This document shows, one piece after another, positions 1 through 61,120 of a stretch of 61,120 nt of DNA (positions within the stretch are counted from its first letter, which is position 1; every line of letters begins with the position of its first letter). Both the position numbers and the translations under genes were made by a program. This stretch comes from Patescibacteria group bacterium. GTDB taxonomy: Bacteria; Patescibacteriota; Minisyncoccia; Ryanbacterales; GWA2-47-10b. The notes beneath the pieces are model-generated. The model searched no databases, was not told the DNA's origin, and worked only from the letters and a program-made list of their open reading frames with translations. The DNA lies in the NCBI GenBank assembly GCA_038064855.1, contig JBBTSE010000005.1, positions 1-61,120 of the forward strand, read 5' to 3'.

Positions 1-43
1 CGACGCTCTTCAGGCGTCTGCTCTACCACTGAGCTACCACGGC
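1..43 (-). tRNA. tRNA-Phe (anticodon GAA), 3' part cut by window edge
   Basis: Reverse complement reads GCCGTGG-TA-GCTC-AGTGGTA-GAGC-A-GACGC-CTGAAGA-GCGTC. This gives the acceptor 5' strand, D arm and anticodon arm with loop CU-GAA-GA. Confidence 0.8.
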
Positions 44-85
44 AGGTAAAAAGATAATAGCAAACTTCCTGCAGATTTCAATTCT

Positions 86-160
86 TGGTGCGCGGTGAGG
101 GATTCGAACCCCCGACCTTTGCTGTGTAAAAGCACTGCTCTACCACTGAGCTAACCGCGC
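86..160 (-). tRNA. tRNA-Val (anticodon TAC), CCA encoded
   Basis: Full cloverleaf on the reverse complement. Acceptor GCGCGGT/ACCGCGC, D arm GCTC-AGTGGTA-GAGC, anticodon loop TT-TAC-AC, T arm GGGGG-TTCGAAT-CCCTC, then A-CCA. Confidence 0.85.
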
Positions 161-204
161 ATTGTCCCATCATTCTACACATTTCTATAAAAAAATAAAC
201 CCCG

Positions 205-233
205 CCCACAACTGCCATCATGGCAGTTGTGGG
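205..233. terminator. Hairpin CCCACAACTGCC-atcat-GGCAGTTGTGGG flanked by an A-run and a T-rich tail (bidirectional terminator candidate)
   Basis: Perfect 12-bp inverted repeat with a 5-nt loop. It lies 16 nt downstream of the stop of the minus-strand ORF 249..665. Confidence 0.5.
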
Positions 234-248
234 TTGGGGTTTTGGCGC

Positions 249-665
249 TTATGCGGCTGTGCCAGTCGCTCCTCCCGTTTGACGGGAGGTCACTGCCAGA
301 CGTCTCCTAGCGCGGCGAGCCTGCTCTTGAGCTTGGCGCCCCGTCAGCACGGAAAAACCAAAATGCTCCGCAAGATGAATCGCCTCGAGGCGTCGCGTTC
401 GATGCTCCTCGTAGTGACTTGGATCCTGCGTCAGCTTGAGGCTGAGCGCTGTGATCACGGTCTTGATCCGCGCGATAACCTCCGCGCGACCAGTGTGAGG
501 TGAGGTACCAAAGACTTCTTCGAATCTCTTTGCCGCAGCAGCCTGAGCTGCCGCCTCCTTACTGCGGGTCTGCTCCTTGCGAGAGCGAAACCTCTGCAGC
601 ACAGAGATGAGAAGAAATGCTAAGCCGAAGGCACCGGCAACTTTAACGAGTGTAATAGTGTACAT
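249..665 (-). CDS. Hypothetical small membrane-anchored protein (138 aa)
   Basis: Strong SD AAGGAGGG about 7 nt upstream of the ATG on the minus strand. N-terminal hydrophobic helix MYTITLVKVAGAFGLAFLLISVL, Arg/Ala/Glu-rich tail, GC-rich relative to surroundings. No family recognised. Confidence 0.6.
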   Translation of the reverse strand: MYTITLVKVAGAFGLAFLLISVLQRFRSRKEQTRSKEAAAQAAAAKRFEEVFGTSPHTGRAEVIARIKTVITALSLKLTQDPSHYEEHRTRRLEAIHLAEHFGFSVLTGRQAQEQARRARRRLAVTSRQTGGATGTAA

Positions 666-761
666 CAGCCTTCCCTCCTTGGGTAAATGAAGAACGAATT
701 TCCTGAAAAAATAATATCAAATAGGGATGATTTCGTCAAGTGCCCTGTTGGAAAACCCTTG

Positions 762-833
762 TGTCCTCGGCAGGAATCGAACCTGCACCATCTCCTTCGG
801 AGGGAGATATTCTATCCATTGAACTACGAGGAC
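762..833 (-). tRNA. tRNA-Arg (anticodon CCG), no encoded CCA
   Basis: Reverse complement folds as GTCCTCG-TA-GTTC-AATGGATA-GAAT-A-TCTCC-CTCCGAA-GGAGA-TGGT-GCAGG-TTCGATT-CCTGC-CGAGGAC-A. Confidence 0.85.
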
Positions 834-840
834 ATCTTTT

Positions 841-1365
841 TTATGTGTGACGATCAGCGACCACCGAGGCGCCGTACGAATAGGGCTTGATAACGGGCAC
901 AAACCCAAACCCACGCACCATGCCGGCGATACCATCGATAAATGACTTAGTGGGACCGCCCATCCCCATGTCGAGGTGGATACAGCGAACCTCGAGCCGC
1001 TCTTCCCAAAAAACTTCGTCGCCAATCACTTCGCGCACGGTACTACGAATCTCCTGCGCAAGCGTGATTGAAAGAAATGCTTCCTTCCAGATGCGATCGC
1101 GCATCCCATGAAACTCTTGATTGTTACGCGTCCAAAAGTAAATGGCGCCGTTGCCCACCTTGCGTACTACGATCGCCGTGACAAACGCGGCACTCCCACT
1201 CTCTGCCGCCTCCGAATCGCTCCCCACGACAACCTCGTAGGTCGCATCGGGGTTGAGTGCGATTTTATCACGAATGCGCATTACAACCTCACGAAGAGAA
1301 AGTGGCTCTCCCGCCTCCGAACGAAATAGTTGCTTTGTATTGTTAGATAAGGTTTCCTTGGACAT
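841..1365 (-). CDS. DUF458/YkuK-like RNase H-fold protein
   Basis: Motif block YEVVVGSDSE...AFVTAIVVRKVGNGAIYFW...MRDRIWKEAFLS matches my memory of the YkuK family. Start set at MSKETL (ATG 1365); the longer track ORF (to 1497) would run deep into the upstream gene. Confidence 0.65.
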   Translation of the reverse strand: MSKETLSNNTKQLFRSEAGEPLSLREVVMRIRDKIALNPDATYEVVVGSDSEAAESGSAAFVTAIVVRKVGNGAIYFWTRNNQEFHGMRDRIWKEAFLSITLAQEIRSTVREVIGDEVFWEERLEVRCIHLDMGMGGPTKSFIDGIAGMVRGFGFVPVIKPYSYGASVVADRHT

Positions 1366-1924
1366 ATGCTTCTCTCTCTCGTGGTTTAATATCAGACCAT
1401 CTGACCGGTATGCGTATACGCCCCCGATCACGCGTATCGCCGAGTACAAATCCGCGCTCGCGCCCAAACTCGTAGAGGTCACGGGTAAGCGTAACATCTT
1501 TTAGACAATATTCCTTTACCTTGTCTTTTAAACCGTCGCGCCACCACCAAATCGCATCGAGCCCGTAGCCGATTTTTCCCGCGCCGAGTGTTGCTCGCGA
1601 GAGGTTATCCAAAGAAAGTCGGAAGCCAGCTGACTTCTCAATATCCTCCATAAGATCGAGTACATGGAGCTTTTGCAAATCAATACCGACATGTGGCTGT
1701 AATACCGGCAAGTCAAAGTGATTGATATTAAATCCGATAAGAAGCCCCGAGTCTCGCAGTAGTGGTTCGAGCTCGCCAAACTCGTGCTTCTCATAGGCAT
1801 ACGCGCGCTTGGTGTTGTACGCATAGGTACCCACCACCGTCACGCCGAGCATTTGCATATTCTGCTTTCCGCCAACCTCTTTGAATTCCTTCTCTGTCTC
1901 TATATCAAGAACTATCGTTTCCAT
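1343..1924 (-). CDS. RNase H-like / DEDD-type 3'-5' exonuclease domain protein
   Basis: N-terminal LDIETE (Exo I-like acidic motif), then FNINHFDLPVL and YCLKDVTLTRDLY blocks typical of DnaQ-like/YprB-like exonuclease folds. Overlaps the downstream gene by 23 nt. Confidence 0.55.
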   Translation of the reverse strand: METIVLDIETEKEFKEVGGKQNMQMLGVTVVGTYAYNTKRAYAYEKHEFGELEPLLRDSGLLIGFNINHFDLPVLQPHVGIDLQKLHVLDLMEDIEKSAGFRLSLDNLSRATLGAGKIGYGLDAIWWWRDGLKDKVKEYCLKDVTLTRDLYEFGRERGFVLGDTRDRGRIRIPVRWSDIKPREREAYVQGNLI

Positions 1925-1989
1925 ATGTGTATGTATCTATTTCTATCATGCGGGGTGTTCGAGCGTCAAAACGCTGATATACTATCACT

Positions 1990-2865
1990 ATGAATCAAGA
2001 TGTACTCTTGCTCGCCGTGGTAGTCATCGGACTCATCGCAGTTGCACACTTTACCACGCTCGGTGGTGGCATCTCGGGCAGTGTTATCACACCTCTGGAC
2101 CCGAAAGCTGAATTTGGTGTCATCCGTATGCAAGAATCGGTATTACGAGCGCCCCGCAATGGTGGTGGAGCTCCACCGATAGTAGTACCGCCTCCCGCAC
2201 CATTGCAAGATATATTTGCACGCTCATTTTCTCTCTCAACACGCAACGCAAAATCACGAAATATCAACGAAGAATATGTAGAAATAATATACGCGCCAGC
2301 AAAAAATGCCGCCCCCGTCGATATTAGCGATTGGGTGATTGGTGATAGCAAGGGTGAATCATACAAACTGGGAGGAATCTCGAATCTACCCGGCATCTCC
2401 TCGCTATATAACCAAGATCGCCTTATACTCCGTAACCCTGCGCGAGTTCATATTGTTACCGGCCGTAGTCCCTTGGGTGAAAACTTTCGTCTCAATAAAT
2501 GCGCGTCCTATCTCTCTCAATATAAAACATTTACCCCGAGCATACCGGGATCGTGCCCCTCACCTTCACGAGAACCTGGGCAAGACGGCTTGAGTGATAC
2601 CTGCTACCAATATGTTAAAACCTTGTCGGCATGTCGCATACCGACCAACATCCCGTTTTTTCTTGATAACACCTGCCGAGAATTTATCATGCGTACTGCA
2701 AGCTATGATGCGTGCGTGAAAAACCATAAAAGTGATTCAGATTTCTATGGTGATGAGTATTGGGTCTACCTCAACCGCCCCGAACATATCTGGTCGGATG
2801 TGCGCGATTCAGTGATACTCAAAGACGCGCGCGGATCGATCATCAAATCTATCTCGTATCAGTAA
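1990..2865 (+). CDS. Membrane-anchored protein with lamin-tail-domain-like segment and Cys-rich C-terminal region
   Basis: N-terminal TM (LLLAVVVIGLIAVAHF). INEEYVEIIY..APVDISDWVIGDSKGESYKLG resembles the LTD signature (EYVEL.N...VDLSGW). Eight Cys in the C-terminal half. Confidence 0.45.
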   Translation: MNQDVLLLAVVVIGLIAVAHFTTLGGGISGSVITPLDPKAEFGVIRMQESVLRAPRNGGGAPPIVVPPPAPLQDIFARSFSLSTRNAKSRNINEEYVEIIYAPAKNAAPVDISDWVIGDSKGESYKLGGISNLPGISSLYNQDRLILRNPARVHIVTGRSPLGENFRLNKCASYLSQYKTFTPSIPGSCPSPSREPGQDGLSDTCYQYVKTLSACRIPTNIPFFLDNTCREFIMRTASYDACVKNHKSDSDFYGDEYWVYLNRPEHIWSDVRDSVILKDARGSIIKSISYQ

Positions 2866-3325
2866 GACCGTAAACTGCAATCCCAACCGCAACACTCACA
2901 TTGAGTGATTCTTTTGCGCCACGCATAGGAATGACAATACTTGCATCGGTTTTTTCTAGTAATAGGCCTGACAACCCTCTTACCTCATTGCCAGCGACAA
3001 GTGCTAGCGGAAACCGCGGGCGAAACTTACGATAATCAATCGCGCCTTCATGTTGTTCGAGTGCTACGATATAAAAATCTTCTTTCTTGAGTTCAGCGAT
3101 GAGACGCGAGATATCTACTCTATGTTCCCATGCAACCGAGTTTTCTGCACCAAGCGCCGTCTTTGTGATTTCTTTACGCACTCTCCCCATTTCATCGACC
3201 GGGCTTGGCGTATAGCCGGTCATGTAAACCTTGCTGATACCTGCGCCGTCAGCGGTACGCAATACGGAGCCTACATTGTGTAGGCTCCGTACATTGTGCA
3301 GTACTACGACAATCTCTTGAGTCAA
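2849..3325 (-). CDS. SpoU/TrmH-family RNA 2'-O-methyltransferase
   Basis: LHNVRSLHNVGSVLRTADGAG, LVAGNEVRGLS and IPMRGAKESLNVSVAVGI match the three SpoU methylase motifs. Confidence 0.8.
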   Translation of the reverse strand: MTQEIVVVLHNVRSLHNVGSVLRTADGAGISKVYMTGYTPSPVDEMGRVRKEITKTALGAENSVAWEHRVDISRLIAELKKEDFYIVALEQHEGAIDYRKFRPRFPLALVAGNEVRGLSGLLLEKTDASIVIPMRGAKESLNVSVAVGIAVYGLTDTR

Positions 3326-3327
3326 AT

Positions 3328-4155
3328 TTATTTGATCTCGTAGGTAAGATTAACTGACGCTATGATTTCATTTTCGCCTGGCTGGATACTTGGTGCAGGC
3401 ACCGCCATACTCTTCTCCATCATATCGCCACCCATACCCATGGCGCGACCATAATAGACGGGCATACCACCATTCTCAGAAAAACCGGTGAGTTTACCAA
3501 GACGCACACCGAGATTGCCGGCAAGTGTCTTTGCCTCCGCGCGCGCTTTCGTAATAGCAGCTTCGCGTGCCTCTGCCTTCAATCTTTCTACCACCTCATC
3601 GTCAACCGTAAATTGCAACTGACCAATCTGGTTTACACCTGCCTGGGTGGCACCCGTGGTGATCTTGCCGATATCATCGAGCTTACGCACTTTGACGGCA
3701 ACCGTCTCCTCAATCACAAACTTTTTGGTACCTTTGCGCGGAGGACAAATAACACTTGCTCCATCAGTGCTTACGCATGGACGATAATCATACTCTTCGG
3801 AGGGATAAATAGTATATGAGGTCGTCTTAATGTCACGATCTTCGATACCACTCTTCTTGAGAAACGCGATGAGTGCCTCTGATTTTTTTGCCTCAGCGTT
3901 ACGCGCCACCTCGAGTGAAGCGTTCTCTTCATGAATCGTAAAAGAGATAAGACCGATACCAGGTCTTACTACCCGCTTTTCCTCAGCAGATACTGAGATG
4001 GTGCGTGATGGATAATCAGTCTGATGGTAGGTACCCTTAGCCGCAACCAACAAAAAAATCGCGAGCGTGGCGAGTACTACGATAATAAGCCATCGCATGA
4101 GCCCGCCAGAAGACGAACTGATGGATACCTTAAACCCTTCTTTTTCTTGTTCCAT
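3328..4155 (-). CDS. SIMPL (DUF541) domain periplasmic/secreted protein
   Basis: N-terminal TM, then the SIMPL-like layout (AEAKKSEALIAFLKKSGIEDRDIKT...IQPGENEIIASVNLTYEI). Confidence 0.65.
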   Translation of the reverse strand: MEQEKEGFKVSISSSSGGLMRWLIIVVLATLAIFLLVAAKGTYHQTDYPSRTISVSAEEKRVVRPGIGLISFTIHEENASLEVARNAEAKKSEALIAFLKKSGIEDRDIKTTSYTIYPSEEYDYRPCVSTDGASVICPPRKGTKKFVIEETVAVKVRKLDDIGKITTGATQAGVNQIGQLQFTVDDEVVERLKAEAREAAITKARAEAKTLAGNLGVRLGKLTGFSENGGMPVYYGRAMGMGGDMMEKSMAVPAPSIQPGENEIIASVNLTYEIK

Positions 4156-4290
4156 AAAGTGTTATTAAATAGTAATCAATAAAGATGACCCTTGTCCTTA
4201 TTCTAACGGGCGACAGGCAATTTTGCTACGCTTGACCCGGCAACAAAGAATAGGTATCGTAGCTGGGAACTCGTACCGAAAGGAGAATTC

Positions 4291-4566
4291 GTGGCAAAGA
4301 AAAAGGGTGATACGGGTCGTGGATCGTATTGCTCGGTCTGCGGTCTCAAACGCAGAGGCCGGCATCGCTCGCAAGAAGATTGCCGAAAGGCAGTCGAGGT
4401 ATACCACAAGACGCGCCGCCGGCGAGCCAGTAATAGCTTCGCTCGCTACGGTCATACGGCGCCACAAGAATACCGGGGCAACTTCGTTGCCCGTGCCATC
4501 GCCCAGGATCGTGAACGACTCCAGCGCCAACTCGAGGAAGACCGTAAGAAATGGAGCATATGGTAA
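4291..4566 (+). CDS. Hypothetical small Arg/Lys-rich protein (91 aa) with a CxxC pair
   Basis: GTG start 5 nt after AGGAG (4281-4285). Own terminator hairpin at 4587-4610 plus T-run. GC-rich, so several frames are open; this frame is chosen because of the SD and terminator. Confidence 0.5.
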   Translation: MAKKKGDTGRGSYCSVCGLKRRGRHRSQEDCRKAVEVYHKTRRRRASNSFARYGHTAPQEYRGNFVARAIAQDRERLQRQLEEDRKKWSIW

Positions 4567-4586
4567 TGCTCCCTTCACCGCCACAC

Positions 4587-4619
4587 AGCCGTACCCATAT
4601 TGGTACGGCTTATTTTTTA
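4587..4619 (+). terminator. Rho-independent terminator
   Basis: AGCCGTACC-catatt-GGTACGGCT followed by TATTTTTT. Confidence 0.7.
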
Positions 4620-4620
4620 T

Positions 4621-5880
4621 TTATGATTTACCGAGGATGTTGCGAGCGATAACGCGATCATCCCACGGAATCTTCTTGCCACCAGAAAGCGCCATCAGAG
4701 GCTCTGCGCCCTTACCAGTGACAACAATGGTATCGCCGCCACTCGCCTTTTGTATAGCCATCTCGATAGCTTTCTTACGATCAAGCTCGATTATCGGCTT
4801 ATGAGTAGTAATACCCTTTGAAACTTCATCGATGATTATCTTTGGGTCTTCGTCATACGGATCTTCATCGGTCAAAATAATTTCATCACAAAACTGATCG
4901 GCAATCTTACCTAACTCGGGACGCTTCCATTTGTCGCGCCCACCACCAGCCGCCCCCAGCACACACACGAAGCGCTTTGCTTGCGGTTTGAGCGTCTCAT
5001 ACACTTTGGTAAGCGCATCGGGTGTATGCGCATAATCAACCACCACCGCAAATGGCGCACGAGAAATATATTCGAGTCGCCCCGGTACGCCTAAAACCTT
5101 ACTCACGCCCTGACGCGTTGATTCGGGTGGAATATGGTGAGCGGATGCGACCGCAATCGCACACAAAATATTTTCCAGATTAAACTCACCTTCGAGCGCT
5201 GATTCAAAATGCGTCTTGTCGATTGTAAAAGAAATACCATGTTCAAACAGCACTTCGGAGGGCGAGACTGCGTGGAGCGAACTCTCGAGCAGGCGCGCAT
5301 CTCGCGCGTATTCCCATACCTCTGCATGGGGAGCTGCATCAATAAACCTTTTTGCGTCTTTCATCGCCGCGTTGACTATAATATGTTTTTTCTTTTTCCA
5401 CGAACTGTTGAGTGATCGGAAAATCTTGAGCTTTGCTTCGCGATATTGTTCAAATCCACCATGCGACTCGATATGCTCGGGTGTAAGATTGGTAATCGCA
5501 ACCGTATCAAACGCAATATGCGCGTGGCGAAATTGCCGAGCACCTTCACTCGTCGTCTCAAGAATCACGATATCGCAACCCTTTGCTTTAGCATCAAATA
5601 AAAACTTTTGTACAAAAAAGCGCCCCGGCATCGTCATCTTTTTATCGTTTACTACCTCATCGCTACCAATACGAAACCTCAGTGAAGATGCCGACGCCGT
5701 TTTATGCCCCGCCTCTTCAAAGATGTGGTGCAAAATCTCTACTGTGGTTGATTTACCATTGGTACCCGTGACACCAATAACGGTAAGCTTGCGTGATGGA
5801 AACTGGTACCAGAGGGCAGCCGTGAGCGCCACGCACCAGTGATACGCAAGCATAATTGCCTGAGGGATTAGTTTTCTCAT
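4621..5880 (-). CDS. murE: Mur ligase, MurE-like (UDP-MurNAc-tripeptide synthetase), short N-terminus
   Basis: P-loop GVTGTNGKSTT, central and C-terminal Mur ligase domains, and ILTDEDPYDEDP at the position of the MurE DNPR/EDP motif. Start overlaps the ruvA stop by 4 nt. Confidence 0.7.
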   Translation of the reverse strand: MRKLIPQAIMLAYHWCVALTAALWYQFPSRKLTVIGVTGTNGKSTTVEILHHIFEEAGHKTASASSLRFRIGSDEVVNDKKMTMPGRFFVQKFLFDAKAKGCDIVILETTSEGARQFRHAHIAFDTVAITNLTPEHIESHGGFEQYREAKLKIFRSLNSSWKKKKHIIVNAAMKDAKRFIDAAPHAEVWEYARDARLLESSLHAVSPSEVLFEHGISFTIDKTHFESALEGEFNLENILCAIAVASAHHIPPESTRQGVSKVLGVPGRLEYISRAPFAVVVDYAHTPDALTKVYETLKPQAKRFVCVLGAAGGGRDKWKRPELGKIADQFCDEIILTDEDPYDEDPKIIIDEVSKGITTHKPIIELDRKKAIEMAIQKASGGDTIVVTGKGAEPLMALSGGKKIPWDDRVIARNILGKS

Positions 5881-6452
5881 GCCCTCCCCTTACCGAGCAT
5901 TCGTAATGCTTCTTTTATTTTTTGATCAACGCTTTCGAGATCGCGTGGAAGCTTATGGAGTGCGTCCCTCGCTTCGCGCACATTATAACCAAGCGATACG
6001 AGTGCATCGAGCGCGTCAGATTCTTCAGATGAGATGGTCACGCCGTCAGCACCACCAAGTTTATCTTTGAGCTCAAGCATTATTTTTTCGGCCGTCTTAC
6101 GGCCAATACCCGAAATTTTTGTCAGATATACCGTCTCGCCTGACGCAATCGCCCGCCGGAGCGAATCGAGCGGCGCTACCGAGAGTACGCCGAGAGCCGA
6201 GCGCGGACCGATACCCGAGATACCGATGAGCATCTCAAACATCTCGAGCTCTGACATGGTGGCAAAACCGTAGAGCTCGAGCGCTGTCTCGCGCACCACC
6301 AAGTGTGTAAAAAGCTCGACGGGCTCACCTTTTTTGGGAAGCGTCTTTGCAGTCTCGAGTGATACCGAAACTTTATAGCCAACACCGCCCACATTGATGA
6401 TGAGGTGCTTGGTACCACGAAACGCCAGAATGCCTGAGAGATGTGCTATCAT
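5877..6452 (-). CDS. ruvA: Holliday junction branch-migration complex subunit RuvA
   Basis: MIAHLSGIL....VGGVGYKVSVS OB-fold start, two HhH motifs (ISGIGPRSA, ISGIGRKTAEKI), C-terminal domain III. Confidence 0.9.
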   Translation of the reverse strand: MIAHLSGILAFRGTKHLIINVGGVGYKVSVSLETAKTLPKKGEPVELFTHLVVRETALELYGFATMSELEMFEMLIGISGIGPRSALGVLSVAPLDSLRRAIASGETVYLTKISGIGRKTAEKIMLELKDKLGGADGVTISSEESDALDALVSLGYNVREARDALHKLPRDLESVDQKIKEALRMLGKGRA

Positions 6453-6469
6453 AATCGTGTTTTAATCGT

Positions 6470-8416
6470 ATGTCATTTCGCCTCGTCTCACAATTCCAAC
6501 CATCGGGAGATCAGCCTCAAGCGATTGAGCAACTTTCGCGTGGACTTAAAGACAACAAACACTATCAAACACTTTTGGGAGTTACGGGTTCGGGTAAGAC
6601 TTTTACGATGGCAAATATTATCGCCAACACCGGCAGGCCTGCGCTTATCTTGAGTCATAATAAAACTCTTGCCGCACAACTGTACGAAGAGTTCAAAGAG
6701 TTCTTTCCTGACAGCGCCGTACACTACTTCGTCAGCTACTACGACTACTATCAGCCCGAGGCATACATGCCAAATACTGATACCTATATAGAAAAGGATG
6801 CAAAAATCAATCAGTTTATCGACGAACTTCGTCACGCAGCAACACAGGCCGCGCTCACGCGCAAAGATTTGATTATCGTCGCCTCCGTATCAGCCATCTA
6901 CGGCATTGGCGCACCGGAAGCGTATTTGAATTTTTCATTTACCATGCGCCGAGGCGAGCGTATGAGTCTCAAGGCGCTCTCGGCAAAACTTGCCGAGCTT
7001 CAATATATACGCAATGACATTGAGCGCAAACCGGGCACCTGGTCACGCAAAGGTGATTCGGTGGTCATCGCACTTCCATCAGGTGACCGGGTAGTACGCA
7101 TCAACTTTTTTGGCGATGAGGTAGAAGAAGTCTTGGAAGGTCCGCTCGCGTTTGACACACAACTTGTATCTCAATCAGAAATTCGCATCTTCCCCGCCAA
7201 ACACTTTATGACGCCTGAAGATGATATCAAACGGGCGGCGACTGCGATAGAAAAAGAGCTCGCTGAGCGAACGGGCGAGCTTGAAGAAAATGGGAAAGAG
7301 CTGGAAGCAGAACGATTGCGCAGGCGCGTACGCTATGATCTCCAAATGCTGCGCGAGACTGGCTACACATTGGGTATTGAAAACTACTCGCGGCATTTGG
7401 CAAACCGCGCGCCCGGAGAACCCCCCACCACCATGATTGACTATATGCCTGAAGGGTTTATCACCTTCGTCGACGAATCGCATATGACACTCCCCCAGAT
7501 CCGAGGTATGCAGGCAGGTGACCGCGCACGCAAAACTACGCTCGTTGATTTTGGCTTTCGCCTGCCATCGGCACTCGACAATCGCCCACTTACTTTCGAT
7601 GAATTCAAGAAAAAAATAGGACAGACTATTTTTGTATCCGCCACACCGAGTGCCTATGAAATTGCGCACGGCAATATCGTTGAACAACTCGTCCGTCCGA
7701 CAGGGCTTCTCGATCCCACGGTCGAGGTACGCCCCGCCGGTAAACAAATCGCCGATACCGAAAAAGAAATAGTTATACGCGCAAAGAGAAAAGAACGCTC
7801 CTTGGTGATAGCGCTCACCAAAAAAATGGCCGAAGACATAGCCGAATATTTGGGTGAACGCGATCTCAAAATCGCATGGCTTCATTCGGAGGTAAAAACA
7901 ATCGAGCGCTATGAGATTTTGCAACAATTGCGCCGAGGCGATGTTGATGCAGTGGTAGGCATCAACTTGCTTCGTGAAGGGCTTGATCTCCCCGAAGTAT
8001 CGCTCATTTGTATCTTGGACGCGGACAAAGAAGGTTTTTTGCGCAACATCACCTCATTTATCCAAATAATGGGCCGCGCCTCGCGTCACCCACAGGGTCA
8101 TGTTATTTTATATGCAGATAAAATGACCGACTCGATGCGCAACGCAATAGCCGAGACTACGCGCCGGCGTGCATATCAAGAAGCGTACAACAAAGCGCAT
8201 GGCATCACACCGACCGCGCTCATTAAAGAAATACGCAAACCACTTTTTGCGGGCAAGAAAAAAATAGTCAAAGACGATATGCTCGCCATGTTTGGTAAAG
8301 ACAAGCGATCGGTATCCGAGCTCAAAAAAGAAGTGGAGATGGAAATGCTTGAGGAGGCTGCACGCCTCAACTTTGAGCGCGCTGCCGAACTCCGCGATAT
8401 TTTAAAAAATCTCTAA
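6470..8416 (+). CDS. uvrB: Excinuclease ABC subunit B
   Basis: FQPSGDQPQAI, GVTGSGKTFT Walker A, YYDYYQPEAY beta-hairpin region, DESH box, C-terminal UVR domain (EEAARLNFERAAELRD). Confidence 0.95.
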   Translation: MSFRLVSQFQPSGDQPQAIEQLSRGLKDNKHYQTLLGVTGSGKTFTMANIIANTGRPALILSHNKTLAAQLYEEFKEFFPDSAVHYFVSYYDYYQPEAYMPNTDTYIEKDAKINQFIDELRHAATQAALTRKDLIIVASVSAIYGIGAPEAYLNFSFTMRRGERMSLKALSAKLAELQYIRNDIERKPGTWSRKGDSVVIALPSGDRVVRINFFGDEVEEVLEGPLAFDTQLVSQSEIRIFPAKHFMTPEDDIKRAATAIEKELAERTGELEENGKELEAERLRRRVRYDLQMLRETGYTLGIENYSRHLANRAPGEPPTTMIDYMPEGFITFVDESHMTLPQIRGMQAGDRARKTTLVDFGFRLPSALDNRPLTFDEFKKKIGQTIFVSATPSAYEIAHGNIVEQLVRPTGLLDPTVEVRPAGKQIADTEKEIVIRAKRKERSLVIALTKKMAEDIAEYLGERDLKIAWLHSEVKTIERYEILQQLRRGDVDAVVGINLLREGLDLPEVSLICILDADKEGFLRNITSFIQIMGRASRHPQGHVILYADKMTDSMRNAIAETTRRRAYQEAYNKAHGITPTALIKEIRKPLFAGKKKIVKDDMLAMFGKDKRSVSELKKEVEMEMLEEAARLNFERAAELRDILKNL

Positions 8417-8431
8417 CTGTACATAAAAAAT

Positions 8432-8455
8432 GGAGTTGTTCTGCCGAACAACTCC
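8432..8455. terminator. Hairpin GGAGTTGTTC-tgcc-GAACAACTCC between convergent uvrB and the 64-aa ORF
   Basis: 10-bp perfect stem. The A-run on its left gives a U-tail only for the minus-strand transcript. Confidence 0.55.
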
Positions 8456-8489
8456 CGATACTCTACGCCTGTGCTCTGTGCGGCGGAGC

Positions 8490-8684
8490 TTACCTCTCTT
8501 CTTCACGCTTACGGAACTCCGCATTCATGCGATTGAGAGATTTGCTCAACTCTTTGAGCTCGTTGGCAAAACCCTCAGCGACGAAACCAGCTTTGTTGTC
8601 TCCGAACTGTGCTCGCAGTGCCAACAGTGCGGCAACGCGCGCCCGAAGCTCTTTGCGCCTCTCGACATCTTCGATCGATACCAT
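8490..8684 (-). CDS. Hypothetical 64-aa helical/coiled-coil protein
   Basis: SD GGAGGGG about 4 nt upstream, terminator hairpin downstream, GC-rich. No family recognised. Confidence 0.45.
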   Translation of the reverse strand: MVSIEDVERRKELRARVAALLALRAQFGDNKAGFVAEGFANELKELSKSLNRMNAEFRKREEER

Positions 8685-8767
8685 CTACCCCTCCACAAAG
8701 AATGGGACCCTACCTAGCAAAAGACTACCGACAAACACAAAAAGAGGCAAGTGCTCTCGCCTTCTTT

Positions 8768-9430
8768 TTAGTAGCTAGCATTGAGCTGCTGCCAACTCTC
8801 TATACCTTTTGGGCGAATTGCTTCTGACCCGACTTTGCACAGAGGACATTTTTCCGGTACCCAGATCGGCATTGAGTGGTTAATAAGCGAAATAATTTTC
8901 CTTCCATCAACCTCATTAAATCCCGACCTGTTTACTAAAACAGCTGTGTACGGCAAAACGGAACCGCCAGCTACCTCTACAGCTTGCGCGGTCAGACGAA
9001 TACTACCGCCCGTATTGAGCACATCTTCGACGAGAAGAACTTTTTCTCCTAAACCTACTTTGGTATCAGTAAACACCATCGTCTTATGCTCGCCCTCCCC
9101 CGCTTTTGCAGGAGATGCCCACGCGCATAGGCGCCCTCGCTTTATAGTGACTTCTGTGGCTATACTTTCTGCCAGTCGCGTAGCGCCCGTCTGGGGACCA
9201 ACAACGCGATCAATATCGTTGATATCAAATGACGAATCCTGTAAAAGTTGGTCAACCAAATCTCGTGAAGCTTCGCCGAGTAATGTCGCATCCTCGGTCA
9301 CGAGTTTACTATTAAAATATCCTCCTGAATGTTTGCCCGATGTTAGTAGCGCATGAGGCCTTCGCGGATTGCTGTCATGAAGCCAAAATGCCTGCTTTTC
9401 CTGATATTTTTTAATCCAATCACCAACCAT
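8768..9430 (-). CDS. Phosphoribosyltransferase family protein (OPRT-like)
   Basis: PRPP-binding loop VLLVEDVLNTGGS. Start set at MVGDWIKKYQ (9430) so that it no longer overlaps divergent rpsT; the track ORF extends to 9520. Confidence 0.6.
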   Translation of the reverse strand: MVGDWIKKYQEKQAFWLHDSNPRRPHALLTSGKHSGGYFNSKLVTEDATLLGEASRDLVDQLLQDSSFDINDIDRVVGPQTGATRLAESIATEVTIKRGRLCAWASPAKAGEGEHKTMVFTDTKVGLGEKVLLVEDVLNTGGSIRLTAQAVEVAGGSVLPYTAVLVNRSGFNEVDGRKIISLINHSMPIWVPEKCPLCKVGSEAIRPKGIESWQQLNASY

Positions 9431-9498
9431 ATTGTTTTTTAGTGTAACAGATATGCGGTGTCTTGACTCAAAAGAAGAAAACGGGTACTCTGGAGTCC

Positions 9499-9762
9499 AT
9501 GCCGAATACAGCATCAGCAACCAAGGCTTTACGCCAATCAGAACGCCGTCGCATACTCAATGTGCGCCGCAAGCGTTCACTTCGTGATGTTCTCAAACAA
9601 TTTGAGAAAGCCGTCCTTGCCAAAAATAAGGCTGAAGCTATCAAGCTTTTCCCTGCGGTACAAAAGGCACTCGATAAGACCTCAAAATCAGGATTGATAA
9701 AGAAAAACAACTCCGCGCGTAGAAAGTCCCGCCTATCGGCACAAATCAAAAAACTCGGCTAG
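9499..9762 (+). CDS. rpsT: 30S ribosomal protein S20
   Basis: MPNTASATKALRQSERRRILNVRRKRSLR... is the typical S20 N-terminus. GGAG lies 3 nt upstream of ATG 9499. Confidence 0.85.
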   Translation: MPNTASATKALRQSERRRILNVRRKRSLRDVLKQFEKAVLAKNKAEAIKLFPAVQKALDKTSKSGLIKKNNSARRKSRLSAQIKKLG

Positions 9763-10637
9763 CGAGTAGGAGTGAGTAGAAATTGAAGAAACCTTGTCTC
9801 CAAGGTTTCTTTTTTTCGCATATCGCTCATCTCAAGAAGCTGGAGATAGGCCTCTTCAATCTGACCGCGTGAGAAATTATGTGTTTGTGCCCTTGCCTTC
9901 CCCAATACAAATGGCTTCATATCCCCCGTGTTTCCTGATGCTACGCGCACCAAATTTTTGATATGCCACATAAAGGGGCGCATTATATCTTCTAGCTTAA
10001 CCCCTGAGCGCACGCACCGCTCAAATAAAAGTGCGGCGCGAGCACGCTCCCCCGAACCCCACAGGTCACCAAGCAAAAATAAATCATTTTTGGTTGGGGC
10101 AGAAGTATCGCCCTCCAAGACTCCTCCTCCCAAGAGAGCTTTTTCGAGCTCGCGCGAAAAGCGTTCGGGCGCATTGGTATACAAGAGCCAGAGTGACTCT
10201 TTGGTAGCGACATCCACCGTCGTACCAACTTCTTTCGCTTGCCCATCAATGTACGCGGAAAAATTCTGGCGAGTAAAATCGGTAAATTCTTCTTTTTTAT
10301 TTGCGTATTTTTCTATATCGTTAAAAATCTTATTTTTTATAGGCACGCCCTCCTCCCAAAAAACTATAACCGAATCATCCTCAGTCCAGCGCACAAGATG
10401 AGATTTGAGTGCATCACGCATATCGACATCCAACATGCTCGCATGTTGGATGATATAAAAATCTTTGGAATCAAAGAGCGATCCCGAGCCAATCAGCGTA
10501 AGGCGCTCGCCACCCGCCTCGTCGGTACAATCAATCATCTCCCAGGCGGGGCCCGCTTCGCGCCTAAATCGTACGGCAAAACGCTCCAACATCCCACGAG
10601 ATGCGGTAGTGTTCGAACCGTACAAAAGGTAGATCAT
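9759..10637 (-). CDS. holA: DNA polymerase III delta subunit (HolA)-like
   Basis: Size and pattern are HolA-like (LYGSN...SLFDSKDFYIIQHA...ELEKALL...LFLLGDLW...FSRGQIEEAYLQLLEMSDMRKK). Starts 4 nt inside the response-regulator gene. Confidence 0.55.
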   Translation of the reverse strand: MIYLLYGSNTTASRGMLERFAVRFRREAGPAWEMIDCTDEAGGERLTLIGSGSLFDSKDFYIIQHASMLDVDMRDALKSHLVRWTEDDSVIVFWEEGVPIKNKIFNDIEKYANKKEEFTDFTRQNFSAYIDGQAKEVGTTVDVATKESLWLLYTNAPERFSRELEKALLGGGVLEGDTSAPTKNDLFLLGDLWGSGERARAALLFERCVRSGVKLEDIMRPFMWHIKNLVRVASGNTGDMKPFVLGKARAQTHNFSRGQIEEAYLQLLEMSDMRKKETLETRFLQFLLTPTR

Positions 10638-11068
10638 TTTCCTATGTAGTTTGCCTCGAGAACTTTTTTGATCGTCTCTACGATTTCTTGCGGAGTGTGA
10701 TGTGCCTTGATCATAAATTCAGATGCACCTAACTTCATTGCTTTATCAACATCATCGCGTGAACCAAGGTTTGAAATGATGATAACGGGAATGGACGCGT
10801 AGTCGTGTTGAGCCTTGAGCTCAGTAAGAATCTCAAAACCGCCCTTACCGGGCAAAACCAAATCAAGTAAAATAATGTGTGGCTGATCTTTGTGTACTGC
10901 GGCAAACGCCTCATCGGCATTGATTGCCTCGGTGACCGTAAACCCCTCGTGTTTTATTTTTTCTACCAGCAACCCGCGTAAAAATTTATCATCTTCTACG
11001 ACAAGTATTTTCATCTCGCCTCGTTTGAGCATTGATGATATAGGTACCGATTGATCGCCTGATGTCAT
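10634..11068 (-). CDS. Stand-alone response-regulator receiver (CheY-like), no output domain
   Basis: MKILVVEDD, phospho-acceptor context IILLDLVLPG, conserved SNLG and K(MKLGASEF). An alternative start at MKIL (11014) has a GAGG SD. Confidence 0.85.
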   Translation of the reverse strand: MTSGDQSVPISSMLKRGEMKILVVEDDKFLRGLLVEKIKHEGFTVTEAINADEAFAAVHKDQPHIILLDLVLPGKGGFEILTELKAQHDYASIPVIIISNLGSRDDVDKAMKLGASEFMIKAHHTPQEIVETIKKVLEANYIGK

Positions 11069-11085
11069 GGAGCTAGACTAGCATA

Positions 11086-12240
11086 TTAGAGTGCGGCTAC
11101 AAAGGGTCCGGCAGGTGGATTGACGGGACTCTTGGGTGATGATGCACGCGGGATACGGATAAGAAATGTCGTACCCCTGCCTTCTTCTGAATGAAATGAA
11201 ATATCGCCGCCGTGTGCGGTAATAATATTTTTTGTGATAAATAAGCCGAGACCCGTGCCCTCTGTCTCCATATGCATAACATTGGAACCTCGATAAAAGC
11301 GAGTAAACATGCGTGGTTGATCTTCTTTTGAGATACCGATACCCGTATCACTTATCTTGATGATCGCAAAAGTGCCATCAGACTCAAAGCGCACCGATAC
11401 CGTGCCGCCCGCTGCTGTGTAGCGAATAGCATTTTCGATAATGTTGCCGATGGCGATAGAAAGACGGTCGGGATCGGCGTTAAGGATGACGAGATCATCC
11501 GAAGCTTTGCTAAGCGTAAGAATAATATTTTTTACTTTTGCTAAAATCATCTTCTCATCGACAATCTTTTTGATAAACGCGACAATATTCATCTCTTCAA
11601 ACTTATACCCAAACTTCCCCTCTTCAATGCGGGCGGCATCCAACAAATTATGTACAAGCCGTATCATCGACTCATTTGCGATCGTTCCCTTCTCGACCGC
11701 CTCGCGCTGATTTTTGGTGACCTTACCAAAATCTCCATCAACTATGCCCTGATATACCCATTTTTGGATTGAAAGTGGCGTACGCAGTTGGTGAGCAGCG
11801 ATTGAGATAAATTCTGATTTAAGCTTTGAGATTTCTTCTTGACGATCTTTTGCTTCTTGAATATGCTCGGCCATTTCATTAAAAAAAATGCCGAGCACAC
11901 CAACCTCGTCTTTACGCGAGACACTGATATGTACTTTGAAATTACCAGCGCCGATGCGTTTGACAGCTTCGGTCAAGACAGAAAGCGGGCGCGCGATATG
12001 CCGCGTCACCATGATGGCAGCAAAAGTAGCGATGATACATACAAAAAGAAAAATAAGAACAAATTGGATGCTGATCGTCTCGATCAGTGCTGACGCATCA
12101 CTAGGCGCGAGTACCGCACGAATGCGCGACTGGTAGGTGGCCGCGAAAAAGAGTGAAGCAATCGCCATCGGAAAAATACCGAGCGCGAGCAAGGTGAAAA
12201 AAAATCGAAAGAACAGTGAGTGCCGAATCTTGAGATTCAT
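11086..12240 (-). CDS. Sensor histidine kinase (2 TM, HAMP, HisKA, HATPase_c)
   Basis: Two N-terminal TM segments with a short loop. H-box FISIAAHQLRTPL, N-box IIENAIRYT, G-boxes DTGIGI and GTGLGL. Confidence 0.9.
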   Translation of the reverse strand: MNLKIRHSLFFRFFFTLLALGIFPMAIASLFFAATYQSRIRAVLAPSDASALIETISIQFVLIFLFVCIIATFAAIMVTRHIARPLSVLTEAVKRIGAGNFKVHISVSRKDEVGVLGIFFNEMAEHIQEAKDRQEEISKLKSEFISIAAHQLRTPLSIQKWVYQGIVDGDFGKVTKNQREAVEKGTIANESMIRLVHNLLDAARIEEGKFGYKFEEMNIVAFIKKIVDEKMILAKVKNIILTLSKASDDLVILNADPDRLSIAIGNIIENAIRYTAAGGTVSVRFESDGTFAIIKISDTGIGISKEDQPRMFTRFYRGSNVMHMETEGTGLGLFITKNIITAHGGDISFHSEEGRGTTFLIRIPRASSPKSPVNPPAGPFVAAL

Positions 12241-12261
12241 ACGAATATCCTTAGTATATCC

Positions 12262-14802
12262 CTAAAAGACCATCGGGGTCATCTCCTGCCAATTCGCACC
12301 ACGCTTCACCTCGGCGATAATGGGTACCGAAAACTCGGGTACTCGCTCCATGATCGCTTTGATCGTACCTATGGTCTCGGCGATTTTTTCTTTTTTGATT
12401 TCAAAGACAAGTTCATCGTGCACCTGCAACAACATGCGCACATCACGATTATGAGGTGAGAGTTTAAGCTCACGGGCAATATCTATCATTGCGCGCTTTA
12501 CGATATCGGCCGCGGTCCCCTGCACGGGCGCGTTGACCGCCATCCGTTCAGATTCTTTGCGGATATATTCAAATGATGAGCGGAGGTTGGGTAAAAACCG
12601 CTTGCGACCAAAAAAAGTTTTGACATACCCCCTCTCTCTTCCCTCGCGCACCGTGCGCTCGCGGTATTCTTCGATACCGGGAAATTCTTGTAGATAGTTA
12701 TCGAGTGCCACCTCAGCTTCGGCAACTGTCATACCTCCAGTCTCAGCGAGAGCGCGTGCGCCCATGCCGTACAAAATACCAAAATTAACTGTCTTTGCAC
12801 GCCTACGCATCTCTGGCGTGACATCGTCAGTACTAACATGAAAAATTTCTGACGCAGTGCGTGTATGCACATCCTCACCAACCTGAAACGCGCGAGTCAG
12901 CTTGCCATCACCTGAGAGTTGCGCGGCGATTCTGAGCTCGAGCTGTGAATAATCAAAAGAAAAAAGTTCAAACCCCTTGGGCACGGTAAACGCACGCCTG
13001 ATACTGCGACCGAGTTCTGATTTGATGGGGATATTTTGCAGATTGGGATTTGAAGATGACAATCGTCCGGTGGCCGCCCCTGTCTCATTAAAACTTGTAT
13101 GAACGCGCCCATCAGATCCAACGAGTTTTGGGAGTGCCGTAATATAGGTAGAGAGAAGTTTTGAAATTTCACGATACCGAATGAGCATATCGATAATCGG
13201 ATGTAGTTCGCGTAACTTTACAAGCTCTGAGAACTGCGTCGATACTGCCTTGGTAGAGGTCTTGCGGATCCCCTTGGTAGACAACCCCAACTTTTCAAAG
13301 AGTATAACCGAGAGCTGTTTTGGCGAGTTGATATCAAATTCTTCGCCCGCGGCTTTCCATATTTCAGCCTCAAGCGCGTGCTCTAGGTACTCCGCCTCTT
13401 TTGAAAGTTTTGCGAGCACCGTGATATCGAGCGTGATACCCACTTCCTCCATCTCAAATAAAATGGCGACGAGTGGTAATTCGAAATCAAAATAGATACC
13501 TGCTAAATCTTGCTGCTCAACTTTATTCTTGAGAGCACTTGCGAGTCGTGCCATCTCGGTGATGCTCAACGGCCTACCCTCGAGCAGGTCGCTTAGCGAC
13601 AACCCCCTCTCATCGGGGTTTAAAATCCACGCGCCAAGCTTCGTATCAAAACTGACGGGAAACGCAGCGCCCAAAAAAGTCATGAGCGCATGCGCATCGT
13701 GTACGATTGTTTCTTTTGAGTTTCTTAAAATATCTAAAAGGGTCGCGCGTTGTGCGGGCGGCACACTATATTCGCGCTCATCAATACCGAGTATCAAGCC
13801 CTCTTCGCCAAAAAAGAGTACCACGCGAGAGCCTGAGGCGGTGCCATCCTCCAATTCTTGGCGTACTACTATTGGTTTCTCTTCTTCTTTTTTTGGTGGA
13901 GCACCCGCATCCCCGAGCCGTGAGATAAGGCTTGGAAAATGAAACTTGCGAAAGATTTTGGAAACCTCTTCGGTAGGGATGCTTGCGAATATCATACTAT
14001 CAAGATCCGCCTCTACCGGCGCGTCTCTACGAATGGTTGCGAGTTCCTTTGAAAAAAACGCGTCTTCCTCGCCTTCGAGCAGCAATTTTTTAATACGCTC
14101 TTTGAGAAATGTTGGTGATTTCTTTTCTTTTTTAAGCTTGGCGTACATCTCTTCGAGCGAACCGTAGTGTTTTATAAGATCCGTAGCGCTCTTCTCACCG
14201 ATTCCTTTGATGCCAATAATATTATCGGACGGGTCGCCCTTGAGTCCTTTGTAATCAGCAATAAGTTTTGGACCAAACCCAAATCGTTCGAGTACCCTAT
14301 CTTCATCATATAAAATAGTATCGTCGATGCCTTTACGGAGCGTGTAGACCATCACGCGTTTGTCATCGATCAACTGCATGGTATCCATGTCACCCGACGC
14401 GATGATGATGGTCAGATCTTTTTCTTTTTTAAATTTTTCTACCAGCGTGCCCAAAATATCATCGGCTTCAAAACCGGGGGCTTCGAGTATGGGGATACCA
14501 AACGCACGAAATACTTCTTTGACCTTATCGAACTGTGGGATAAGGTCGCTCTTGGTCTCGGATCTTGTTGCCTTATAGTTTTCGTAAACGATATGACGAA
14601 AAGTTGGCTCTTCTCTATCAAACGCGGCAACAATATGCGTGGGGTGAAGATCACGAATCAATTTCAAGAGTACCGCGGATACGCCGTAGACAGCGCCAAG
14701 TGGCTCACCTGAAGGCGAGGCAAAGGACGGCAACGCATGAAATGACCGATGAATGAGCGCGTGCGCGTCGAGAATGACTAATTTTTTTGGTTCACGCGCC
14801 AT
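12262..14802 (-). CDS. polA: DNA polymerase I
   Basis: 5'-3' exonuclease domain (LVILDAHALIHRSFHA), pol motif A (DYSQLELRI), motif B (RRRAKTVNFGILYG), motif C (QVHDELV). Confidence 0.95.
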   Translation of the reverse strand: MAREPKKLVILDAHALIHRSFHALPSFASPSGEPLGAVYGVSAVLLKLIRDLHPTHIVAAFDREEPTFRHIVYENYKATRSETKSDLIPQFDKVKEVFRAFGIPILEAPGFEADDILGTLVEKFKKEKDLTIIIASGDMDTMQLIDDKRVMVYTLRKGIDDTILYDEDRVLERFGFGPKLIADYKGLKGDPSDNIIGIKGIGEKSATDLIKHYGSLEEMYAKLKKEKKSPTFLKERIKKLLLEGEEDAFFSKELATIRRDAPVEADLDSMIFASIPTEEVSKIFRKFHFPSLISRLGDAGAPPKKEEEKPIVVRQELEDGTASGSRVVLFFGEEGLILGIDEREYSVPPAQRATLLDILRNSKETIVHDAHALMTFLGAAFPVSFDTKLGAWILNPDERGLSLSDLLEGRPLSITEMARLASALKNKVEQQDLAGIYFDFELPLVAILFEMEEVGITLDITVLAKLSKEAEYLEHALEAEIWKAAGEEFDINSPKQLSVILFEKLGLSTKGIRKTSTKAVSTQFSELVKLRELHPIIDMLIRYREISKLLSTYITALPKLVGSDGRVHTSFNETGAATGRLSSSNPNLQNIPIKSELGRSIRRAFTVPKGFELFSFDYSQLELRIAAQLSGDGKLTRAFQVGEDVHTRTASEIFHVSTDDVTPEMRRRAKTVNFGILYGMGARALAETGGMTVAEAEVALDNYLQEFPGIEEYRERTVREGRERGYVKTFFGRKRFLPNLRSSFEYIRKESERMAVNAPVQGTAADIVKRAMIDIARELKLSPHNRDVRMLLQVHDELVFEIKKEKIAETIGTIKAIMERVPEFSVPIIAEVKRGANWQEMTPMVF

Positions 14803-15250
14803 GCTTGAGTCGTACTATACGCTCTTCGCGCGCAATGTGTTTAAACGAAATCCAAACAGTATCTTTGGGAAATACCTTTTTGGCGCGCTCCGCCCACTCG
14901 ACGGCTATAATATTTTTCGGATCAGAAATAATTTTTTTTAATCCAATCGTATCAAGCTCTTTTGATAATTTGATACGATACAAATCAAAATGCCACAAAT
15001 TTTTAAAGGTGGATTTTTTGAGCGCGTAGCGTTTGGCAATCACAAAGGTTGGTGACTGCAAACGCCCACGCACGCCAAGGCCATGAGCAACACTTTGGGT
15101 AAAAAGCGTCTTACCCGTACCAAGCTCACCTGAGAGTGCGAGGCAGAGTGCATGATTTTTACTTCTGGCGACTGATCGTATCTCGCTACCAAAAAGTTTA
15201 CCAAGTGCGCGTGTTGCGTCAGGACTCTTGAGTGTATAGGTAAGCTCCAT
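14792..15250 (-). CDS. tsaE: tRNA t6A37 biosynthesis ATPase TsaE
   Basis: LSGELGTGKTLFTQ P-loop, SPTF, HFDLYR motifs typical of TsaE/YjeE. Confidence 0.85.
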   Translation of the reverse strand: MELTYTLKSPDATRALGKLFGSEIRSVARSKNHALCLALSGELGTGKTLFTQSVAHGLGVRGRLQSPTFVIAKRYALKKSTFKNLWHFDLYRIKLSKELDTIGLKKIISDPKNIIAVEWAERAKKVFPKDTVWISFKHIAREERIVRLKHGA

Positions 15251-15288
15251 CGTGCCCCCAGCGTAGCAATCTTAGGATGAAAAGCAAA

Positions 15289-15329
15289 AACGACCGTTCC
15301 CATGATTGGGTTCGGTCGTTCTCGTTTGG
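15289..15329 (-). terminator. Terminator of the GC-rich secreted-protein gene
   Basis: On the minus strand a palindrome GGGCGGCAGCTGCCGCCC (15327-15344) is followed by AACGACCG...CGGTCGTT (15320-15289) and TTTGCTTTT. Confidence 0.55.
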
Positions 15330-15352
15330 GGGCGGCAGCTGCCGCCCTATGT

Positions 15353-15892
15353 TTACTCACCTTCTGGCGCGAGGTCGCTCTCGCGAAGTCCCGGCTCGGC
15401 TTCGACGGGCTGTCCGCTATTGCGGATCGCCTCGTCGTACGCCTCGCGGTACGAACGGTCCTCGGTCGCGTCGGCGACGGCAGACTTGCCGTCGTAGCGC
15501 CCTTCGGCACGACCCTCGGCACGGTGACATGAAACATCGTCATCCGCGCAGCTCGTATCGACCAGCTTGGTCTCACCGAAGACGAGACCGAGGCCGAAGC
15601 CGAGGATGCCGAGTGGGATGTCGATGAGCCCAGGCTTGCGAACCACCTTGATGTTGGGATCCGCTCGCTCGGCACGCTCGACCACGATCGCCCGATCGTG
15701 GTTACGGTAGCCGCTGTAGCCGCTATCGTAGCCGCCGCTCCAGCGACTCGTGTAGCCGCCTCCATGCTGCCCACGAAGCCCCTTCCAGCACATGTGCCCA
15801 CGAGGGCAGCCGGACTCGGCTGTGGCTGTGATTGGCGCAAGAAACGCTATCAGAAGAAAAAGAATGGAAAGAGCTCGCTTTGTCATCGTCAT
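15353..15892 (-). CDS. Hypothetical secreted/type-I membrane protein, Gly/Tyr/Cys-rich ectodomain, acidic tail
   Basis: Signal peptide KRALSILFLLIAFLAPITATA, GGYTSRWSGGYDSGYSGY segment, internal hydrophobic helix IPLGILGFGLGLVFG. AGGAG SD best fits the second ATG (15886). The region is about 67% GC in a hand-counted 60-nt line. Confidence 0.6.
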   Translation of the reverse strand: MTMTKRALSILFLLIAFLAPITATAESGCPRGHMCWKGLRGQHGGGYTSRWSGGYDSGYSGYRNHDRAIVVERAERADPNIKVVRKPGLIDIPLGILGFGLGLVFGETKLVDTSCADDDVSCHRAEGRAEGRYDGKSAVADATEDRSYREAYDEAIRNSGQPVEAEPGLRESDLAPEGE

Positions 15893-16020
15893 CTCCTATA
15901 TCTCTGCCGAAGCATTATGCACCGGCTAGCAATTCAGTTTACTGTTTACATTATACTACTAAATATACTAAATGTCAATATCTCCAAAAACCCCTTATTG
16001 TATGCTAGGAATAGGACGAT

Positions 16021-16878
16021 ATGGGTGATTTAAAATCAGCAATTGCGAGTGCGTCAGCAGTGCTTATCGTGCTACCCGAAACAGTGCGTGATAAGGATTA
16101 TTTGGCGGCACTGCAGATCCAAAAGATAGCGCCGCAGAAAACTGAGATGATTGTGCCCGAAGCAAAGGAGCTTGAATGGAAAGATTCTTTCGGTACACAG
16201 AGTAGCAAGCGAGAGTTTGTTATCGACATCAATACAACTATCACTCCGGTAGACGAACTTCGTTACGAAAAAACGGAAGGCGTCCTTTCTATTTATCTCT
16301 CGCATAAAGGGGCTTTCAATGAAAAAGCACTTTCGTGGGGTGAACACCGCGCACCAGCCGATCTTTTTATCACCCTCGGCTTTTCGTCAGAAAGCGGCGC
16401 GAAAAAAGCGATTGAAAACCTCCCGCGAAAAGGGGCAGCACGCCACATATGGGTAGAAGGAGATACTAACGGCCATAGCGCGCCCACTCCCACAAAACTA
16501 TCAATCATATCAGCAGGTCTTCTGGGAAGATTAGTGGTTCGTTCGCGTATTGATACTGATACGAACACACTCTGGTCATTTATCACGCGTGATGATTTTA
16601 CCAAGACAAACGCGAGCCCGCGCGAGCTTCCTGACCTGATGACCACCTATGCTTCGCTCGCTACCCTCCCCGAACACGCGTTGGTCTTCTGGCAACATGA
16701 CGAGGCAGGTACCCAAGGATTTTTTAGATCGGAAGACACAACACTGGTAGGCACCGTCGCGCGGCGTCTCGGTAAAACACCGGAGCACCAACACCATGTA
16801 GTACTCTCTCCTTTTGCTAACTTTATTGAAGCAGAAATGGAAACGCGCAAATTGCTCCGTGAGCTCAAAGTGCGCTAG
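16021..16878 (+). CDS. Hypothetical protein (possibly a degenerate DHH/NrnA-like fold)
   Basis: Intact 285-aa ORF immediately upstream of the PilB-like ATPase. No catalytic DHH/GGGH motifs seen, so the family call is weak. Confidence 0.3.
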   Translation: MGDLKSAIASASAVLIVLPETVRDKDYLAALQIQKIAPQKTEMIVPEAKELEWKDSFGTQSSKREFVIDINTTITPVDELRYEKTEGVLSIYLSHKGAFNEKALSWGEHRAPADLFITLGFSSESGAKKAIENLPRKGAARHIWVEGDTNGHSAPTPTKLSIISAGLLGRLVVRSRIDTDTNTLWSFITRDDFTKTNASPRELPDLMTTYASLATLPEHALVFWQHDEAGTQGFFRSEDTTLVGTVARRLGKTPEHQHHVVLSPFANFIEAEMETRKLLRELKVR

Positions 16879-16887
16879 AATAGGAGC

Positions 16888-18558
16888 GTGGCATTTGACG
16901 AAGAACAACAAAAAGAAAAGCTAAGTCAGCTCCAGCAAAAAGAAGAGGAAGACCTAGCTCAACTGCTCGCCAAAAAATATAAAATCCCCTATCTCAACTT
17001 GGGGCGCGCTTTTATTGATCTTGATGCGCTCAAACTCGTACCGCGAGACCGCGCGGAAGCCGCGGGTCTCGCGGTTGTGCAGTCAACCGGTAAAAAATTG
17101 CAAATCGCCGTTAAGAATCCGACACTTGATAAGGCGAAAGAAATAGTCACGGAATTGCGCCGTGACGGCTACCAGCCACAACTTTTTTTAGTATCCATAC
17201 GAAGCCTAAAACACGCGTGGGTTCGCTATGAGGAAGCTGGCGAGGAAACTGCGAGCATCACCAATGTCATCGATATCTCGAAAGATAAAATCGCTGAATT
17301 TCGCCGTGAGATAAAAACAACAAAAGACTTTGAACGCATGTTGGGTGACAAAATCTTGCAGGGCAAAACCCAACGGGTCACTGACTTTCTCGATTATGTA
17401 TTAGGCGGTGCCTTTGAACTTGTCGTCTCTGACATCCATGTCGAACCTGCCGAAGATAAGGTGCATATGCGTGTGCGTCTTGATGGATTACTCCAAGACA
17501 TCGCAAGCTTCTCACATGATATGCATAAGATGTTGTTGGTGCGTATTAAATTGGTTTGTGAGCTTAAACTTAATATTCATGATCGATCACAAGATGGTCG
17601 CTTTACGATTCGTGCAGGTGAATCTGATGTAGAGGTACGCGTCTCAACACTCCCCGGCCCCTACGGTGAATCGATCGTCATGCGTATCTTGCATCCGCGC
17701 GCCATTGAAACATCGTTTGAAGATCTCGGTATCCACCCCGTACTTCTTGAGCTCATCGAGCGTGAAATCCAAAAACCAAACGGTATGATTATCACCACAG
17801 GCCCTACGGGTTCTGGTAAAACCACGACACTCTACGCGTTTATCAAAAAACTCAATGAACCGGGCGTAAAAATAATCACTATTGAGGACCCGATTGAATA
17901 TCATATAACCGGCATTACTCAAACACAGATAAATAAAGAAGCTGGCTATACCTTTGAGACGGGGCTTTCGGCAATTGTGCGTCAAGACCCCGATATCATT
18001 CTCGTCGGTGAAATGCGCAACCGTGAGACCGCTGAGATTGGTATGCAAGCGGCACTCACCGGTCACCTCGTATTTTCAACACTCCATACCAACAACGCGC
18101 CTGGCACCATCCCCCGTCTTATTGATCTTGGGGTACCCCCAAACATCATCGCGCCCGCCATCAATCTCGCGATCGCTCAGCGACTCGTGCGTATCTTATG
18201 TCCACACTGCAAAAAACAAGTGCCCGCGACACCCGAACAGATGGTGACTATAAAAAAACTTGTGGAAACCCTGCCAGAGAAATATACGCGTCCACCACTT
18301 GATAATGTATCGCTCTATACGCCGGGTGGATGCGGAGAGTGTAACTTCCTTGGATACAAAGGGCGCCTCGCGGTTTTTGAAGCATTTTTGATTGACGATG
18401 ATATGGAACGGCTTATCTTGCAAAATCCATCGGAAGCCGTTGTGCGTGAGGCAGCAATCAAACAAGGCATGGTACTACTTGAGCAAGACGGTATCTTAAA
18501 ACTTCTTGCTGGCATCACCTCGTGGGACGAACTCAACCGCATCGTCGGTTTAATCTAA
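16888..18558 (+). CDS. pilB: Type II secretion / type IV pilus assembly ATPase (GspE/PilB family)
   Basis: GSPII_E N-terminal domain, Walker A TGPTGSGKTTT, Asp box, Walker B IILVGEMR, His box FSTLHTN, tetracysteine CPHC...CGEC. Confidence 0.9.
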   Translation: MAFDEEQQKEKLSQLQQKEEEDLAQLLAKKYKIPYLNLGRAFIDLDALKLVPRDRAEAAGLAVVQSTGKKLQIAVKNPTLDKAKEIVTELRRDGYQPQLFLVSIRSLKHAWVRYEEAGEETASITNVIDISKDKIAEFRREIKTTKDFERMLGDKILQGKTQRVTDFLDYVLGGAFELVVSDIHVEPAEDKVHMRVRLDGLLQDIASFSHDMHKMLLVRIKLVCELKLNIHDRSQDGRFTIRAGESDVEVRVSTLPGPYGESIVMRILHPRAIETSFEDLGIHPVLLELIEREIQKPNGMIITTGPTGSGKTTTLYAFIKKLNEPGVKIITIEDPIEYHITGITQTQINKEAGYTFETGLSAIVRQDPDIILVGEMRNRETAEIGMQAALTGHLVFSTLHTNNAPGTIPRLIDLGVPPNIIAPAINLAIAQRLVRILCPHCKKQVPATPEQMVTIKKLVETLPEKYTRPPLDNVSLYTPGGCGECNFLGYKGRLAVFEAFLIDDDMERLILQNPSEAVVREAAIKQGMVLLEQDGILKLLAGITSWDELNRIVGLI

Positions 18559-18562
18559 AAAT

Positions 18563-18808
18563 AAAAAAGCTTTCTCGCAAAAATCTCCAGACAATGTGCC
18601 CAGGCATGGGTGCCATAGGCTGAAGGCCTCTTCGAGGAGCAATCGCGCCGACCCCTCCTCGCAGAGCATAATATGCTTTAGAATAAAGACATTATTTCGC
18701 GCTGTGAGGAAGGGGACCAGATTGTCCGTGTACTAAAAGAAGGCCCAGATAAGGTAAACCTCAATTGTCTGGAGACTTTCAAGAGAAAGTCTCTTCTGAA
18801 GAACAATA
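18563..18808 (-). ncRNA. Candidate structured ncRNA of unknown family (strand assignment tentative)
   Basis: ORF-free spacer. Long-range helices 18584-18595/18764-18775 (12 bp perfect) and 18570-18576/18783-18789 (7 bp), inner helix 18652-18664/18702-18715, and hairpins at 18603-18614, 18665-18677 and 18682-18696. A consensus promoter lies upstream and T-runs downstream on the minus strand. Confidence 0.5.
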
Positions 18809-18814
18809 ACCACT

Positions 18815-18843
18815 ATTATAGCTAAAATATAGCCACATGTCAA
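18815..18843 (-). promoter_or_regulatory. Perfect consensus sigma70 promoter TTGACA-17-TATAAT
   Basis: Minus strand has TTGACA (18843-18838), a 17-nt spacer, and TATAAT (18820-18815). The -35 overlaps the ruvB ATG on the opposite strand. Confidence 0.7.
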
Positions 18844-19841
18844 TACCAGCCCAAAAACTCGATGACCGCTCGCTCGACAGCACCCTACGCCCTGCGCGCT
18901 GGGACGAATACATTGGCCAGCACCAGATAAAAGAGAATTTGGCTATTTTGATCGAAGCTGCAAAAAAACGAGGTGAGCCGCTCGAACATTTACTCTTTTA
19001 TGGCCCCGCGGGCCTCGGTAAAACGACCCTTGCCCACCTTATCAAAAATGAAATGGGCGCCCAGATGAAAATAACCTCGGGCCCCGCGATCGAACGGGTG
19101 GGAGATCTCGCCTCAATCCTCACCAATCTTTCTTCGGGTGATATTTTGTTTATTGATGAAGTACACCGACTTAATAAACTTATCGAAGAGATCCTCTACC
19201 CCGCCATGGAAGCTCGATCACTCGATATCATCATTGGCAAAGGGCCTGCCGCGCGCACCATACAGCTCGAGCTCCCCTCTTTTACTCTTATTGCGGCTAC
19301 TACCCGCGTAGCACTCCTTTCCTCGCCGCTACGCTCGCGTTTTTCGGGTGGTACCTTCCGACTTGAGTTTTATTCAGAAGATGATCTTAAAGAAATCTTG
19401 CGCCGTTCGGCAAAACTTCTTGGTATCGCCGCTGAACAAGACGCGCTCACTGAAATCGCCAAGCGAAGCAGATTTACACCGCGTGTTGCCAACCACCTTC
19501 TCAAGCGTTGTCGTGATGTGGCAGAAGTCAGGGGTGACGGTGTCATCACTGATAGAATCGCGCGCATGGCACTTGAACTTCTTGAAATTGACGAAGTAGG
19601 ATTATCGTCAGAAGATAGACGCATACTCGATATATTGATAGAAAAATTTGCTGGCGGGCCCGTAGGGGTCGCGACACTCGCCGCCGCATCATCAGAAGAA
19701 GTGAGTACTATCGAGGAAATCCATGAACCGTATCTCATGCGTCTTGGTTTTATTGAACGAACACCACGAGGTAGGATGGCTACGCGTCGCGCCTATGAGC
19801 ACCTAGGTGCTACGCCACCCGCAACCCTTTTCAATACATGA
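18837..19841 (+). CDS. ruvB: Holliday junction DNA helicase RuvB
   Basis: [12 protein letters not shown], Walker [10 protein letters not shown], Walker [10 protein letters not shown], sensor ATTR, C-terminal winged helix ([17 protein letters not shown]). Confidence 0.95.
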
Positions 19842-20056
19842 TTACTATTATTGCCACTATTGCGTTCGCACTTTTTGCGGGACTCTACACCCTCGGTATT
19901 TGGATGGCTACTTGGCAAGAAGAGGAGCTTTCTCTCTCACACGAAAAAGCGGTGCATATGAATATTATTATCATCGCCATTTCTTTTGTACTCCTTATTA
20001 TAGCACTCTGGGCGTTTATCCACATAAATTGGGATACTCTCATCCTCACCATCTAA
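19838..20056 (+). CDS. Hypothetical small two-TM membrane protein (72 aa)
   Basis: ATGA overlap with the ruvB stop and TAATG overlap with the next gene. Two hydrophobic helices. Confidence 0.45.
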
Positions 20057-20571
20057 TGGTCACTCTTCAGCCGAACGAAAAAATATTGATGACAATTCAC
20101 AAACACTGGTTTGTCTTTTTTGGTCGCATGATCGCCTTGCTCTCGGTGGGTGTCGTGCCGCTCTTTGGATTTTTGTTTGCGCCCGAGCTCGGATCTTTTA
20201 TCAACTCGGACTCGCTCTGGTACCTCCTCCTCTTTTTTGCCATGATCTGGTGGCTCGTATTACTCTTTCTCTTTTTTATTGAATGGCTTGATTATTGGCT
20301 TGATGCATGGATAATTACCGATCAACGAATCATTGATATTGAACAAAAAAGTCTCTTCCGACGCGAGGTATCCGAATTCGTCATCGCACGCATTCAAGAT
20401 ATCAAGATAGAGACACCAGGATTTATTGGTACTGTACTTAAATTTGGTGACATCCGCATACAAACCGCGGGCGAGGAAAGTTTTACGATTGAGACGGTGC
20501 CCCATCTCAACGAGATAAAAAATCTTATTATGTCATTCGCGCACAAAGGCGCGATACGCGACCCGGACTAA
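20056..20571 (+). CDS. Bacterial PH-domain (bPH_2/YdbS-YdbT-like) membrane protein
   Basis: Two TM segments followed by ITDQRIIDIEQKSLFRREVSEFVIARIQDIKIE..GDIRIQTAG, typical of bPH_2. Start taken at MVTLQPNE, in frame with track ORF 19807..20571. Confidence 0.55.
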   Translation: MVTLQPNEKILMTIHKHWFVFFGRMIALLSVGVVPLFGFLFAPELGSFINSDSLWYLLLFFAMIWWLVLLFLFFIEWLDYWLDAWIITDQRIIDIEQKSLFRREVSEFVIARIQDIKIETPGFIGTVLKFGDIRIQTAGEESFTIETVPHLNEIKNLIMSFAHKGAIRDPD

Positions 20572-20585
20572 TACAACCAAACTAT

Positions 20586-21134
20586 ATGTCAGGACATAAT
20601 AAATGGGCTCAGATCAAGCGTCAAAAAGCCGTAACGGACGGAAAACGCAGTAAGATGTTTGGTAAAATTGCGCGCATCATCAGTGTCGCCGCGCGAGACA
20701 AGGGCCCTGACCCAAGTCTCAATATGTCGCTCAAATCAGCGATACAAAAAGCGCATGAGATCAATATGCCGCAAGACAACATCGACCGCGCGATCAAGAA
20801 AGGTACGGGTGGTAGTGACGGAACGATACTCCAAGAATTTGTCTATGAGGCGTACGGACCGGGTGGTGTAGCGCTCCTCATGACGGGGATTACCGACAAC
20901 AATAACCGCACATCAAACGAAGTAAAACACCTAATCTCTGAACGCGGTGGCAAATGGGCAAACCCGGGAAGTGTCTTGTGGGCGTTTGAGAGGAAAGAAC
21001 ATGAATGGTCACCTCTCGAGTACGGGCTTATTGAGATTTCGCCTACGGACACGGAAGCGCTCTATAAACTCATGGATGCGCTCGATGAGCACGACGACAT
21101 CCAAGAAATCTACGCGAACAACAAAGAGTCATGA
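20586..21134 (+). CDS. yebC: YebC/PmpR-family protein (short, 182 aa)
   Basis: MSGHNKWAQIKRQKA..DGKRSKMFGK and GYGPGGVA-like (AYGPGGVALLM), C-terminal DEHDDIQEIY. About 60 aa shorter than typical family members. Confidence 0.8.
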   Translation: MSGHNKWAQIKRQKAVTDGKRSKMFGKIARIISVAARDKGPDPSLNMSLKSAIQKAHEINMPQDNIDRAIKKGTGGSDGTILQEFVYEAYGPGGVALLMTGITDNNNRTSNEVKHLISERGGKWANPGSVLWAFERKEHEWSPLEYGLIEISPTDTEALYKLMDALDEHDDIQEIYANNKES

Positions 21135-21592
21135 GAGTTCTTGGGATTGACCCGGGCATCGAACGCGTCGGATGGGGCGTTGTTGATACCGTGGGAGCGG
21201 TATCAACCTATTATAGGTGTGGACGCATCACCACACCGCGCACCATCTTGCACCAGGAGCGCCTTGAAATGATCGAGCGTGAGCTTGGTGCACTTATCAA
21301 AGAGATGCGCCCTGCGTGTGCTGTTGTCGAGCGTCTCTTTTTTGCGAAAAATAAAAAAACGGCGCTGGCGGTGGCAGAAGCGCGAGGAGTTATTATGCTC
21401 ACTCTATCAGCAGCGTCACTCCCGATATATGAATTTACTCCTATGGAGGTAAAGATGGCAATCACGGGCAATGGGCACGCCGAGAAAAAACAGGTAGCGT
21501 GGATGGTCCGTAATATCCTAAAGGTACCCGCTGAGGTAACATCAGACGATGCCCTTGACGCGCTCGCCCTCTGCCTTATGATAGCCAAGTGA
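21131..21592 (+). CDS. ruvC: Crossover junction endodeoxyribonuclease RuvC
   Basis: RVLGIDPGIERVGWGVVD, catalytic acidic residues in VERLFF and SDDALDALALC. ATGA overlap with yebC. Confidence 0.9.
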   Translation: MRVLGIDPGIERVGWGVVDTVGAVSTYYRCGRITTPRTILHQERLEMIERELGALIKEMRPACAVVERLFFAKNKKTALAVAEARGVIMLTLSAASLPIYEFTPMEVKMAITGNGHAEKKQVAWMVRNILKVPAEVTSDDALDALALCLMIAK

Positions 21593-21594
21593 GG

Positions 21595-21603
21595 TTATCC
21601 ACA
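21595..21603 (+). promoter_or_regulatory. Perfect DnaA-box consensus TTATCCACA
   Basis: Exact 9-mer 3 nt after the ruvC stop. Confidence 0.4.
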
Positions 21604-21702
21604 GAGTCTTGTATTGCCCTTTTTGCCCACTCTCGGTATGTTCTTGGTATTAGATACGCAAGGTCGTAGATACTAGCAATAAATTAAGCACTTTTTGAGA
21701 AT

Positions 21703-21837
21703 ATGACACTACACACACAACCTTGGGCTACAGATGATGAAAAGGAGTTTGCCGACGAGGACGAGCTGACTGAAGAAGAAGTGAGTGAGGACGACGCAGA
21801 TGATGACGATGATACTTTTGAAGAAGAAGGAATGTAG
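21703..21837 (+). CDS. Hypothetical 44-aa extremely acidic microprotein
   Basis: ATG..TAG ORF MTLHTQPWATDDEKEFADEDELTEEEVSEDDADDDDDTFEEEGM (below the ORF-track cutoff). A strong terminator follows 6 nt later. Weak SD. Confidence 0.35.
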   Translation: MTLHTQPWATDDEKEFADEDELTEEEVSEDDADDDDDTFEEEGM

Positions 21838-21842
21838 CCTCA

Positions 21843-21874
21843 ACACCCCCCGCTAAAGCGGGGGGTGTTTTCTT
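21843..21874 (+). terminator. Rho-independent terminator
   Basis: 11-bp GC-rich stem ACACCCCCCGC-taaa-GCGGGGGGTGT followed by TTTTCTT. Confidence 0.8.
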
Positions 21875-21907
21875 GAAAAAAGGTCACATATTTGGTATAA
21901 AAGGTGT

Positions 21908-24382
21908 GTGATTTTTAGATCGTTACGCAAGAAGCATAAACATAAACTACTCCTCTGGATCCTCGCCGTCATGACTGTCGGCTTGTTTCTTTTTATACTC
22001 ACAGGAGCCATTCTATTTGCCTTCATTAAAATACCTACCCTCGAAGATTTTCGAGAACGCAAGGTGGCAGAATCGACAAAGATTTATGACCGCACAGGTA
22101 AAATACTTCTCTGGGAAGTACATGGGGAGGAGCGCCGTACCGTAGTGCAGTTTGAAAATATCTCACGCAATGTAAAGAATGCGACCATTGCTATCGAGGA
22201 TTCAAATTTTTATTCACATCATGGCATCAGCCCCCTCTCACTCTTTCGTGTTGTTTTTCTCAACATCTTTCAAGGCAAGCAAGTGGGGAGTGGCGGATCA
22301 ACCATCACACAACAGCTTGTTAAAAATACATTGTTGACGCGCGAGCAAACATTGATACGCAAAGCAAAAGAAATAATCATCGCGGTCAAACTTGAGTCCG
22401 CCTATTCAAAAGATGACATCCTTAATCTCTATCTCAATGAGATACCGTATGGATCTAATACCTATGGTATCGAATCGGCCGCTCAAAACTTTTTTGGTAT
22501 ACCGGCATCCGATGTATCACTCACAGAGGCGGCGTATTTAGCAGCTCTTCCTCAGGCCCCTACCCGCTATTCACCCTACGGCAACAACCGTAAGGATTTA
22601 GAGGCACGAAAAGACCTTGTACTCGAACGCATGCGCACCCTCCAATATATCTCGACGGAAGAATATGAGAGCGCAAAAAAAGAAAAGGTGACATTCCTCC
22701 CCCAACGCAAACAAGGACTCCTTGCCCCCCATTTTGTAATGTATGTCCGTGAGATACTTAATGAAAAATATGGTGAAGATGTAATCGAGCAAGGTGGACT
22801 TGAGGTTATCACCACGCTTGACGCGGACCTCCAGACAAAAGCAGAAGCGATCGTAGCGCGGCGAGCCCCCGACATGCAAAAGAACTTCAATGCCTCAAAT
22901 ATCGCGCTCACCGCCATCGACCCTAAAACGGGGCATATTTTGGTTATGGTTGGTTCGCGCGACTATTTTGATGTAAATAACGATGGCAATTTTAATGTGG
23001 CGCTTGCGCGCCGCCAACCAGGATCTACCTTTAAACCATTGGTATACGCAACTGCGTTTAAAAAAGGATATACACCAGAAACAGTAGTCTTTGATTTGGA
23101 AACAAACTTTGCAGCAGCTGGCGATCCTTATATCCCGCAAAATTATGATGAAAAATTTCGGGGGCCGGTAACGCTTCGTGAGGCACTCGCGCAATCACTC
23201 AATGTGCCTGCGGTGAAAACACTCTATCTCGCGGGTATCGGCGATTCTATTGAGACAGCGCGTGACTTTGGTATTACTACACTCACCAATCAAAACCATT
23301 ATGGACTTACTTTAGTGCTTGGTGGAGGTGAGGTTTCACTCCTTGAGCTCACCTCCGCGTATGGAGTATTTGCCAATCAAGGTATGAAAGTAAATCATCA
23401 CCCTATTATTCAGGTGAAAGATAAGGACGGATCTATTTTGGAAGAAGAAATAGTGCGCTCAGAACTTGCTATTGATACTAATATTACCAATATGATCTCG
23501 AGTATCCTCTCGGACAATGCTGCGCGTACCCCAACCTTTGGTTCACGATCTCCTCTCTATTTTGAGGGGATGTCAGTCGCCGCAAAAACAGGTACTACCA
23601 ATGATTACCGTGATGTCTGGACGGTTGGATACAATCCCAATATGGTAGTCGGTACATGGGCGGGAAATAATGACAACTCTTCAATGACAAAAAATGTCGC
23701 GGGTTTTATTATCGCGCCTCTCTGGCGTGAGTTTATGGATACAGCACTCGCGCAAGTAGAAAAAACAGTATTCACACCACCACAACCGGTGGGGGTGAAA
23801 AAGCCCGTACTTCGTGGTGTTTGGAAGGGATCGCGTGCCTATGAAGTTGATAAAATATCGGAGAATCTCGCTACTCCTTTTACCCCGCAAGACCAGCGGG
23901 AAGAACGAGTGACTCAAGAGATTCATTCGATCCTTTATTGGGTCAATAAAGACAACCCTGATGGCCCGATACCTACTAATCCAGCACAAGACCCACAGTT
24001 TTCGCTCTGGGAAGGCCCTGTGCGTGCGTGGGCACAAAAAAATGGATATGGAGACGGTGATATTTCAGGCAAACCTCTAGAATACGATTCCTCACACTCG
24101 CCTGAAAACTGGCCTAGTATCTCATTTCCAAACAATGAAGAGCGAAAAGTATTTAGTTATGGTGATGATATTGTTTTTCACCCAACTATTACCGGGCATT
24201 ATACTATTGTAGATATTGAAATATTTGTTGATGGTGACTATATACGCTCAGAGAAAGGTGCGTTCCAAAATCTTGAGATTGGCGACTTTGAGACGGGCGA
24301 GCATGTATTAAAACTTAAGGTATATGATATCATCGGCAATAAACAAGAACGAGAAGTTTCTTTTACCGTTGCGGCCCCTTAA
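21908..24382 (+). CDS. Class A penicillin-binding protein (glycosyltransferase + transpeptidase) with extra C-terminal domain
   Basis: GT51 motifs (EDSNFYSHHG, GGSTITQQLVKN), transpeptidase SxxK (PGSTFKP), SxN (SLN), KTG (KTGTT). About 150 aa of additional beta-rich C-terminus. GTG start. Confidence 0.9.
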   Translation: MIFRSLRKKHKHKLLLWILAVMTVGLFLFILTGAILFAFIKIPTLEDFRERKVAESTKIYDRTGKILLWEVHGEERRTVVQFENISRNVKNATIAIEDSNFYSHHGISPLSLFRVVFLNIFQGKQVGSGGSTITQQLVKNTLLTREQTLIRKAKEIIIAVKLESAYSKDDILNLYLNEIPYGSNTYGIESAAQNFFGIPASDVSLTEAAYLAALPQAPTRYSPYGNNRKDLEARKDLVLERMRTLQYISTEEYESAKKEKVTFLPQRKQGLLAPHFVMYVREILNEKYGEDVIEQGGLEVITTLDADLQTKAEAIVARRAPDMQKNFNASNIALTAIDPKTGHILVMVGSRDYFDVNNDGNFNVALARRQPGSTFKPLVYATAFKKGYTPETVVFDLETNFAAAGDPYIPQNYDEKFRGPVTLREALAQSLNVPAVKTLYLAGIGDSIETARDFGITTLTNQNHYGLTLVLGGGEVSLLELTSAYGVFANQGMKVNHHPIIQVKDKDGSILEEEIVRSELAIDTNITNMISSILSDNAARTPTFGSRSPLYFEGMSVAAKTGTTNDYRDVWTVGYNPNMVVGTWAGNNDNSSMTKNVAGFIIAPLWREFMDTALAQVEKTVFTPPQPVGVKKPVLRGVWKGSRAYEVDKISENLATPFTPQDQREERVTQEIHSILYWVNKDNPDGPIPTNPAQDPQFSLWEGPVRAWAQKNGYGDGDISGKPLEYDSSHSPENWPSISFPNNEERKVFSYGDDIVFHPTITGHYTIVDIEIFVDGDYIRSEKGAFQNLEIGDFETGEHVLKLKVYDIIGNKQEREVSFTVAAP

Positions 24383-24662
24383 ACATTACTTTCTCCACAT
24401 CTCCCTGCGGAATACTCTCGAGTAGTGTCTTAAGTATACGGTCTTGATGTTGGTGTATATAATGCTTTAAAATCGCTGAGGATGTATAGATGATAAGAGT
24501 TTTGTCGCGGCACTCAACATTATATTGTCCATCATAGCCTGTAAGAATGGCCTGTAGAGCTCCTGCGACAGTTTCACCTAGTCGCTTCCGTGTAAGCTCG
24601 TGTGATTGATCGATTCGTGCAAATGCGTCCGGGAGAAGTATGAGAATACGATTAAAACTCAT
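24363..24662 (-). CDS. DUF721/DciA-like protein
   Basis: About 100 aa, immediately downstream of and overlapping dnaN by 4 nt. The pattern ..ECRDKTLIIYTSSAILKHYIHQHQDRILKTL....VEKVMFK resembles DUF721. Confidence 0.5.
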   Translation of the reverse strand: MSFNRILILLPDAFARIDQSHELTRKRLGETVAGALQAILTGYDGQYNVECRDKTLIIYTSSAILKHYIHQHQDRILKTLLESIPQGDVEKVMFKGPQR

Positions 24663-25774
24663 ACCGTGCCCTTCATAGGCATGACGATATATATTGATCC
24701 TTCGCGCCCTACCGGCTTAATCATTAATGGTTGTGACTCTGAATTAAAACCAAAAAATAATTTCTCCTCACTATACGACTCTACCCCTTGGAGAAGGTAT
24801 TGAAAGTTGAACACAATAAAAACATCTTCTCCATCAAACTCACCTTTCATAACCCCTTTATACATACCTTGGTTATTCTTACTCTCAATAGTGATTAATT
24901 TCTCTTTTACCGTAAGTGAGAAAGATACACTATTGAGTTTATTGGCAAAAATGCTCGCACGGCGTAATTGAGTGACAATTTCTTGACGGGTAAGAACCCC
25001 GTGAGTTTTAAAATCTTTAGGGATAATTTGTTGATAATCTGGAAAATTCCCTTCAGTGAGTCGTGAATAAAGTGTAATATTTCCAAAACGAAATAGAGCC
25101 TCCCCTTTACCTATTAAAAACTCTACTTGATCACTATCACCTTGATCGGCAAGGCGTATAATCTCCTCAAAAGTACGCGCTGGGAGTAAAAAAGATTCTT
25201 TTGGATTCTTAATTGATAATGAGCTAAGTTTTATCCTTTCTTCACTAAGACGAAAACTATCGGTAGCCGCGATAAGGAGTGTTTCTCTCTCAAGTATAGC
25301 TAAAATACTAGCAAGCTCTGGTTTAATAGCACTTTTCGATACAGAAATAAGTACTCGTGGAAAAAACTGAGTAATATCTTTTTTAAAAATCGTAGCTTTA
25401 TATAACTCTTTAAGTGTAGGAAATGGTGGAAAATCTTCTTGTGGGTACCCTTTTATATTTATTTCCTGCCCTTGGACACTAAGTGTTACATCAACACCAG
25501 TACTCTCAATAGTTATTTTTTCATCCTTAGTGAGTGTAGATATATAAGAAAGAAGTTGTTTTGATGGTATCACCACACTACCTTGTTCACTTACCGTACA
25601 CCGTACAGTTGTTTGAATACCAATCTCAAGATTAGTACCCATAATACGGAGTGATCCACTTTCAGTTGTTATAAAAAATGATCCGAGTATTGGAAGAGTG
25701 ATATCTTTACTCGTAGCTCGTTCCACAATACTGAGAGCCTTTTTTAAATTATCTGCGATAGTTATACACTTCAT
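24659..25774 (-). CDS. dnaN: DNA polymerase III beta sliding clamp
   Basis: 371 aa, three-domain clamp pattern (LPILGSFFI, ATDSFRL, PLMIKP), directly downstream of dnaA. Confidence 0.9.
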   Translation of the reverse strand: MKCITIADNLKKALSIVERATSKDITLPILGSFFITTESGSLRIMGTNLEIGIQTTVRCTVSEQGSVVIPSKQLLSYISTLTKDEKITIESTGVDVTLSVQGQEINIKGYPQEDFPPFPTLKELYKATIFKKDITQFFPRVLISVSKSAIKPELASILAILERETLLIAATDSFRLSEERIKLSSLSIKNPKESFLLPARTFEEIIRLADQGDSDQVEFLIGKGEALFRFGNITLYSRLTEGNFPDYQQIIPKDFKTHGVLTRQEIVTQLRRASIFANKLNSVSFSLTVKEKLITIESKNNQGMYKGVMKGEFDGEDVFIVFNFQYLLQGVESYSEEKLFFGFNSESQPLMIKPVGREGSIYIVMPMKGTV

Positions 25775-25959
25775 ACCGGATTCTATAATAGATTAATTAA
25801 TTAAGTTTTTATCTTTTAGTAGTTATTGTTGTGTGAGGGATAAAGTGTATAAATTATTTTTTCTATACAGTGTACTGAATATTTATTTTTTATAGATTAA
25901 GAAAGTTTTTATATGGTGTGGATAGCGGTTGGATAGAATTGTAATTTGGAAAATATTTT
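25775..25959. other. Candidate oriC (AT-rich dnaA-dnaN spacer with DnaA-box-like 9-mers)
   Basis: Very AT-rich 185 bp. TGTGGATAG (25917-25925) matches TGTGGATAA at 8/9. Neighbouring GTTGGATAG (25928-25936) and GAGGGATAA are 6/9 matches. A/T tracts could serve as an unwinding element. Confidence 0.5.
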
Positions 25960-27330
25960 TTAGCTTTCATACATCTTCCCCCTAATTTGTTTAATTTCTT
26001 CCACAAGTTTTGAGTCTTTCTTCAACTCATTAGAAATCTTTTCATATGCATGAAGTGCGGTAGTATGATCACGCCCACCAAGTTTTTGTCCGATAAATGG
26101 ATATGATCCATGAAAATCTTCACGGAGAAGATACATAGCAATCTGCCGAGGGCGTACCACTTCCCTCCTTCGTGATCGCTCAAAAAGTCCACCCTCTCCA
26201 AGGTCATAATAATGCGCTACAGCGTTGATAATTTGCGATGGGGTCGCAATCCGCTTTGTGGTTCTTGTAAGCTGCTCAAGCGAGATTTTAGCTTCCTCAA
26301 GGGTAAGGGGGCGTCCCTTGTACTTCGATTTTGCAAGAATGATATTAAGAGCACCTTCAAGCTCACGGATATTTTTTTGGATAGTAAATGCAATATATTC
26401 AAGTACAACATCCGCTATAATCGGTTCTTTAGTGCCCTGCTTGAGTCTTAAGATGGCGAGGCGCGCTTCGTACTCTGGTTCACTAATATCAGCGTTGAGC
26501 CCAGCTTCAAAGCGTGAACGAAGACGCTCTTCAAGATTTTGAATTGCTTGCGGGGGCTTGTCTGATGAGAAAATAATCTGTTTACCCCGTTCGTATAAAG
26601 AGTTAAAAGTATGGAAAAACTCCTCTTCGCTCTTTATTTTCCCCGCAATAAATTGGACATCATCAATAATAAGAAGATCAACATTTCGGTACTTCTCTTT
26701 AAAATTATGGAGCGGCTCACGGTTTTGAATCGTCGAGACAAGTTCATTCACAAAACGCTCCGAGGTGAGGTAGAGTATTTTAAAGTCAGGATGATCTTTT
26801 TTTACTTGGTTACCGATCGCATGGAGAAGATGTGTCTTCCCAAGCCCCACTCCCCCATAGACAAAGAACGGATTGTAGAGCGCGCCAAGATTTTTTGTTA
26901 TAGAAAGACCCGCGGCGTGGGCAAATTCGTTAAAAGTGCCAATAACAAACGATTCAAAGGTATATCTCGGGTTGAGGTTTGTGTCTCGGTCGACAGAAAA
27001 TTCTTTAAATTCAAGCTGTTCATCGGGCATCTCCACCGGCTCCTGTCGTTTTTTTGTTTGCGGTTGGATGGGCGTGTCTACCGATGAAACGATATAGCTA
27101 GCATTTCGGATCTCAGGCATAGTAGAGCGCAGTGATTTGATGATATTTTTATGAAATTTCTTCTCGAGCCACTCTTTAGCGAAAGCGTTAGGGACCGCGA
27201 TAGTCGCGACACCATCTTCAATGCCGTGGATTGAAGTTTGTTTAAACCAAGTGGCAAAATTGGCACGGGAAACTTCAAACTCGATCTGTCCGAGTACCGA
27301 TTGCCAAAGCTCTTCCTGATTCATATACAT
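25960..27330 (-). CDS. dnaA: Chromosomal replication initiator DnaA
   Basis: Domain I (WQSVLGQIE..FATWF), AAA+ Walker A GGVGLGKTHL, Walker B LLIIDDVQF, domain IV (VRPRQIAMYL..GGRDHTTALHA). Confidence 0.95.
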   Translation of the reverse strand: MYMNQEELWQSVLGQIEFEVSRANFATWFKQTSIHGIEDGVATIAVPNAFAKEWLEKKFHKNIIKSLRSTMPEIRNASYIVSSVDTPIQPQTKKRQEPVEMPDEQLEFKEFSVDRDTNLNPRYTFESFVIGTFNEFAHAAGLSITKNLGALYNPFFVYGGVGLGKTHLLHAIGNQVKKDHPDFKILYLTSERFVNELVSTIQNREPLHNFKEKYRNVDLLIIDDVQFIAGKIKSEEEFFHTFNSLYERGKQIIFSSDKPPQAIQNLEERLRSRFEAGLNADISEPEYEARLAILRLKQGTKEPIIADVVLEYIAFTIQKNIRELEGALNIILAKSKYKGRPLTLEEAKISLEQLTRTTKRIATPSQIINAVAHYYDLGEGGLFERSRRREVVRPRQIAMYLLREDFHGSYPFIGQKLGGRDHTTALHAYEKISNELKKDSKLVEEIKQIRGKMYES

Positions 27331-27457
27331 AAACTATATTGAGATGTATCTTATTTTCCTATATTGTAAAAATAAAGCCAATATGTTCTAATTGTTTATA
27401 ACATGTGCATGAGCTGTGTATTAGATTTTTTTTATCAGCACATCGTATAATAATCGT

Positions 27458-27592
27458 ATGTCCATCACCTACCAACCCAAAAAACGAAAGCGAGGGCGCT
27501 CGCATGGATTTTTGAAGCGCAAGCGAACGAAAGCCGGACGCAATGTCGTCGCCCGTCGTAGACAAAAGGGGCGTAAGCGCCTCACTGTTTAG
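27458..27592 (+). CDS. rpmH: 50S ribosomal protein L34
   Basis: 44-aa [47 protein letters not shown] (below the track cutoff). Classic position upstream of rnpA. TATAAT lies at 27446-27451. Confidence 0.9.
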
Positions 27593-27599
27593 ATTCGTC

Positions 27600-27926
27600 A
27601 TGCTCAAGCGGCGCCTGCGACTCCGTTCGAGTCAAGATATTGAGGCTGTTATCGGGCGCGGGAGGCGCCACAGCACCACCCCACTCATGATCTGGGTTAT
27701 TCAAAAGCCCAAAGGCCCCTTTCGAGCGACAGTGCTCTGCTCGAAAAAAGTCGATAAGCGCGCTGTCGCTAGAAATAAGATAAAAAGGAGGATTCGTGAG
27801 GCGATACGCACGGTAGTATATACTCGTATGCCGACCATAGACCTTGTGGTAAGCGCAAAGTCGCCAGCAAAAGATCTTACCACAGGTGATTTTAGAGACC
27901 TCTTCTGCAATGTCTTTCATATTTAA
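27600..27926 (+). CDS. rnpA: RNase P protein component
   Basis: RLRSSQDIEAV...KKVDKRAVARNKIKRRIREA (RNR motif). Start set at MLKRRL (27600), just after the rpmH stop. Confidence 0.85.
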   Translation: MLKRRLRLRSSQDIEAVIGRGRRHSTTPLMIWVIQKPKGPFRATVLCSKKVDKRAVARNKIKRRIREAIRTVVYTRMPTIDLVVSAKSPAKDLTTGDFRDLFCNVFHI

Positions 27927-28623
27927 CAACTTTTTTTACCGCCCCCTCCTTAACATTTTGGGGGTTATCATAATGGTTGTCCCGGGGCATAGTTTAGGCG
28001 TCGCCGTGGTCGTCTTGACAGTATTGGTAAGTGTTGCATTACTACCACTCTCGATAAAAATGCGTCGTTCACAGCGTGTGATGCAGGAGATCCAACCTGA
28101 AATAGAGAAAATGCGTCAGCAGACCAAAGATAAGAACGAGCAGGCACGGCGTACTATGGAGCTTTACCGAGAAAAGAACATTAACCCTTTTTCTGGGTTT
28201 CTTTTTATTTTAGTTCAAATCCCCCTCTTTTTCGCTCTTTTCAAAGTACTCAAGAATCTTGGTAGTCTTGCTCATGATGCGTATGACTTCCTTCCTCTTT
28301 TTCCACCATTTAATCCACACTTTATCGGCGGTATTGATCTTACCAGCCCCCACATTGTTCTCGCGGTCTCGGCTGGTGTTTTCCAACTCATACAAGGTAT
28401 CCTCACTCTTAAAAGTCAGCCAAAAAATAAACAACCGACCAGTGAATTTGCGAGCGCCTTACAAAAACAAATGGTTTTTACTATGCCTCTTTTTATTGTA
28501 CTCATCAGTATGCAGTTGCCGTCAGCTATGGCACTGTATTGGACTACTTTGAGTCTCTTTGCTATAGTGCACGAAGGATTTGGGAGATTTTATGGAAGAG
28601 ATGCAAGTAACAACAACCAATAA
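27910..28623 (+). CDS. yidC: Membrane protein insertase YidC (short form)
   Basis: YidC/Oxa1 core: LPLSIKMRRSQRVMQEIQPEIEKMRQ, NPFSGFLFILVQIPLFFALF, LPSAMALYWTTLSLF. The start could be 27886 or 27910. Confidence 0.85.
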   Translation: MSFIFNNFFYRPLLNILGVIIMVVPGHSLGVAVVVLTVLVSVALLPLSIKMRRSQRVMQEIQPEIEKMRQQTKDKNEQARRTMELYREKNINPFSGFLFILVQIPLFFALFKVLKNLGSLAHDAYDFLPLFPPFNPHFIGGIDLTSPHIVLAVSAGVFQLIQGILTLKSQPKNKQPTSEFASALQKQMVFTMPLFIVLISMQLPSAMALYWTTLSLFAIVHEGFGRFYGRDASNNNQ

Positions 28624-29065
28624 CAAAGCAATTGAATGCGCCCGTGAGTTTTTGGCCGCGATGAATGTCAACGCACGCATAGAAGAAGGCGTGATTGGCG
28701 ATTCGGTGGCCTTACTCATCCATACAGATGACGCCGGTCTCTTGATTGGCGAAAACGGCGATAATCTCCAGGCTTTAAACTATATTCTTCGCCGCGTCAT
28801 CGAACGAAAAACCGGTACCCCTGAGGCGCAGCTCATGATCGATGTAAATGACTACCAGCGCCGTAGATTTGATGATTTACGAGATAAGGCGCGTATGGGC
28901 GCGCAACGCGTGCGATACTTTAAAAAAGAAGTGACACTCGAACCCATGACTGCCTTTGAGCGACGCATTGTACATATGGCGCTCCAAGAATATCCCGATA
29001 TTGCAACCGAATCAGAGGGCCAAGGGCTCACACGACGCGTTGTTATCAAACCCCTCGTTATCTAA
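28580..29065 (+). CDS. jag: Jag/KhpB-like RNA-binding protein (KH + R3H)
   Basis: KH-like GLLIGENGDNLQALNYIL and R3H FERRIVHMAL. The true start may be an internal Met (28592/28601), as it overlaps the yidC end. Confidence 0.8.
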   Translation: MGDFMEEMQVTTTNNKAIECAREFLAAMNVNARIEEGVIGDSVALLIHTDDAGLLIGENGDNLQALNYILRRVIERKTGTPEAQLMIDVNDYQRRRFDDLRDKARMGAQRVRYFKKEVTLEPMTAFERRIVHMALQEYPDIATESEGQGLTRRVVIKPLVI

Positions 29066-30315
29066 TTACTACCAGTACTCGTGGCGGTATCAGTAAGGCG
29101 GAGACTCCACAGCATGGAGTCTTTTTTGTTGATAAAGAAAAAATAATCTTCTTTTGGCGAGAGCATAGGTTGTGTCATATCAAATGCACCACCTTCCAAA
29201 AGAGATGAGGCATCTCCCGTATTGATATCAATTTTCCAAAGAGAGTCGTCAAAGCTGACTTTTCCTTTCCACCAACCGTCAGGTACCGGTTCGGCGCCAA
29301 GACTCCATGGGATCGCACAGTATACTGTCGAGGTCGCGCTCCCCGACCAGACGCATTTTTCAGGGAATGTTTTAAATGAGAGCTCTTTTCCTTGCTGTGG
29401 CGTACGCCTATCATGCAAGACGAGTGTCGGGCGCTTGCCGTCCCCCTTGACCTCTAGCGTAAGAAATTTATTACTACCCGTATCCCACAGCACATCGAGG
29501 CCATACACATCAGCAAGAATAGTTGATGCTCCCCCACCCGTAGTCGGTATAGTCTGAAGAATAGATGGAATAAAAGCAGTCGATCGTGTCTGGAGTGCTA
29601 AAAGTGTTTTTGATACCCACGAGAGTTCTGGGTTGGGCAAAGAGGTTTGGAATACGGTTTTCGGGGTTTTACCCTGCGGGGTTGTGATGACGACAGTGTA
29701 TAAAGAACCGTTTTTTATGATACCAGCGATTTTCTCTTCTGTAGGTGAGAATTTTGGCGACACGATTTTGTCGTCGAAAAGCCCACTCTCGATAGTCGAG
29801 GTGCCCGTGAGATGTATCCAAAATCGGCGTACCGTTATTTCATTGAGAGCGGTGACGAGTGTGTAGGCGCGCGACGGCGACCATGAAGCATCCATGATGT
29901 TGGGGATAGAAAAGTTTGTAAGACGCTCCTCTGGTTTCAAACCGTTAAACGATGAGGCAAAGATATGCCCCGTACCGCGTTTAAAATACAAAAGTTCGTC
30001 TTTGCGTATCGTTGCTCCTACTACCGGATCTTTTGATATTTGCACGAGACGCCCTATCTCATCTGCAGTAAGCGGAGGTGTAGTGGTGACTTGATCACCA
30101 CCTTCATTCTTTGGTGGAAATATAGCATCTCCACCGCCACCACTTCCCCCATCCGTACCTCCGGTATCAGGAAGGCCGCCACCATCCCCCCCTCCAGTAC
30201 CTCCCCCACCAAATGGTCCAATATCACTTCGTAGAATAAAATAAAAAATAATACCAACAAGGACAAGTAAGAGAAATCCGAGTGCGACGATATAGTTGCG
30301 GGTATTGTTATTCAT
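29062..30315 (-). CDS. Hypothetical membrane-anchored protein with Gly-rich linker and beta-rich domain
   Basis: N-terminal TM (IVALGFLLLVLVGIIFYFIL), GGGTGGGDGGGLPDTGGTDGGSGGGGD linker, then a WD/TolB-like-looking beta-rich region. Last gene of the cluster. Confidence 0.55.
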   Translation of the reverse strand: MNNNTRNYIVALGFLLLVLVGIIFYFILRSDIGPFGGGGTGGGDGGGLPDTGGTDGGSGGGGDAIFPPKNEGGDQVTTTPPLTADEIGRLVQISKDPVVGATIRKDELLYFKRGTGHIFASSFNGLKPEERLTNFSIPNIMDASWSPSRAYTLVTALNEITVRRFWIHLTGTSTIESGLFDDKIVSPKFSPTEEKIAGIIKNGSLYTVVITTPQGKTPKTVFQTSLPNPELSWVSKTLLALQTRSTAFIPSILQTIPTTGGGASTILADVYGLDVLWDTGSNKFLTLEVKGDGKRPTLVLHDRRTPQQGKELSFKTFPEKCVWSGSATSTVYCAIPWSLGAEPVPDGWWKGKVSFDDSLWKIDINTGDASSLLEGGAFDMTQPMLSPKEDYFFFINKKDSMLWSLRLTDTATSTGSN

Positions 30316-31012
30316 GAGAGCAGATTGTTGTGTTACCTGATGATTTTTGAGCCACTATACACGAGGATGTCTGTTGGTTGTTTTTTATGCATTGTTCAAG
30401 TTGTACTTGTGAGCAGGGAGTGCACTCTGCCCCACGCGGGCAGACAGTTCTTGCTATACGCACACAGTAATAGTCTCCTACGGGATTGATACGGCAGGCA
30501 TTTTCGGAAGGGCATTCGCCGTACATCGCATCGCCACACAACGGTTTTTGAGGTACAGATATCTTTGTGTCATTACTATCTCCACCAAACAAACCCAGAA
30601 GAAAACCTCCGGCATCGGGAGTAGGTCCTCCGCCAGGATCGGTACCATTTCGCCGTTCTATATCGATTTCAAGGGTAATAAGCTTTGGGTTGATGGTTTC
30701 CAAAAGAAGTACGGATCCGGCGGCAAGCAAGAGGCCTAGGATGGCGTTGGTCATCTTATCTTTACCATCTTTATTCCCCTCTCCCCCGTCGCTAAACATA
30801 TATTGGATAGCGCCGAGTGTGAACATGACGAGCGCGAGTATCGAGGCGACGGAGAGTAAGAAAGGAAAAAGATATTGAGCATAGTCGGTAAAGTTTTTTA
30901 CCGTCGGTTCTCCTCCAGGAAGAGGGGTTGCAAGCTTGTAGATGACTTCTTGAGCATACGCGAAGTCCACGCTCGATAGCATAAGTGCGGACATGATAAG
31001 GAATTTTTTCAT
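30308..31012 (-). CDS. T4SS pilin (VirB2/TrbC-like, CPR T4SS_pilin type) with Cys-rich C-terminal extension
   Basis: Signal peptide, then two hydrophobic helices (YLFPFLLSVASILALVMFTLGAIQYMF and AILGLLLAAGSVLLL) separated by a charged loop, as in T4SS_pilin. The C-terminal ~90 aa contain 12 Cys. Confidence 0.6.
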   Translation of the reverse strand: MKKFLIMSALMLSSVDFAYAQEVIYKLATPLPGGEPTVKNFTDYAQYLFPFLLSVASILALVMFTLGAIQYMFSDGGEGNKDGKDKMTNAILGLLLAAGSVLLLETINPKLITLEIDIERRNGTDPGGGPTPDAGGFLLGLFGGDSNDTKISVPQKPLCGDAMYGECPSENACRINPVGDYYCVRIARTVCPRGAECTPCSQVQLEQCIKNNQQTSSCIVAQKSSGNTTICSHE

Positions 31013-31013
31013 A

Positions 31014-32204
31014 TCAGTTTCCTACTTGTATGATAACCTGCGCCGATCCTCGCATAAAGACATTTTTTGGATTTTCATATGATACATTGACGGATTGTGT
31101 CCCGGTACTACCCTCTTCTGACGAAAGGCGGAATACGCGCGATTGAGGGTTTTGATTTGCCAATTTTTGACTATTGACGCGCCACGAGTAGAATAGACGA
31201 TCAAGATCTTGACTGTGAAGATTAAATGGTTCAAATTGCAAAACGATATCCTTGCCAGAAGGAGTTTTTATATTTTTGAGAGCTTGCCAGTACTTTAGTC
31301 CCAACAGAGGGTCGCGCTCATAAAAGATAAGCTCCGGTCGGTATGCCCGCATAGTAAAAGATTCTTCATGCACGATTCGTTCGCGGGCATCCTTACCACG
31401 CACCGTTATTTTATATTCAATATTTGCACTCGAACCAGTGGTGTAAGAAAAAGTATTCTTTCCTTTTCCATTCACGCCCGACGAGCTTGACCGCGGGGCG
31501 TCGTTGATGAGCCACTCGTAAATAATATCTTGCGATGAGAGTACGGTGGTACCAATGCGAAAGTCAGGTATAGCAAAAACTTTTATGGGCGTGCCAGGAG
31601 GCGGTAGTGTTTTACCTCGGTACCATGCTGGTGTGTGGGTGTCTGCGCCCCAGGTGATGTAAATGCGCGCTGGCCGTATTGTTTTTGATATCTCATATAT
31701 TTTGCCGGTGGAGGTTGTAATAACCACACGAATGCTCTCCGCGGTACCGAGGTCGCCCAGGGTGAAGCCGTACGATACATTGCCACTCCCAGAGCTGACG
31801 CGCTTGTTGTTGTGGTACCAAACGATGGCCGATTCCCCAAGGTTGAGAGAATAGGTATCTACAGAGATTCGTATCTGCGTACCAGGCTTAAGATCTTTAC
31901 GATTAAGGCGCAGTCCCAGCTTAACAATTTCTTGCCCGTTGACTGCCTTGATTGATTCCAAATTTTTTTCGATAGCTTCGGTTCGTTCTTTCTCAAATGC
32001 TTCCCGTTGTTCTCGAATTTCTTTATCTATACGGGCCCGTTCCTCTAGTACTTTCTGTAAAATTTCAGGGGGCAGTTCGGTGCCAGACGGAAAAAAGTCT
32101 TCCAAAGTAGAAGTGGAGAGTGTTTGGGCAAGCACACTTGTCCAAAGTGTCCCCAGAATCATCATACTACCTATGAGTGCGAGAATGCGTTTCATTGTAT
32201 ACAT
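31014..32204 (-). CDS. Hypothetical secreted protein
   Basis: Signal peptide MKRILALIGSMMILGTLWTSVLA, short coiled coil, beta-rich remainder. Confidence 0.55.
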   Translation of the reverse strand: MYTMKRILALIGSMMILGTLWTSVLAQTLSTSTLEDFFPSGTELPPEILQKVLEERARIDKEIREQREAFEKERTEAIEKNLESIKAVNGQEIVKLGLRLNRKDLKPGTQIRISVDTYSLNLGESAIVWYHNNKRVSSGSGNVSYGFTLGDLGTAESIRVVITTSTGKIYEISKTIRPARIYITWGADTHTPAWYRGKTLPPPGTPIKVFAIPDFRIGTTVLSSQDIIYEWLINDAPRSSSSGVNGKGKNTFSYTTGSSANIEYKITVRGKDARERIVHEESFTMRAYRPELIFYERDPLLGLKYWQALKNIKTPSGKDIVLQFEPFNLHSQDLDRLFYSWRVNSQKLANQNPQSRVFRLSSEEGSTGTQSVNVSYENPKNVFMRGSAQVIIQVGN

Positions 32205-32222
32205 CTAGTATATCAAAACTTG

Positions 32223-32777
32223 TTAGTCTCCATCCAATTCTTTTTGCAATGATTCTAATTGAGCCTTGGTCGATGTGTTGAGCGCGGCGAGATCCGCCTT
32301 TGCCTTGCGCGCACGCTTTTTGAGTAATCTAATAGTATGGATGACAGTCACGGTGGTACCGGGCAGGTTATTGACCAGAGGTAACCCATCAACAATGAAG
32401 CCGAGTACAAAAAGCCATGCGCGCATATTCATTTTTGCCCGTTGTTTGAGAAAGTATCCCTTGCCGAACATAAAGTAATAAAGGATCATACTCACGGCGT
32501 ACCCCGGCAATTGTCCTATGATAGGTATCTCCCCAAAGCCGAAAAGGAAGTCAAGACCAACATCGAGCAATCCATCCTTGAGAAATGCGAGAAAGAGCAG
32601 AATACTAATAGCGACAATATCATTGCCATCGCGGATTTGTTTTTCAAGTTTGGCAGCGATCTTTTTGGCGAGCTCTCTGACCTCTCTTTCAACAAATCGC
32701 ACTGCACTCCTACGAGAGACCGCTAGCGTCTCCTGGTAAGCCCATTCTTTTGCCTGTCCGGTTAGTGTTTCTGCCAT
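32223..32777 (-). CDS. Hypothetical polytopic membrane protein
   Basis: Three to four hydrophobic segments (IVAISILLFLAFL, LPGYAVSMILYYFMF, AWLFVLGFIV), C-terminal basic/coiled tail. Confidence 0.5.
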   Translation of the reverse strand: MAETLTGQAKEWAYQETLAVSRRSAVRFVEREVRELAKKIAAKLEKQIRDGNDIVAISILLFLAFLKDGLLDVGLDFLFGFGEIPIIGQLPGYAVSMILYYFMFGKGYFLKQRAKMNMRAWLFVLGFIVDGLPLVNNLPGTTVTVIHTIRLLKKRARKAKADLAALNTSTKAQLESLQKELDGD

Positions 32778-32780
32778 ATA

Positions 32781-34592
32781 CTATTTTTCATCTCCCACTT
32801 CGTCTTTTGCTTTCTGTATCGCCAAGAGTTCAGCTGGGTCCGATGTGATGATTTGATGTTCGGTATACGATGCTTGGATTTTGATAGCAATATGCTTGAG
32901 CCCCGCAAAGAATATCCCCTCGCCCACATCTGACTCAAGGAGTAAGAACTTTTCTTCTTCGGTCATATTAAATATTTCCTGTACGGCATTGATTGACGCA
33001 GGCGACTGTTTGAGAAGTATCTGAATTGATGAGTTAGTGATGATGGGCTTGCCGTAGGGGGACGACACAAAGTCAGCGACATCTTGGGTGATGGTCGCAA
33101 GGCCCAAATAGTATTTGCGTGCGCGCTTAGCAATACCGTAGAGAAATGATGCGCTATCAGGGTGCTTCATCATGATCCATGCTTCATCTACTACCAGTAG
33201 GCGCTTGCGGAGCGACCTACGCACCGCACTCCAGATGTGGTTGATGATGAGATACATGGCGATGGGGCGAAGCTCATCTTCCATATCGCGGATGGAAAAC
33301 ACCGCGAGACGCACATTGATGTTTACATTGCTTGGTTGGTTGATGAACCCTGACCAGGTGCCTTCGGTATATTTTTTGATACGCATCGCGAGCGACTCCC
33401 CTCCCTCCATACTTGCGAGTACCAACGCCAAGTCCGACAGTATGGGCGGCGTTGTCTGTGAAAAATCAGCGTCAACGGTGATGTCTTTGGTAGCATAGGT
33501 CTCAGTGATTGCGCGATCGATCACTGCGTCTTCCTGCGGCGAAAGACCGCCGAGCATGAGGCGGAAAAGACCTACCAAGCCAATAATATGTGAGCGAAGG
33601 ATATCTGCGGGCGACTCGTCTTCGCGCGGCACCGGAAGATCAAAGGGATTGATATGATGCTTTGAGGTAAGAGAAATATTAAAATAGCGTCCTCCCACGG
33701 CTTCGGCAAGATATTCATATTCTCGTTCGGGGTCAATGACAATAACATCAACATCAAACATGAGTGATCGTAAAATCTCGAGCTTTGTGGTGTATGATTT
33801 GCCCGAGCCAGATTTTGCAAACACAATTGAGTTATAATTTTCAAGACTAAACCGGTCAAAGAGTACCAGTGAGTTGTTGTGCCGATTGATACCAAAGAGA
33901 ATACCCTTGTTTGCTGTCAGGTCAAAAGAGGTAAACGGAAATGCCGATGATGCAGGCGAAGAATTGAAATAGTTGTGTACCACAAGCTCATCTTGGCAGT
34001 AGGGAAATACGGTCGTCATCCCCTCTCGCTGCTGAAAGAGCGCTGGCTTGGTGTAGACGAGGCGCGCCTCAAGCATTGATTTGATCTCCACTTCTTCACG
34101 GTTGAGATCTTCGAGTGTGTCAGCATATACCGTCAGATACAATCCAAAAAGAAAAAGCTTTTCTTGCGCTTGCGAGAGTTTATCACGCAAGTTTTCAAGA
34201 TCCTTGTACGCAGTATCGAGCATAGGATCGCGCACGAGGCCCTTTTCCTCGCGTTCTGATATTTGTGACTGAACCTCCGCCACTTTTTTGCGGAGCTTGC
34301 GCAATATGATACCGGTATCAACGGGATGAAAGAACATCGCGATATCAAAAATCTTGTCGAGGTTAATAACGCCCGCAAACCAATTGGTCGCCAAGTACCG
34401 CGGGTACGCAAAGACAAAGATGGTGCGTGCAAATTTTTCACCAAGGCGAATATAGCTCGAACTCACCTCAAAGGCAGATGGCGCGATGACATCTTTGAGT
34501 CCTAAGATTCCCGATTGGTAGATTTCTTGCGGTACTACCGGCAAGATATCCAACCCTTCTTGTTTTCCACCAAAAATATTAAGAATTGCCAT
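32781..34592 (-). CDS. VirB4/TrbE-like T4SS ATPase
   Basis: Walker A FAKSGSGKSYTTK, Walker B LLVVDEAW, Gram-positive-type VirB4 N-terminal region (RTIFVFAYPRYLATNWF). Confidence 0.85.
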   Translation of the reverse strand: MAILNIFGGKQEGLDILPVVPQEIYQSGILGLKDVIAPSAFEVSSSYIRLGEKFARTIFVFAYPRYLATNWFAGVINLDKIFDIAMFFHPVDTGIILRKLRKKVAEVQSQISEREEKGLVRDPMLDTAYKDLENLRDKLSQAQEKLFLFGLYLTVYADTLEDLNREEVEIKSMLEARLVYTKPALFQQREGMTTVFPYCQDELVVHNYFNSSPASSAFPFTSFDLTANKGILFGINRHNNSLVLFDRFSLENYNSIVFAKSGSGKSYTTKLEILRSLMFDVDVIVIDPEREYEYLAEAVGGRYFNISLTSKHHINPFDLPVPREDESPADILRSHIIGLVGLFRLMLGGLSPQEDAVIDRAITETYATKDITVDADFSQTTPPILSDLALVLASMEGGESLAMRIKKYTEGTWSGFINQPSNVNINVRLAVFSIRDMEDELRPIAMYLIINHIWSAVRRSLRKRLLVVDEAWIMMKHPDSASFLYGIAKRARKYYLGLATITQDVADFVSSPYGKPIITNSSIQILLKQSPASINAVQEIFNMTEEEKFLLLESDVGEGIFFAGLKHIAIKIQASYTEHQIITSDPAELLAIQKAKDEVGDEK

Positions 34593-34595
34593 ACT

Positions 34596-35294
34596 TTATT
34601 TTTTTTCCGGCATACCACCTATCTGAGGCGCCTTTCCTTTCTCGGTTTCCTCAGGATTATAAAGGCCATAGTAGAGTTCGATGAGTTCTTCAGTATTGAG
34701 AGGTACGGCACGCACGCCCGCGCGGACGAGCCCTTGGGTGACCGTATCAACGCGCTGCCAAAGCTGTGTGCGATATTCAGCAAAGTTTTCTTCAGCAATG
34801 AGTGGCTTCCCCTCTTCTTTTTTCTTAAACATATTTTTGATCGAGTCCATCATACCCTTTTTATTTTTGAGTGCGAGTGAGGTCGGGTTAAATGGTATGA
34901 CAACATAAAATGCTTTGGAGACGATATTACTTGTCTCGACAAACTCTTTGACGAAGATGATGTATTCAGTGATCTGGATACGCAAGAGTTCTTGGGTTTC
35001 TGCTTTCTTGCGTTCGCGTAGCGTCTCCAAATAGGGCTCGATATTGAGTTTGCGTGACTGAATCATGATTTGTATGGAGAAATCGAGCGAATTGAGAAAG
35101 TTTTGGTATTGTGAGATGATCGCGTCTTGTTCGTCGGGCGATTTCAGGGCGAAGTTGAGAGATGAGGCCATGAGCACCGCGCGCAAGGATCCGTCATGCA
35201 TGACAACCACGCCATCGCGTATTTCTTCGATTGGTACGATATCTTGCGATGCTTTGGCGTGACGCGCGAGTTGTGATTGGGCGGCTGGGGGCAT
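34596..35294 (-). CDS. Hypothetical T4SS-associated protein (resembles a VirB4 N-terminal domain)
   Basis: IVPIEEIRDGVVVMHDGSLRAVLMASSLNFALKSPDEQDAIISQYQNFLNSL resembles the start of Gram-positive VirB4 proteins, but no NTPase motifs follow. Confidence 0.4.
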   Translation of the reverse strand: MPPAAQSQLARHAKASQDIVPIEEIRDGVVVMHDGSLRAVLMASSLNFALKSPDEQDAIISQYQNFLNSLDFSIQIMIQSRKLNIEPYLETLRERKKAETQELLRIQITEYIIFVKEFVETSNIVSKAFYVVIPFNPTSLALKNKKGMMDSIKNMFKKKEEGKPLIAEENFAEYRTQLWQRVDTVTQGLVRAGVRAVPLNTEELIELYYGLYNPEETEKGKAPQIGGMPEKK

Positions 35295-35296
35295 AG

Positions 35297-35710
35297 TTAA
35301 TTGTCTCGTTTGAGTTTTTCGTTAATATCCAGCGACCACGAAAGATTTTTAAGGCGACTCTCGGTGAGGCGTGGTACATGTGGCGTTGTTTGAGTCATGA
35401 CGGGTTGAGTTGCTTTTATTCTTTTGTCTTCACGCTTCCATATATAGAGACGAGTACTCATGACATGGTTGATGGCATTGTTGAGTACCGCGACAAAGGG
35501 TTGCCCGTTAATCTTAGCAAAGGCGAGCGAAAGGAAAAGACTGATCCAACCAAGTGTGAGTGGCCAAAAGATAATACTAGGGAGACCAAGCCCAAAAAAT
35601 AAGAGCGCTCCACCACCAGCGGCAAGTATATAGAGAAATTGTTTTGCCGAGAGCGGACCGATTATCTTATCTTCGATCTCAATATATTGGGGTACTTGAA
35701 ATTGTTGCAT
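35297..35710 (-). CDS. PrgI-family / VirB3-like membrane protein
   Basis: QVPQYIEIEDKIIGPLSAKQFLYIL followed by two TM helices. Position directly upstream of the VirB4 module. Confidence 0.65.
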   Translation of the reverse strand: MQQFQVPQYIEIEDKIIGPLSAKQFLYILAAGGGALLFFGLGLPSIIFWPLTLGWISLFLSLAFAKINGQPFVAVLNNAINHVMSTRLYIWKREDKRIKATQPVMTQTTPHVPRLTESRLKNLSWSLDINEKLKRDN

Positions 35711-35713
35711 AGT

Positions 35714-36352
35714 CTATAGTATTGGTTCGCGGTACACATCGCCCGCCTTAGGAATATCGGTCGTCGACGATTTTTTTGTGTCTTTTGCTATTTCGCGAAA
35801 TTCGGGGGCTTTCGGTGCGATGCTCGGCTGGTTTTGTGTCATGGCGGTGGGACTCGACTGCTCTTCGTGCAGTTTTTGAGGAAAAATCATTGGGGCTACC
35901 GACGGTTGACCTTTTGATGATTTTTGCTCACTTCCCTGCATAGGCATAGCAAATGATGAGGGGCGAAATGCTGGCGACGGGTCCGCATCAAATGCTCGCG
36001 GAGTAGCTACCACTTTCTCTGCCGGCTTTGGCTCTTTTACCGCTGAGAAAATATGATCTTGGATAGGCAGAAATACTGCCTGATTGAGGTCGGTGACAAT
36101 CTCTCCTGCCTTTTGCGCTGATACTCCACATGTTTGCATTACATATTCAGGAAATTCTTTTGCGGGGATAAGCCCAAGCATTACATATCCGACCTCTTCG
36201 GCAAGATTGCCCATGCGGTCGAGCAAGAGGCCATGTTTTTTGCCGACTGCCTGTATTTTATCTGCTGTCGCTTCTTCAAAAATCGCATCTTTAACAGGAT
36301 CAGGGAGCCGATCGTACGCGTCGATTATTTGTTGTTGGGTAAATGTTTTCAT
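35714..36352 (-). CDS. Hypothetical protein (helical N-domain, Pro/Ser-rich tail)
   Basis: Intact ORF within the cluster. No family recognised. Confidence 0.45.
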   Translation of the reverse strand: MKTFTQQQIIDAYDRLPDPVKDAIFEEATADKIQAVGKKHGLLLDRMGNLAEEVGYVMLGLIPAKEFPEYVMQTCGVSAQKAGEIVTDLNQAVFLPIQDHIFSAVKEPKPAEKVVATPRAFDADPSPAFRPSSFAMPMQGSEQKSSKGQPSVAPMIFPQKLHEEQSSPTAMTQNQPSIAPKAPEFREIAKDTKKSSTTDIPKAGDVYREPIL

Positions 36353-36355
36353 AGA

Positions 36356-38833
36356 TTAGGGTGCCGGCGGTGGTGCGGCAGGGGGCGTCGCAGGTGGCGC
36401 ACCGGGGGCGGCAAACTGGCCGGTGTTTACATCGCGGCGAGAGAGAGGGGTGCCATCAACAATAAGACTGCGTGCAGGAGCTGATTTCATAAGTTTCAGA
36501 AGATTCGTGTTGATGAGGTAGTCGCGCGACACATCTGATTCTTTATATTTACCCGCTCTATCTGCTGTACTAAGTTTCTCAAACTCTGCATCGGGGAGGA
36601 CGCCATCAAGAAAATCTTCAAGATCTTTGCCGGTCTTGCCGACTTTGCGCTCAAGAGATTCTTTGATGGCATTTGCATTTTCACCCGTTTGTGCCACGCG
36701 GCGCATGTCATTTGCAGAAAAGCTCTTAAACATAACATCTTCAAAGTAAGGGTTATTGATCGAATCTGGTTTGAGTTTGGTGAGTTGCTTCTCATCCATA
36801 TTCGAAACGCGGTCGTTGACCAATTTTTGGTAGGCCTGCTGTTCAGAGGTGGGCGCTTTTGGATCATAGGTGCCTGGTGGTGCTTCAACACCATGAAGAA
36901 TCTTGATGGATCCCGCAACACTATTAATCTCTTTCGTAAGATTTTCAAATGCTTCGCGCGCATCCGGATCGATGATATCATGCGAGTTCTGGAGTTTTTC
37001 GGTATCAACTTTGTTTTTGATAGCTGCGCGCTGGAAATATTGGTCGCCTTCGATAGTTCCCTTGCGTAGTTTGGCCAGGTCTTTTTCTCCGAGACTCTTC
37101 ACATATTTATCTACATTATCTTGGTACATCTTTGTTTCCGCATCGCTCGTTTTTCCTTTGACGGGCTTTTCGTCACCATGTAAGATCTTCATCGCTTGCT
37201 CGACACTACCTGATGCGATGGCCACTTGGCGTTCGTAGTCTTTATTCGGATCAGTTGAATGGATTGATTTTGCAAACGCTACCTGCTGGCTCGTGTTCAT
37301 CTCCTGGACCGTGCGCGCTTTTTGCTTTTCATCCATTGTTTCAAATGCCTTTGCTTTTCCTCGAGCATTCAGCGTGGTCATGAGTGAGGCGGCGGCTCGA
37401 GGTTCGAGTCCCTTCACGCGTGTTGCTTGTTGATCCGCCATCTTTGCGCGTTCAGCATCACGCTTTTGAATCGCCGCCCCCGGTACGCGGAGTGCCTGTC
37501 TGGCCAATGGTACGCGCGCGAGCGCTCGTCCCACGGCGGTGTTGGAGACTTTTTCCGACGCCCAGCCAGCAGGTCGGAGCGCACTTTCGTAGAGTGCGCG
37601 GTTGCCCAATGATTTACCCTTGCCGGCAAGATATTTGCTTGCCGCTGTTGCCGCTCCCGCTCCGCTGATACTCATCTTCTGTGCTACCAAAAGACCGCCC
37701 ACCACAAACATAGTAAGGATGGCAAAATTGAGTATAAGTTGGATCTTTTGAGTAAACAGACTTGCGCCAGTCGCCGCCCACTGACTATTGGAAAACATTG
37801 CACCCGCTAAACCATCTTTGTCAGCATTCACCATCTTTGCGATGACGCCGTACTTGATGGCGGTGATACTGATATAGAGCGTGAACATAAATGCAGGGTA
37901 GAAAAACGCGTGCTTAAAGAGAGTTTCAAACCATTCACCTGATATACTTGAGGTTTTCGGCAATACCCAAAAGAGAAACGCAAACGGAGCTAAAATAAGT
38001 ACGAACCACAAGACGACGATGCGGGTGATGAGCATGGCCATGGCGGCCACAAGCACAATAGAGACGACAACAATAAGTATAATGGCAAAAATCTCAGCAA
38101 TAATGATATCAATGAGGGTGTCGGCAAGTTCGGAGGCAGCTGGTTTTGGTGCATCAGGGGCTCGCATAAGAAGTTTTGACGGATGAAACCCACTGATAAG
38201 TGTCGTCGATATATCAAGTGTTTTGTGTGTTGTGTCTATAGTTCCATCAGGATTTTTTGCAAAATTACCGATTTCCCTATCTTCGCTGGTCGACATGTTG
38301 ATATAAAAGGTATTTCCAAGGGCATTAGAAAAGTCGATGATCAAACCGGCGATAGGCAAGCTAAAGTTGACCAGCAATGCTGAGACGATAAGCTTCCAAA
38401 GAAGCGTTTTCATGCCGTACGAATCGTAACGGATGATGGTGGCGATAGATATGATGAGCAGGAAGAAAATATAGAAAATATTTGCTACATCGCGTGCAAT
38501 TATCCAACCCACATTTACCATCGGTTGGTTGTGGAAGGCGCCGTTTTGTATCACCAGCACCATATTGAAAAGTTTTGCGATTGCCCACAGGAGCCATGAC
38601 GCAAATTGTACAAATAGATAAGCGATTCGCGCGAAGAAATATGACGCGCAAAGCCCAAGATTAGCAGGCATGAAGAAGTTCAATCCAGCAGAGGCGCAGG
38701 CATCGCTCAGGTTGTCGAGTCCGCTATGTTCTGCCTTTGGTTCCGCGGCCAGTGCTGGTAACGCCCCCAATAAAAGAACAAGTGCGACAAGCGCGAGAGA
38801 TGTGATCAGTATGATGCGAAGTTTTTTGTTCAT
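36356..38833 (-). CDS. VirB6/TrbL-like polytopic membrane protein with long repeat-containing C-terminal domain and Pro/Ala tail
   Basis: Signal/TM start, at least 7 hydrophobic segments over ~400 aa, then ~400 aa soluble with two related segments starting KILHG..., ending APGAPPATPPAAPPPAP. Confidence 0.55.
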   Translation of the reverse strand: MNKKLRIILITSLALVALVLLLGALPALAAEPKAEHSGLDNLSDACASAGLNFFMPANLGLCASYFFARIAYLFVQFASWLLWAIAKLFNMVLVIQNGAFHNQPMVNVGWIIARDVANIFYIFFLLIISIATIIRYDSYGMKTLLWKLIVSALLVNFSLPIAGLIIDFSNALGNTFYINMSTSEDREIGNFAKNPDGTIDTTHKTLDISTTLISGFHPSKLLMRAPDAPKPAASELADTLIDIIIAEIFAIILIVVVSIVLVAAMAMLITRIVVLWFVLILAPFAFLFWVLPKTSSISGEWFETLFKHAFFYPAFMFTLYISITAIKYGVIAKMVNADKDGLAGAMFSNSQWAATGASLFTQKIQLILNFAILTMFVVGGLLVAQKMSISGAGAATAASKYLAGKGKSLGNRALYESALRPAGWASEKVSNTAVGRALARVPLARQALRVPGAAIQKRDAERAKMADQQATRVKGLEPRAAASLMTTLNARGKAKAFETMDEKQKARTVQEMNTSQQVAFAKSIHSTDPNKDYERQVAIASGSVEQAMKILHGDEKPVKGKTSDAETKMYQDNVDKYVKSLGEKDLAKLRKGTIEGDQYFQRAAIKNKVDTEKLQNSHDIIDPDAREAFENLTKEINSVAGSIKILHGVEAPPGTYDPKAPTSEQQAYQKLVNDRVSNMDEKQLTKLKPDSINNPYFEDVMFKSFSANDMRRVAQTGENANAIKESLERKVGKTGKDLEDFLDGVLPDAEFEKLSTADRAGKYKESDVSRDYLINTNLLKLMKSAPARSLIVDGTPLSRRDVNTGQFAAPGAPPATPPAAPPPAP

Positions 38834-38842
38834 AACATTCTA

Positions 38843-39790
38843 TCAGTTTCGTACTTCATCAAATCCTCTTTTAATCGCACCCTGAATAGCCGCACTCACC
38901 GTCTCGGCTATAAGTTCGGATATTTCATCGGCGGCCATCAACCCTTCCATGTTTGAAGAGATAGAGGGCCTGACCGCATCAGCGACCGCTTGACCGACGG
39001 TTCTGCTTTTGTATTTTTTGCATACTCGTTCAATTTCAGTCGATCCTTCCTCGCTCGAATAAGGTGCCTCAGTTTCTTCCCATTCAATACATTCGCGTAC
39101 GGGTTTATATCCTTGGCCGGTTTCGGTTTCAAGTCGGACATCGCCCTTGCGTATATCCGCACGGTACATCTGCTCTTCAAAGAGTTTGAGTTGAAATCCT
39201 ATAGCATTGTTGTTGCTATTGCGCATTTGGAACCAGTTATCAAACCCGCCCGATTCAAAATTGTCGGTAAATCGTTCGAGGTTGCCTACTGCATCGTTGA
39301 TCGTACATCCAGCACCAAATCCCCGTTGCCTACGGTAGTTACCCAGCTCAAAGATAAGGTCAGGACCAAAATCTTGGCAGAAAAAATCATCATCTTGTCC
39401 TAATGTGTTAGCAAGCTCTGCGAGTAAGGCGCCCGACGCCTCATCTCCTACCTCGGAGAAGTACTGACCGGGGTTTTGTACAAAGAGTGGCCCGCCACCC
39501 TCAAATCCGCCTGCCATCCACGAGAGTGTGTCTGCGATAAGTGCCTCTTTGATTTGGGAAACCGCCAATTTCACCGCCGTATCAATGAAATATTCTTTAT
39601 ACCAGAGTGCCTCCGTAGAGTCTGATGTGAGGGAATTATACGCCTCTTGTATGACGGTGCTTATCTCATTGAGAATATCGAAGACAACATCCATAAAGTC
39701 TTCAACGATGGTCGCATTGGCTGGCTGAGCGTTACCAAGAAAAAGACTAAAGCAAAGCGCTATGCCGATGATGTACTTTGCGTATCTCAT
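38843..39790 (-). CDS. Hypothetical secreted protein
   Basis: Signal peptide MRYAKYIIGIALCFSLFLGNAQPANA. No family recognised. Confidence 0.5.
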   Translation of the reverse strand: MRYAKYIIGIALCFSLFLGNAQPANATIVEDFMDVVFDILNEISTVIQEAYNSLTSDSTEALWYKEYFIDTAVKLAVSQIKEALIADTLSWMAGGFEGGGPLFVQNPGQYFSEVGDEASGALLAELANTLGQDDDFFCQDFGPDLIFELGNYRRQRGFGAGCTINDAVGNLERFTDNFESGGFDNWFQMRNSNNNAIGFQLKLFEEQMYRADIRKGDVRLETETGQGYKPVRECIEWEETEAPYSSEEGSTEIERVCKKYKSRTVGQAVADAVRPSISSNMEGLMAADEISELIAETVSAAIQGAIKRGFDEVRN

Positions 39791-40782
39791 GAGGTCGGCT
39801 TGGTGAAATAATATTTTGCGTAGTGAGAGTCTTGATCGGTGAAGACAATGTTTTGCTTCTGTGTTGTTTCCCGTGCTGTGTTGATAATCTTTACGCCGTC
39901 TTGTACGAGCAATACATAGTGTTGCATGCCGATTGTTCCCAAAATCGGATCGGTATCCAAGAGAGATATATGGTGAATGGCAAGCGCTGTGTTTGCCATG
40001 AAATTCATGAACGAAAGATGAAACTCACTCAGTTCACCGGGCACGGGTACTCCCTTGAGCTCTGATGCAAATCCGGCATACTTTGAGCGAAAGCCTGCGA
40101 TACGCGCCAATGTCTCCTCACGCTCCTCATCGCTCATGGCGGTACCATCTCTATTTTTTTTCTCGAGGAGCCCACGGAAGATTTCTACTCCCCCGATTTT
40201 TTCACCTACTTTTTGTTTGAGCGGAAAATATTTTTCTCCTATGCGACCTACAGTGTTAAAGTATGTTTTTGGATCCGAGGACGCGCTGATGCGTAGATCA
40301 TTTTTGGTATAAGGGTTCCGTTGATCGAGGATTTTTTCAGTCGCCGCGATAGTGTTGTTGGTAACCTCATTTTTTATCGATTCGTTAAAATCATCTTTGG
40401 TAAGGGTGCCGGTTTCTTTGACACGCGCCTCCATGTATTGAGAAAGGCTTCGTTCGAGCTCCATGGTTGGTAGGGTCAGCGTACCGTCTTTATCAAGAAT
40501 CTCATTTTGAAATGCCAAGGTACTCGCACGGTCAAGGCCATCGAGGATGCCGTTGCCGTCAGAGTCGGGGTTTTGGGGGTCGGTTCCCGCGATAAGCTCC
40601 TCCCAATCTTTGAGACCATCACCATCAGTATCGCGCTGGCTCGTCGGGTCGATTACTTGTGCCCGTATCGAGCTCTTGGCCGCTAGTTTTTCTCCCCTAC
40701 CAGAGGCGAAAAAGACCATACCACCGGCCGCAAGGATGGCTAGAAACAAAAAGACTAGTTTTTTTGAGGGAAGATAATTCAA
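39787..40782 (-). CDS. Membrane-anchored protein with thrombospondin type-3-like Ca-binding repeats
   Basis: N-terminal TM. DTDGDGLKDWEELIAGTDPQNPDSDGNGILDG matches the DxDxDG repeat pattern. First gene of the cluster. Confidence 0.55.
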   Translation of the reverse strand: MNYLPSKKLVFLFLAILAAGGMVFFASGRGEKLAAKSSIRAQVIDPTSQRDTDGDGLKDWEELIAGTDPQNPDSDGNGILDGLDRASTLAFQNEILDKDGTLTLPTMELERSLSQYMEARVKETGTLTKDDFNESIKNEVTNNTIAATEKILDQRNPYTKNDLRISASSDPKTYFNTVGRIGEKYFPLKQKVGEKIGGVEIFRGLLEKKNRDGTAMSDEEREETLARIAGFRSKYAGFASELKGVPVPGELSEFHLSFMNFMANTALAIHHISLLDTDPILGTIGMQHYVLLVQDGVKIINTARETTQKQNIVFTDQDSHYAKYYFTKPTS

Positions 40783-40863
40783 AACGCAAGCGTATACCCC
40801 TCACAAAGGGCATTTCGCTATATATAGTATACACCTCTTATTTCTCAATGATTTTCGCGTTTG

Positions 40864-40872
40864 TGTGGATAA
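40864..40872 (-). promoter_or_regulatory. Perfect DnaA-box consensus (TGTGGATAA on plus = TTATCCACA on minus)
   Basis: Exact 9-mer in the 107-bp spacer upstream of the T4SS-like cluster. It sits just upstream of a candidate TTGAGA-16-TATATA promoter on the minus strand. Confidence 0.35.
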
Positions 40873-40889
40873 GATGGTGTTTTTTGCCC

Positions 40890-41663
40890 TTATCCTTTCG
40901 CGATCTCGCCCCACTCTTCGAGCGTAAGGTGTTGAGGGCGTTTATCTGATGCAATACCGAGGGTATTGCTCAATTTTTTGCGTTTACTGCCAAAAGCTTT
41001 TTTTGCGAGTTCGAAAAAATGTTTTGGATCGATGTCGCGCTCACGAAAAAATGCATCCGATATGTCGGTGATGGCGATAACGGCCGAATCAACTGCGGGT
41101 TGTGGTTTAAAATAGGTTCGCGAGACTCGTTTTGCGATGCGTGGCTTGCCGTAGACCTGTACCGACAGCCCCAAAAGATTCATATCGGGCGGTTCGGCAG
41201 TGATGCGTCGGGCTACCTCATACTGCACCATGAGCACAATGGTCTCGGGTCGCGCGACGCCCGCGGGTGGTTCCAAAAAAGTGCGTAAAATCTTTGCGGT
41301 GATGTAGTACGGAATGTTTGCGACGAGTTTATAGTGCGCAGGAAGGATACTCGCGAGATCAACTTTGAGTATGTCGCCCTCGATAACTTCGAGTTTTGTT
41401 TTTGAAAAATTGTCGCGCATATGTGTGACAAGGCGCGGGTCTTTTTCAACCGCGATGATGCGTCCCGCGCGTGTTGAAAGTTTTTCGGTCAACACTCCTT
41501 TACCAGGGCCAATCTCTAAGATAGTATCAGTCGGTTTGATGTCAGCGGCATCCGCGATAAAACCTGCCACATCAGGAGAGCGCAAAAAGTGTTGCCCCAT
41601 AAGGGTATTTGCCCGAAACGGCTTTTCTTGCACGCTAGAAGATGTCGATAGATTCTTCTTCAT
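40890..41663 (-). CDS. rsmA: 16S rRNA (adenine1518/1519-N6)-dimethyltransferase RsmA/KsgA
   Basis: GQHFL, SAM-binding ILEIGPGKGVLT, NIPYYIT motif. Start set at MKKNL (41663) to limit overlap with the upstream helicase gene; the track ORF extends to 41750. Confidence 0.85.
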   Translation of the reverse strand: MKKNLSTSSSVQEKPFRANTLMGQHFLRSPDVAGFIADAADIKPTDTILEIGPGKGVLTEKLSTRAGRIIAVEKDPRLVTHMRDNFSKTKLEVIEGDILKVDLASILPAHYKLVANIPYYITAKILRTFLEPPAGVARPETIVLMVQYEVARRITAEPPDMNLLGLSVQVYGKPRIAKRVSRTYFKPQPAVDSAVIAITDISDAFFRERDIDPKHFFELAKKAFGSKRKKLSNTLGIASDKRPQHLTLEEWGEIAKG

Positions 41664-43590
41664 ATGATGAATCTTGCGGTACCCGGTGCGCGAGGTCAAT
41701 GCCCGATATAAGGTGCTCGGGTATCTCTGATAAAAATCTCGAAGGATCATTGAACGAAGTTTCTCCCCACAACATGCGCCGGCGCGTGAGCGTGATCATC
41801 ACTTTTTCGCGCGCGCGCGTGACTGCTACATAAAAAAGTCTGCGTTCTTCTTCAATCTCGCTCGGCGTTTGCGAAAGACTATGTGGAAATAATCCTTCTT
41901 CAAGTCCTGCGATCACTACTACATCAAATTCCAAACCTTTTGCCGCGTGCGCGGTCAGTAAAATCACTTGCGAGTCTTTGTCTTCGACTTCAGTATCTTG
42001 AGTGGCGAGCGATGCCTCGGACAAAAGTCGCTCGATGCCCTCGGGCGGCGCGAGTGTATCAAATTTTTTAGCAACGCTTAAAAGCTCTTTTACATTTTCT
42101 TGCCTGTCTACTTCCAGCTTATTGCCTTTGTAGTACGACTCAAACCCCGCCCGTTTGATAACAGTCGTGAGTGCCTCGGTCGCATTTTTTTTCGTCACCG
42201 CACCTTTAATATCTTCCATGATGGCTAGAAAGGCGTTTATTTTTACCTCCTCTGCTTTGGTCAGTACGGCCCCCGCAAAATGCTTGAGCATGAGTACTTT
42301 GCCGATTCCGCGTGCCGGAGTGTTCAAAATACGCTTTTTTGAGAGCATATCGTCGGGATTAAGGGCATATTTGAGGTATCCGAGCACATCTTTGATCTCT
42401 TTGCGCTCATAAAACTTAACCCCCGCAATAAGGCGATAGCTGATATTGCGCTTCAGAAACGCTTCTTCGATTGCGCGTGATTGGGCATTGGTGCGAAAAA
42501 GCACGGCAATCTCACCTGGTTTGACCCCCCGTTCAGTCAAAGCCTTGATATATTCGGCGATAAACATACCTTCTTGCTTCTCATTTTCGAGTACACATAG
42601 TCCAAGCTGTTCCCCCTCGGTTTTTGTCGATCGCAAGGTCTTTTCTTTACGCTCGGTATTGTTGGTAATAACCGCGTTTGCGGCCTCCAGTATAGCTTTT
42701 GTTGATCGATAGTTATTCTCAAGGGTGATAATCTTCGTCCCCTGCCAATCGAGCTCAAACTGCAGGATATTGCGCCAATCAGCCCCGCGCCACGAGTAAA
42801 TCGCCTGATCGATGTCGCCTACTACCGCGATATTGCGGTGACGCGTGGCAAGCAGGCGCGAGAGGATATATTGGGCTTTATTGGTGTCCTGATACTCGTC
42901 AATATGGATATAGTGCCAGCGTTCTTCATAGTAGGCACGAACCTCGTCAGATGACTGCAAGAGCATGACGGTTTTCATTAAAAGATCATCGAAATCAAGG
43001 CCTTTTACCCTCATAAGGCGCGCCTCGTAGGCAGCATAGAGTTGGCGTAGTGTGCGTTGAAATGGGCTATTGTCGTCAGTTTGGGCGAAGGTAGAGGCGT
43101 CAATCATCTCTTGTTTGAGGCTCGATATGGCGTTTTTGATGCGCGGTGGGGTATAGGTATCAGGGTCCAGCTCAAACTCAACAATGAGATCTTTGAGTAT
43201 TTGGCGCGTATCTTCTTCATCGAGAATAGTGAAATAGCGCGGTATACCGATAGCGCGACCATGATTTTTGAGTATATAAACGCCGAGCGAGTGAAAGGTA
43301 CCGATAAAGGGCTCGTGACCCTCATGAATACGGATATGCTCGCGCCCCAAAAGAGCATAGATCCGCTCACGCATCTCGCCCGCCGCTTTATTGGTGAAGG
43401 TAACCGCCAAGACTTTTTCGGCAGAAGTCCCCGATTGGATGATGTGGGCGACGCGGTGCGCAACCGTTTTGGTTTTACCTGATCCGGCGCCGGCGATTAT
43501 CAGCAAAGGGCCGTCTTTTGCCAAAACTGCCTCTTTTTGCGCCTCATTGAGCCCATCGGTGATTGCCATAGACCGAGTATAGGGGGGCAT
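41635..43590 (-). CDS. pcrA: UvrD/PcrA-family ATP-dependent DNA helicase
   Basis: LNEAQKEAV, Walker A AGAGSGKTKT, DEYQDTN, helicase motifs III-VI (VGDIDQAIYSWRGA, TAHAAKGLEFD, YVAVTRAR). Confidence 0.9.
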   Translation of the reverse strand: MPPYTRSMAITDGLNEAQKEAVLAKDGPLLIIAGAGSGKTKTVAHRVAHIIQSGTSAEKVLAVTFTNKAAGEMRERIYALLGREHIRIHEGHEPFIGTFHSLGVYILKNHGRAIGIPRYFTILDEEDTRQILKDLIVEFELDPDTYTPPRIKNAISSLKQEMIDASTFAQTDDNSPFQRTLRQLYAAYEARLMRVKGLDFDDLLMKTVMLLQSSDEVRAYYEERWHYIHIDEYQDTNKAQYILSRLLATRHRNIAVVGDIDQAIYSWRGADWRNILQFELDWQGTKIITLENNYRSTKAILEAANAVITNNTERKEKTLRSTKTEGEQLGLCVLENEKQEGMFIAEYIKALTERGVKPGEIAVLFRTNAQSRAIEEAFLKRNISYRLIAGVKFYERKEIKDVLGYLKYALNPDDMLSKKRILNTPARGIGKVLMLKHFAGAVLTKAEEVKINAFLAIMEDIKGAVTKKNATEALTTVIKRAGFESYYKGNKLEVDRQENVKELLSVAKKFDTLAPPEGIERLLSEASLATQDTEVEDKDSQVILLTAHAAKGLEFDVVVIAGLEEGLFPHSLSQTPSEIEEERRLFYVAVTRAREKVMITLTRRRMLWGETSFNDPSRFLSEIPEHLISGIDLAHRVPQDSSYEEESIDIF

Positions 43591-43724
43591 TACATATAAA
43601 GAAAGCTCCCCATAAAAGCCAAATAATCGTTTATAGATAAGGATAAATGTTATACCTTACCTATCCACAAACACTTCCATAAAATGCCAAAATGGGGTAA
43701 AATAGGCAGACAATAGGAACATCT

Positions 43725-44753
43725 ATGAGACTCATACTACGGCATCTTTTTGTTTTTGCGGTAGCGGCAACGCTTGTCGCACCGCTCTCCGCGTCCGCTT
43801 TTAGTATCGGCGGTTTTTTTAGAAGTATTTTTGGAGTATCTGAGGCAAACGAAGTGACGCGTGAGCGGCTCGAGCCAGTGCCTGACCCAGTACAAAAACC
43901 ATTTCCTTTTTTATCATCAGAAGCACCAGCCGATCCACATCAGATTGATACACAGATTGTTGATGATACCGCTATCGCCTCATCAGTAGGCCCGCTGGGC
44001 AATGTAGCAGAGGCCGCCGAGAGTAGCATCTCATATAAAATTTCTACCTACACGGTGCGCAAGGGCGATACTTTGACGCTTATCGCAAAAACATTTGATG
44101 TCTCAGATCAGACGATTCGCTGGGCAAACAATATTCCCAAAGGCGGCAAGATTAAAGAGGGCGATGTGCTGGTTATCTTGCCGGTATCGGGCGTAAAACA
44201 TACCGTCAAAAAAGGTGAAACGGTAGCGACGATTGCCAAAAAATATGGTGGTGATCCCGATGACATCGTAGACTTTAATGATTTAGATCCAAAAGACGCG
44301 CTCGAAGTAGGTGCCATTGTGCTCGTGCCTGATGGAGAAGTCACCGAAGTATCAGCGCCTTCAACGCCATCACGCCCCGCAGTTGTTCGTGGCAGTGGCC
44401 CCGAACTCGTCGGTTATTACTTGCGCCCGCTCGCCGGTGGTACACGCTCGCGCGGTATTCACGGGTATAACGGTATTGATATCGCAGCCCTTCGCGGTAC
44501 GCCCGTGCGCGCGTCAGCGGCAGGCACCGTTATCATCGCGCGCGGTTCGGGTTGGAATGGTGGATACGGTAGCTATGTGGTAATTGCGCATGCAAACGGT
44601 ACGCAGACTCTGTATGCTCACCTCAGCGCGGTAAATATTTTAGTCGGAGAATCAGTCGGGCAAGGAGAAACCATCGGCGCGGTAGGCTCAACCGGTAAAT
44701 CAACTGGCAATCACCTACACTTCGAAGTCCGCGGTGCGAAGAATCCTTTCTAA
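43725..44753 (+). CDS. LysM-domain M23 family metallopeptidase
   Basis: Signal peptide, two LysM repeats (YTVRKGDTLTLIAKTF.., HTVKKGETVATIAKKY..), M23 motifs HGYNGIDIA, GSTGKSTGNHLHFEV. Confidence 0.9.
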   Translation: MRLILRHLFVFAVAATLVAPLSASAFSIGGFFRSIFGVSEANEVTRERLEPVPDPVQKPFPFLSSEAPADPHQIDTQIVDDTAIASSVGPLGNVAEAAESSISYKISTYTVRKGDTLTLIAKTFDVSDQTIRWANNIPKGGKIKEGDVLVILPVSGVKHTVKKGETVATIAKKYGGDPDDIVDFNDLDPKDALEVGAIVLVPDGEVTEVSAPSTPSRPAVVRGSGPELVGYYLRPLAGGTRSRGIHGYNGIDIAALRGTPVRASAAGTVIIARGSGWNGGYGSYVVIAHANGTQTLYAHLSAVNILVGESVGQGETIGAVGSTGKSTGNHLHFEVRGAKNPF

Positions 44754-44776
44754 AAAATATTTAGTTAAAATAAAAA

Positions 44777-44805
44777 ACTCCGCTTAATGCGGAGTTTTTA
44801 TATAA
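44777..44805 (+). terminator. Rho-independent terminator
   Basis: ACTCCGC-ttaat-GCGGAGT followed by TTTTTAT. Confidence 0.75.
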
Positions 44806-44989
44806 GAGACTTTAGAGGAACCAATAATTTATATAGCAGAGAATCTGAACAGCCAATCGAAAAAAATCTTGCTGGATATGTCTGAGTAAATTATTGGCTT
44901 TTCTAAAGCCTTGAGGACCCGCATGCAGGTCGAGAAATTTTCTCTATGTAGTATATACAGTATAGCATCTCTATACTTATTTGTCAATA

Positions 44990-46582
44990 CTAGCTCAAAA
45001 ACAAATCTTTTTTGGGGCGGTATTGAAGTGCTTCAAGTAAATGTTCGCGCCCGATATTTTTTGTACCAGCAAGATCCGCAATCGTACGCGACACTTTGAG
45101 TACGCGATGATACGCGCGCGCTGACAGGTCCAACCGTTTTGACGCATCTTCCAAAAGTTTTTTCTCCGTCTCACCAAGCGCGCAATGTGTCTTGATATCG
45201 CGCAGTGTCATTTCACTGTTGGTCGCAAATTGCACCTCGCCAAATCGCACGCGTTGAGCATTACGTGCTAAGGTAACACGCTCGCGCACGGCGGCGGACG
45301 TCTCCCCCGCCTCCGTATCAGAAGCTAGTTTTTCATATTCTACTTGTGGCATTTCAAGCCACATATCAATACGATCAACGATTGGGCCCGAGAGTCTGCG
45401 CGCGTAGCGTTCGAGCGCACTATTGCTACAGGTGCAAATTTTAGTTGATCCTTTGTTGCCGCATGGGCACGGGTTCATGGCGGCAGCCAGCATGATGTGT
45501 GCGGGAAATGTCATAGAACCTTTTGCGCGTGAAATAGAGATCATCCGATCTTCTAATGGTTGGCGTAGCGTTTCAATCACTCTCCTATCAAATTCAGGAA
45601 ACTCGTCTAAAAAAAGTACGCCGCCGTGCGCAAGTGTTACCTCACCCGGGCGCGGTATCGTGCCGCCACCGACGAGTGAAACATACGAAGAGGTATGGTG
45701 TGGACTCCGAAAAGGTCGTTCGCGCACGACGCCTCCCCGCAAAACACCCGCCGCGCTATGTATGGATGTAATGTCGAGCGCTTCTTCAAATGAGAGTGGA
45801 GGGAGTATTGATGCCAGAGCCCGCGCGAGTAGGGTCTTGCCGGTACCAGGCGGACCGATAAATGCCACATGGTGATTGCCTGCCGCCGCGATCTCAAGGC
45901 CGCGCTTGGCAAATTCTTGACCTTTGATATCGCGCAGATCAAGCTCGGGGTTCTCTGTCTTTGGTGAAAACATTTTTTGTCTCACGGGTTCAAGTGTATG
46001 CTCACCCATCAAATGTTTGGTGATGTCGGAGAAATGTTTTATGGCATAGATAGTGATACCGCCTACCAGTGACGCTTCCTCAAGATTGCCCTCGGGTACA
46101 TACGCCTCATCAAATCCGTTTTCACGCGCCGATAGCAAGAGGGAGACAACACCGCGCACGGGCCGTGTGGATCCTTCGAGTGCTAACTCGCCTACAAAGA
46201 ATTTTTTTTCTGGCGCAAATTTTATCTGACCCGATTCAGCCAAGTACGCGAGTGCGATCGGTACATCAAAAAAAGCGCCCTCTTTCGGCAAGTCCGCGGG
46301 CGCCAGATTCACGGTGATGCGATTGTTTTTCTTTTGTGGTGGGCGAAAGCCCGAATTTTTTATAGCGGCAGACACGCGTTCTCGCGCTTCTTCTACTGCT
46401 TTATCAGGTAGTCCTACAATCGAGAGGCGGTGAAGTCCCGGCACCATATCAATTTCAACTTCAATAGGAAATCCCTTGAGCCCTACAATTTGTCCCGAGT
46501 GGATTTTTGTCGCCACAGGTTTATGACGAGTGTTTGATACAGGTTTTTGCGGCGGGGTTGGCCTCAAGGCGCGCTTCATCAA
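44990..46582 (-). CDS. comM: YifB/ComM-family Mg-chelatase-like AAA+ ATPase
   Basis: Lon-like N-domain (GLPDKAVEEARERV), Walker A GPPGTGKT, Walker B LFLDEF, C-terminal ChlI region. The real start is probably GTG at 46516, 4 nt after the upstream stop. Confidence 0.85.
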   Translation of the reverse strand: MMKRALRPTPPQKPVSNTRHKPVATKIHSGQIVGLKGFPIEVEIDMVPGLHRLSIVGLPDKAVEEARERVSAAIKNSGFRPPQKKNNRITVNLAPADLPKEGAFFDVPIALAYLAESGQIKFAPEKKFFVGELALEGSTRPVRGVVSLLLSARENGFDEAYVPEGNLEEASLVGGITIYAIKHFSDITKHLMGEHTLEPVRQKMFSPKTENPELDLRDIKGQEFAKRGLEIAAAGNHHVAFIGPPGTGKTLLARALASILPPLSFEEALDITSIHSAAGVLRGGVVRERPFRSPHHTSSYVSLVGGGTIPRPGEVTLAHGGVLFLDEFPEFDRRVIETLRQPLEDRMISISRAKGSMTFPAHIMLAAAMNPCPCGNKGSTKICTCSNSALERYARRLSGPIVDRIDMWLEMPQVEYEKLASDTEAGETSAAVRERVTLARNAQRVRFGEVQFATNSEMTLRDIKTHCALGETEKKLLEDASKRLDLSARAYHRVLKVSRTIADLAGTKNIGREHLLEALQYRPKKDLFLS

Positions 46583-46874
46583 TTTCTATTCCATCTACTT
46601 CGCATTTGCCAAAATCGCCCGTAGGAATGCGATCGAGTGCCGCATCAATCTCGCGCAATTTTTCTTCGAGGGCAGTTTCTACGCCAAGCGCGTTATCAAA
46701 CTCCTCTACTTCGTCAGCCATATCGTTGCGATCTGATGGATCAACATTGAGATCAGGATATGATGGCTCCCAATCACCCGGTACCTTTGGATTTTTGGTG
46801 CCGACTGATGAAAGAGTTTTTTCAATTTGCAGTTTTTCTTCGCGCAGAAGTTTTTCAAATTTTGCAGTATTCAT
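46521..46874 (-). CDS. DksA/TraR-family zinc-finger protein
   Basis: Coiled-coil N-part and C-terminal GKCEVDG..IDEARLEANPAAKTCIKH. Only two Cys are visible, so the zinc site may be degenerate. Confidence 0.55.
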   Translation of the reverse strand: MNTAKFEKLLREEKLQIEKTLSSVGTKNPKVPGDWEPSYPDLNVDPSDRNDMADEVEEFDNALGVETALEEKLREIDAALDRIPTGDFGKCEVDGIEIDEARLEANPAAKTCIKHSS

Positions 46875-46886
46875 ACTCCAAGTCTA

Positions 46887-47750
46887 TCATCGTACCACGA
46901 GTCGTTCAATCGCAGCTTTCAGCGACCGCTCAGAGGTTGCGATGACCAAGAGTTCTTTGCGAGCGATGCCATAACCAACAATGCGTAGCGACCCTTCACC
47001 GTAGCGACCAAAGCGCGTGTCGGTATTGCGAATGATGACATCGCGAAACTCGACGATACCCGGATCATTTTCGCGTAGGAGAGAAGTAAACTGCCGCAAG
47101 AGTGTTCGCTCCCAGCTAAACATCACACCGCGCGCGGTACTTTCGTTTTTGATACCAAAGACAAAAACCAAATCAGATCCGTAGTAGTAGGCGTTCCATT
47201 CGCTCGTAAGGTTTGTATAAAAATCACTTGATGGCGCAAAAATTTCCAGTGTCTCCAAAAATTCTTTCGGGCTTGTAAGCGTATAGTCTTTGCCCGCATC
47301 AGCACTCAGTACCGGAAGGTAGGTAAAAGTATTGTTAGCGTTTTGTCTACCAAATCGTTCAATCTCTTGGAAAAGTCCCGTACGATCTCCACGGCGAAAT
47401 TTAATGACTGATGTTGTTTGCGGGTTGATGATTGGCCGTGGATATTCTGGTCCCGCTACTGGTCCCCCACCGCCACCCGTGTTTTGTTTTTTGATTATGA
47501 AAAAATAATATCCAGCCCCACCAGCACCCATGAGTAACATGATAAAAAGAAAAACACTCAAGATGCGTCCCGTATTGCTCGGGCTCGGCGCGTTGTGCGG
47601 ACGCGCGAGCTGGTAGTTTCCTTCGCGGATAGATTTTTGTTGCTGCGCGTAAATATCGGCAAACGATATTTGGTCGCGCCGCAGCAGTTGCTCCGCATCA
47701 CCTCTCATGGTGCGGATAAACGAATCTCTCCGGTCTTGGTTCGGAGGCAT
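46887..47750 (-). CDS. Hypothetical single-pass membrane protein
   Basis: Cytoplasmic N-part, TM ILSVFLFIMLLMGAGGAGYYFFII, Gly-rich linker, extracytoplasmic domain. No family recognised. Confidence 0.5.
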   Translation of the reverse strand: MPPNQDRRDSFIRTMRGDAEQLLRRDQISFADIYAQQQKSIREGNYQLARPHNAPSPSNTGRILSVFLFIMLLMGAGGAGYYFFIIKKQNTGGGGGPVAGPEYPRPIINPQTTSVIKFRRGDRTGLFQEIERFGRQNANNTFTYLPVLSADAGKDYTLTSPKEFLETLEIFAPSSDFYTNLTSEWNAYYYGSDLVFVFGIKNESTARGVMFSWERTLLRQFTSLLRENDPGIVEFRDVIIRNTDTRFGRYGEGSLRIVGYGIARKELLVIATSERSLKAAIERLVVR

Positions 47751-47772
47751 AGTTTTTTAGAAAAGAAAAAGA

Positions 47773-49968
47773 TTACCTACGAGGAGGGCGACCACCACCG
47801 CGCGGACGGTCACTACCCGGACGCGGACGGCGCTCTTCTTTCTCGGCCGTGCGGACAGCAGTTTCTTCTACTGTCTCAGTCATGGCACGGATAGAAAGGT
47901 TGACGCGACCCATTTGGTCGATGCCAGTGATTTTTGCTTCCACCTCATCCCCCACATTCACTATATCGGTTACTTTGCCTACACGGAAGCCAGCAAGTTC
48001 TGAGATGTGCACGAGTCCTTCTTGGCGAGGCGCAAACTCAATCATGGCGCCAAACTCAAATACGCGTGATACCTTGCCGCGGACGATTTCGCCCGCTTCG
48101 TATTCTTTGGTTATCGCGAGCACGCGAGCTTGCGCCATCTCGGCTGCTTCTTGGTTGGTGCCCGTGATATAGACAACACCTGTCTGCTCAATATCAATAG
48201 TAGCTTTGGTCTCGGCGATGATTTCATTGATAGTTTTACCTCCAGGGCCGATGACATCACGGATTTTATCTATAGGAATATTCATCTTGATAACACGAGG
48301 CGCGTGTGCTGGAAGGTTCGCGCGAGGTGCGGGCATAGCTTTGAGGATGACATCCATAATACGCATGCGTGCATCAAGTGCGTCGGCGAGCGCGTCGCGC
48401 AAGATTTTCAATGTTACGCCACCCACTTTGACATCCATCTGCACGGCAGTTACACCTTCAGATGTTCCAGCGGCTTTAAAATCCATATCGCCATGATGAT
48501 CTTCCGGTCCTTGGATATCAGTCAAAACTTTATAGGTGTTTTCATCTTTCATCATGAGACCCATAGCGATACCGCTGACAGGGCGCTTGATCGGCACGCC
48601 TGCGTCCATGAGTGCGAGAATTGAACCGCATACCGAACCCATCGATGATGATCCGTTTGATGAGAGTGTCTCCGATACGATGCGAATAGTGTAAGGAAAA
48701 TCTTCTTTGGCAGGGATAACTGCCTCCAAAGCTTTTTCAGCCAAAGCACCATGACCTATCTCACGGCGTCCGGGTGAACCCATACGACCCGTCTCGCCTA
48801 CTGAAAACGGTGGGAAGTTGTAGTGATGCATGAAATTCTTTTTAGTACGAACATCCATACCTTCGATCAAGAGTTCGTCGCCAGGTGCGCCCAAAGTTAC
48901 GACTGACAAGATGTGTGTATCACCGCGGAAGAAAAGACCTGATCCGTGTGTGCGCGCGAGAAGACCGGTTGACGCAAAAAGCGAGCGCAATTCTTTCATA
49001 CCGCGGCCATCGGGGCGGCGATCTTTCTCAAGAGCGTTGCGATGTACGATATCGTTGATCGCTTCCTCGTACATATCAGAGGTCGTACCCTTTGAAAGTG
49101 TTGGAAATTGTTCTTTGACCGAGCTCATCCATTCAGCTTTTAGTTCGCCAAGCGTATGGTCACGGTGTACTTTGTCAGGCACAAAGAGCGCATCTTCCAA
49201 ACGCTGCATAAAATGCTTGTTCAAAAGATTTACCGTCTCTGCGGGCGCTTCTTCAATCTTTGGCGCAAATTTTTTCTTCGAGATTTTCTTAAAAATTTCG
49301 TTTTGAAATTCGTTTATCTCGTTAATATGTTTGAGTGCGAGTTCAATCGCCTTGGCAAATTCTTCCTCAGGCATTTCTTTTGCCTTACCCTCCAACATAT
49401 TTACTTTGCTATCACAGCCGGATACTACGAGATCGAGCACATGTGCGGCGCGTTCGGTATCGGTCGGGTTGATGATAAAGGCACCATCAGTCTTGCCTAC
49501 GCGCACCGAGCTTACGGGCCCTGCCCATGGGATATCTGAGCTACCGAGCGCAAGGGATGCGGCAAGTACCGCCAAAATATCAGGGCTATTTTCTTCGTCG
49601 AGTGAAAGTGTCGAGGTGACTACCTGTACATCATGACGGATACGATGATCAAAAAGTGGGCGTATGGTGCGGTCGATAAGGCGGCCGATCAAAACGGCTT
49701 CTTCAGACGGACGACCTTCACGGCGCATAAAGCGCGAACCCAAAATACGGCCCGCGGCATAAAACTTTTCCTCGTAATCAACGGTAAGTGGAAAGTATTC
49801 AACCGTCTCGCGTGCATTGTGTGACATTACCGCGGTGGCAAATACCGTGGTACCACCAACAGTCACCATAACTGAACCGTTGGCTTGAGATGCGATATTA
49901 TTAAACTCAACTGTTATTGTTTTGCCAGCGATATCGCGGGTAAAGATTTGTTTTTCAAGCATTGTCAT
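47773..49968 (-). CDS. pnp: Polyribonucleotide nucleotidyltransferase (PNPase)
   Basis: Two RNase PH domains, KH (GPGGKTINEI) and S1 (GEIVRGKVSRVFEFGAMIEF), Arg/Gly-rich tail. Confidence 0.95.
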   Translation of the reverse strand: MTMLEKQIFTRDIAGKTITVEFNNIASQANGSVMVTVGGTTVFATAVMSHNARETVEYFPLTVDYEEKFYAAGRILGSRFMRREGRPSEEAVLIGRLIDRTIRPLFDHRIRHDVQVVTSTLSLDEENSPDILAVLAASLALGSSDIPWAGPVSSVRVGKTDGAFIINPTDTERAAHVLDLVVSGCDSKVNMLEGKAKEMPEEEFAKAIELALKHINEINEFQNEIFKKISKKKFAPKIEEAPAETVNLLNKHFMQRLEDALFVPDKVHRDHTLGELKAEWMSSVKEQFPTLSKGTTSDMYEEAINDIVHRNALEKDRRPDGRGMKELRSLFASTGLLARTHGSGLFFRGDTHILSVVTLGAPGDELLIEGMDVRTKKNFMHHYNFPPFSVGETGRMGSPGRREIGHGALAEKALEAVIPAKEDFPYTIRIVSETLSSNGSSSMGSVCGSILALMDAGVPIKRPVSGIAMGLMMKDENTYKVLTDIQGPEDHHGDMDFKAAGTSEGVTAVQMDVKVGGVTLKILRDALADALDARMRIMDVILKAMPAPRANLPAHAPRVIKMNIPIDKIRDVIGPGGKTINEIIAETKATIDIEQTGVVYITGTNQEAAEMAQARVLAITKEYEAGEIVRGKVSRVFEFGAMIEFAPRQEGLVHISELAGFRVGKVTDIVNVGDEVEAKITGIDQMGRVNLSIRAMTETVEETAVRTAEKEERRPRPGSDRPRGGGRPPRR

Positions 49969-50494
49969 TTTCGTCAGGGGTTCGTTGTTTTCTAATTCTC
50001 ATAATATACTTGCCTTCAGCGCCAAGGTCGATAAACTCGTCAGCTGATTCTTTGAGTTTGAGTGATGTACTGCGGCCAAATGACATCACCTCAACTCTAC
50101 GGCCATTATTTTTCAAATATTCTACCAAGGGTACAAAATCGCCGTCACCCGAGCAGATAACAATAGTATCTACCGTGCTCGCGGTGCGTACCGCGTCAAT
50201 CGCAAGGCCCACATCCCAATCAGCTTTTTTGGCGCCACCATAAAACTCTTGGAGCTCTTTGGCGCGCGTTTCAATGCCAAGGGCGACCAGCGCATCAAAA
50301 AATCCCTTTTCCTCCCCCGTCTTGGTACTGATGACATAGCCAAACGCGCGTATAAGTTGACGATTTGCCACAGCGGTCTTGAGTACTTCTTTGAAGTTTA
50401 CACGCGCGCCAAAGAGTGATCGCGCGGAGTGATACAAATTTTGCGCGTCGATAAACACAGCGACGCGCTGATCTTTATGCTTTCTAAGGTCCAT
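49955..50494 (-). CDS. NYN-domain (LabA/DUF88-like) protein
   Basis: VAVFIDAQNLYHS and IVICSGDGDFVPLVEYLK match NYN nuclease-fold motifs. Confidence 0.7.
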   Translation of the reverse strand: MDLRKHKDQRVAVFIDAQNLYHSARSLFGARVNFKEVLKTAVANRQLIRAFGYVISTKTGEEKGFFDALVALGIETRAKELQEFYGGAKKADWDVGLAIDAVRTASTVDTIVICSGDGDFVPLVEYLKNNGRRVEVMSFGRSTSLKLKESADEFIDLGAEGKYIMRIRKQRTPDENDNA

Positions 50495-50760
50495 TATTTT
50501 TTAATGCCGAAGTGTCGCTGGAGTTCCAAAAGTTTTTTTGGATCACCTTTGGCGATGTACTCGAGCAGTGACTTGCGCTTTGCGACCATTTTCAAAAGAC
50601 CGCGGCGAGAGTGATTGTCCTTGCGGTATTTTTTAAGATGATCGGCGAGTCGTTCGATTTGAGCGCATAAAAGGCCGATCTGAACCTCCGAAGAGCCCGT
50701 GTCTGTCTCATGGACGCGGTGCTTTTCGATGAGTTTAGTTTTTTTCACTGTTGTCAGCAT
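50494..50760 (-). CDS. rpsO: 30S ribosomal protein S15
   Basis: MLTTVKKTKLIEKHRVHETDTGSSEVQIGLL...NHSRRGLLKMVAKRKSLLEY. Start set at ATG 50760; the track ORF's N-terminal extension to 50901 is not S15-like. Confidence 0.9.
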   Translation of the reverse strand: MLTTVKKTKLIEKHRVHETDTGSSEVQIGLLCAQIERLADHLKKYRKDNHSRRGLLKMVAKRKSLLEYIAKGDPKKLLELQRHFGIKK

Positions 50761-50767
50761 GGAAAGT

Positions 50768-50796
50768 ATTCTAACAAACCTTCGGTCTTTTGACAA
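50768..50796 (-). promoter_or_regulatory. rpsO promoter TTGTCA-17-TAGAAT, -10 only 7 nt from the ATG (leaderless candidate)
   Basis: Minus strand has TTGTCA (50796-50791), a 17-nt spacer, TAGAAT (50773-50768), ACTTTCC, then the ATG. No SD. Confidence 0.55.
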
Positions 50797-50818
50797 GAGG
50801 GGTATTTGCCCGTATAGT
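50790..50818 (+). promoter_or_regulatory. Near-consensus promoter TTGACA-17-TATAGT, divergent from rpsO
   Basis: TTGACA at 50790-50795 and TATAGT at 50813-50818. The -35 overlaps the rpsO -35 on the opposite strand. Confidence 0.6.
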
Positions 50819-50824
50819 GGTGCC

Positions 50825-51032
50825 AGCTCCCGTGCGGTATGCTGACCACGCGGGACAACGCAGGCGCGGCCTCGGTTAGGGGAAGGTTCGTGCCGCCACA
50901 CGATCCGCTCACCCTCTTTTCGGGGTCGCGCCTGCTCATCTTGCAGTTCTTTCTCAAATCAATTCTTAAGCCGCACAAAGCGGCTTCGCACTACAGGGCG
51001 AGTCTATCACAGGCTCGCCTTTCGTATTTTTT
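50825..51032 (+). ncRNA. Candidate structured GC-rich RNA (~205 nt) of unknown family, or a long structured xerC leader
   Basis: Hairpin 50829-50854. 76-nt irregular hairpin 50860-50935 with a 9-bp perfect base (GCAGGCGCG/CGCGCCTGC) and at least five G-U pairs valid only in the plus sense. Hairpin 50968-50986. Terminator hairpin 50996-51020 plus TTTCGTATTTTTT. Confidence 0.5.
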
Positions 51033-51052
51033 GCTATACTGATTGTAATATT

Positions 51053-51940
51053 GTGCGACCTATGACGATTGAAAAAATAATGCGTGAGTTTTTGGAAGAT
51101 TTGGAGCTTGAGCGTGGCCGCTCACCAAAGACGATAGAAAACTATAACCACTATCTCAAGCGTTTTTTTACGCACGCCAAAGTCTTAAACCCCGCGCACA
51201 TCTCTGACGACTTGGTCCGCTCGTACCGTCTCGCGCTCAACCGTACGGGACTTTCACCTCGCACGCGCAATTATCACCTTATTGCGTTGCGGATGTTTTT
51301 AAAATATTTAGCCAAGCGCGATATTAAATCACTCGCGCCCGAGCGCGTGGAGCTCGCCAAACTTGGAGACCGAGACATTGATATACCGCACGAAGGAGAC
51401 TTGGAGCGATTGCTGGGTGCGCCAAAAACTGATGCCCTGCAAGGAGTTCGCGACCGCGCGATCTTAGAACTACTGTTCTCAACTGGACTGCGCGTATCAG
51501 AACTCACGGCGCTCAATCGTGACTCGCTCGATCTGGGTCGTGATGAATTTTCCGTGCGTGGCAAGGGTTCGAAGATACGCATCGTATTTTTATCCAAAGA
51601 CGCTAAAGACTCAATCCGCGCGTATCTCTCCAAGCGCGGTGATATGTCAGAAGCACTTTTTGTAGGTACGCAAAAGAAAAATCCTGCGCGTCTCACGCCG
51701 CGTCAGATCGAACGACTTGTAAAACGCTACGCGATTAGCGCAGGCATCCCCGGCAAAGTGACACCACATACTTTGCGTCACTTGTTTGCTACCGATCTTT
51801 TGCTCAACGGCGCTGATATCAGATCAGTACAAGCGATGCTCGGACACTCGTCGATCACCACTACACAAATCTATACTCACATGACTGACCGGCAACTCCG
51901 CGAAGTACACAAAGCATTTCACGGAAAGCGCAGAAAGTAA
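51053..51940 (+). CDS. xerC: Tyrosine recombinase XerC/XerD family
   Basis: N-terminal SAM-like domain (LELERGRSPKTIENYNHYLKRF). Catalytic R (GLRVSEL), K, HxxR (HTLRHLFAT), R/H (LGHSSITTTQIYTH with Tyr). The start may be ATG 51062. Confidence 0.85.
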   Translation: MRPMTIEKIMREFLEDLELERGRSPKTIENYNHYLKRFFTHAKVLNPAHISDDLVRSYRLALNRTGLSPRTRNYHLIALRMFLKYLAKRDIKSLAPERVELAKLGDRDIDIPHEGDLERLLGAPKTDALQGVRDRAILELLFSTGLRVSELTALNRDSLDLGRDEFSVRGKGSKIRIVFLSKDAKDSIRAYLSKRGDMSEALFVGTQKKNPARLTPRQIERLVKRYAISAGIPGKVTPHTLRHLFATDLLLNGADIRSVQAMLGHSSITTTQIYTHMTDRQLREVHKAFHGKRRK

Positions 51941-51962
51941 TTTTTTAAAAATAAAAATGAAA

Positions 51963-51990
51963 ACGGAGGATCCTTGCCAGGATCCTCCGT
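51963..51990. terminator. Bidirectional terminator hairpin ACGGAGGATCC-ttgcca-GGATCCTCCGT
   Basis: 11-bp perfect stem. An A/T-rich run on the left gives a U-tail for the minus-strand small-ORF operon; the tail for xerC is weaker (GCCGTTTCGG). Confidence 0.65.
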
Positions 51991-52102
51991 GCCGTTTCGG
52001 GTCAACTCCCAATGCCGTGGGTTATTGCCCTACCTGTTTCGTCATCACGACGCATAGTGGGTGAGTGTTTGCCGTCACTCCCCTAGCGCCAGTATCCATC
52101 TG

Positions 52103-52303
52103 TCAGCAGCTGATGCACCGTGCCGGCGGCGTCATTGCCGTGATCTGCGGACGCGGATGCTCGCGCGTCCTCCCCTCGCGGTTGGCGCGAACGATCGCCT
52201 CGTCTTCGCGCACCATGCGGTCGGTGTTGAGCGGATAGCGAGTATCGCTTCCTGATGCCGCCACATGCGACCACTGACCTACTGACGGATTCCACCTGCT
52301 CAT
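52103..52303 (-). CDS. Hypothetical 66-aa protein (island small ORF 2)
   Basis: SD GAGGGGGA about 4 nt upstream of the ATG. GC-rich, ends ..PPARCISC, followed by terminator 51963-51990. Other overlapping frames lack an SD. Confidence 0.45.
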   Translation of the reverse strand: MSRWNPSVGQWSHVAASGSDTRYPLNTDRMVREDEAIVRANREGRTREHPRPQITAMTPPARCISC

Positions 52304-52349
52304 ACTTCCCCCTCGCTAGAGCTCCCCCATGGAGCTCATCTGTGAATTG

Positions 52350-52517
52350 CTACCCTCTCCGATCCCCGTCTTCGTGGGGGTTCTGCTGCGAGCCAGATTC
52401 GTTCGGCGCGGCCTGAGCGGTACGATCCCTCATCGCCTCCGGGAGTCTCCTTGGTCCCCGGTTTGGTGTGCGTAGAGTGGTACGCGCGCGCGTCACGATT
52501 CTGTCCTTTCGCTTCAT
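52350..52517 (-). CDS. Hypothetical 55-aa basic protein (island small ORF 1)
   Basis: Hand-translated as MKRKDRIVTRARTTLRTPNRGPRRLPEAMRDRTAQAAPNESGSQQNPHEDGDRRG. SD AAGGAGGG 3 nt upstream of the ATG. Below the ORF-track cutoff. Confidence 0.45.
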   Translation of the reverse strand: MKRKDRIVTRARTTLRTPNRGPRRLPEAMRDRTAQAAPNESGSQQNPHEDGDRRG

Positions 52518-52571
52518 GGTCCCTCCTTGTGGGGTTTGTCAGCCAAAAGGCCGACTGGTTTTCTGTTCATT

Positions 52572-52599
52572 ATTCTATACCTGACCCAAAATATTGCAA
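52572..52599 (-). promoter_or_regulatory. Candidate promoter TTGCAA-16-TAGAAT for the small-ORF operon
   Basis: Minus strand has TTGCAA (52599-52594) and TAGAAT (52577-52572). A 5'-UTR hairpin GTCGGCC-tttt-GGCTGAC follows. Confidence 0.4.
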
Positions 52600-52673
52600 G
52601 AGTGTCGTATTTATGGTCTTCTATAACATCAAAAAATCGTTGAAGAATAAGGGTTTTTGGTATGTTAAGGCAC

Positions 52674-52702
52674 TTGACTTTTATCATATTATTTGGTATA
52701 AT
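52674..52702 (+). promoter_or_regulatory. Strong promoter TTGACT-17-TGgTATAAT (extended -10) for the island two-gene operon
   Basis: TTGACT at 52674-52679, TG at 52694-52695, TATAAT at 52697-52702. About 115-nt leader before ATG 52825, with GGAG 7 nt upstream. Confidence 0.65.
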
Positions 52703-52824
52703 AGCTTCAGAAATACAGATAAGGACAGAACCTTGATTTGTGAACTCCAAGTCCAAAAGGGCTTGAAAAATAAGGCAAAAACAACAACGAAGCGCTGAAA
52801 TACTGCGCAAAATGGAGTCCAGAG

Positions 52825-54321
52825 ATGGTACAAAGAGGTAGAGGGAACAAAGGTGCCGGCAACGCCAATAACGCGGGAAACCGTCAACCCCGTCTTCAGA
52901 TCTCGAAGGTCGACTATACGACCCCAGAGAAGCTGAAGGATGGAACATTCACTATTCTTCTTCTTGCCGACATCGTCGGCGGGAACGGATCTGAGCAGAT
53001 CCGGTTCTATCTCGATCGGTCCCCTCAAGGGACCAGTGCCAGCGTGGAGCAGTACGGACGTACTGGTTACGCCCAAACTCGCACTGATTCCGGACTCCGG
53101 ATCGGCACGCGCTATGAAGTCGCGGCCGAGATCATCGCCGGCGGCAAGGTCGTCGGCAACCGCGTTGCGCGGTTCATCGTCTTGCCAAAGGAGACGAAGA
53201 AGTCTCTAGCGGCTAAGAAGGCGCAGAAAGTGCGCGACGAGATCGAGCTCAAGCGACTTGAGCGCGAGCTCAGAGAGCTTGCGCGAGAGCCATCGGTAAC
53301 CGCGCGAGAGATCAAGGATCTGCAGGAGCAGGTCGCCGTGATCAAGGCTCGTCGCGAGCGCGACGAACTCTTTCGCGGGCCAACACTCCTCGAGCGGGCG
53401 GCCAAAAATGTCACTGCACAGATCATGCTCACGAAGCTCCGCAAGGAGCTCTCCAATCTCGGTAAGATACCGGCAAAGGAGATCGTGAGGCCCGTGATCG
53501 AGTGTGTGGGATCAAATGGTCACTACATTGTGAGTGGATGCGTGGTCTACAAGGACTCGTCGTTTGCAACGAGGTACCCCGTGCTCATCTCGGCCGCTCC
53601 CTATCGTGGTATCCCCACGGTCGAGCCAGTGCTGACTGATGAGCATGGCTACTTCACGCACACTGTCCAGTTCGGTGAACGGTCCGCTGACATCCATGTG
53701 ATCGTCGGTGGGACGGGAGGCTACGAGGAGTTTTACAATGACTACGCCGGCCCCAAGCCGCGCGGTCTGCGTAACAACAATGTACGCCTCGCCACCATCT
53801 GGCTCATCGCGGCACTCCTTCTGGTATTCAACTTGTGGTTGCTACCCGACGCGCCACTGCCGAGCAAGGTTGAAGGTTTGCCCGAAGGTTTGCGGGAGGG
53901 CTTGCTCTCCATGCATCCTGAATGGGCACCAACCGCTTGGCAGTCATTCCTCTGGTTCTTCAACCGAGGTATGTGGGGTTCCTTCTGGATCCTTGTGGTT
54001 GCCGGTCTCGTTTACCTGCCCGTCGCGTTTAGTGACGAGGCAGCAGGTCTGGGGCGAGCAGTCGTGAACATCGCCTCAAAGAAGCAAAGTGGCGGTGGAG
54101 GCAAATCTCCACCCGCGAGTGGAAGCCCGCAGGCGGGCACAACTCCGACATCAGATGCGGATCCGTTAGCCTTCCTCAAGGGGAAGGGGCCATTTATCAC
54201 GGCTATCGGAGCTGTAATCTTCACTATTGTGACTGAATGGCTCGAGCGCAGGCGTGATCGAAAGATCCACTCGCTCGCAAACAAGATTGTCGGCGGCAAG
54301 CCGACAGGAGGATCTGCATGA
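52825..54321 (+). CDS. Hypothetical 498-aa protein: basic N-tail, beta-rich domain, coiled coil, second beta-rich domain, C-terminal TM cluster
   Basis: Long ORF with SD in a GC-rich island. Charged heptad-like stretch KKAQKVRDEIELKRLERELRELAREPSVTAREIKDLQEQVAVIKARRERDE. TM segments LATIWLIAALLLVFNLWLL, WGSFWILVVAGLVYLPVAF, FITAIGAVIFTIV. No family or catalytic motif recognised. Confidence 0.65.
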   Translation: MVQRGRGNKGAGNANNAGNRQPRLQISKVDYTTPEKLKDGTFTILLLADIVGGNGSEQIRFYLDRSPQGTSASVEQYGRTGYAQTRTDSGLRIGTRYEVAAEIIAGGKVVGNRVARFIVLPKETKKSLAAKKAQKVRDEIELKRLERELRELAREPSVTAREIKDLQEQVAVIKARRERDELFRGPTLLERAAKNVTAQIMLTKLRKELSNLGKIPAKEIVRPVIECVGSNGHYIVSGCVVYKDSSFATRYPVLISAAPYRGIPTVEPVLTDEHGYFTHTVQFGERSADIHVIVGGTGGYEEFYNDYAGPKPRGLRNNNVRLATIWLIAALLLVFNLWLLPDAPLPSKVEGLPEGLREGLLSMHPEWAPTAWQSFLWFFNRGMWGSFWILVVAGLVYLPVAFSDEAAGLGRAVVNIASKKQSGGGGKSPPASGSPQAGTTPTSDADPLAFLKGKGPFITAIGAVIFTIVTEWLERRRDRKIHSLANKIVGGKPTGGSA

Positions 54322-55682
54322 ACTCGTACGCAATCTGGGCGCTCGTGGCGTTTGCCACAGCGCTTGTGCTCAAGGTAGCGGGTGTCGCCGGTTTCTGGGC
54401 GACGCTCATCATCATTGGCATGTTCGCGGCAGGGCGTATTGCCTCGCAGGCGAACGAACGGATCGGCAAGATAGTGATGTGGATCGCCGCGGTGCTCGCG
54501 GTGGTCACCATCCTCTTGCCGTTCGCTGTGCGCGTCACCGTTGGGGGTTTTCCGTCCTACATCGGTGGATCATTCGAGCGACGAGGGGCGTCAGTTGCTC
54601 TTCGAACTGCCGAGCGGATCGACGATGGAACCTACGATATCGAGACTCGGTACTTACAGGGATGCAAGGACGAGATCGATCGCGAGACCACGCGTCTAAC
54701 TGGCGAGATGAATATCCTTACGGCCGCGCGCATCGCTGGCAAGATGGATGTCGGTCAGTTCGATCGAGAGTTCAATGCTCTTGGCGGGCAGATCGACGCC
54801 TTGCGCGTCAGGCGCGAGGAGTGCAGCGTGAAGTTTCGCGGTCGCGATCTCTCGGAGATTGTCGCAAAATCTGCTATCGTCACCAACGCTACGGCGAAGG
54901 TGAAGAGTGGCTGGAACGCGTTTCCCGATTTCGAGAGAAGGAGCGGATTCATTCTGCTCATCGGCATCATGTATATCTTGATCGGCTTGATCGTACGGAG
55001 GTTCCACGCGCAGTTTGGAGGGGCAATCTTCGCTCCCGGCGTGCTGCTGGTGCTTCTGGCAGTCATTGATTCTTTCGCCGGCGCCAAGTCTTGGCCGGCG
55101 CAAGTGATCGATGTTTTGACCGGCGACTACTCGGGGCAGCCGCTCCTCGTCACCGCGCTCAAGGCGACTGCGGTTGGCATCATCGCTCTTGCGGCGCTCG
55201 GCTTCAAACCAAGCGTGCGGCTCGGTACGGTGGTCACGGCCGTATTCATTTGGTTGCTGGCTGCACTCGCGCAACCCGGCGCTTCGTTCGGCAGTATCGC
55301 TGACCAGCTTAGTGGGAAGTTCGGCGGGGTTAACATCACCGCGCCGATCAACAAGATCTTCGGCGGGACCCAGACGGTTCCGTGCCGTGACCACGACGCT
55401 CTCTTCCGTGATGCGGATATCGGTCAGCTGGTTCGCTGTTTTCAGCGGATGGAGACTGGCGATAAGACAATGCTTCAATTGCACGGTGGCGACTGGGGGA
55501 TCACTCCATCCAACGCGCCGATGCACATAACACTGTGGTATGGCGAGGAAGTAGTCTACCGCGGTGTTTACCGGCCGGGCACCCACCCGACCGCGAATCG
55601 CATTCAGATCACTGCCAACGGGCCCGCTGATCTTACTATCAGCATGAGGAAGTTGGACAGCGCAGCGCAGACAAGAAGGTGA
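54318..55682 (+). CDS. Hypothetical 454-aa polytopic membrane protein with central coiled coil and C-terminal soluble domain
   Basis: ATGA overlap with the upstream gene. Three N-terminal TMs, a ~130-aa charged/coiled segment, about five further TMs, and a ~110-aa Cys/His-containing beta-rich C-terminus. No family recognised. Confidence 0.65.
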   Translation: MNSYAIWALVAFATALVLKVAGVAGFWATLIIIGMFAAGRIASQANERIGKIVMWIAAVLAVVTILLPFAVRVTVGGFPSYIGGSFERRGASVALRTAERIDDGTYDIETRYLQGCKDEIDRETTRLTGEMNILTAARIAGKMDVGQFDREFNALGGQIDALRVRREECSVKFRGRDLSEIVAKSAIVTNATAKVKSGWNAFPDFERRSGFILLIGIMYILIGLIVRRFHAQFGGAIFAPGVLLVLLAVIDSFAGAKSWPAQVIDVLTGDYSGQPLLVTALKATAVGIIALAALGFKPSVRLGTVVTAVFIWLLAALAQPGASFGSIADQLSGKFGGVNITAPINKIFGGTQTVPCRDHDALFRDADIGQLVRCFQRMETGDKTMLQLHGGDWGITPSNAPMHITLWYGEEVVYRGVYRPGTHPTANRIQITANGPADLTISMRKLDSAAQTRR

Positions 55683-55740
55683 GGCCTTAAGAGTTCACAT
55701 ATATCGTCGCCCCCAAAACATTGGGGGCAAACAGTAAACC

Positions 55741-55782
55741 GAGGCGTCGCATGAATCATCGTGCGGCGCCTCTTTCCTTTTT
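55741..55782 (+). terminator. Rho-independent terminator of the island operon
   Basis: GAGGCG..GCA-loop-TGC..CGCCTC followed by TTTCCTTTTT. An additional hairpin GCCCCCA-aaacat-TGGGGGC lies at 55706-55729. Confidence 0.65.
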
Positions 55783-55831
55783 ATGCGACCCTTTTCCCGT
55801 GCTACTATATATGGTATAAACAATGACGCGA

Positions 55832-55903
55832 GTCCTCGTGGTGAAATGGATATCACGACTGGCTTCGAACCAGTTATTGGGGGTTCGAGTCCCTCCGAGG
55901 GCA
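55832..55903 (+). tRNA. tRNA-Arg (anticodon TCG), no encoded CCA
   Basis: GTCCTCG-TG-GTGA-AATGGATA-TCAC-G-ACTGG-CTTCGAA-CCAGT-TATT-GGGGG-TTCGAGT-CCCTC-CGAGGGC-A. Confidence 0.85.
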
Positions 55904-55923
55904 CTAATATTATTTTTTAATAT

Positions 55924-55996
55924 CCACTCGTAGCTCAGTTGGTAGAGCAGTCGCCTCTTAAGCGAACGGTCGTAGGTTCGATCCCTACCGAGTGGA
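55924..55996 (+). tRNA. tRNA-Lys (anticodon CTT), no encoded CCA
   Basis: CCACTCG-TA-GCTC-AGTTGGTA-GAGC-A-GTCGC-CTCTTAA-GCGAA-CGGTC-GTAGG-TTCGATC-CCTAC-CGAGTGG-A. The C1-G72 first pair is unusual. Confidence 0.8.
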
Positions 55997-56006
55997 CAGT
56001 AACGCA

Positions 56007-57464
56007 ATGGCACAAATTCCAAAAGAAATAATCTCTATCATTGAAACGCTCGAGGGCGCTGGTTTCGAGGCATTTGTGGTGGGCGGATCAGTGCGTGACC
56101 TGCTCATCGAGCGCAAACCAAAAGATTGGGATATCACCACGAGCGCGGTACCCGAAGATATTTTGCGTTTGTTTCCTGATAGCAAATACGAAAACGATTT
56201 TGGTACCGTATGCGTGTTTCCGCCAAATCCGTCCGAGGCATCGCTTGCGATGGTCGAGGTAACCCCCTATCGCACCGAGGCCCAGTATTCAGACAAACGA
56301 CATCCTGACAAAGTCGAGTTTGGTAAATCGCTCGAAGAAGATTTGGCGCGCCGCGATTTTACTATCAACTCGCTCGCGCTCAATGTAAAGACTGATAATG
56401 TCATCGATCTATTTTCTGGCAAGCGCGATTTTCGCGAGGGTCTTATCCGTGCGGTAGGCAATGCCGAGGAACGCTTTTCCGAAGATGCGTTGCGTATCAT
56501 GCGCGCGTTGCGCCTATCAGCTGAGCTCGGATTTCATATTGAAGACGAGACACTTGTGGCTATCAAAAAAACCGTAAAACTTTTGCGTTTTATCGCCAAA
56601 GAGCGCATTCGCGATGAGTTTTCAAAGGTTATTCTCTCCCCCGCTCCGCACGAAACGCTCGAGCTTGTGCGTGCACTCGGTATTTTAAAATTGGTAGCAC
56701 CCGAGATTGAGGAGGGATACGGCGTGGGGCAAAACAAACACCATATCTATACAGTGTTGGAGCACAACTTGTACGCGCTCAAGTACGCGGCATCAAAAGA
56801 ATGGTCACTCGAAGTGCGTATGGCCGCTCTCTTGCATGATGTAGGCAAACCGCGTTCAAAGCGTGGCGATGGGCCTGACTCAAGTTTTTACGGTCACGAA
56901 ATAATTGGCGCCAAGATGACGACTACTATTCTCAATCGTCTCAAATACTCAAAACAATTTGTAGACAAAGTATCAAAGCTCGTGCGCTATCACCTGTTTT
57001 ATTACAATGTCGACGAAGTTGGTGAGGCGTCAGTCCGCCGGCTCATCCGCAAGGTGGGTCCGGAAGACATGGAAGACTTGATAAAAGTGCGCTTCTGCGA
57101 CAGGATTGGTTCGGGAGTGCCCAAGGCCGAGCCGTACAAATTGCGTCATTTTCGTTTTGTTATCGAGAAGCTTTCACGCGATCCTATCTCAGTCAAAATG
57201 CTCAAAGTAAACGGCGGTGATATCATGAAGATCGCAAAGCTTGAACCAAGCCCCAAGGTTGGCCAACTACTCAACATTTTGCTCGAAGAAGTGCTCGATG
57301 ACCCAAAGCGCAATACCAAAGATATTTTGCAGGCACGCATAAAAGAGCTTGCGGGTATGACTGAACGGCAACTCAAAGCGCTTGCAGATGGTGCTAAGAA
57401 AAAATCATCAGCGCTTGAAGAAGAAGAAGTAACGAAAATAAAAGGAAAACACAGAGTTAAATAA
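56007..57464 (+). CDS. cca: CCA-adding tRNA nucleotidyltransferase with HD domain
   Basis: PolyA_pol head (FVVGGSVRDLL..PKDWDITT, RRDFTINSLA), HD domain (ALLHDVGKP). Start set at MAQIPKEI (56007), after tRNA-Lys. Confidence 0.85.
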   Translation: MAQIPKEIISIIETLEGAGFEAFVVGGSVRDLLIERKPKDWDITTSAVPEDILRLFPDSKYENDFGTVCVFPPNPSEASLAMVEVTPYRTEAQYSDKRHPDKVEFGKSLEEDLARRDFTINSLALNVKTDNVIDLFSGKRDFREGLIRAVGNAEERFSEDALRIMRALRLSAELGFHIEDETLVAIKKTVKLLRFIAKERIRDEFSKVILSPAPHETLELVRALGILKLVAPEIEEGYGVGQNKHHIYTVLEHNLYALKYAASKEWSLEVRMAALLHDVGKPRSKRGDGPDSSFYGHEIIGAKMTTTILNRLKYSKQFVDKVSKLVRYHLFYYNVDEVGEASVRRLIRKVGPEDMEDLIKVRFCDRIGSGVPKAEPYKLRHFRFVIEKLSRDPISVKMLKVNGGDIMKIAKLEPSPKVGQLLNILLEEVLDDPKRNTKDILQARIKELAGMTERQLKALADGAKKKSSALEEEEVTKIKGKHRVK

Positions 57465-57470
57465 TATTTT

Positions 57471-57541
57471 CGGAGCGTAGTATACCGGTAGTACGCGCCC
57501 TTCGGGAGGGCGTAGACTGGGTTCGATTCCCAGCGCTCCGA
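57471..57541 (+). tRNA. tRNA-Pro (anticodon CGG), no encoded CCA
   Basis: CGGAGCG-TA-GTAT-ACCGGTA-GTAC-G-CGCCC-TTCGGGA-GGGCG-TAGA-CTGGG-TTCGATT-CCCAG-CGCTCCG-A. Confidence 0.85.
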
Positions 57542-57558
57542 CTGCTATAATTTTATAT

Positions 57559-58449
57559 ATGGAAGCCGCGCGACAATTTGAAGATTTTACGAGCGGCCGT
57601 GAAAGGTTCAATGAACCGCCAGCACTCACGCCCGATCAAGTGCGCGATGTTGTCGATTATACGGCTGGTATCGCGCTCTCCCCGCCCGCTGATGTGGGTG
57701 TAAAATATTTTGAAGACAAGGCACGCGAATATCTTGAGAATAAACATTTTGATAAAGAGCGAGGTGTGCAGGCAGAGTCAGTACTCATGTTGCCGCGTAT
57801 GGCTATTTGGCAAGAGGCGCAAAAGCATCGCGAACAAGGTGGCAACGGTATGACGCCTGATAGAAAGTTGGCAGTGGCGCAGGCGCGCGGGGCAAAGTTT
57901 ATCTATCAAAACCGTGATAACCTGCCTCCGCTTGATAGCGTGTGGCGAGGCATCGCCACTTCCTATGGGGTGCTCGAGGGTCGCGGATATGATGCTGATA
58001 TCGAGCGAACTACGCGCAACGGCATAGGTAGACTCGTTACCTCGATTGCCGCTTTTGAATCGATAGGGTATGAGACCTATAGTCCCAAGGCGCGCACCGA
58101 TGAAGATGTGCAGGCAAAGATTGATCTCGTATCAATAGAAAAAGGAGGTGGGACTATTTTTTGTATTCAGATAAAACCAAGTAAAACCAGCGAAGTGGTT
58201 GCTACCACTTTTGATAGAGGTGAAACATTATCTCCCGAGAAAGAGCAAAAGAGCCAAGAGACGGCAGTAAATCTTTTTATCATGAACGCGCGCAATCTTC
58301 AGACGCGCTACCCTGCTCTACGCGTGGTGCCGATGTATCTGGAAATGCCCGCAGGTGAGCATAGACCTGAAGATATTGATCCGGCGTCAGGTCTTTTGCG
58401 AGACGCAAAAGGTAACTATCCCTTGACAACAAGTACCCTGTTTTGCTAG
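57559..58449 (+). CDS. Hypothetical protein with possible C-terminal PD-(D/E)xK-like nuclease core
   Basis: 296-aa ORF starting 18 nt after tRNA-Pro. AAFESIGYE ... AKIDLVSIEKGGGTIFCIQIKPSK fits an E...D...(Q/E)xK strand pattern. Weak, motif-level only. Confidence 0.4.
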   Translation: MEAARQFEDFTSGRERFNEPPALTPDQVRDVVDYTAGIALSPPADVGVKYFEDKAREYLENKHFDKERGVQAESVLMLPRMAIWQEAQKHREQGGNGMTPDRKLAVAQARGAKFIYQNRDNLPPLDSVWRGIATSYGVLEGRGYDADIERTTRNGIGRLVTSIAAFESIGYETYSPKARTDEDVQAKIDLVSIEKGGGTIFCIQIKPSKTSEVVATTFDRGETLSPEKEQKSQETAVNLFIMNARNLQTRYPALRVVPMYLEMPAGEHRPEDIDPASGLLRDAKGNYPLTTSTLFC

Positions 58450-58452
58450 TAT
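58423..58452 (+). promoter_or_regulatory. Promoter TTGACA-18-TAGTAT, 6 nt upstream of the transposase ATG (leaderless candidate)
   Basis: TTGACA at 58423-58428, TAGTAT at 58447-58452, ATG at 58459. Confidence 0.5.
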
Positions 58453-58458
58453 AGGGGC

Positions 58459-59274
58459 ATGGAAAAGTATACCTATAAACAGTTTCAGGCAGAGTTCTCC
58501 AATGACGACATTTGCCTAGACTATATCTTTGCCCTCAAACACCCTGAGGCAAAACAATACTATCGGGTAAAAGGGCGTAAGTGCTATGCCAACCCACAAG
58601 GAAAGCAATTGCACCCTCTTGTTGGCACCATATTCGAAAAGTCCTCTACTTCGCTTACTAATTGGCTTTATGCCATTTTCCTCTTTTCCGCTTCCCGTAA
58701 TGGGGTATCGGCAAAAGAACTACAGCGTCAGCTTGGCGTAACCTACAAGTGTGCATGGCGTATGGCTAATAGTATACGAAAGCTCATGGAAAGCGGCGAT
58801 GATATGCTCTCGGGTACCGTAGAGGTAGACGAGACATATTTTGGTGGGCGTACCAAAGGTCATGCCGAAAAGTTCTCAAAGAAAACCGCCCTTATGGGTA
58901 TGGTAGAACGCAAAGGGCGTATTCGAGTAAAGAAGATATCAGATCGTGGTACTCGTAGTCTCTTAGATAACATCAAAGCTACGGTATCAAAGGACGCTAT
59001 TATTATGAGCGATGAGTTTCGTGTGTATGCTAAATTGCCGAAACTAGGTTATGAAAGTCATCGTATCAAACACGGCAAAAGACATTGGGTACGAGGTGAT
59101 ATCCATACCAATACGATTGAGGGATTTTGGGGTCAGCTCAAGCGTTCTATTCGTGGGACTTATCACTCGGTTTCGCCTCGTCATTTGCAGAGCTACGCGA
59201 ACGAGTTTGCTTTTCGCTACTCTCACCGCCACGCTTCTTTGAATCTTTTCCACCTCCTAATGGAGAGGGTGTAA
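58459..59274 (+). mobile_element. IS1595-family (ISXO2-like) DDE transposase gene; element ends not identified
   Basis: N-terminal Zn-ribbon-like region, then VEVDETYFGG, IMSDEFRVY and TNTIEGFWGQLKRSIRGTYH blocks characteristic of IS1595 transposases. Confidence 0.8.
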
Positions 59275-59388
59275 TTGCCTTTTTGAGAAGGTCAAAGAAA
59301 GATTTTTTATTTGTTTCGTTGTCTTTCATGCAAAATTGTGCTATACTACGAGTATAGCATCACAGTGCCATGTGGTGGAAAGAAAAAA

Positions 59389-59425
59389 CCCTTTCATGTG
59401 GCACCGTGGAAGGGCTTTTTCTTTT
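59389..59425 (+). terminator. Terminator-like hairpin CCCTTTC-(12 nt)-GGAAGGG + CTTTTTCTTTT
   Basis: 7-bp stem including one G-U pair, with a T-rich tail. Preceded by an A-run, so it may act bidirectionally. Confidence 0.5.
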
Positions 59426-59794
59426 AGAATACGGTCGAAGGTCAAAGCTGGGGAGTGCCTAGGCAGGAAATTAGGTTGGTATCCCGATTTTAGAGTTCAA
59501 TTCTCTCACTCTCCAGCTCTTGCCTTTAACAATATTCCTCTATATACAGTATAACGCATTTATACTAAGTCTCTGTGTATATCTGCTTTTGTGTTGATAT
59601 ACATAGCATATTTAGCTTAGAAAATCAAGTCTTTTACTGCTAAAGTGAATATATGTTCGGAGAACCTACAGTTCGTGAATTTTTCAAAAAGCTAGTTATT
59701 TTAATTAGTGGCGCTCTAGCTCTTCTTGTTCTTATATACTGGCTTTTAAGTACATTCACTGATTTATCGAAATATATTTAAAAAATCAAGCTAA

Positions 59795-60397
59795 TCACCA
59801 CCACGGGGAGATATAGCCAGTTAGCCTTATAGCCAAATTCCAGTTGGTACTAAACGCAGTAACAATAACTGTTCCAGCTACAGACCAAAGTATCCCTATA
59901 TCATCTATAATCCACTCTTTCAGCAATCCTTCGTAGGTGGCGAACTTTTGACCTTTTAGCGGTAGGAAAATAGCCGTCCTATCTTTTTCATCGAATTCTA
60001 TAAACTGTTTTGCTATACAGTTTAGTACTCTATTTTGTGCGTCAATTGTTTTAGATTTAATGGTTTCTTCTTTCACATATTTACTGCCCTTTGCCTCTTT
60101 TTTACATAACTCCTGTGAGAAGCCAGCGATAAGTGCTGTTCGGAACACTCGCGGTTCTTGAAGCTGAAAAGAAATTTCCAGTAACTCTTGAGTTTCCTTC
60201 GGAATCGGCTCTCCATTGCTCGCAGATTGAAATAAGTCTTTGTGATCCCATTCAGCAAGCGAATGGTAGTTCCTCTTAAAGAACCTCGCAAGTTTCCACA
60301 TTCTAAGGGTTTCGCCCATGCGTTGTAGTATAGCCTTTTTAGGTTTACTTGGCGAGCGGGGATACTCACCACGCAAAATCACTTGACAAAATATCAA
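59795..60397 (-). CDS. Hypothetical protein with C-terminal TM, in an AT-rich segment
   Basis: 200-aa ORF. C-terminal hydrophobic ILWSVAGTVIVTAFSTNW. The start may be an internal Met (MGETL/MWKL). No family recognised. Confidence 0.4.
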   Translation of the reverse strand: MIFCQVILRGEYPRSPSKPKKAILQRMGETLRMWKLARFFKRNYHSLAEWDHKDLFQSASNGEPIPKETQELLEISFQLQEPRVFRTALIAGFSQELCKKEAKGSKYVKEETIKSKTIDAQNRVLNCIAKQFIEFDEKDRTAIFLPLKGQKFATYEGLLKEWIIDDIGILWSVAGTVIVTAFSTNWNLAIRLTGYISPWW

Positions 60398-60478
60398 AAA
60401 ACATCTCTAATACTATTAGTCAGTACCGTCAGGAGCGTGAGCAGAGGCAACCCAAAAAACCTGGCAGAAAGGTGACCT

Positions 60479-60754
60479 ATGACTTCACCAAGCGACGATA
60501 ACACCAAGATGCTCGCCGCCATCGCGAAGTCCTTCGGTATCGATCTCGAGAGGATCGACACTCCCGCTGATGGCGTGCCCCGAGGGCTCGCCGATCACAA
60601 GACTCCTGAGCAGATTCAGGCGCTTGTCGACGATTGGCTCAACTTACACGAGCTTGAGCATGCGCTTTGGATCTCGCATGCCGTGCAGTGCAGTGAGTGC
60701 GCAGGCCCGTTTGTCACCAAGATGAAAGAGCGCCTCACGCGTGAGGGCTTCTAA
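60479..60754 (+). CDS. Hypothetical 91-aa acidic protein with CxxC (GC-rich minigene)
   Basis: SD-like GGTGA 3 nt upstream, own strong terminator. HAVQCSECAG motif. No family recognised. Confidence 0.5.
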   Translation: MTSPSDDNTKMLAAIAKSFGIDLERIDTPADGVPRGLADHKTPEQIQALVDDWLNLHELEHALWISHAVQCSECAGPFVTKMKERLTREGF

Positions 60755-60757
60755 TGC

Positions 60758-60790
60758 GGCCGCTTCGAATCTTCGGAGCGGCCTTTTCCA
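60758..60790 (+). terminator. Rho-independent terminator
   Basis: GGCCGCTTCGA-atct-TCGGAGCGGCC followed by TTTTCC. Confidence 0.7.
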
Positions 60791-60840
60791 TACTTTTTAT
60801 TGGCAATAAAGAGAAAATTTAGTATAACTAGCTAGTATTT

Positions 60841-60914
60841 GGGCCTGTAGTTAAGTGGTATAACGGCGCATTCGCATTGCGCAAGCGGGAGTTCGATTCT
60901 CCCCAGGTCCACCA
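60841..60914 (+). tRNA. tRNA-Ala (anticodon CGC), CCA encoded
   Basis: GGGCCTG-TA-GTTA-AGTGGTA-TAAC-G-GCGCA-TTCGCAT-TGCGC-AAGC-GGGAG-TTCGATT-CTCCC-CAGGTCC-A-CCA. The G3-U70 alanine identity pair is present. Confidence 0.9.
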
Positions 60915-61120
60915 AACGAAACATTGTCGGAATTAAGAAAATGGAGCGATTTTGCGGGAGCCAAAATCGCACTATTATTTTTTTCAAAACCCTTTCCGCC
61001 TACGGCGGAAGCGGTGAATTCCCAAAGCTCCCCCCAATGACATGAAAGCGTTTTGTCTTTGAGAATAGGGTTAGAGCCGATTTTTTGGAAAAACTCTTTC
61101 CATGCGAAATAGTTTTCGCC

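Follow-up and report, generated by a model that had tools for sequence, protein, structure and literature searches.

A candidate orphan small RNA gene between rpsO and xerC in one genus of Ryanbacteria

A structured unit with its own promoter and terminator

We analysed a stretch of 61,120 nt (hereafter the window; contig JBBTSE010000005.1 of assembly GCA_038064855.1) from a tiny uncultured groundwater bacterium affiliating to the Ryanbacteria (Patescibacteria). A unit at positions 50825–51032 of the plus strand is flanked by the divergent gene for ribosomal protein S15 (rpsO, minus strand) and by the gene for a XerC/D-type tyrosine recombinase (xerC, start codon ATG 51062), both assigned by Pfam. 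The promoter, hairpins and terminator that a first-pass annotation had placed here were recovered where it had put them by sequence reading, folding and a signal scan. The promoter is of the sigma-70 type (TTGACA-17-TATAGT, 50790–50818, plus strand) and agrees with the consensus at 11 of 12 positions in the scan; its −35 box overlaps that of the divergent rpsO promoter (minus strand, 50796–50768), for which the scan gave 10 of 12 positions. At the 3′ end lies the intrinsic terminator P4 (50995–51032, plus strand), also a scan match, which comprises an 11-pair stem at 50995–51021 with the loop AUCAC followed by TTTCGTATTTTTT; the distance from the T run to the xerC ATG is 30 nt. On the minus strand the terminator hairpin has no T run. 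These signals would place the transcription start near A50825 and the transcription end in the T run finishing at 51032. The unit is also more GC-rich than its surroundings, as had been remarked, with a G+C content of 57.7% compared with 48.3% in the flanking genes and 48.6% in the genome. Contigs from four DNA runs, which provided partial cover, included one (run X5) identical to the window over 50856–51046 and contained no new variants of the RNA.

Distribution of homologues

Five sequence variants of the unit are known, from three of the four species genomes of one Ryanbacteria genus and from two metagenome contigs (L094 and L095, drawn from 80 metagenome loci). A DNA search of 61 relatives returned three matching genomes, G000 counted in, with 83% identity over 212 nt in G002 and 81% over the 3′ 77 nt in G003, in which the 5′ two-thirds of the RNA gene are replaced. 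In variant L005, unrelated sequence stands in place of the whole of the two 5′ hairpins (P1–P2, described below) and likewise folds into a hairpin followed by a long hairpin. A covariance model of the unit (R1) gave convincing matches only in G000, G002 and G003 among 101 genomes; the sole match below E = 0.01 outside the genus (G080, E = 4e-5) is the antisense of a tRNA gene beside a chance copy of the linker motif. Promoter and terminator are both kept in all five homologues, the promoter as TTGACA combined with a TATAGT, TATACT or TAGACT box.

The RNA gene is dispensable within the genus, because it has been deleted in one of the four species genomes (G001), whose deletion allele is identical to locus L014. 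In L014, from which the RNA body is gone, the −10 box is degraded to TGTAGT and is no longer recognised by the promoter scan. The rpsO–xerC spacers of three other genera of the family measure about 87–109 nt, and the slot as a whole is highly variable, with 64 distinct spacers of 41 to 2044 nt. Each variant matches a single locus in G000, besides chance matches of ≤16 nt, and the replacement module of L005 occurs in G003 as a single copy. No phage or plasmid record gave a blastn match to the unit. Nine viral contigs matched a degenerate pattern, approximately the number expected by chance on a rough estimate, and none matched R1 at E ≤ 0.1.

Fold, covariation and selection

The plus strand folds with −101.6 kcal/mol (z = −6.8), a stability reached by none of 200 shuffled sequences, and the minus-strand fold has z = −4.9. 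At least six G–U pairs had been reported on the plus sense; the minimum-energy fold indeed contains 6 among its 67 pairs, and 24 G–U cells occur in the aligned helices (counted from the pair table of four aligned variants). Given these G–U pairs and a T run found solely on the plus strand, we favour the plus strand as the one transcribed. The fold consists of four separate hairpins, and the ends of the RNA pair by 2–4 bases at most.

The 5′-proximal hairpin P1 (50828–50855, plus strand, 7 + 3 pairs) holds the ATG of a 67-codon open reading frame (ORF) in its loop. Despite 50% aligned identity, a hairpin of 9–13 pairs occupies this position in all five homologues, with both sides changed in 4 of 10 pairs. 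It is followed by the 76-nt irregular hairpin P2 (50860–50935, plus strand), with the apex UCGUG-CCGCCA-CACGA. The base of P2 is a GC-rich, conserved run of 16 pairs (50860–50875 with 50920–50935) that is 82–84% identical, 10 of the pairs being invariant and 3 having both of their sides changed; the apex is variable (55% identical). The linker that follows (50936–50967) is pyrimidine-rich and unpaired and contains a conserved core of 14 nt, CAGTTCTTTCTCAA (50944–50957, plus strand), which is a candidate interaction site. This core is 89% identical among the four aligned homologues, compared with 22–34% for the remaining linker; no pairing involves it in the centroid fold of the window RNA or in the L004 and L095 folds, and the minimum-energy fold of the window RNA places two short pairs in it. 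The longest ORFs read the core in differing frames (as FFL for the window and for L095, as VLS for L094) and a 29-codon ORF of L004 reads SSFS through it, so that its conservation lies at the nucleotide level. The small hairpin P3 (AAGCCGC-ACAAA-GCGGCUU, 50968–50986, plus strand) is present in all five homologues with differing stem and loop letters, 2 of its 5 pairs having changed on both sides. In the terminator P4, the stems are 83–91% identical and the loop 72%, and all 44 aligned helix cells are paired.

Covariation, which had been proposed as a check on the unit, was assessed on the four alignable variants (window, L004, L094 and L095, with L005 left out), and the identity figures refer to the same set. 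Both sides had changed in 14 of 53 pairs, compared with 5.0 ± 1.7 in shuffled alignments; the observed number was reached in none of 500 shuffles, slid controls gave 1–5, and 93.8% of the aligned helix cells were paired. Related sequences that lack structure can still exceed shuffle controls. These data provide good but thin evidence, from five variants of a single genus, that the helices are maintained by compensatory change. Fourfold-degenerate sites of xerC differ by 39–43% between the window and L004, L005 or L095. In summary, identity is 0.89 in the linker core, 0.82–0.84 in the P2 base and 0.83–0.91 in the terminator stems, compared with 0.22–0.55 in other parts. This distribution indicates that purifying selection acts on the linker core, the P2 base and the terminator with its loop and that the remainder drifts or is replaced, although the terminator and linker adjoin two promoters and their conservation could be at the DNA level.

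Known RNA classes and coding potential

The unit had been set apart from signal recognition particle (SRP) RNA, 6S RNA, tmRNA and riboswitches by inspection, with a search of Rfam suggested as a check. This search gave no match to the unit at gathering scores or at E ≤ 10, and no model of any of these classes matched at the locus. The unit resembles SRP RNA and 6S RNA in its size class (about 100–260 nt), high GC content and long irregular hairpin, and like them it would be a free-standing gene of the housekeeping type; neither of these RNAs was found elsewhere in this genome above cut-off. For SRP RNA (RF00169 and RF01854), no match was obtained in the window or anywhere in the genome at E ≤ 10, nor did the SRP RNA models score above cut-off in any of 61 related genomes. 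Motif scans in all six frames and profile searches likewise found no SRP-type GTPase, Ffh or FtsY in the genome: the Ffh M domain (PF02978) had no match, and the only match to PF00448, at 18 bits, was to the P-loop of a 354-aa ORF read by eye as a PilT/GspE-type ATPase. The 6S RNA model (RF00013) matched nothing at the locus and elsewhere in the genome gave only matches with E = 2.6 and 4.2 on other contigs; the unit also has neither the paired ends (closing stem) nor the central bubble of the 6S fold. tmRNA was found on contig C2 and RNase P RNA on contig C4 (172 bits), both away from the locus. The identity of a housekeeping RNA is further disfavoured because the RNA is dispensable within the genus.

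The 67-codon ORF (50839–51042), put forward as a possible sign of coding, exists but is not conserved, as frames and stops differ across the five homologues. Their longest ORFs span 67, 53, 68, 72 and 28 codons and share no peptide, and the 67-codon ORF has no match in Pfam.

The upstream region of xerC

Behind the terminator and outside the RNA, an extended −10-like box, TGCTATACT (51032–51040, plus strand), can be read ahead of xerC. A box of the form TGnTATACT or TGCTATGCT is present in all five homologues and in the RNA-less L014, and the 5-mers TATAC, ATACT and TGCTA rank with the most strongly enriched ones in the sequence that precedes the first ATG in 684 long ORFs of this genome. Promoters having solely a −10 box are not scored by the consensus promoter scanner; TGCTATACT is a putative promoter of xerC. 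A DNA motif, AATATTGTGCGAC, lies between this box and the start codon (51047–51059, with no strand assigned) as part of the context of the RNA. It occurs near the xerC start in either orientation, with the strict pattern in 15 of 30 spacers of ≤160 nt from diverse Paceibacteria, and long rpsO–xerC spacers carry it as well. We tentatively set aside the idea that the motif is a dif site, as a second arm was not seen and the cumulative GC skew, which has an origin-like minimum at about 22–26 kb in the window, shows no terminus at xerC.

A second RNA in the same slot

A second unannotated RNA was found in the same slot in Yanofskybacteria-like Paceibacteria (L068, L071, L105, L118, L126 and L129, described by model R2, with L116 added by eye). 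It resembles the window RNA in position and orientation, being placed directly after the promoter that diverges from rpsO and before that of xerC. The layout is similar too: in the second RNA, which has about 170–220 nt and is likewise rich in GC, a hairpin at the 5′ end is followed by a second, variable one, by a conserved pyrimidine-rich stretch and by another hairpin ahead of the terminator. No Rfam family matched it at E ≤ 0.1. Homology between the two RNAs was undetectable, as R1 scored 3.7–14 bits on the second RNA (noise level) and R2 scored 8.5 bits on the window RNA (E = 0.29). The second RNA has a conserved GAGGGA loop complementary to the UCCCUC loop of its terminator, covarying as judged by eye, to which the window RNA has no counterpart. 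R2 matched none of 151 genomes of the class at E ≤ 0.01, an empty answer that is uninformative for this search.

Interpretation of the unit

The first-pass annotation had read the unit as an independent structured RNA of no known class, transcribed from its own promoter to its own terminator, and this proposal is supported by the conserved signals, the covariation and the unconserved ORF. We consider it reasonably probable that a non-coding small RNA (sRNA) of about 205–208 nt is encoded here by a gene of its own. This RNA would be a genus-restricted, dispensable orphan, probably acting in trans through its conserved unpaired stretches. In Gram-positive bacteria, RsaE and RoxS are trans-acting sRNAs that work independently of Hfq and have pyrimidine-rich seed regions free of pairing. 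The window RNA is similar to this type in having its own sigma-70-type promoter and intrinsic terminator, a length of 100–250 nt, several hairpins and a conserved unpaired C/U-rich stretch in a genome in which no Hfq was detected. It differs in that its core is U-rich (UUCUUUCUC) rather than of the UCCC type, in matching no Rfam sRNA by sequence or covariance model, and in being confined to one genus.

The dispensability of the gene in G001 and the replacement of its 5′ part in G003 would be equally expected of a selfish element or of one under weak selection. A decaying or selfish cassette remnant with no RNA function, whose hairpins persist only as a terminator or insulator before xerC, would further suit the wide range of spacers in this slot, the raised G+C content of the unit relative to the genome and its presence in a single genus. 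A pure insulator, however, needs just a terminator, and P1, the P2 base, the core and P3 are kept by compensation or at 82–89% identity, compared with about 60% at neutral sites. Together with the single copies in G000 and G003, the lack of similarity to phage or plasmid records and of any true match in viral contigs, this leads us to regard the remnant as unlikely. Another alternative, raised by the first-pass annotation, takes the unit for a cis-acting xerC leader or attenuator, in which a strong promoter, a structured 5′ untranslated region and conditional read-through of the terminator set the level of the recombinase. The unit is co-oriented with xerC and directly upstream of it, within 30 nt of its ATG; the promoter at the equivalent position in the RNA-less L096 drives xerC directly, which would place the unit inside a former xerC 5′ region, and other structured units occur at the same place in other Paceibacteria. 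However, when the homologues were folded with the 3′ half of the terminator omitted, no partner for its 5′ half was shared across the five: in the window, L004 and L094 all but 3 of its bases stay unpaired, whereas in L095 and L005 it has differing partners. The terminator is also strong (11 pairs and a T run), the TGnTATACT box behind it is conserved and was kept by L014 after loss of the RNA body, and the search at E ≤ 10 returned neither a riboswitch nor a leader family. The failure to find a conserved antiterminator and the extended −10 box retained in front of xerC weaken the attenuator reading, which appears distinctly unlikely.

A small-protein gene or dual-function RNA, starting either from a Shine–Dalgarno-like GGGGAAGG that precedes by 3 nt the GUG at 50890, which opens GUG CCG CCA (M-P-P), or with the 67-codon ORF, is very improbable. 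The window and L004 do share GGGGAAGG-UUC-GUG-CCG-CCA and L094 has GAGGG-UCGG-AUG, but the two former sequences are identical at the tract and count once, the arrangement of tract and start is missing in L095 and L005, and within P2 the purine tract pairs with CCCUC. Moreover, the 3′ base of P2 reads GSR in the window and L095 but VAPAH in L004 and L094, with differing stops, and the 67-codon ORF starts in the P1 loop with no Shine–Dalgarno sequence and without a Pfam match, in a genome in which just 13% of 684 long ORFs have a Shine–Dalgarno core. Integron attC sites and the folded attP of CTX phage are folded recombination hairpins, and the unit might by comparison serve the Xer-type recombinase encoded next to it, either as a folded substrate or as an RNA cofactor, P2 being the hairpin that the enzyme recognises. 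Its position beside a co-oriented tyrosine recombinase gene, the variability of the rpsO-side flank of xerC, the conserved base and variable apex of P2 and the swap of the P1–P2 module in G003 would all suit this reading. Against it, promoter and terminator indicate an RNA product, xerC and its nearby conserved motif are present in many genomes that lack the unit, no repeated site was seen at the unit borders, and the GC skew described above is origin-like within the window with no terminus at xerC; we consider a role as substrate or cofactor extremely unlikely.

A possible origin and mode of action of the candidate sRNA

For the free-standing sRNA gene, the arrangement of the locus suggests a probable origin in which about 230 nt were inserted between an ancestral bidirectional rpsO/xerC promoter and the xerC leader. 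The near-consensus promoter of the unit and the rpsO promoter stand back to back. On this account the former is the old xerC-side promoter, which would now drive the RNA, and xerC would be transcribed from the TGCTATACT box downstream of the terminator. The proposed ancestral arrangement was found in one of the two RNA-less relatives scanned (present in L096, absent from L099); in L096 the promoters are back to back, with 27 nt between the plus-strand one and xerC. In the transcript, P1 and P2 may serve as a stabilising scaffold, and the RNA would act in trans via its unpaired core, and perhaps also via the terminator loop, on a partner mRNA or RNA-binding protein. It would presumably do so without Hfq or CsrA, neither of which was found above cut-off in this genome.

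Duplex energies of the linker with the −40 to +30 regions of the 684 ORF starts were no better than those of 20 shuffled linkers. The 3′ tail of the 16S rRNA ends in ...GGAUUUUCUCCUAG, and UUUCUC is common to this tail and the linker. Mimicry of the anti-Shine–Dalgarno sequence by the linker is a speculation; such a mode of action would have few targets, because most genes of this genome appear to be leaderless.

Implications for the Patescibacteria

Among the entries listed, searches of the literature on non-coding RNA or SRP in this radiation found nothing relevant. In PMC10768705, ftsY and the SRP genes carry locus tags of the host (APY09_) and are thus uninformative on Patescibacteria. A far-reaching and very doubtful idea is that the rpsO–xerC slot is a nursery or landing pad that Paceibacteria have filled time and again with lineage-specific, non-homologous structured RNAs that work with the adjacent Xer recombinase as hairpins or cofactors and combine a constant 3′ scaffold with an exchangeable 5′ module. 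If true, this would account for the module swap in G003 and for the turnover of cassettes beside xerC. A genus-restricted, dispensable orphan sRNA is by itself ordinary for bacteria. With its clean signals, its covariation and a defined core that is conserved and unpaired, this candidate regulatory RNA offers a usable entry point to RNA regulation in ultra-small, largely leaderless genomes.

Structure and conservation of the rpsO-xerC unit

The 301-nt spacer under study lies on contig C5 of an 805-kb patescibacterial genome of 48.6% G+C and separates rpsO (ribosomal protein S15, 50494-50760, minus strand), followed on the minus strand by an NYN-domain gene, from xerC (XerC/D-type tyrosine recombinase, ATG at 51062, plus strand), both assigned with Pfam. 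Beyond the NYN-domain gene, a 731-aa ORF (47773-49968) was read as pnp from its sequence, without a Pfam test. A plus-strand promoter, TTGACA-17-TATAGT (50790-50818, 11 of 12 consensus positions by scan), whose -35 box overlaps that of the divergent rpsO promoter, precedes two hairpins, P1 (50828-50855) and P2 (50860-50935), an unpaired linker, a third hairpin, P3 (50968-50986), and an intrinsic terminator, P4 (hairpin 50995-51021, 11 pairs, then TTTCGTATTTTTT). The first-pass annotation had described such a transcript, and sequence, folding and promoter and terminator scans recovered its promoter, hairpins, linker and terminator where it had placed them, together with its minimum of six G-U pairs (6 in the minimum-energy fold) and its higher G+C (57.7% vs 48.3% in the flanking genes). 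The predicted folding energy was -101.6 kcal/mol on the plus strand (z = -6.8), with z = -4.9 for the minus-strand fold.

Covariation, named at first pass as a check on the fold, is present. In the RNAalifold consensus of the four alignable variants (53 pairs, with 93.8% of cells paired), both partners have changed in 14 pairs, compared with 5.0±1.7 in 500 shuffles, none of which reached 14, and with 1-5 pairs when partners were slid by 1-3 columns. Such changes occur in P1 (4/10 pairs), the P2 base (3/16), the inner P2 helices (3/9), P3 (2/5) and the terminator (1/11). The P1-P2 region of a fifth variant (L005, from the congeneric genome G003) is unalignable with the others; it still folds into a hairpin of 9 pairs with a long one behind it, and the linker, P3 and terminator are recognisable. 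These comparisons indicate that the structure of the unit is under selection.

Conservation across the unit is a mosaic. Pairwise identity is high in a 14-nt linker core (50944-50957; 0.89), in the terminator stems (0.83-0.91) and in the P2 base (0.82-0.84), and lower in the P2 apex (0.55), in P1 (0.50) and in the linker outside the core (0.22-0.34). The neutral reference was fourfold-degenerate xerC sites, at which the window diverges from L004, L005 and L095 by 39-43%; the corresponding values for L094 and L014 cannot be relied on, as indels disrupt the codon register. The linker core and the loop of the terminator are both unpaired and conserved. Since the aligned helices contain 24 G-U cells (counted from the pair table), which would become A-C mismatches on the minus strand, and the T run behind the last hairpin exists on the plus strand only, the RNA strand is assigned as plus.

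Alternative readings of the unit

The 67-codon ORF that the first-pass annotation had singled out for a coding check does not behave like a coding sequence: in the five variants the longest ORFs (67, 53, 68, 72 and 28 codons) differ in frame and stop position, and Pfam gave no match for the 67-aa product. Compared with the window, L004 has lost one nucleotide and gained one within P2 and has a further indel in the linker, and the conserved linker core is read in differing frames by the variants' longest ORFs. A purine tract with a start codon and Pro codons behind it, present in the window and L004 (identical there) and in looser form in L094, could point to a role in engaging ribosomes, but the arrangement is absent from L095 and L005 and the tract is base-paired inside P2, making such a role very improbable. 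An attenuator of xerC is likewise not evident; when the RNA of each variant was refolded minus the 3' half of its terminator, the 5' half had no alternative partner shared across variants.

Known RNA families fared no better, in agreement with the first-pass failure to match SRP RNA, 6S RNA or tmRNA. At Rfam gathering scores only tRNAs were found in the window, and at E ≤ 10 the region 50600-52900 gave three chance-level matches, none inside the unit. The tmRNA and RNase P RNA of the genome sit on contigs C2 and C4, respectively, and the only genome matches of the 6S model (E = 2.6 and 4.2) lie on other contigs. Neither SRP model matched anywhere in the genome, and an SRP identity is further excluded because no Ffh M domain (PF02978) and no SRP54-type GTPase were detected there, six-frame motif scans also being empty; a single 18-bit P-loop match to PF00448 lies in an ORF read as a PilT-like ATPase.

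SRP RNA went undetected in sampled relatives as well. No full-length SRP54 GTPase domain was found in the source genome, 31 class genomes or 61 phylum genomes, the matches being P-loop-only and nominally above cut-off in 1/31 and 3/61 genomes, respectively. The missing parts would reflect either genuine loss across the phylum or a limitation of the search tool; a limited literature search found no paper on it.

Elsewhere in the window, there is a GC-rich, ORF-poor stretch of ~600 nt (51963-52570, minus strand) without an Rfam match. On the minus strand it is bounded by a promoter-like site (52599-52572) and a strong terminator (51990-51963). The cumulative GC skew reaches an origin-like minimum at about 22000-26000, where G+C dips to 40-41%.

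Distribution and a natural deletion allele

A DNA search of 61 genomes (the source genome and 60 relatives) found the unit in the source genome, in G002 (83% identity over 212 nt) and in G003 (81%, last 77 nt only), all of one Ryanbacteria genus. It is single copy in the source genome and in G003. XerC-anchored sets of 80 genome and 80 metagenome loci added two variants in the same spacer, L094 and L095. A covariance model trained on four of the variants and run against 101 genomes matched convincingly only the same three genomes, the next match (G080, E = 4e-5) being a tRNA gene read backwards beside a fortuitous occurrence of the linker motif. Phage and plasmid searches gave no match, a viral search no true match, and contigs from DNA runs compared over the unit no new variant.

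The gene is dispensable within the genus. Its fourth species genome, G001, is identical to locus L014 and carries a natural deletion allele, a 129-nt spacer (L014:2372-2500, = G001:C13) in which the RNA body is missing; TTGACA and the TGGTATACT box on the xerC side are retained, the -10 box has degenerated to TGTAGT, and of the terminator only the 3' half is left. The unit is also absent from more distant Ryanbacteria (XerC identity 70-77%) and from three other genera of the family; in both groups the spacer measures 76-109 nt.

Promoter arrangement at xerC

Behind the T run, 5/5 variants carry a TGnTATACT box, which the RNA-less L014 has as well. Among 684 ORFs of ≥150 aa in the source genome, -10-box words (TATAC, ATACT, TGCTA, TATAA) were the most enriched 5-mers in the 20 nt preceding the first ATG, and only 13% had a Shine-Dalgarno core (GGAG, GAGG or AGGA), so that the majority of mRNAs seem to have little or no leader. 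The 16S rRNA 3' end (contig C9:1-60) reads ...GGAAGCTGTGCGTGGATTTTCTCCTAGTAAGG, with CUCCU in a UUUUCUCCUA context rather than the usual CACCUCCUU. At the RNA-less locus L096, back-to-back promoters share a -35 region and the plus-strand promoter lies 27 nt ahead of xerC; the promoter scanner found nothing at RNA-less L099. An insertion of some 230 nt may have separated the xerC leader from the promoter that ancestrally lay on the xerC side; that promoter would now transcribe the RNA, while xerC would be expressed from the box behind the terminator.

A motif of ~13-15 nt (ATGTCGCACAATATT or its complement; AATATTGTGCGAC at 51047-59 in the window) adjoins the promoter or start of xerC in diverse Paceibacteria, pointing either way, and a strict pattern matched 15/30 spacers of ≤160 nt. 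Possible roles are an operator or a half-site for recombinase binding; no second arm was seen.

A second RNA in the same slot

The fetched loci comprised 64 distinct divergent rpsO-xerC spacers of 41-2044 nt, 30 of them ≤160 nt. Several Yanofskybacteria-like genomes carry, in the same place and orientation, a different, unannotated unit of ~170-220 nt with promoter (TTGCAA-17-TAGGAT), hairpins and terminator (L068:847-1068, L071:2215-2435, L105:944-1148, L118:2283-2454, L126:2252-2437, L129:2097-2270 and L116:about 2190-2375). It contains a conserved stretch, CGCTCTTTGTACCG, and then a hairpin with a GAGGGAUAA loop; the conserved GAGGGA loop is complementary to the terminator loop UCCCUC, and by eye the two covary (GCGAGGGA/UCCCUCGC, UGAGGGA/UCCCUCA, UAAGAGG/CCUCUUA). 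Rfam gave no match, and its covariance model, which scores L129 at 97.7 bits, found none across 151 class genomes. The two models, run in both directions, gave no link between the RNAs, which share one slot as analogues and are not demonstrably homologous.

Proposed role

Comparison of the variants describes a discrete unit with conserved signals, whose helices are maintained by compensation. The first-pass reading of a structured RNA with its own promoter and terminator is supported. Duplexes of the linker with 684 start regions scored no better than those of 20 shuffled seeds, and therefore no target can be named. Neither Hfq nor CsrA was detected in the genome, and the RNA would work without either. 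P1 would act as a 5' stabiliser and P2 as a scaffold. The unit is put forward as a candidate new orphan sRNA gene restricted to this genus, encoding what may be a trans-acting RNA whose conserved unpaired core would contact mRNA or protein.

Follow-up and report, generated by a model that had tools for sequence, protein, structure and literature searches.

Between xerC and a tRNA-Arg gene, the genome of a tiny, uncultivated, Ryanbacteria-like Patescibacteria bacterium (Parcubacteria) holds a G+C-rich island encoding two large membrane proteins (A and B) and two small minus-strand proteins (s66 and s55). The locus raises the question of whether this island is a recent foreign insertion or a resident part of the chromosome, and what its proteins may do. 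The explanation we consider best, with about even confidence, is a hypervariable slot that is resident throughout the clade, belongs to the "replacement flexible genomic island" type, and would encode an envelope complex that is abundant and has exposed domains. The pattern of evolution behind it (position, scaffold conservation, mosaicism and extreme divergence, a restricted distribution, and the second context) is well supported.

Composition, genes, and regulatory elements of the island

In the window, i.e., the whole analyzed stretch of 61,120 nucleotides, the region at 52.0–55.7 kb has a G+C content of 56–65%, compared to 47–50% in the backbone. The 1-kb windows gave 0.53–0.59 at 52–56 kb versus 0.45–0.50 across most of the window, and 200-nt windows between 52000 and 55700 gave 0.56–0.65, with an AT-rich trough (0.34–0.38) at 52500–52800. 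Third codon positions hold the G+C excess. The 59 non-overlapping ORFs of the window have a median GC3 of 0.47 (sd 0.08), whereas A reaches 0.66 and B 0.71, the top values among all window ORFs of at least 200 aa. These profiles and a terminator scan bear out the composition jump between two terminators seen in the first-pass annotation. The AT-rich control region with divergent promoters, the ATGA-joined genes A and B, and the 55-aa and 66-aa ORFs with strong SDs were likewise recovered as it had described (Table 1), and its view of a self-contained, envelope-embedded system with its own regulation and atypical composition is supported. The window also carries a T4SS-like cluster at 29–41 kb (VirB4/TraC-like ATPase, PrgI, TrbL/VirB6, and T4SS_pilin).

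Table 1. Coordinates of genes and predicted regulatory elements of the island
Feature	Position	Strand	Basis and remarks
Intrinsic terminator hairpin, read as bidirectional	51963-51990	both	Terminator scan; 12-bp stem, A-run before, T-run after on minus strand
s66, small hydrophilic protein, 66 aa	52103-52303	-	ORF; strong SD GGGGGAAGT before ATG
s55, small arginine-rich protein, 55 aa	52350-52517	-	ORF; strong SD GGAGGGA
Small-ORF operon promoter, sigma-70-like	52599-52572	-	Scan, 9/12; TTGCAA-16-TAGAAT
A-B operon promoter, near-consensus extended -10	52674-52702	+	Scan, 11/12 plus TG; TTGACT-17-TGgTATAAT
A-B 5' leader, ~120 nt	52703-52824	+	GGAG at 52814-52817
A, 498 aa	52825-54321	+	ORF; A-N and A-C modules fused
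B, polytopic membrane protein, 454 aa	54318-55682	+	ORF
A-B operon intrinsic terminator	55741-55782 (hairpin 55741-55772 and T-run)	+	Scan; right edge of variable slot

The xerC-proximal hairpin, which bounds the variable slot on the left, was scored on the minus strand, but because of the A-run upstream on the plus strand, we read it as ending both the xerC and the small-ORF transcripts. Its stem sequences differ in four genomes and are all still self-complementary, i.e., the structure is kept and the sequence is not. A dif-type recombinase site was considered for this hairpin and rejected, since the compensatory stem changes fit a terminator. Homology to L004 on the left side ends at 51953. 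The A-B promoter is invariant in four genomes and is the single match to the extended −10 consensus in the window; an extended −10 promoter also precedes the module or other cargo in L004, L005, L007, L009, L084, L085/86, and L088. Both hexamers of the small-ORF promoter are kept in the window genome, L084, and L004, and the −35 hexamer in L005 too. The A-B leader is partly conserved among the window genome, L084, and L004 and has a fold z-score of −2.6; a consensus structure was without support and Rfam without a match.

Gene A overlaps B in ATGA, with AGGAGGA located 6 nt 5' of the ATG of B. A is a fusion of two modules, each of which is its own gene in relatives. A-N (approximately residues 1–315) comprises a basic Gly/Asn/Arg tail, a beta-sandwich, a coiled coil of approximately 90 aa, and a second beta-sandwich; the coiled coil is an insertion missing from all other A-N homologues. 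Family members display sub-threshold matches to Big_1 (33.8 bits vs. a cutoff of 34.9), Big_3_5, and CarboxypepD_reg. The basic residues before the first transmembrane (TM) segment and the fusion geometry suggest a cytoplasmic location for A-N. A-C (approximately residues 316–498) contains two TMs and a C-terminal amphipathic helix. The three TMs assigned to A in the first-pass annotation are more likely two TMs and this amphipathic helix, because the supposed third one (residues ~447–472) aligns to the amphipathic helix at the C-terminus of homologues that stand alone. The remaining architectures broadly hold, as judged from hydropathy and low-confidence AF2 secondary structure, the AF2 models of A and B both being poor (pLDDT 42–45). 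A-N matches positions 4710–5495 of L005 (34%, E 4e-14), and A-C matches L005 5496–6065 and L001 181–780; relatives of A are 32–44% identical in partial alignments only.

The N-module of B consists of three TMs and a helical domain of approximately 130 aa with the conserved Cys pair C116/C169, its C-module of four TMs and a beta-rich C-terminal domain of approximately 110 aa with the conserved Cys pair C356/C374. Hydropathy, the positive-inside rule, and the Cys pairs point to an N-in, C-out topology with seven TMs, in which the helical and the beta domain would be ectodomains. B and its relatives are 30–45% identical (dN 0.5–0.8; pS 0.68–0.72, saturated), with TM pattern and Cys pairs kept. 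As divergence is about equal in TM segments and ectodomains, diversifying selection visibly focused on exposed parts was not seen.

The small proteins combine conserved N-termini with variable C-termini. In s66, the conserved part is M-x-W-N-P-x-x-G-x-W-S; 60–71-aa ORFs with SD, ATG, and this motif are found in L084 and L005 and, in weaker form, in L004, and ERZ1305449 has a predicted gene of 66 aa in this position. In s55, about 30 N-terminal residues are conserved (MRR.xG..ARAR..L...RRLPE), and 53–59-aa counterparts start at the kept SD and ATG in L084 (76% amino acid identity; dS 0.29, dN 0.15), L004, and L005.

Searches of Pfam, PHROGs, NCBIfam, and PADLOC gave nothing significant for the island proteins. 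Library and PDB sequence searches left A, B, and the small proteins without assignment, family searches with s66 and s55 were without any match, and viral contigs and phage genomes contained nothing related. Billion-scale protein searches returned approximately 10 relatives, every one from Patescibacteria; the sample of the A/B module is thin, with about eight genomes carrying it. To judge from these searches, the island system belongs to no described family, in agreement with the first reading of the locus.

The annotated reading frames of A and B are correct, because they display the GC1>GC2<GC3 periodicity, intact orthologous ORFs of the island genes are present in at least six genomes, and dN/dS is 0.2–0.5 when scaled to the island's own dS. 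Non-functional, decaying, or spurious ORFs evolving neutrally would account for the missing domain matches and for an island dN close to the backbone dS, and G+C-rich DNA does yield long spurious ORFs, several of which overlap A and B in other frames. This explanation is nevertheless very improbable, given the long intact same-frame ORFs in at least eight genomes, a three-gene order kept in two lineages, the translational coupling, strong SDs, and promoter, besides the periodicity. With intact ORFs, kept Cys pairs and TM pattern, and dN/dS below 1 relative to the dS of the island itself, the proteins are constrained.

A conserved slot with exchanged cargo

The gene order PNPase-NYN-S15-xerC-slot-tRNA-Arg-(tRNA-Lys)-cca is conserved across Parcubacteria. 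Each close relative found (L001/ERZ1305449, L004, L005, L084, and L088; backbone proteins 86–96% identical) has a filled homologous slot at the same site, sharing promoters and small-ORF starts, and all these slots are richer in G+C than their own backbone. The slot is empty (110–450 bp) in Parcubacteria that are less closely related (L016, L018, and L020–L022); in one of the more distant genomes, it is occupied by a DUF559 endonuclease-like gene. PNPase, NYN, S15, XerC, and CCA are 86–97% identical to those of the close relatives (CCA: dN 0.03–0.04, dS 0.75–0.9), and flanking proteins as a whole 90–96%, whereas the slot proteins are 30–45% identical or unalignable. Since the backbone dS already amounts to ~0.8–1.3 and the island dN is similar to it, near-neutral evolution in situ may have contributed to the divergence. 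The scaffold is kept in four genomes: both promoters, both small-ORF SD and ATG sites, and the compensated terminator hairpin.

The variation concerns the allele, via recombination, and not presence or absence. Relative to L088, the segment 52817–55075 (plus strand) is replaced; homology is unbroken up to the A start codon and resumes in B at about codon 253. The breakpoints are 52798 and 55691 relative to L004 and 52809 and 55691 relative to L084, and from 55691, 9 nt past the B stop, identity to both is at backbone level (85%). Sharp homology breakpoints hence lie at the A start, within B, and at the B stop. Among B homologues, P0003 and P0004 are 20–25% identical in the N-module and 65–81% in the C-module; P0004 and P0005 display the reverse pattern, and the P0004 N-module is 61% identical to that of L004. 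By these comparisons, B is a mosaic, whose N- and C-modules recombine and assort independently.

In two genomes of a second CPR lineage (L085/L086 and L089), a three-gene module encoding an Ig-like soluble protein, a 2-TM protein, and a polytopic protein adjoins tRNA-Leu and T4SS pilin genes. It has a G+C content of 0.50–0.55 versus 0.36–0.43 in the host genome and is also located behind a consensus extended −10 promoter. Between L085 and L089, the divergence of the module does not exceed that of its flanks, the C-terminus of B excepted. The same module at another locus of a second lineage, again G+C-richer and with an extended −10 promoter, makes horizontal movement at some time likely. The direct contact with pilin genes, together with the T4SS-like cluster of the window, could indicate an accessory of CPR type-IV-secretion-like systems, namely a surface or entry-exclusion factor or a specificity factor for mating pairs or host contact, with the alleles as specificity groups. 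Conjugative exclusion and recognition factors are typically polymorphic, which the slot would match. We regard such a role as unlikely, because the module is at least 11 kb away from the T4SS cluster and in another synteny block in the window and all close relatives, the adjacency is limited to one lineage and could be chance, and homology to known exclusion proteins was not found.

The first-pass annotation had proposed horizontal acquisition and taken the neighboring tyrosine recombinase as one sign of it. In its strict form, this would be a one-off recent integrative element, by which a foreign envelope system was inserted by a tyrosine recombinase beside tRNA genes, or an IMEX using XerC and an adjacent dif. 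The GC3 foreign to the backbone, the module's own promoter and terminator, the tRNA genes adjoining it in both lineages, and its higher G+C content than the host at two unrelated loci are in line with such an element. However, the same site is occupied in all close relatives with a common regulatory scaffold. xerC is a vertically inherited housekeeping gene and not the integrase of the island, as it is part of a synteny block that occurs with the slot empty as well, and its identity to relatives tracks that of cca. Neither att-like direct repeats flanking the island nor a dif-like conserved site at it were found, the xerC-proximal hairpin is a terminator, dnaA and dnaN are approximately 26 kb away, so the island is not at the terminus, and relatives in viral contigs or phage genomes are missing. 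A recent and private integrative element is therefore largely refuted and improbable overall; the movement of the module stands as likely, the recombinase as its sign does not.

Slightly more distant relatives carry other cargo behind the same slot or promoter, either an SPFH and a polytopic protein (L009, L010) or a helical and a polytopic protein (L007, L008). The C-terminal beta domain of this cargo is possibly related to that of B (hhalign 69%, E 4.5e-5; for the SPFH partner, phmmer 0.015–0.04 in a tiny database). A and B might accordingly resemble SPFH-NfeD operons, as a membrane scaffold or quality-control pair of a coiled-coil scaffold (A) and a polytopic partner with a beta domain (B), the variation being incidental. 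The first gene in L009, L010, and L017 is a true Band_7/SPFH gene (E 7e-11 to 8e-14), with a gene for a polytopic protein ending in a beta domain behind it, and A shares with SPFH proteins a coiled coil. We consider this unlikely, since A is without a Band_7 match and its coiled coil is a private insertion, searches as permissive as E≤1 revealed an NfeD domain neither in B nor in the SPFH partners, the gene order is reversed relative to the usual nfeD-SPFH, and housekeeping scaffolds are rarely 30% identical where core proteins are 94% identical.

The changing cargo in a hot spot between core genes, its rapid evolution, as is typical for conflict systems, the small self-contained operon of membrane proteins with a strong promoter, and the DUF559 endonuclease-like gene might also suggest an anti-phage defense or exclusion module, whose membrane complex senses or blocks infection (abortive infection or superinfection exclusion). 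This possibility, slightly less remote than the preceding ones, is still unlikely. PADLOC was negative for all components and alternative cargos, the sole match being PbeC (E 0.019) on the coiled coil, and nuclease, NTPase, protease, and other effector or sensor domains are absent. Furthermore, the alleles share a single architecture as homologous variants, in contrast to unrelated systems, and the clade carries the locus throughout, without a patchy distribution.

Proposed role of the slot

The concept of the replacement island, a locus for exposed structures that is exchanged through homologous recombination, is established (PMC4033161). The repeated swapping of cargo in this slot by recombination resembles that of exposed surface structures. 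In the preferred reading of a resident hypervariable slot, the regulatory scaffold (the bidirectional terminator, the pair of divergent promoters, and, for both small proteins, the SD and start) would stay in place, and the coding cargo would be swapped and reshuffled among lineages through homologous recombination, with exchanges at the promoter or start codon, inside B, and at the B stop. The raised GC3 may stem from a separate recombining gene pool, with donors richer in G+C or with gene conversion biased toward GC. The cargo would be a three-part module in two genes, composed of a cytoplasmic A-N with two Ig-like beta-sandwiches, the 2-TM anchor A-C, and the coupled 7-TM protein B, whose helical and small beta ectodomains are each probably disulfide-bonded. 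We infer that A-N, A-C, and B form one abundant envelope-spanning complex, highly expressed from the near-consensus promoter. With A-N predicted to be cytoplasmic, a pure "surface antigen" reading leaves this part unexplained. The exposed parts of the complex may act as recognition surfaces, i.e., as phage receptors, in the cell's host contact, or both, and allele swapping would then be selected because it alters who recognizes the cell.

Composition and regulatory region of the island

The DNA between xerC and the tRNA-Arg/cca cluster forms a G+C-rich island (0.56–0.65, compared with 0.45–0.50 around it) with an internal AT-rich trough and a terminator hairpin on either side, as the first-pass annotation had described. 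Its promoters were also found, TTGACT-17-TGgTATAAT on the plus strand and TTGCAA-16-TAGAAT on the minus strand. The plus-strand genes A and B share an ATGA overlap with AGGAGGA ahead, which suggests that both proteins are made stoichiometrically and may form a complex, and the divergent minus-strand ORFs of 55 and 66 aa (s55 and s66) are present with their strong SDs. The G+C surplus resides in third codon positions (GC3 0.66 for A and 0.71 for B; median 0.47, sd 0.08); A and B have the two highest GC3 values among window ORFs of at least 200 aa, and their coding periodicity is normal. Independent Logan assemblies contain the same contig at 99.99–100% identity, so the island junctions are not assembly chimeras. 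When cca is compared, 'Candidatus Ryanbacteria CH-Oct18-76' and 'Patescibacteria group bacterium H41-bin076_1' come closest among public MAGs (94–95% amino acid identity). The view that the island encodes no described family held for A, B, s55, and s66 in Pfam, PHROGs, NCBIfam, and PADLOC, and a PDB sequence/profile search yielded nothing usable for the four proteins. Overall, the observation of a distinct island was confirmed and its interpretation supported in part.

For the regulatory region, the stretch between the xerC stop and the beginning of the operon was aligned for the window and the relatives L084, L004, and L005. The stem sequence of the upstream terminator hairpin differs in each of the four genomes with complementarity kept. 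The −35 box and the extended −10 box of the plus promoter are invariant, and the hexamers of the minus promoter as well as the SD and ATG of both small ORFs are conserved. The s55 family (MRR.xG..ARAR..L...RRLPE, 53–59 aa) and the s66 family (M.WNPxxGxWS, 60–71 aa) each display a conserved N-terminus and a variable C-terminus. Because SD, ATG, and N-terminal peptide motifs are kept in four genomes, s55 and s66 were retained as small protein genes and appear to be real; that the Arg-rich s55 regulates the divergent operon is a guess. A structured RNA at 52000–52520 was rejected on the same grounds and for lack of an Rfam match at gathering or at E ≤ 1. The A-B promoter is the sole extended −10 consensus within 61 kb, which suggests high expression of the operon. 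The 120-nt leader was dismissed as a riboswitch; its z-score was −2.6, but neither a supported consensus structure nor an Rfam match was obtained.

A 16-nt inverted repeat (88% complementary), only partially conserved in relatives, flanks the divergent promoters. It places AAGGACAGAA near the 5′ ends of both divergent mRNAs (codons 4–7 of s55 and approximately +19 of the A-B leader), and could be an operator pair or a common RNA motif. A second small G+C-rich hairpin lies between the B stop and the main terminator, and a −10-like element immediately upstream of tRNA-Arg.

Coordinates of features in the window and, where named, in relatives
Feature	Position	Strand	Remark
Second local G+C peak	15040-15900		G+C 0.56
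179-aa ORF	15353-15892	-	signal-peptide-like N-terminus, no obvious family
Probable replication origin	24659-27330		G+C dip to 0.33
dnaN	24659-25774	-	placed by N-terminal sequence; GC3 0.25, lowest in window
dnaA	25960-27330	-	placed by N-terminal sequence
Type-IV-secretion-like cluster	29062-40782	-	several secreted proteins without family
T4SS_pilin-like protein	30308-31012	-	234 aa
VirB4/TraC-like ATPase	32781-35294	-	split
PrgI/VirB3-like protein	35297-35710	-	
TrbL/VirB6-like protein	36356-38833	-	825 aa
Upstream terminator hairpin	51963-51990		11-6-11 palindrome
G+C-rich island	52000-55700		
Inverted repeat, 16 nt	52493-52508, 52721-52736		
AT-rich trough	52500-52800		
A	52825-54321	+	498 aa
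B	54318-55682	+	454 aa
Second small hairpin	55698-55722		GCCCCCAA-AACA-TTGGGGGC
Main terminator hairpin	55741-55772		
-10-like element	~55812-55820		TGGTATAAA
Protein after tRNA-Pro	57559-58449		296 aa, no family match
IS1595/ISXO2-like transposase	58459-59274		E 4e-42
A-C homologue and second paralogue (the latter truncated), L005	5496-6065, 7297-7656		truncated
Basic protein, L017	8502-9221		239 aa
Pro/Thr-rich secreted protein, L084	12755-14518		587 aa, G+C 0.63

The slot between xerC and tRNA-Arg in related genomes

In 80 genomes fetched via cca, the block PNPase-NYN-S15-xerC, followed by tRNA-Arg(tcg) and cca, proved to be widely kept in Parcubacteria. Between xerC and cca lie from approximately 110 bp (L020 to L022; L016 and L018 are also nearly empty) to 5.5 kb. 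Every genome with a CCA at least 73% identical to that of the window holds 2.5–5.3 kb in this slot, each time with a G+C content above that of the flanks. Recognizable A/B homologues are encoded in five of them (ERZ1305449, i.e., L001, as well as L004, L005, L084, and L088; backbone proteins 86–97% identical), in which A is split into a soluble A-N (200–405 aa) and a small membrane protein A-C (~190–230 aa; ~390 aa in L004), followed by the B homologue. The slightly more distant L007 to L010 keep the slot with other cargo, in L007 and L009 also behind the extended −10 promoter. This cargo consists of a small helical protein and a polytopic membrane protein in L007 and L008, and of a Band_7/SPFH protein and a polytopic membrane protein in L009 and L010; the latter pair is also found in L017, whose CCA is 64% identical and thus outside the ≥73% group. 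The slots of still more distant genomes contain unrelated genes, including those for a HAD hydrolase, a DUF559 protein, and a transaldolase, and an IS200-like gene.

The position next to the tyrosine recombinase gene xerC had been read as a sign of horizontal acquisition. Since the synteny of xerC with the S15, NYN, and PNPase genes extends over more than 25 Parcubacteria, genomes with an empty slot included, and its identity tracks that of cca, xerC is a housekeeping gene of vertical descent and no integrase of the island. This conserved synteny, the lack of att repeats, the non-conserved hairpin, and the proximity of dnaA and dnaN all contradict a private integrative element or IMEX. Integration targeted to the tRNA gene was rejected, because no flanking repeat of at least 14 nt exists across 51700–56100 and only short repeats at chance level are scattered there. 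Likewise, the palindromic hairpin beside xerC was discarded as a dif/IMEX site: its sequence changes are compensatory, and the coincidence of dnaA and dnaN with the cumulative GC-skew minimum at 24.6–27.3 kb places the island region near the origin, not the terminus.

With flanking proteins 86–97% identical, A and B are 30–45% identical or undetectable. Between the window and L001, cca displays a dS of 0.75 and a dN of 0.029, B a pS of 0.68 (saturated) and a dN of 0.51, and A-C a dN of 0.77; the dN of B is 0.82 in comparison with L084. Two L004 rows were left out of the dN/dS table, because their pN was impossible for 94% amino acid identity. Nucleotide homology to L004 stops 13 nt past the xerC stop, is found again only in the promoter region (52509–52798, 73%), is lost across A and B, and returns 9 nt past the B stop; the pattern in L084 is the same. 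Relative to L088, homology is unbroken to the A start codon (~52817) and returns within B at ~55075, which marks the replacement of a segment of 2.26 kb. The breakpoints are thus located at 51953, 52798–52817, ~55075, and 55691.

Recombination was also detected inside B. The B homologues P0003 and P0004 are 20–25% identical in the N-module and 65–81% in the C-module, whereas the identity of P0004 and P0005 is 60% (TM part) and 48% (helical ectodomain) in the N-module and 43% (TM part) and 32% (beta ectodomain) in the C-module. The N-module of P0004 is 61% identical to that of L004, whose C-module represents a third type common to L005; homology of this C-terminal domain to the other B C-terminal types was not detectable. 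This module incongruence is direct evidence that divergent B alleles recombine.

The island proteins are under constraint, as the ORFs are intact, the TM pattern has been kept along with two Cys pairs, and dN/dS calculated with the island's own dS amounts to 0.2–0.5. Neutral decay is unlikely given the conserved ORFs and architecture. The backbone dS is high (0.75–1.3) and the island dN of the same order; hence, fast in situ evolution may contribute besides allele import. Hypermutation of the DGR type was rejected: no TR/VR-like repeat pair is present in 51.7–56.1 kb, the divergence is gene-wide and not limited to a VR of ~100 bp, and separate assemblies of one population agree at 99.99–100% across the island.

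Further variation was observed in and near such slots. The truncated second A-C paralogue of L005, downstream of the B homologue (59% identical over 112 aa), is a duplication within the slot. In the Ryanbacteria genome L017, the SPFH and membrane protein genes are followed, just before tRNA-Arg, by the gene for a basic protein, which, judged by eye, may be of the homing-endonuclease/HTH type. The gene content directly after tRNA-Pro of the window (the 296-aa protein and the transposase) is unlike that of ERZ1305449, where genes for 228-aa and 108-aa proteins are located, and this is thus another tRNA-adjacent variable spot. Together with the second G+C peak of the window and the secreted protein of L084, this raises the possibility that high G+C in patches of these genomes is, as a rule, a mark of genes for secreted or surface proteins.

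Protein families of the island and their occurrence in a second lineage

The N-terminal part of A (A-N, ~1–315) comprises two predicted beta-sandwich domains. The window copy carries a basic Gly/Asn/Arg tail and, between both domains, a coiled-coil insert of ~90 aa, which is unique to it. A-N has no signal peptide and is predicted to be cytoplasmic, because in the window A-C (~316–498) carries it at the N-terminal end and basic residues precede A-C. Two of the three C-terminal TMs originally assigned to A were found; the third segment is more likely the C-terminal amphipathic helix of A-C. Whereas Pfam Big_1 did not match the A protein of the window, the homologue in L026 reached 33.8 bits (E 3.8e-8; gathering cutoff 34.9) and also matched Big_3_5, and those of L004 and L005 gave weak Big_1 or CarboxypepD_reg matches. 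The homology of A to these three proteins is based on blastp and profile searches.

B is composed of an N-module with three TMs and a helical domain (~76–205) and a C-module with four TMs and a beta domain (~340–454). The hydropathy profile, the positive-inside rule, and both conserved Cys pairs agree on a predicted topology of seven TMs with the N-terminus inside and the C-terminus outside, in which the helical and the beta domain would face the outside of the cell. The TM predictions and the Cys pairs thus suggest two putative ectodomains. AlphaFold2 yielded a pLDDT of 42 for A (single sequence as input) and 45 for B (2-sequence alignment), both too poor for a fold search owing to too little sequence depth.

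In a word-indexed search of 5.8 billion proteins, A matched only itself and B a single relative (44% identical). The B profile recovered seven proteins when 1.84 billion cluster representatives were scanned in full by HMMER, and the profile of the N-terminal part of A matched five. All hits with a named source and all contigs examined for context are Patescibacteria-like. A phage origin found no support: PHROGs contain no relatives, none turned up in IMG/VR when it was scanned with the B alignment and P0007, and tblastn searches for A and B in 50,697 GenBank phage genomes were empty.

The two weakest matches of the B profile, P0007 and P0008, belong to a different CPR lineage with a G+C content of ~40%. 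The gene order there is tRNA-Leu, a TTGACT...TGGTATAAT promoter, the homologues of A-N (232 aa, E 3e-13), A-C (166 aa, E 7e-14), and B (~360 aa), and T4SS pilin genes. The G+C content of this module is 0.50–0.55, compared with 0.36–0.43 in the flanks. Its presence and composition at a second locus indicate that the three genes are a unit that moved between lineages at some time. To this extent the proposed horizontal acquisition stands; a private insertion in the present genome is not compatible with the conserved slot. The raised G+C in the second lineage, too, makes it a property of the module and not of one transfer event; it may stem either from a G+C-richer gene pool or from GC-biased gene conversion where recombination is frequent.

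The direct contact of the module with T4SS pilin genes in this lineage (L085 and L089), together with the T4SS-like cluster at 29–41 kb of the window, suggests an accessory of such a system as another reading, but this adjacency occurs in one lineage only.

Comparison with known systems and putative function

Replacement flexible genomic islands of aquatic prokaryotes, such as the O-chain, glycosylation, and cell-wall islands, follow an established logic in which allele replacement changes recognition (Lopez-Perez, Martin-Cuadrado & Rodriguez-Valera, 2014; PMC4033161). The slot resembles them in its identical position between core genes of related genomes, in content of an equivalent kind with little or no homology between near-identical, conserved flanks, in sharp breakpoints consistent with homologous recombination and mosaic alleles, and in its predicted envelope-protein products. 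It differs in being tiny (3.7 kb with two to three genes and two small ORFs, compared with tens of kb of glycosyltransferases), in its CPR host and undescribed protein families, in the regulatory scaffold of divergent promoters and small-ORF starts conserved inside the island, and in recombination that is also intragenic (N- and C-modules of B).

Polymorphic toxin systems and VARTIG, a hypervariable module of Ig-domain genes from Thermococcales (Makarova et al., 2021; PMC8416519), are likewise lineage-restricted modules with Ig-like domain proteins and variable downstream partners, for which hypervariability is ascribed to intergenomic recombination and conflict or recognition are hypothesized. 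In contrast to VARTIG, the putative Ig-like protein here is small (200–320 aa), devoid of a signal peptide, and predicted to be cytoplasmic, the variable exposed parts are predicted to belong to a polytopic membrane protein, the host is bacterial and not archaeal, and no sequence relationship exists. Toxin or immunity-like cassettes, as in these systems, are absent. A defence or exclusion system would be a possible reading of such a locus, yet neither PADLOC nor any domain lends support: PADLOC-DB v2 returned a single match (PbeC, E 0.019) on the coiled coil of A and none on B, s55, s66, or the other cargo types.

An SPFH-NfeD-like scaffold is suggested by the SPFH proteins in the first-gene position of the slot in L009, L010, and L017, by the possibly linked C-terminal beta domains (hhalign 69%), and by a two-gene membrane operon with a long coiled coil in A and a multi-TM partner ending in a small beta domain. 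However, Pfam Band_7, present in the positional counterparts of these three genomes, did not match A at E ≤ 0.1, and NfeD matched neither B, its family, nor the SPFH partners. In addition, the gene order is reversed, the allelic divergence at the locus is extreme, and the beta domain of B is predicted to be extracellular with a Cys pair.

Polytopic proteins of the phage-receptor type (YueB/PIP/EsaA-like topology) possess one or more N-terminal TMs, an extracytoplasmic domain that is long and helical, and a C-terminal TM bundle. The overall layout of B is similar, which makes a receptor role plausible and serves as a lead, although sequence similarity was not found and YhgE/Pip and ABC-2 (Pfam) did not match even at E ≤ 1. 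Moreover, B is much smaller, bears an extra C-terminal beta ectodomain, and has no T7SS ATPase nearby.

Taken together, the locus is a replacement-type hypervariable envelope island of three undescribed protein families in a few CPR lineages. It is unusual in that its regulatory socket is conserved and modules are shuffled within a gene. We are highly confident in this evolutionary description. Its functional reading is more tentative and somewhat less probable than its opposite: the A-B proteins would form an abundant envelope-spanning complex, the exposed parts of which may be recognized by phages and/or used in host-cell contact, and the altered recognition would be what favours the replacement of alleles. 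A further-reaching proposal appears unlikely at present. It regards the cytoplasmic double beta-sandwich protein, the 2-TM adaptor, and the 7-TM protein with two modular ectodomains as an undescribed Patescibacteria-specific three-component transmembrane system on which the specificity of the cell's contact with its episymbiotic host or with its T4SS-like apparatus would mainly depend. The locus would then act as a recombination-driven 'recognition locus' of the smallest bacteria, a fixed chromosomal socket with strong expression in which alleles would be shuffled one module at a time.

CPR bacteria represent a large share of bacterial diversity and live attached to other cells; to our knowledge, the determinants of their attachment partners and phage susceptibility are almost entirely unknown. 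The locus is a compact, delimited candidate, a strongly promoted and clade-restricted putative membrane complex with drastically different alleles in otherwise near-identical genomes, visibly rebuilt through recombination at the promoter, inside a gene, and at the terminator. Even if its function were mundane, it would still comprise three novel families of proteins and a hot spot of recombination where GC3 is raised. If the exposed domains are recognition surfaces, the locus could be used to type strains and to approach host or phage specificity in uncultivated episymbionts, and would provide an example of a conserved regulatory socket with exchangeable cargo in very small genomes.
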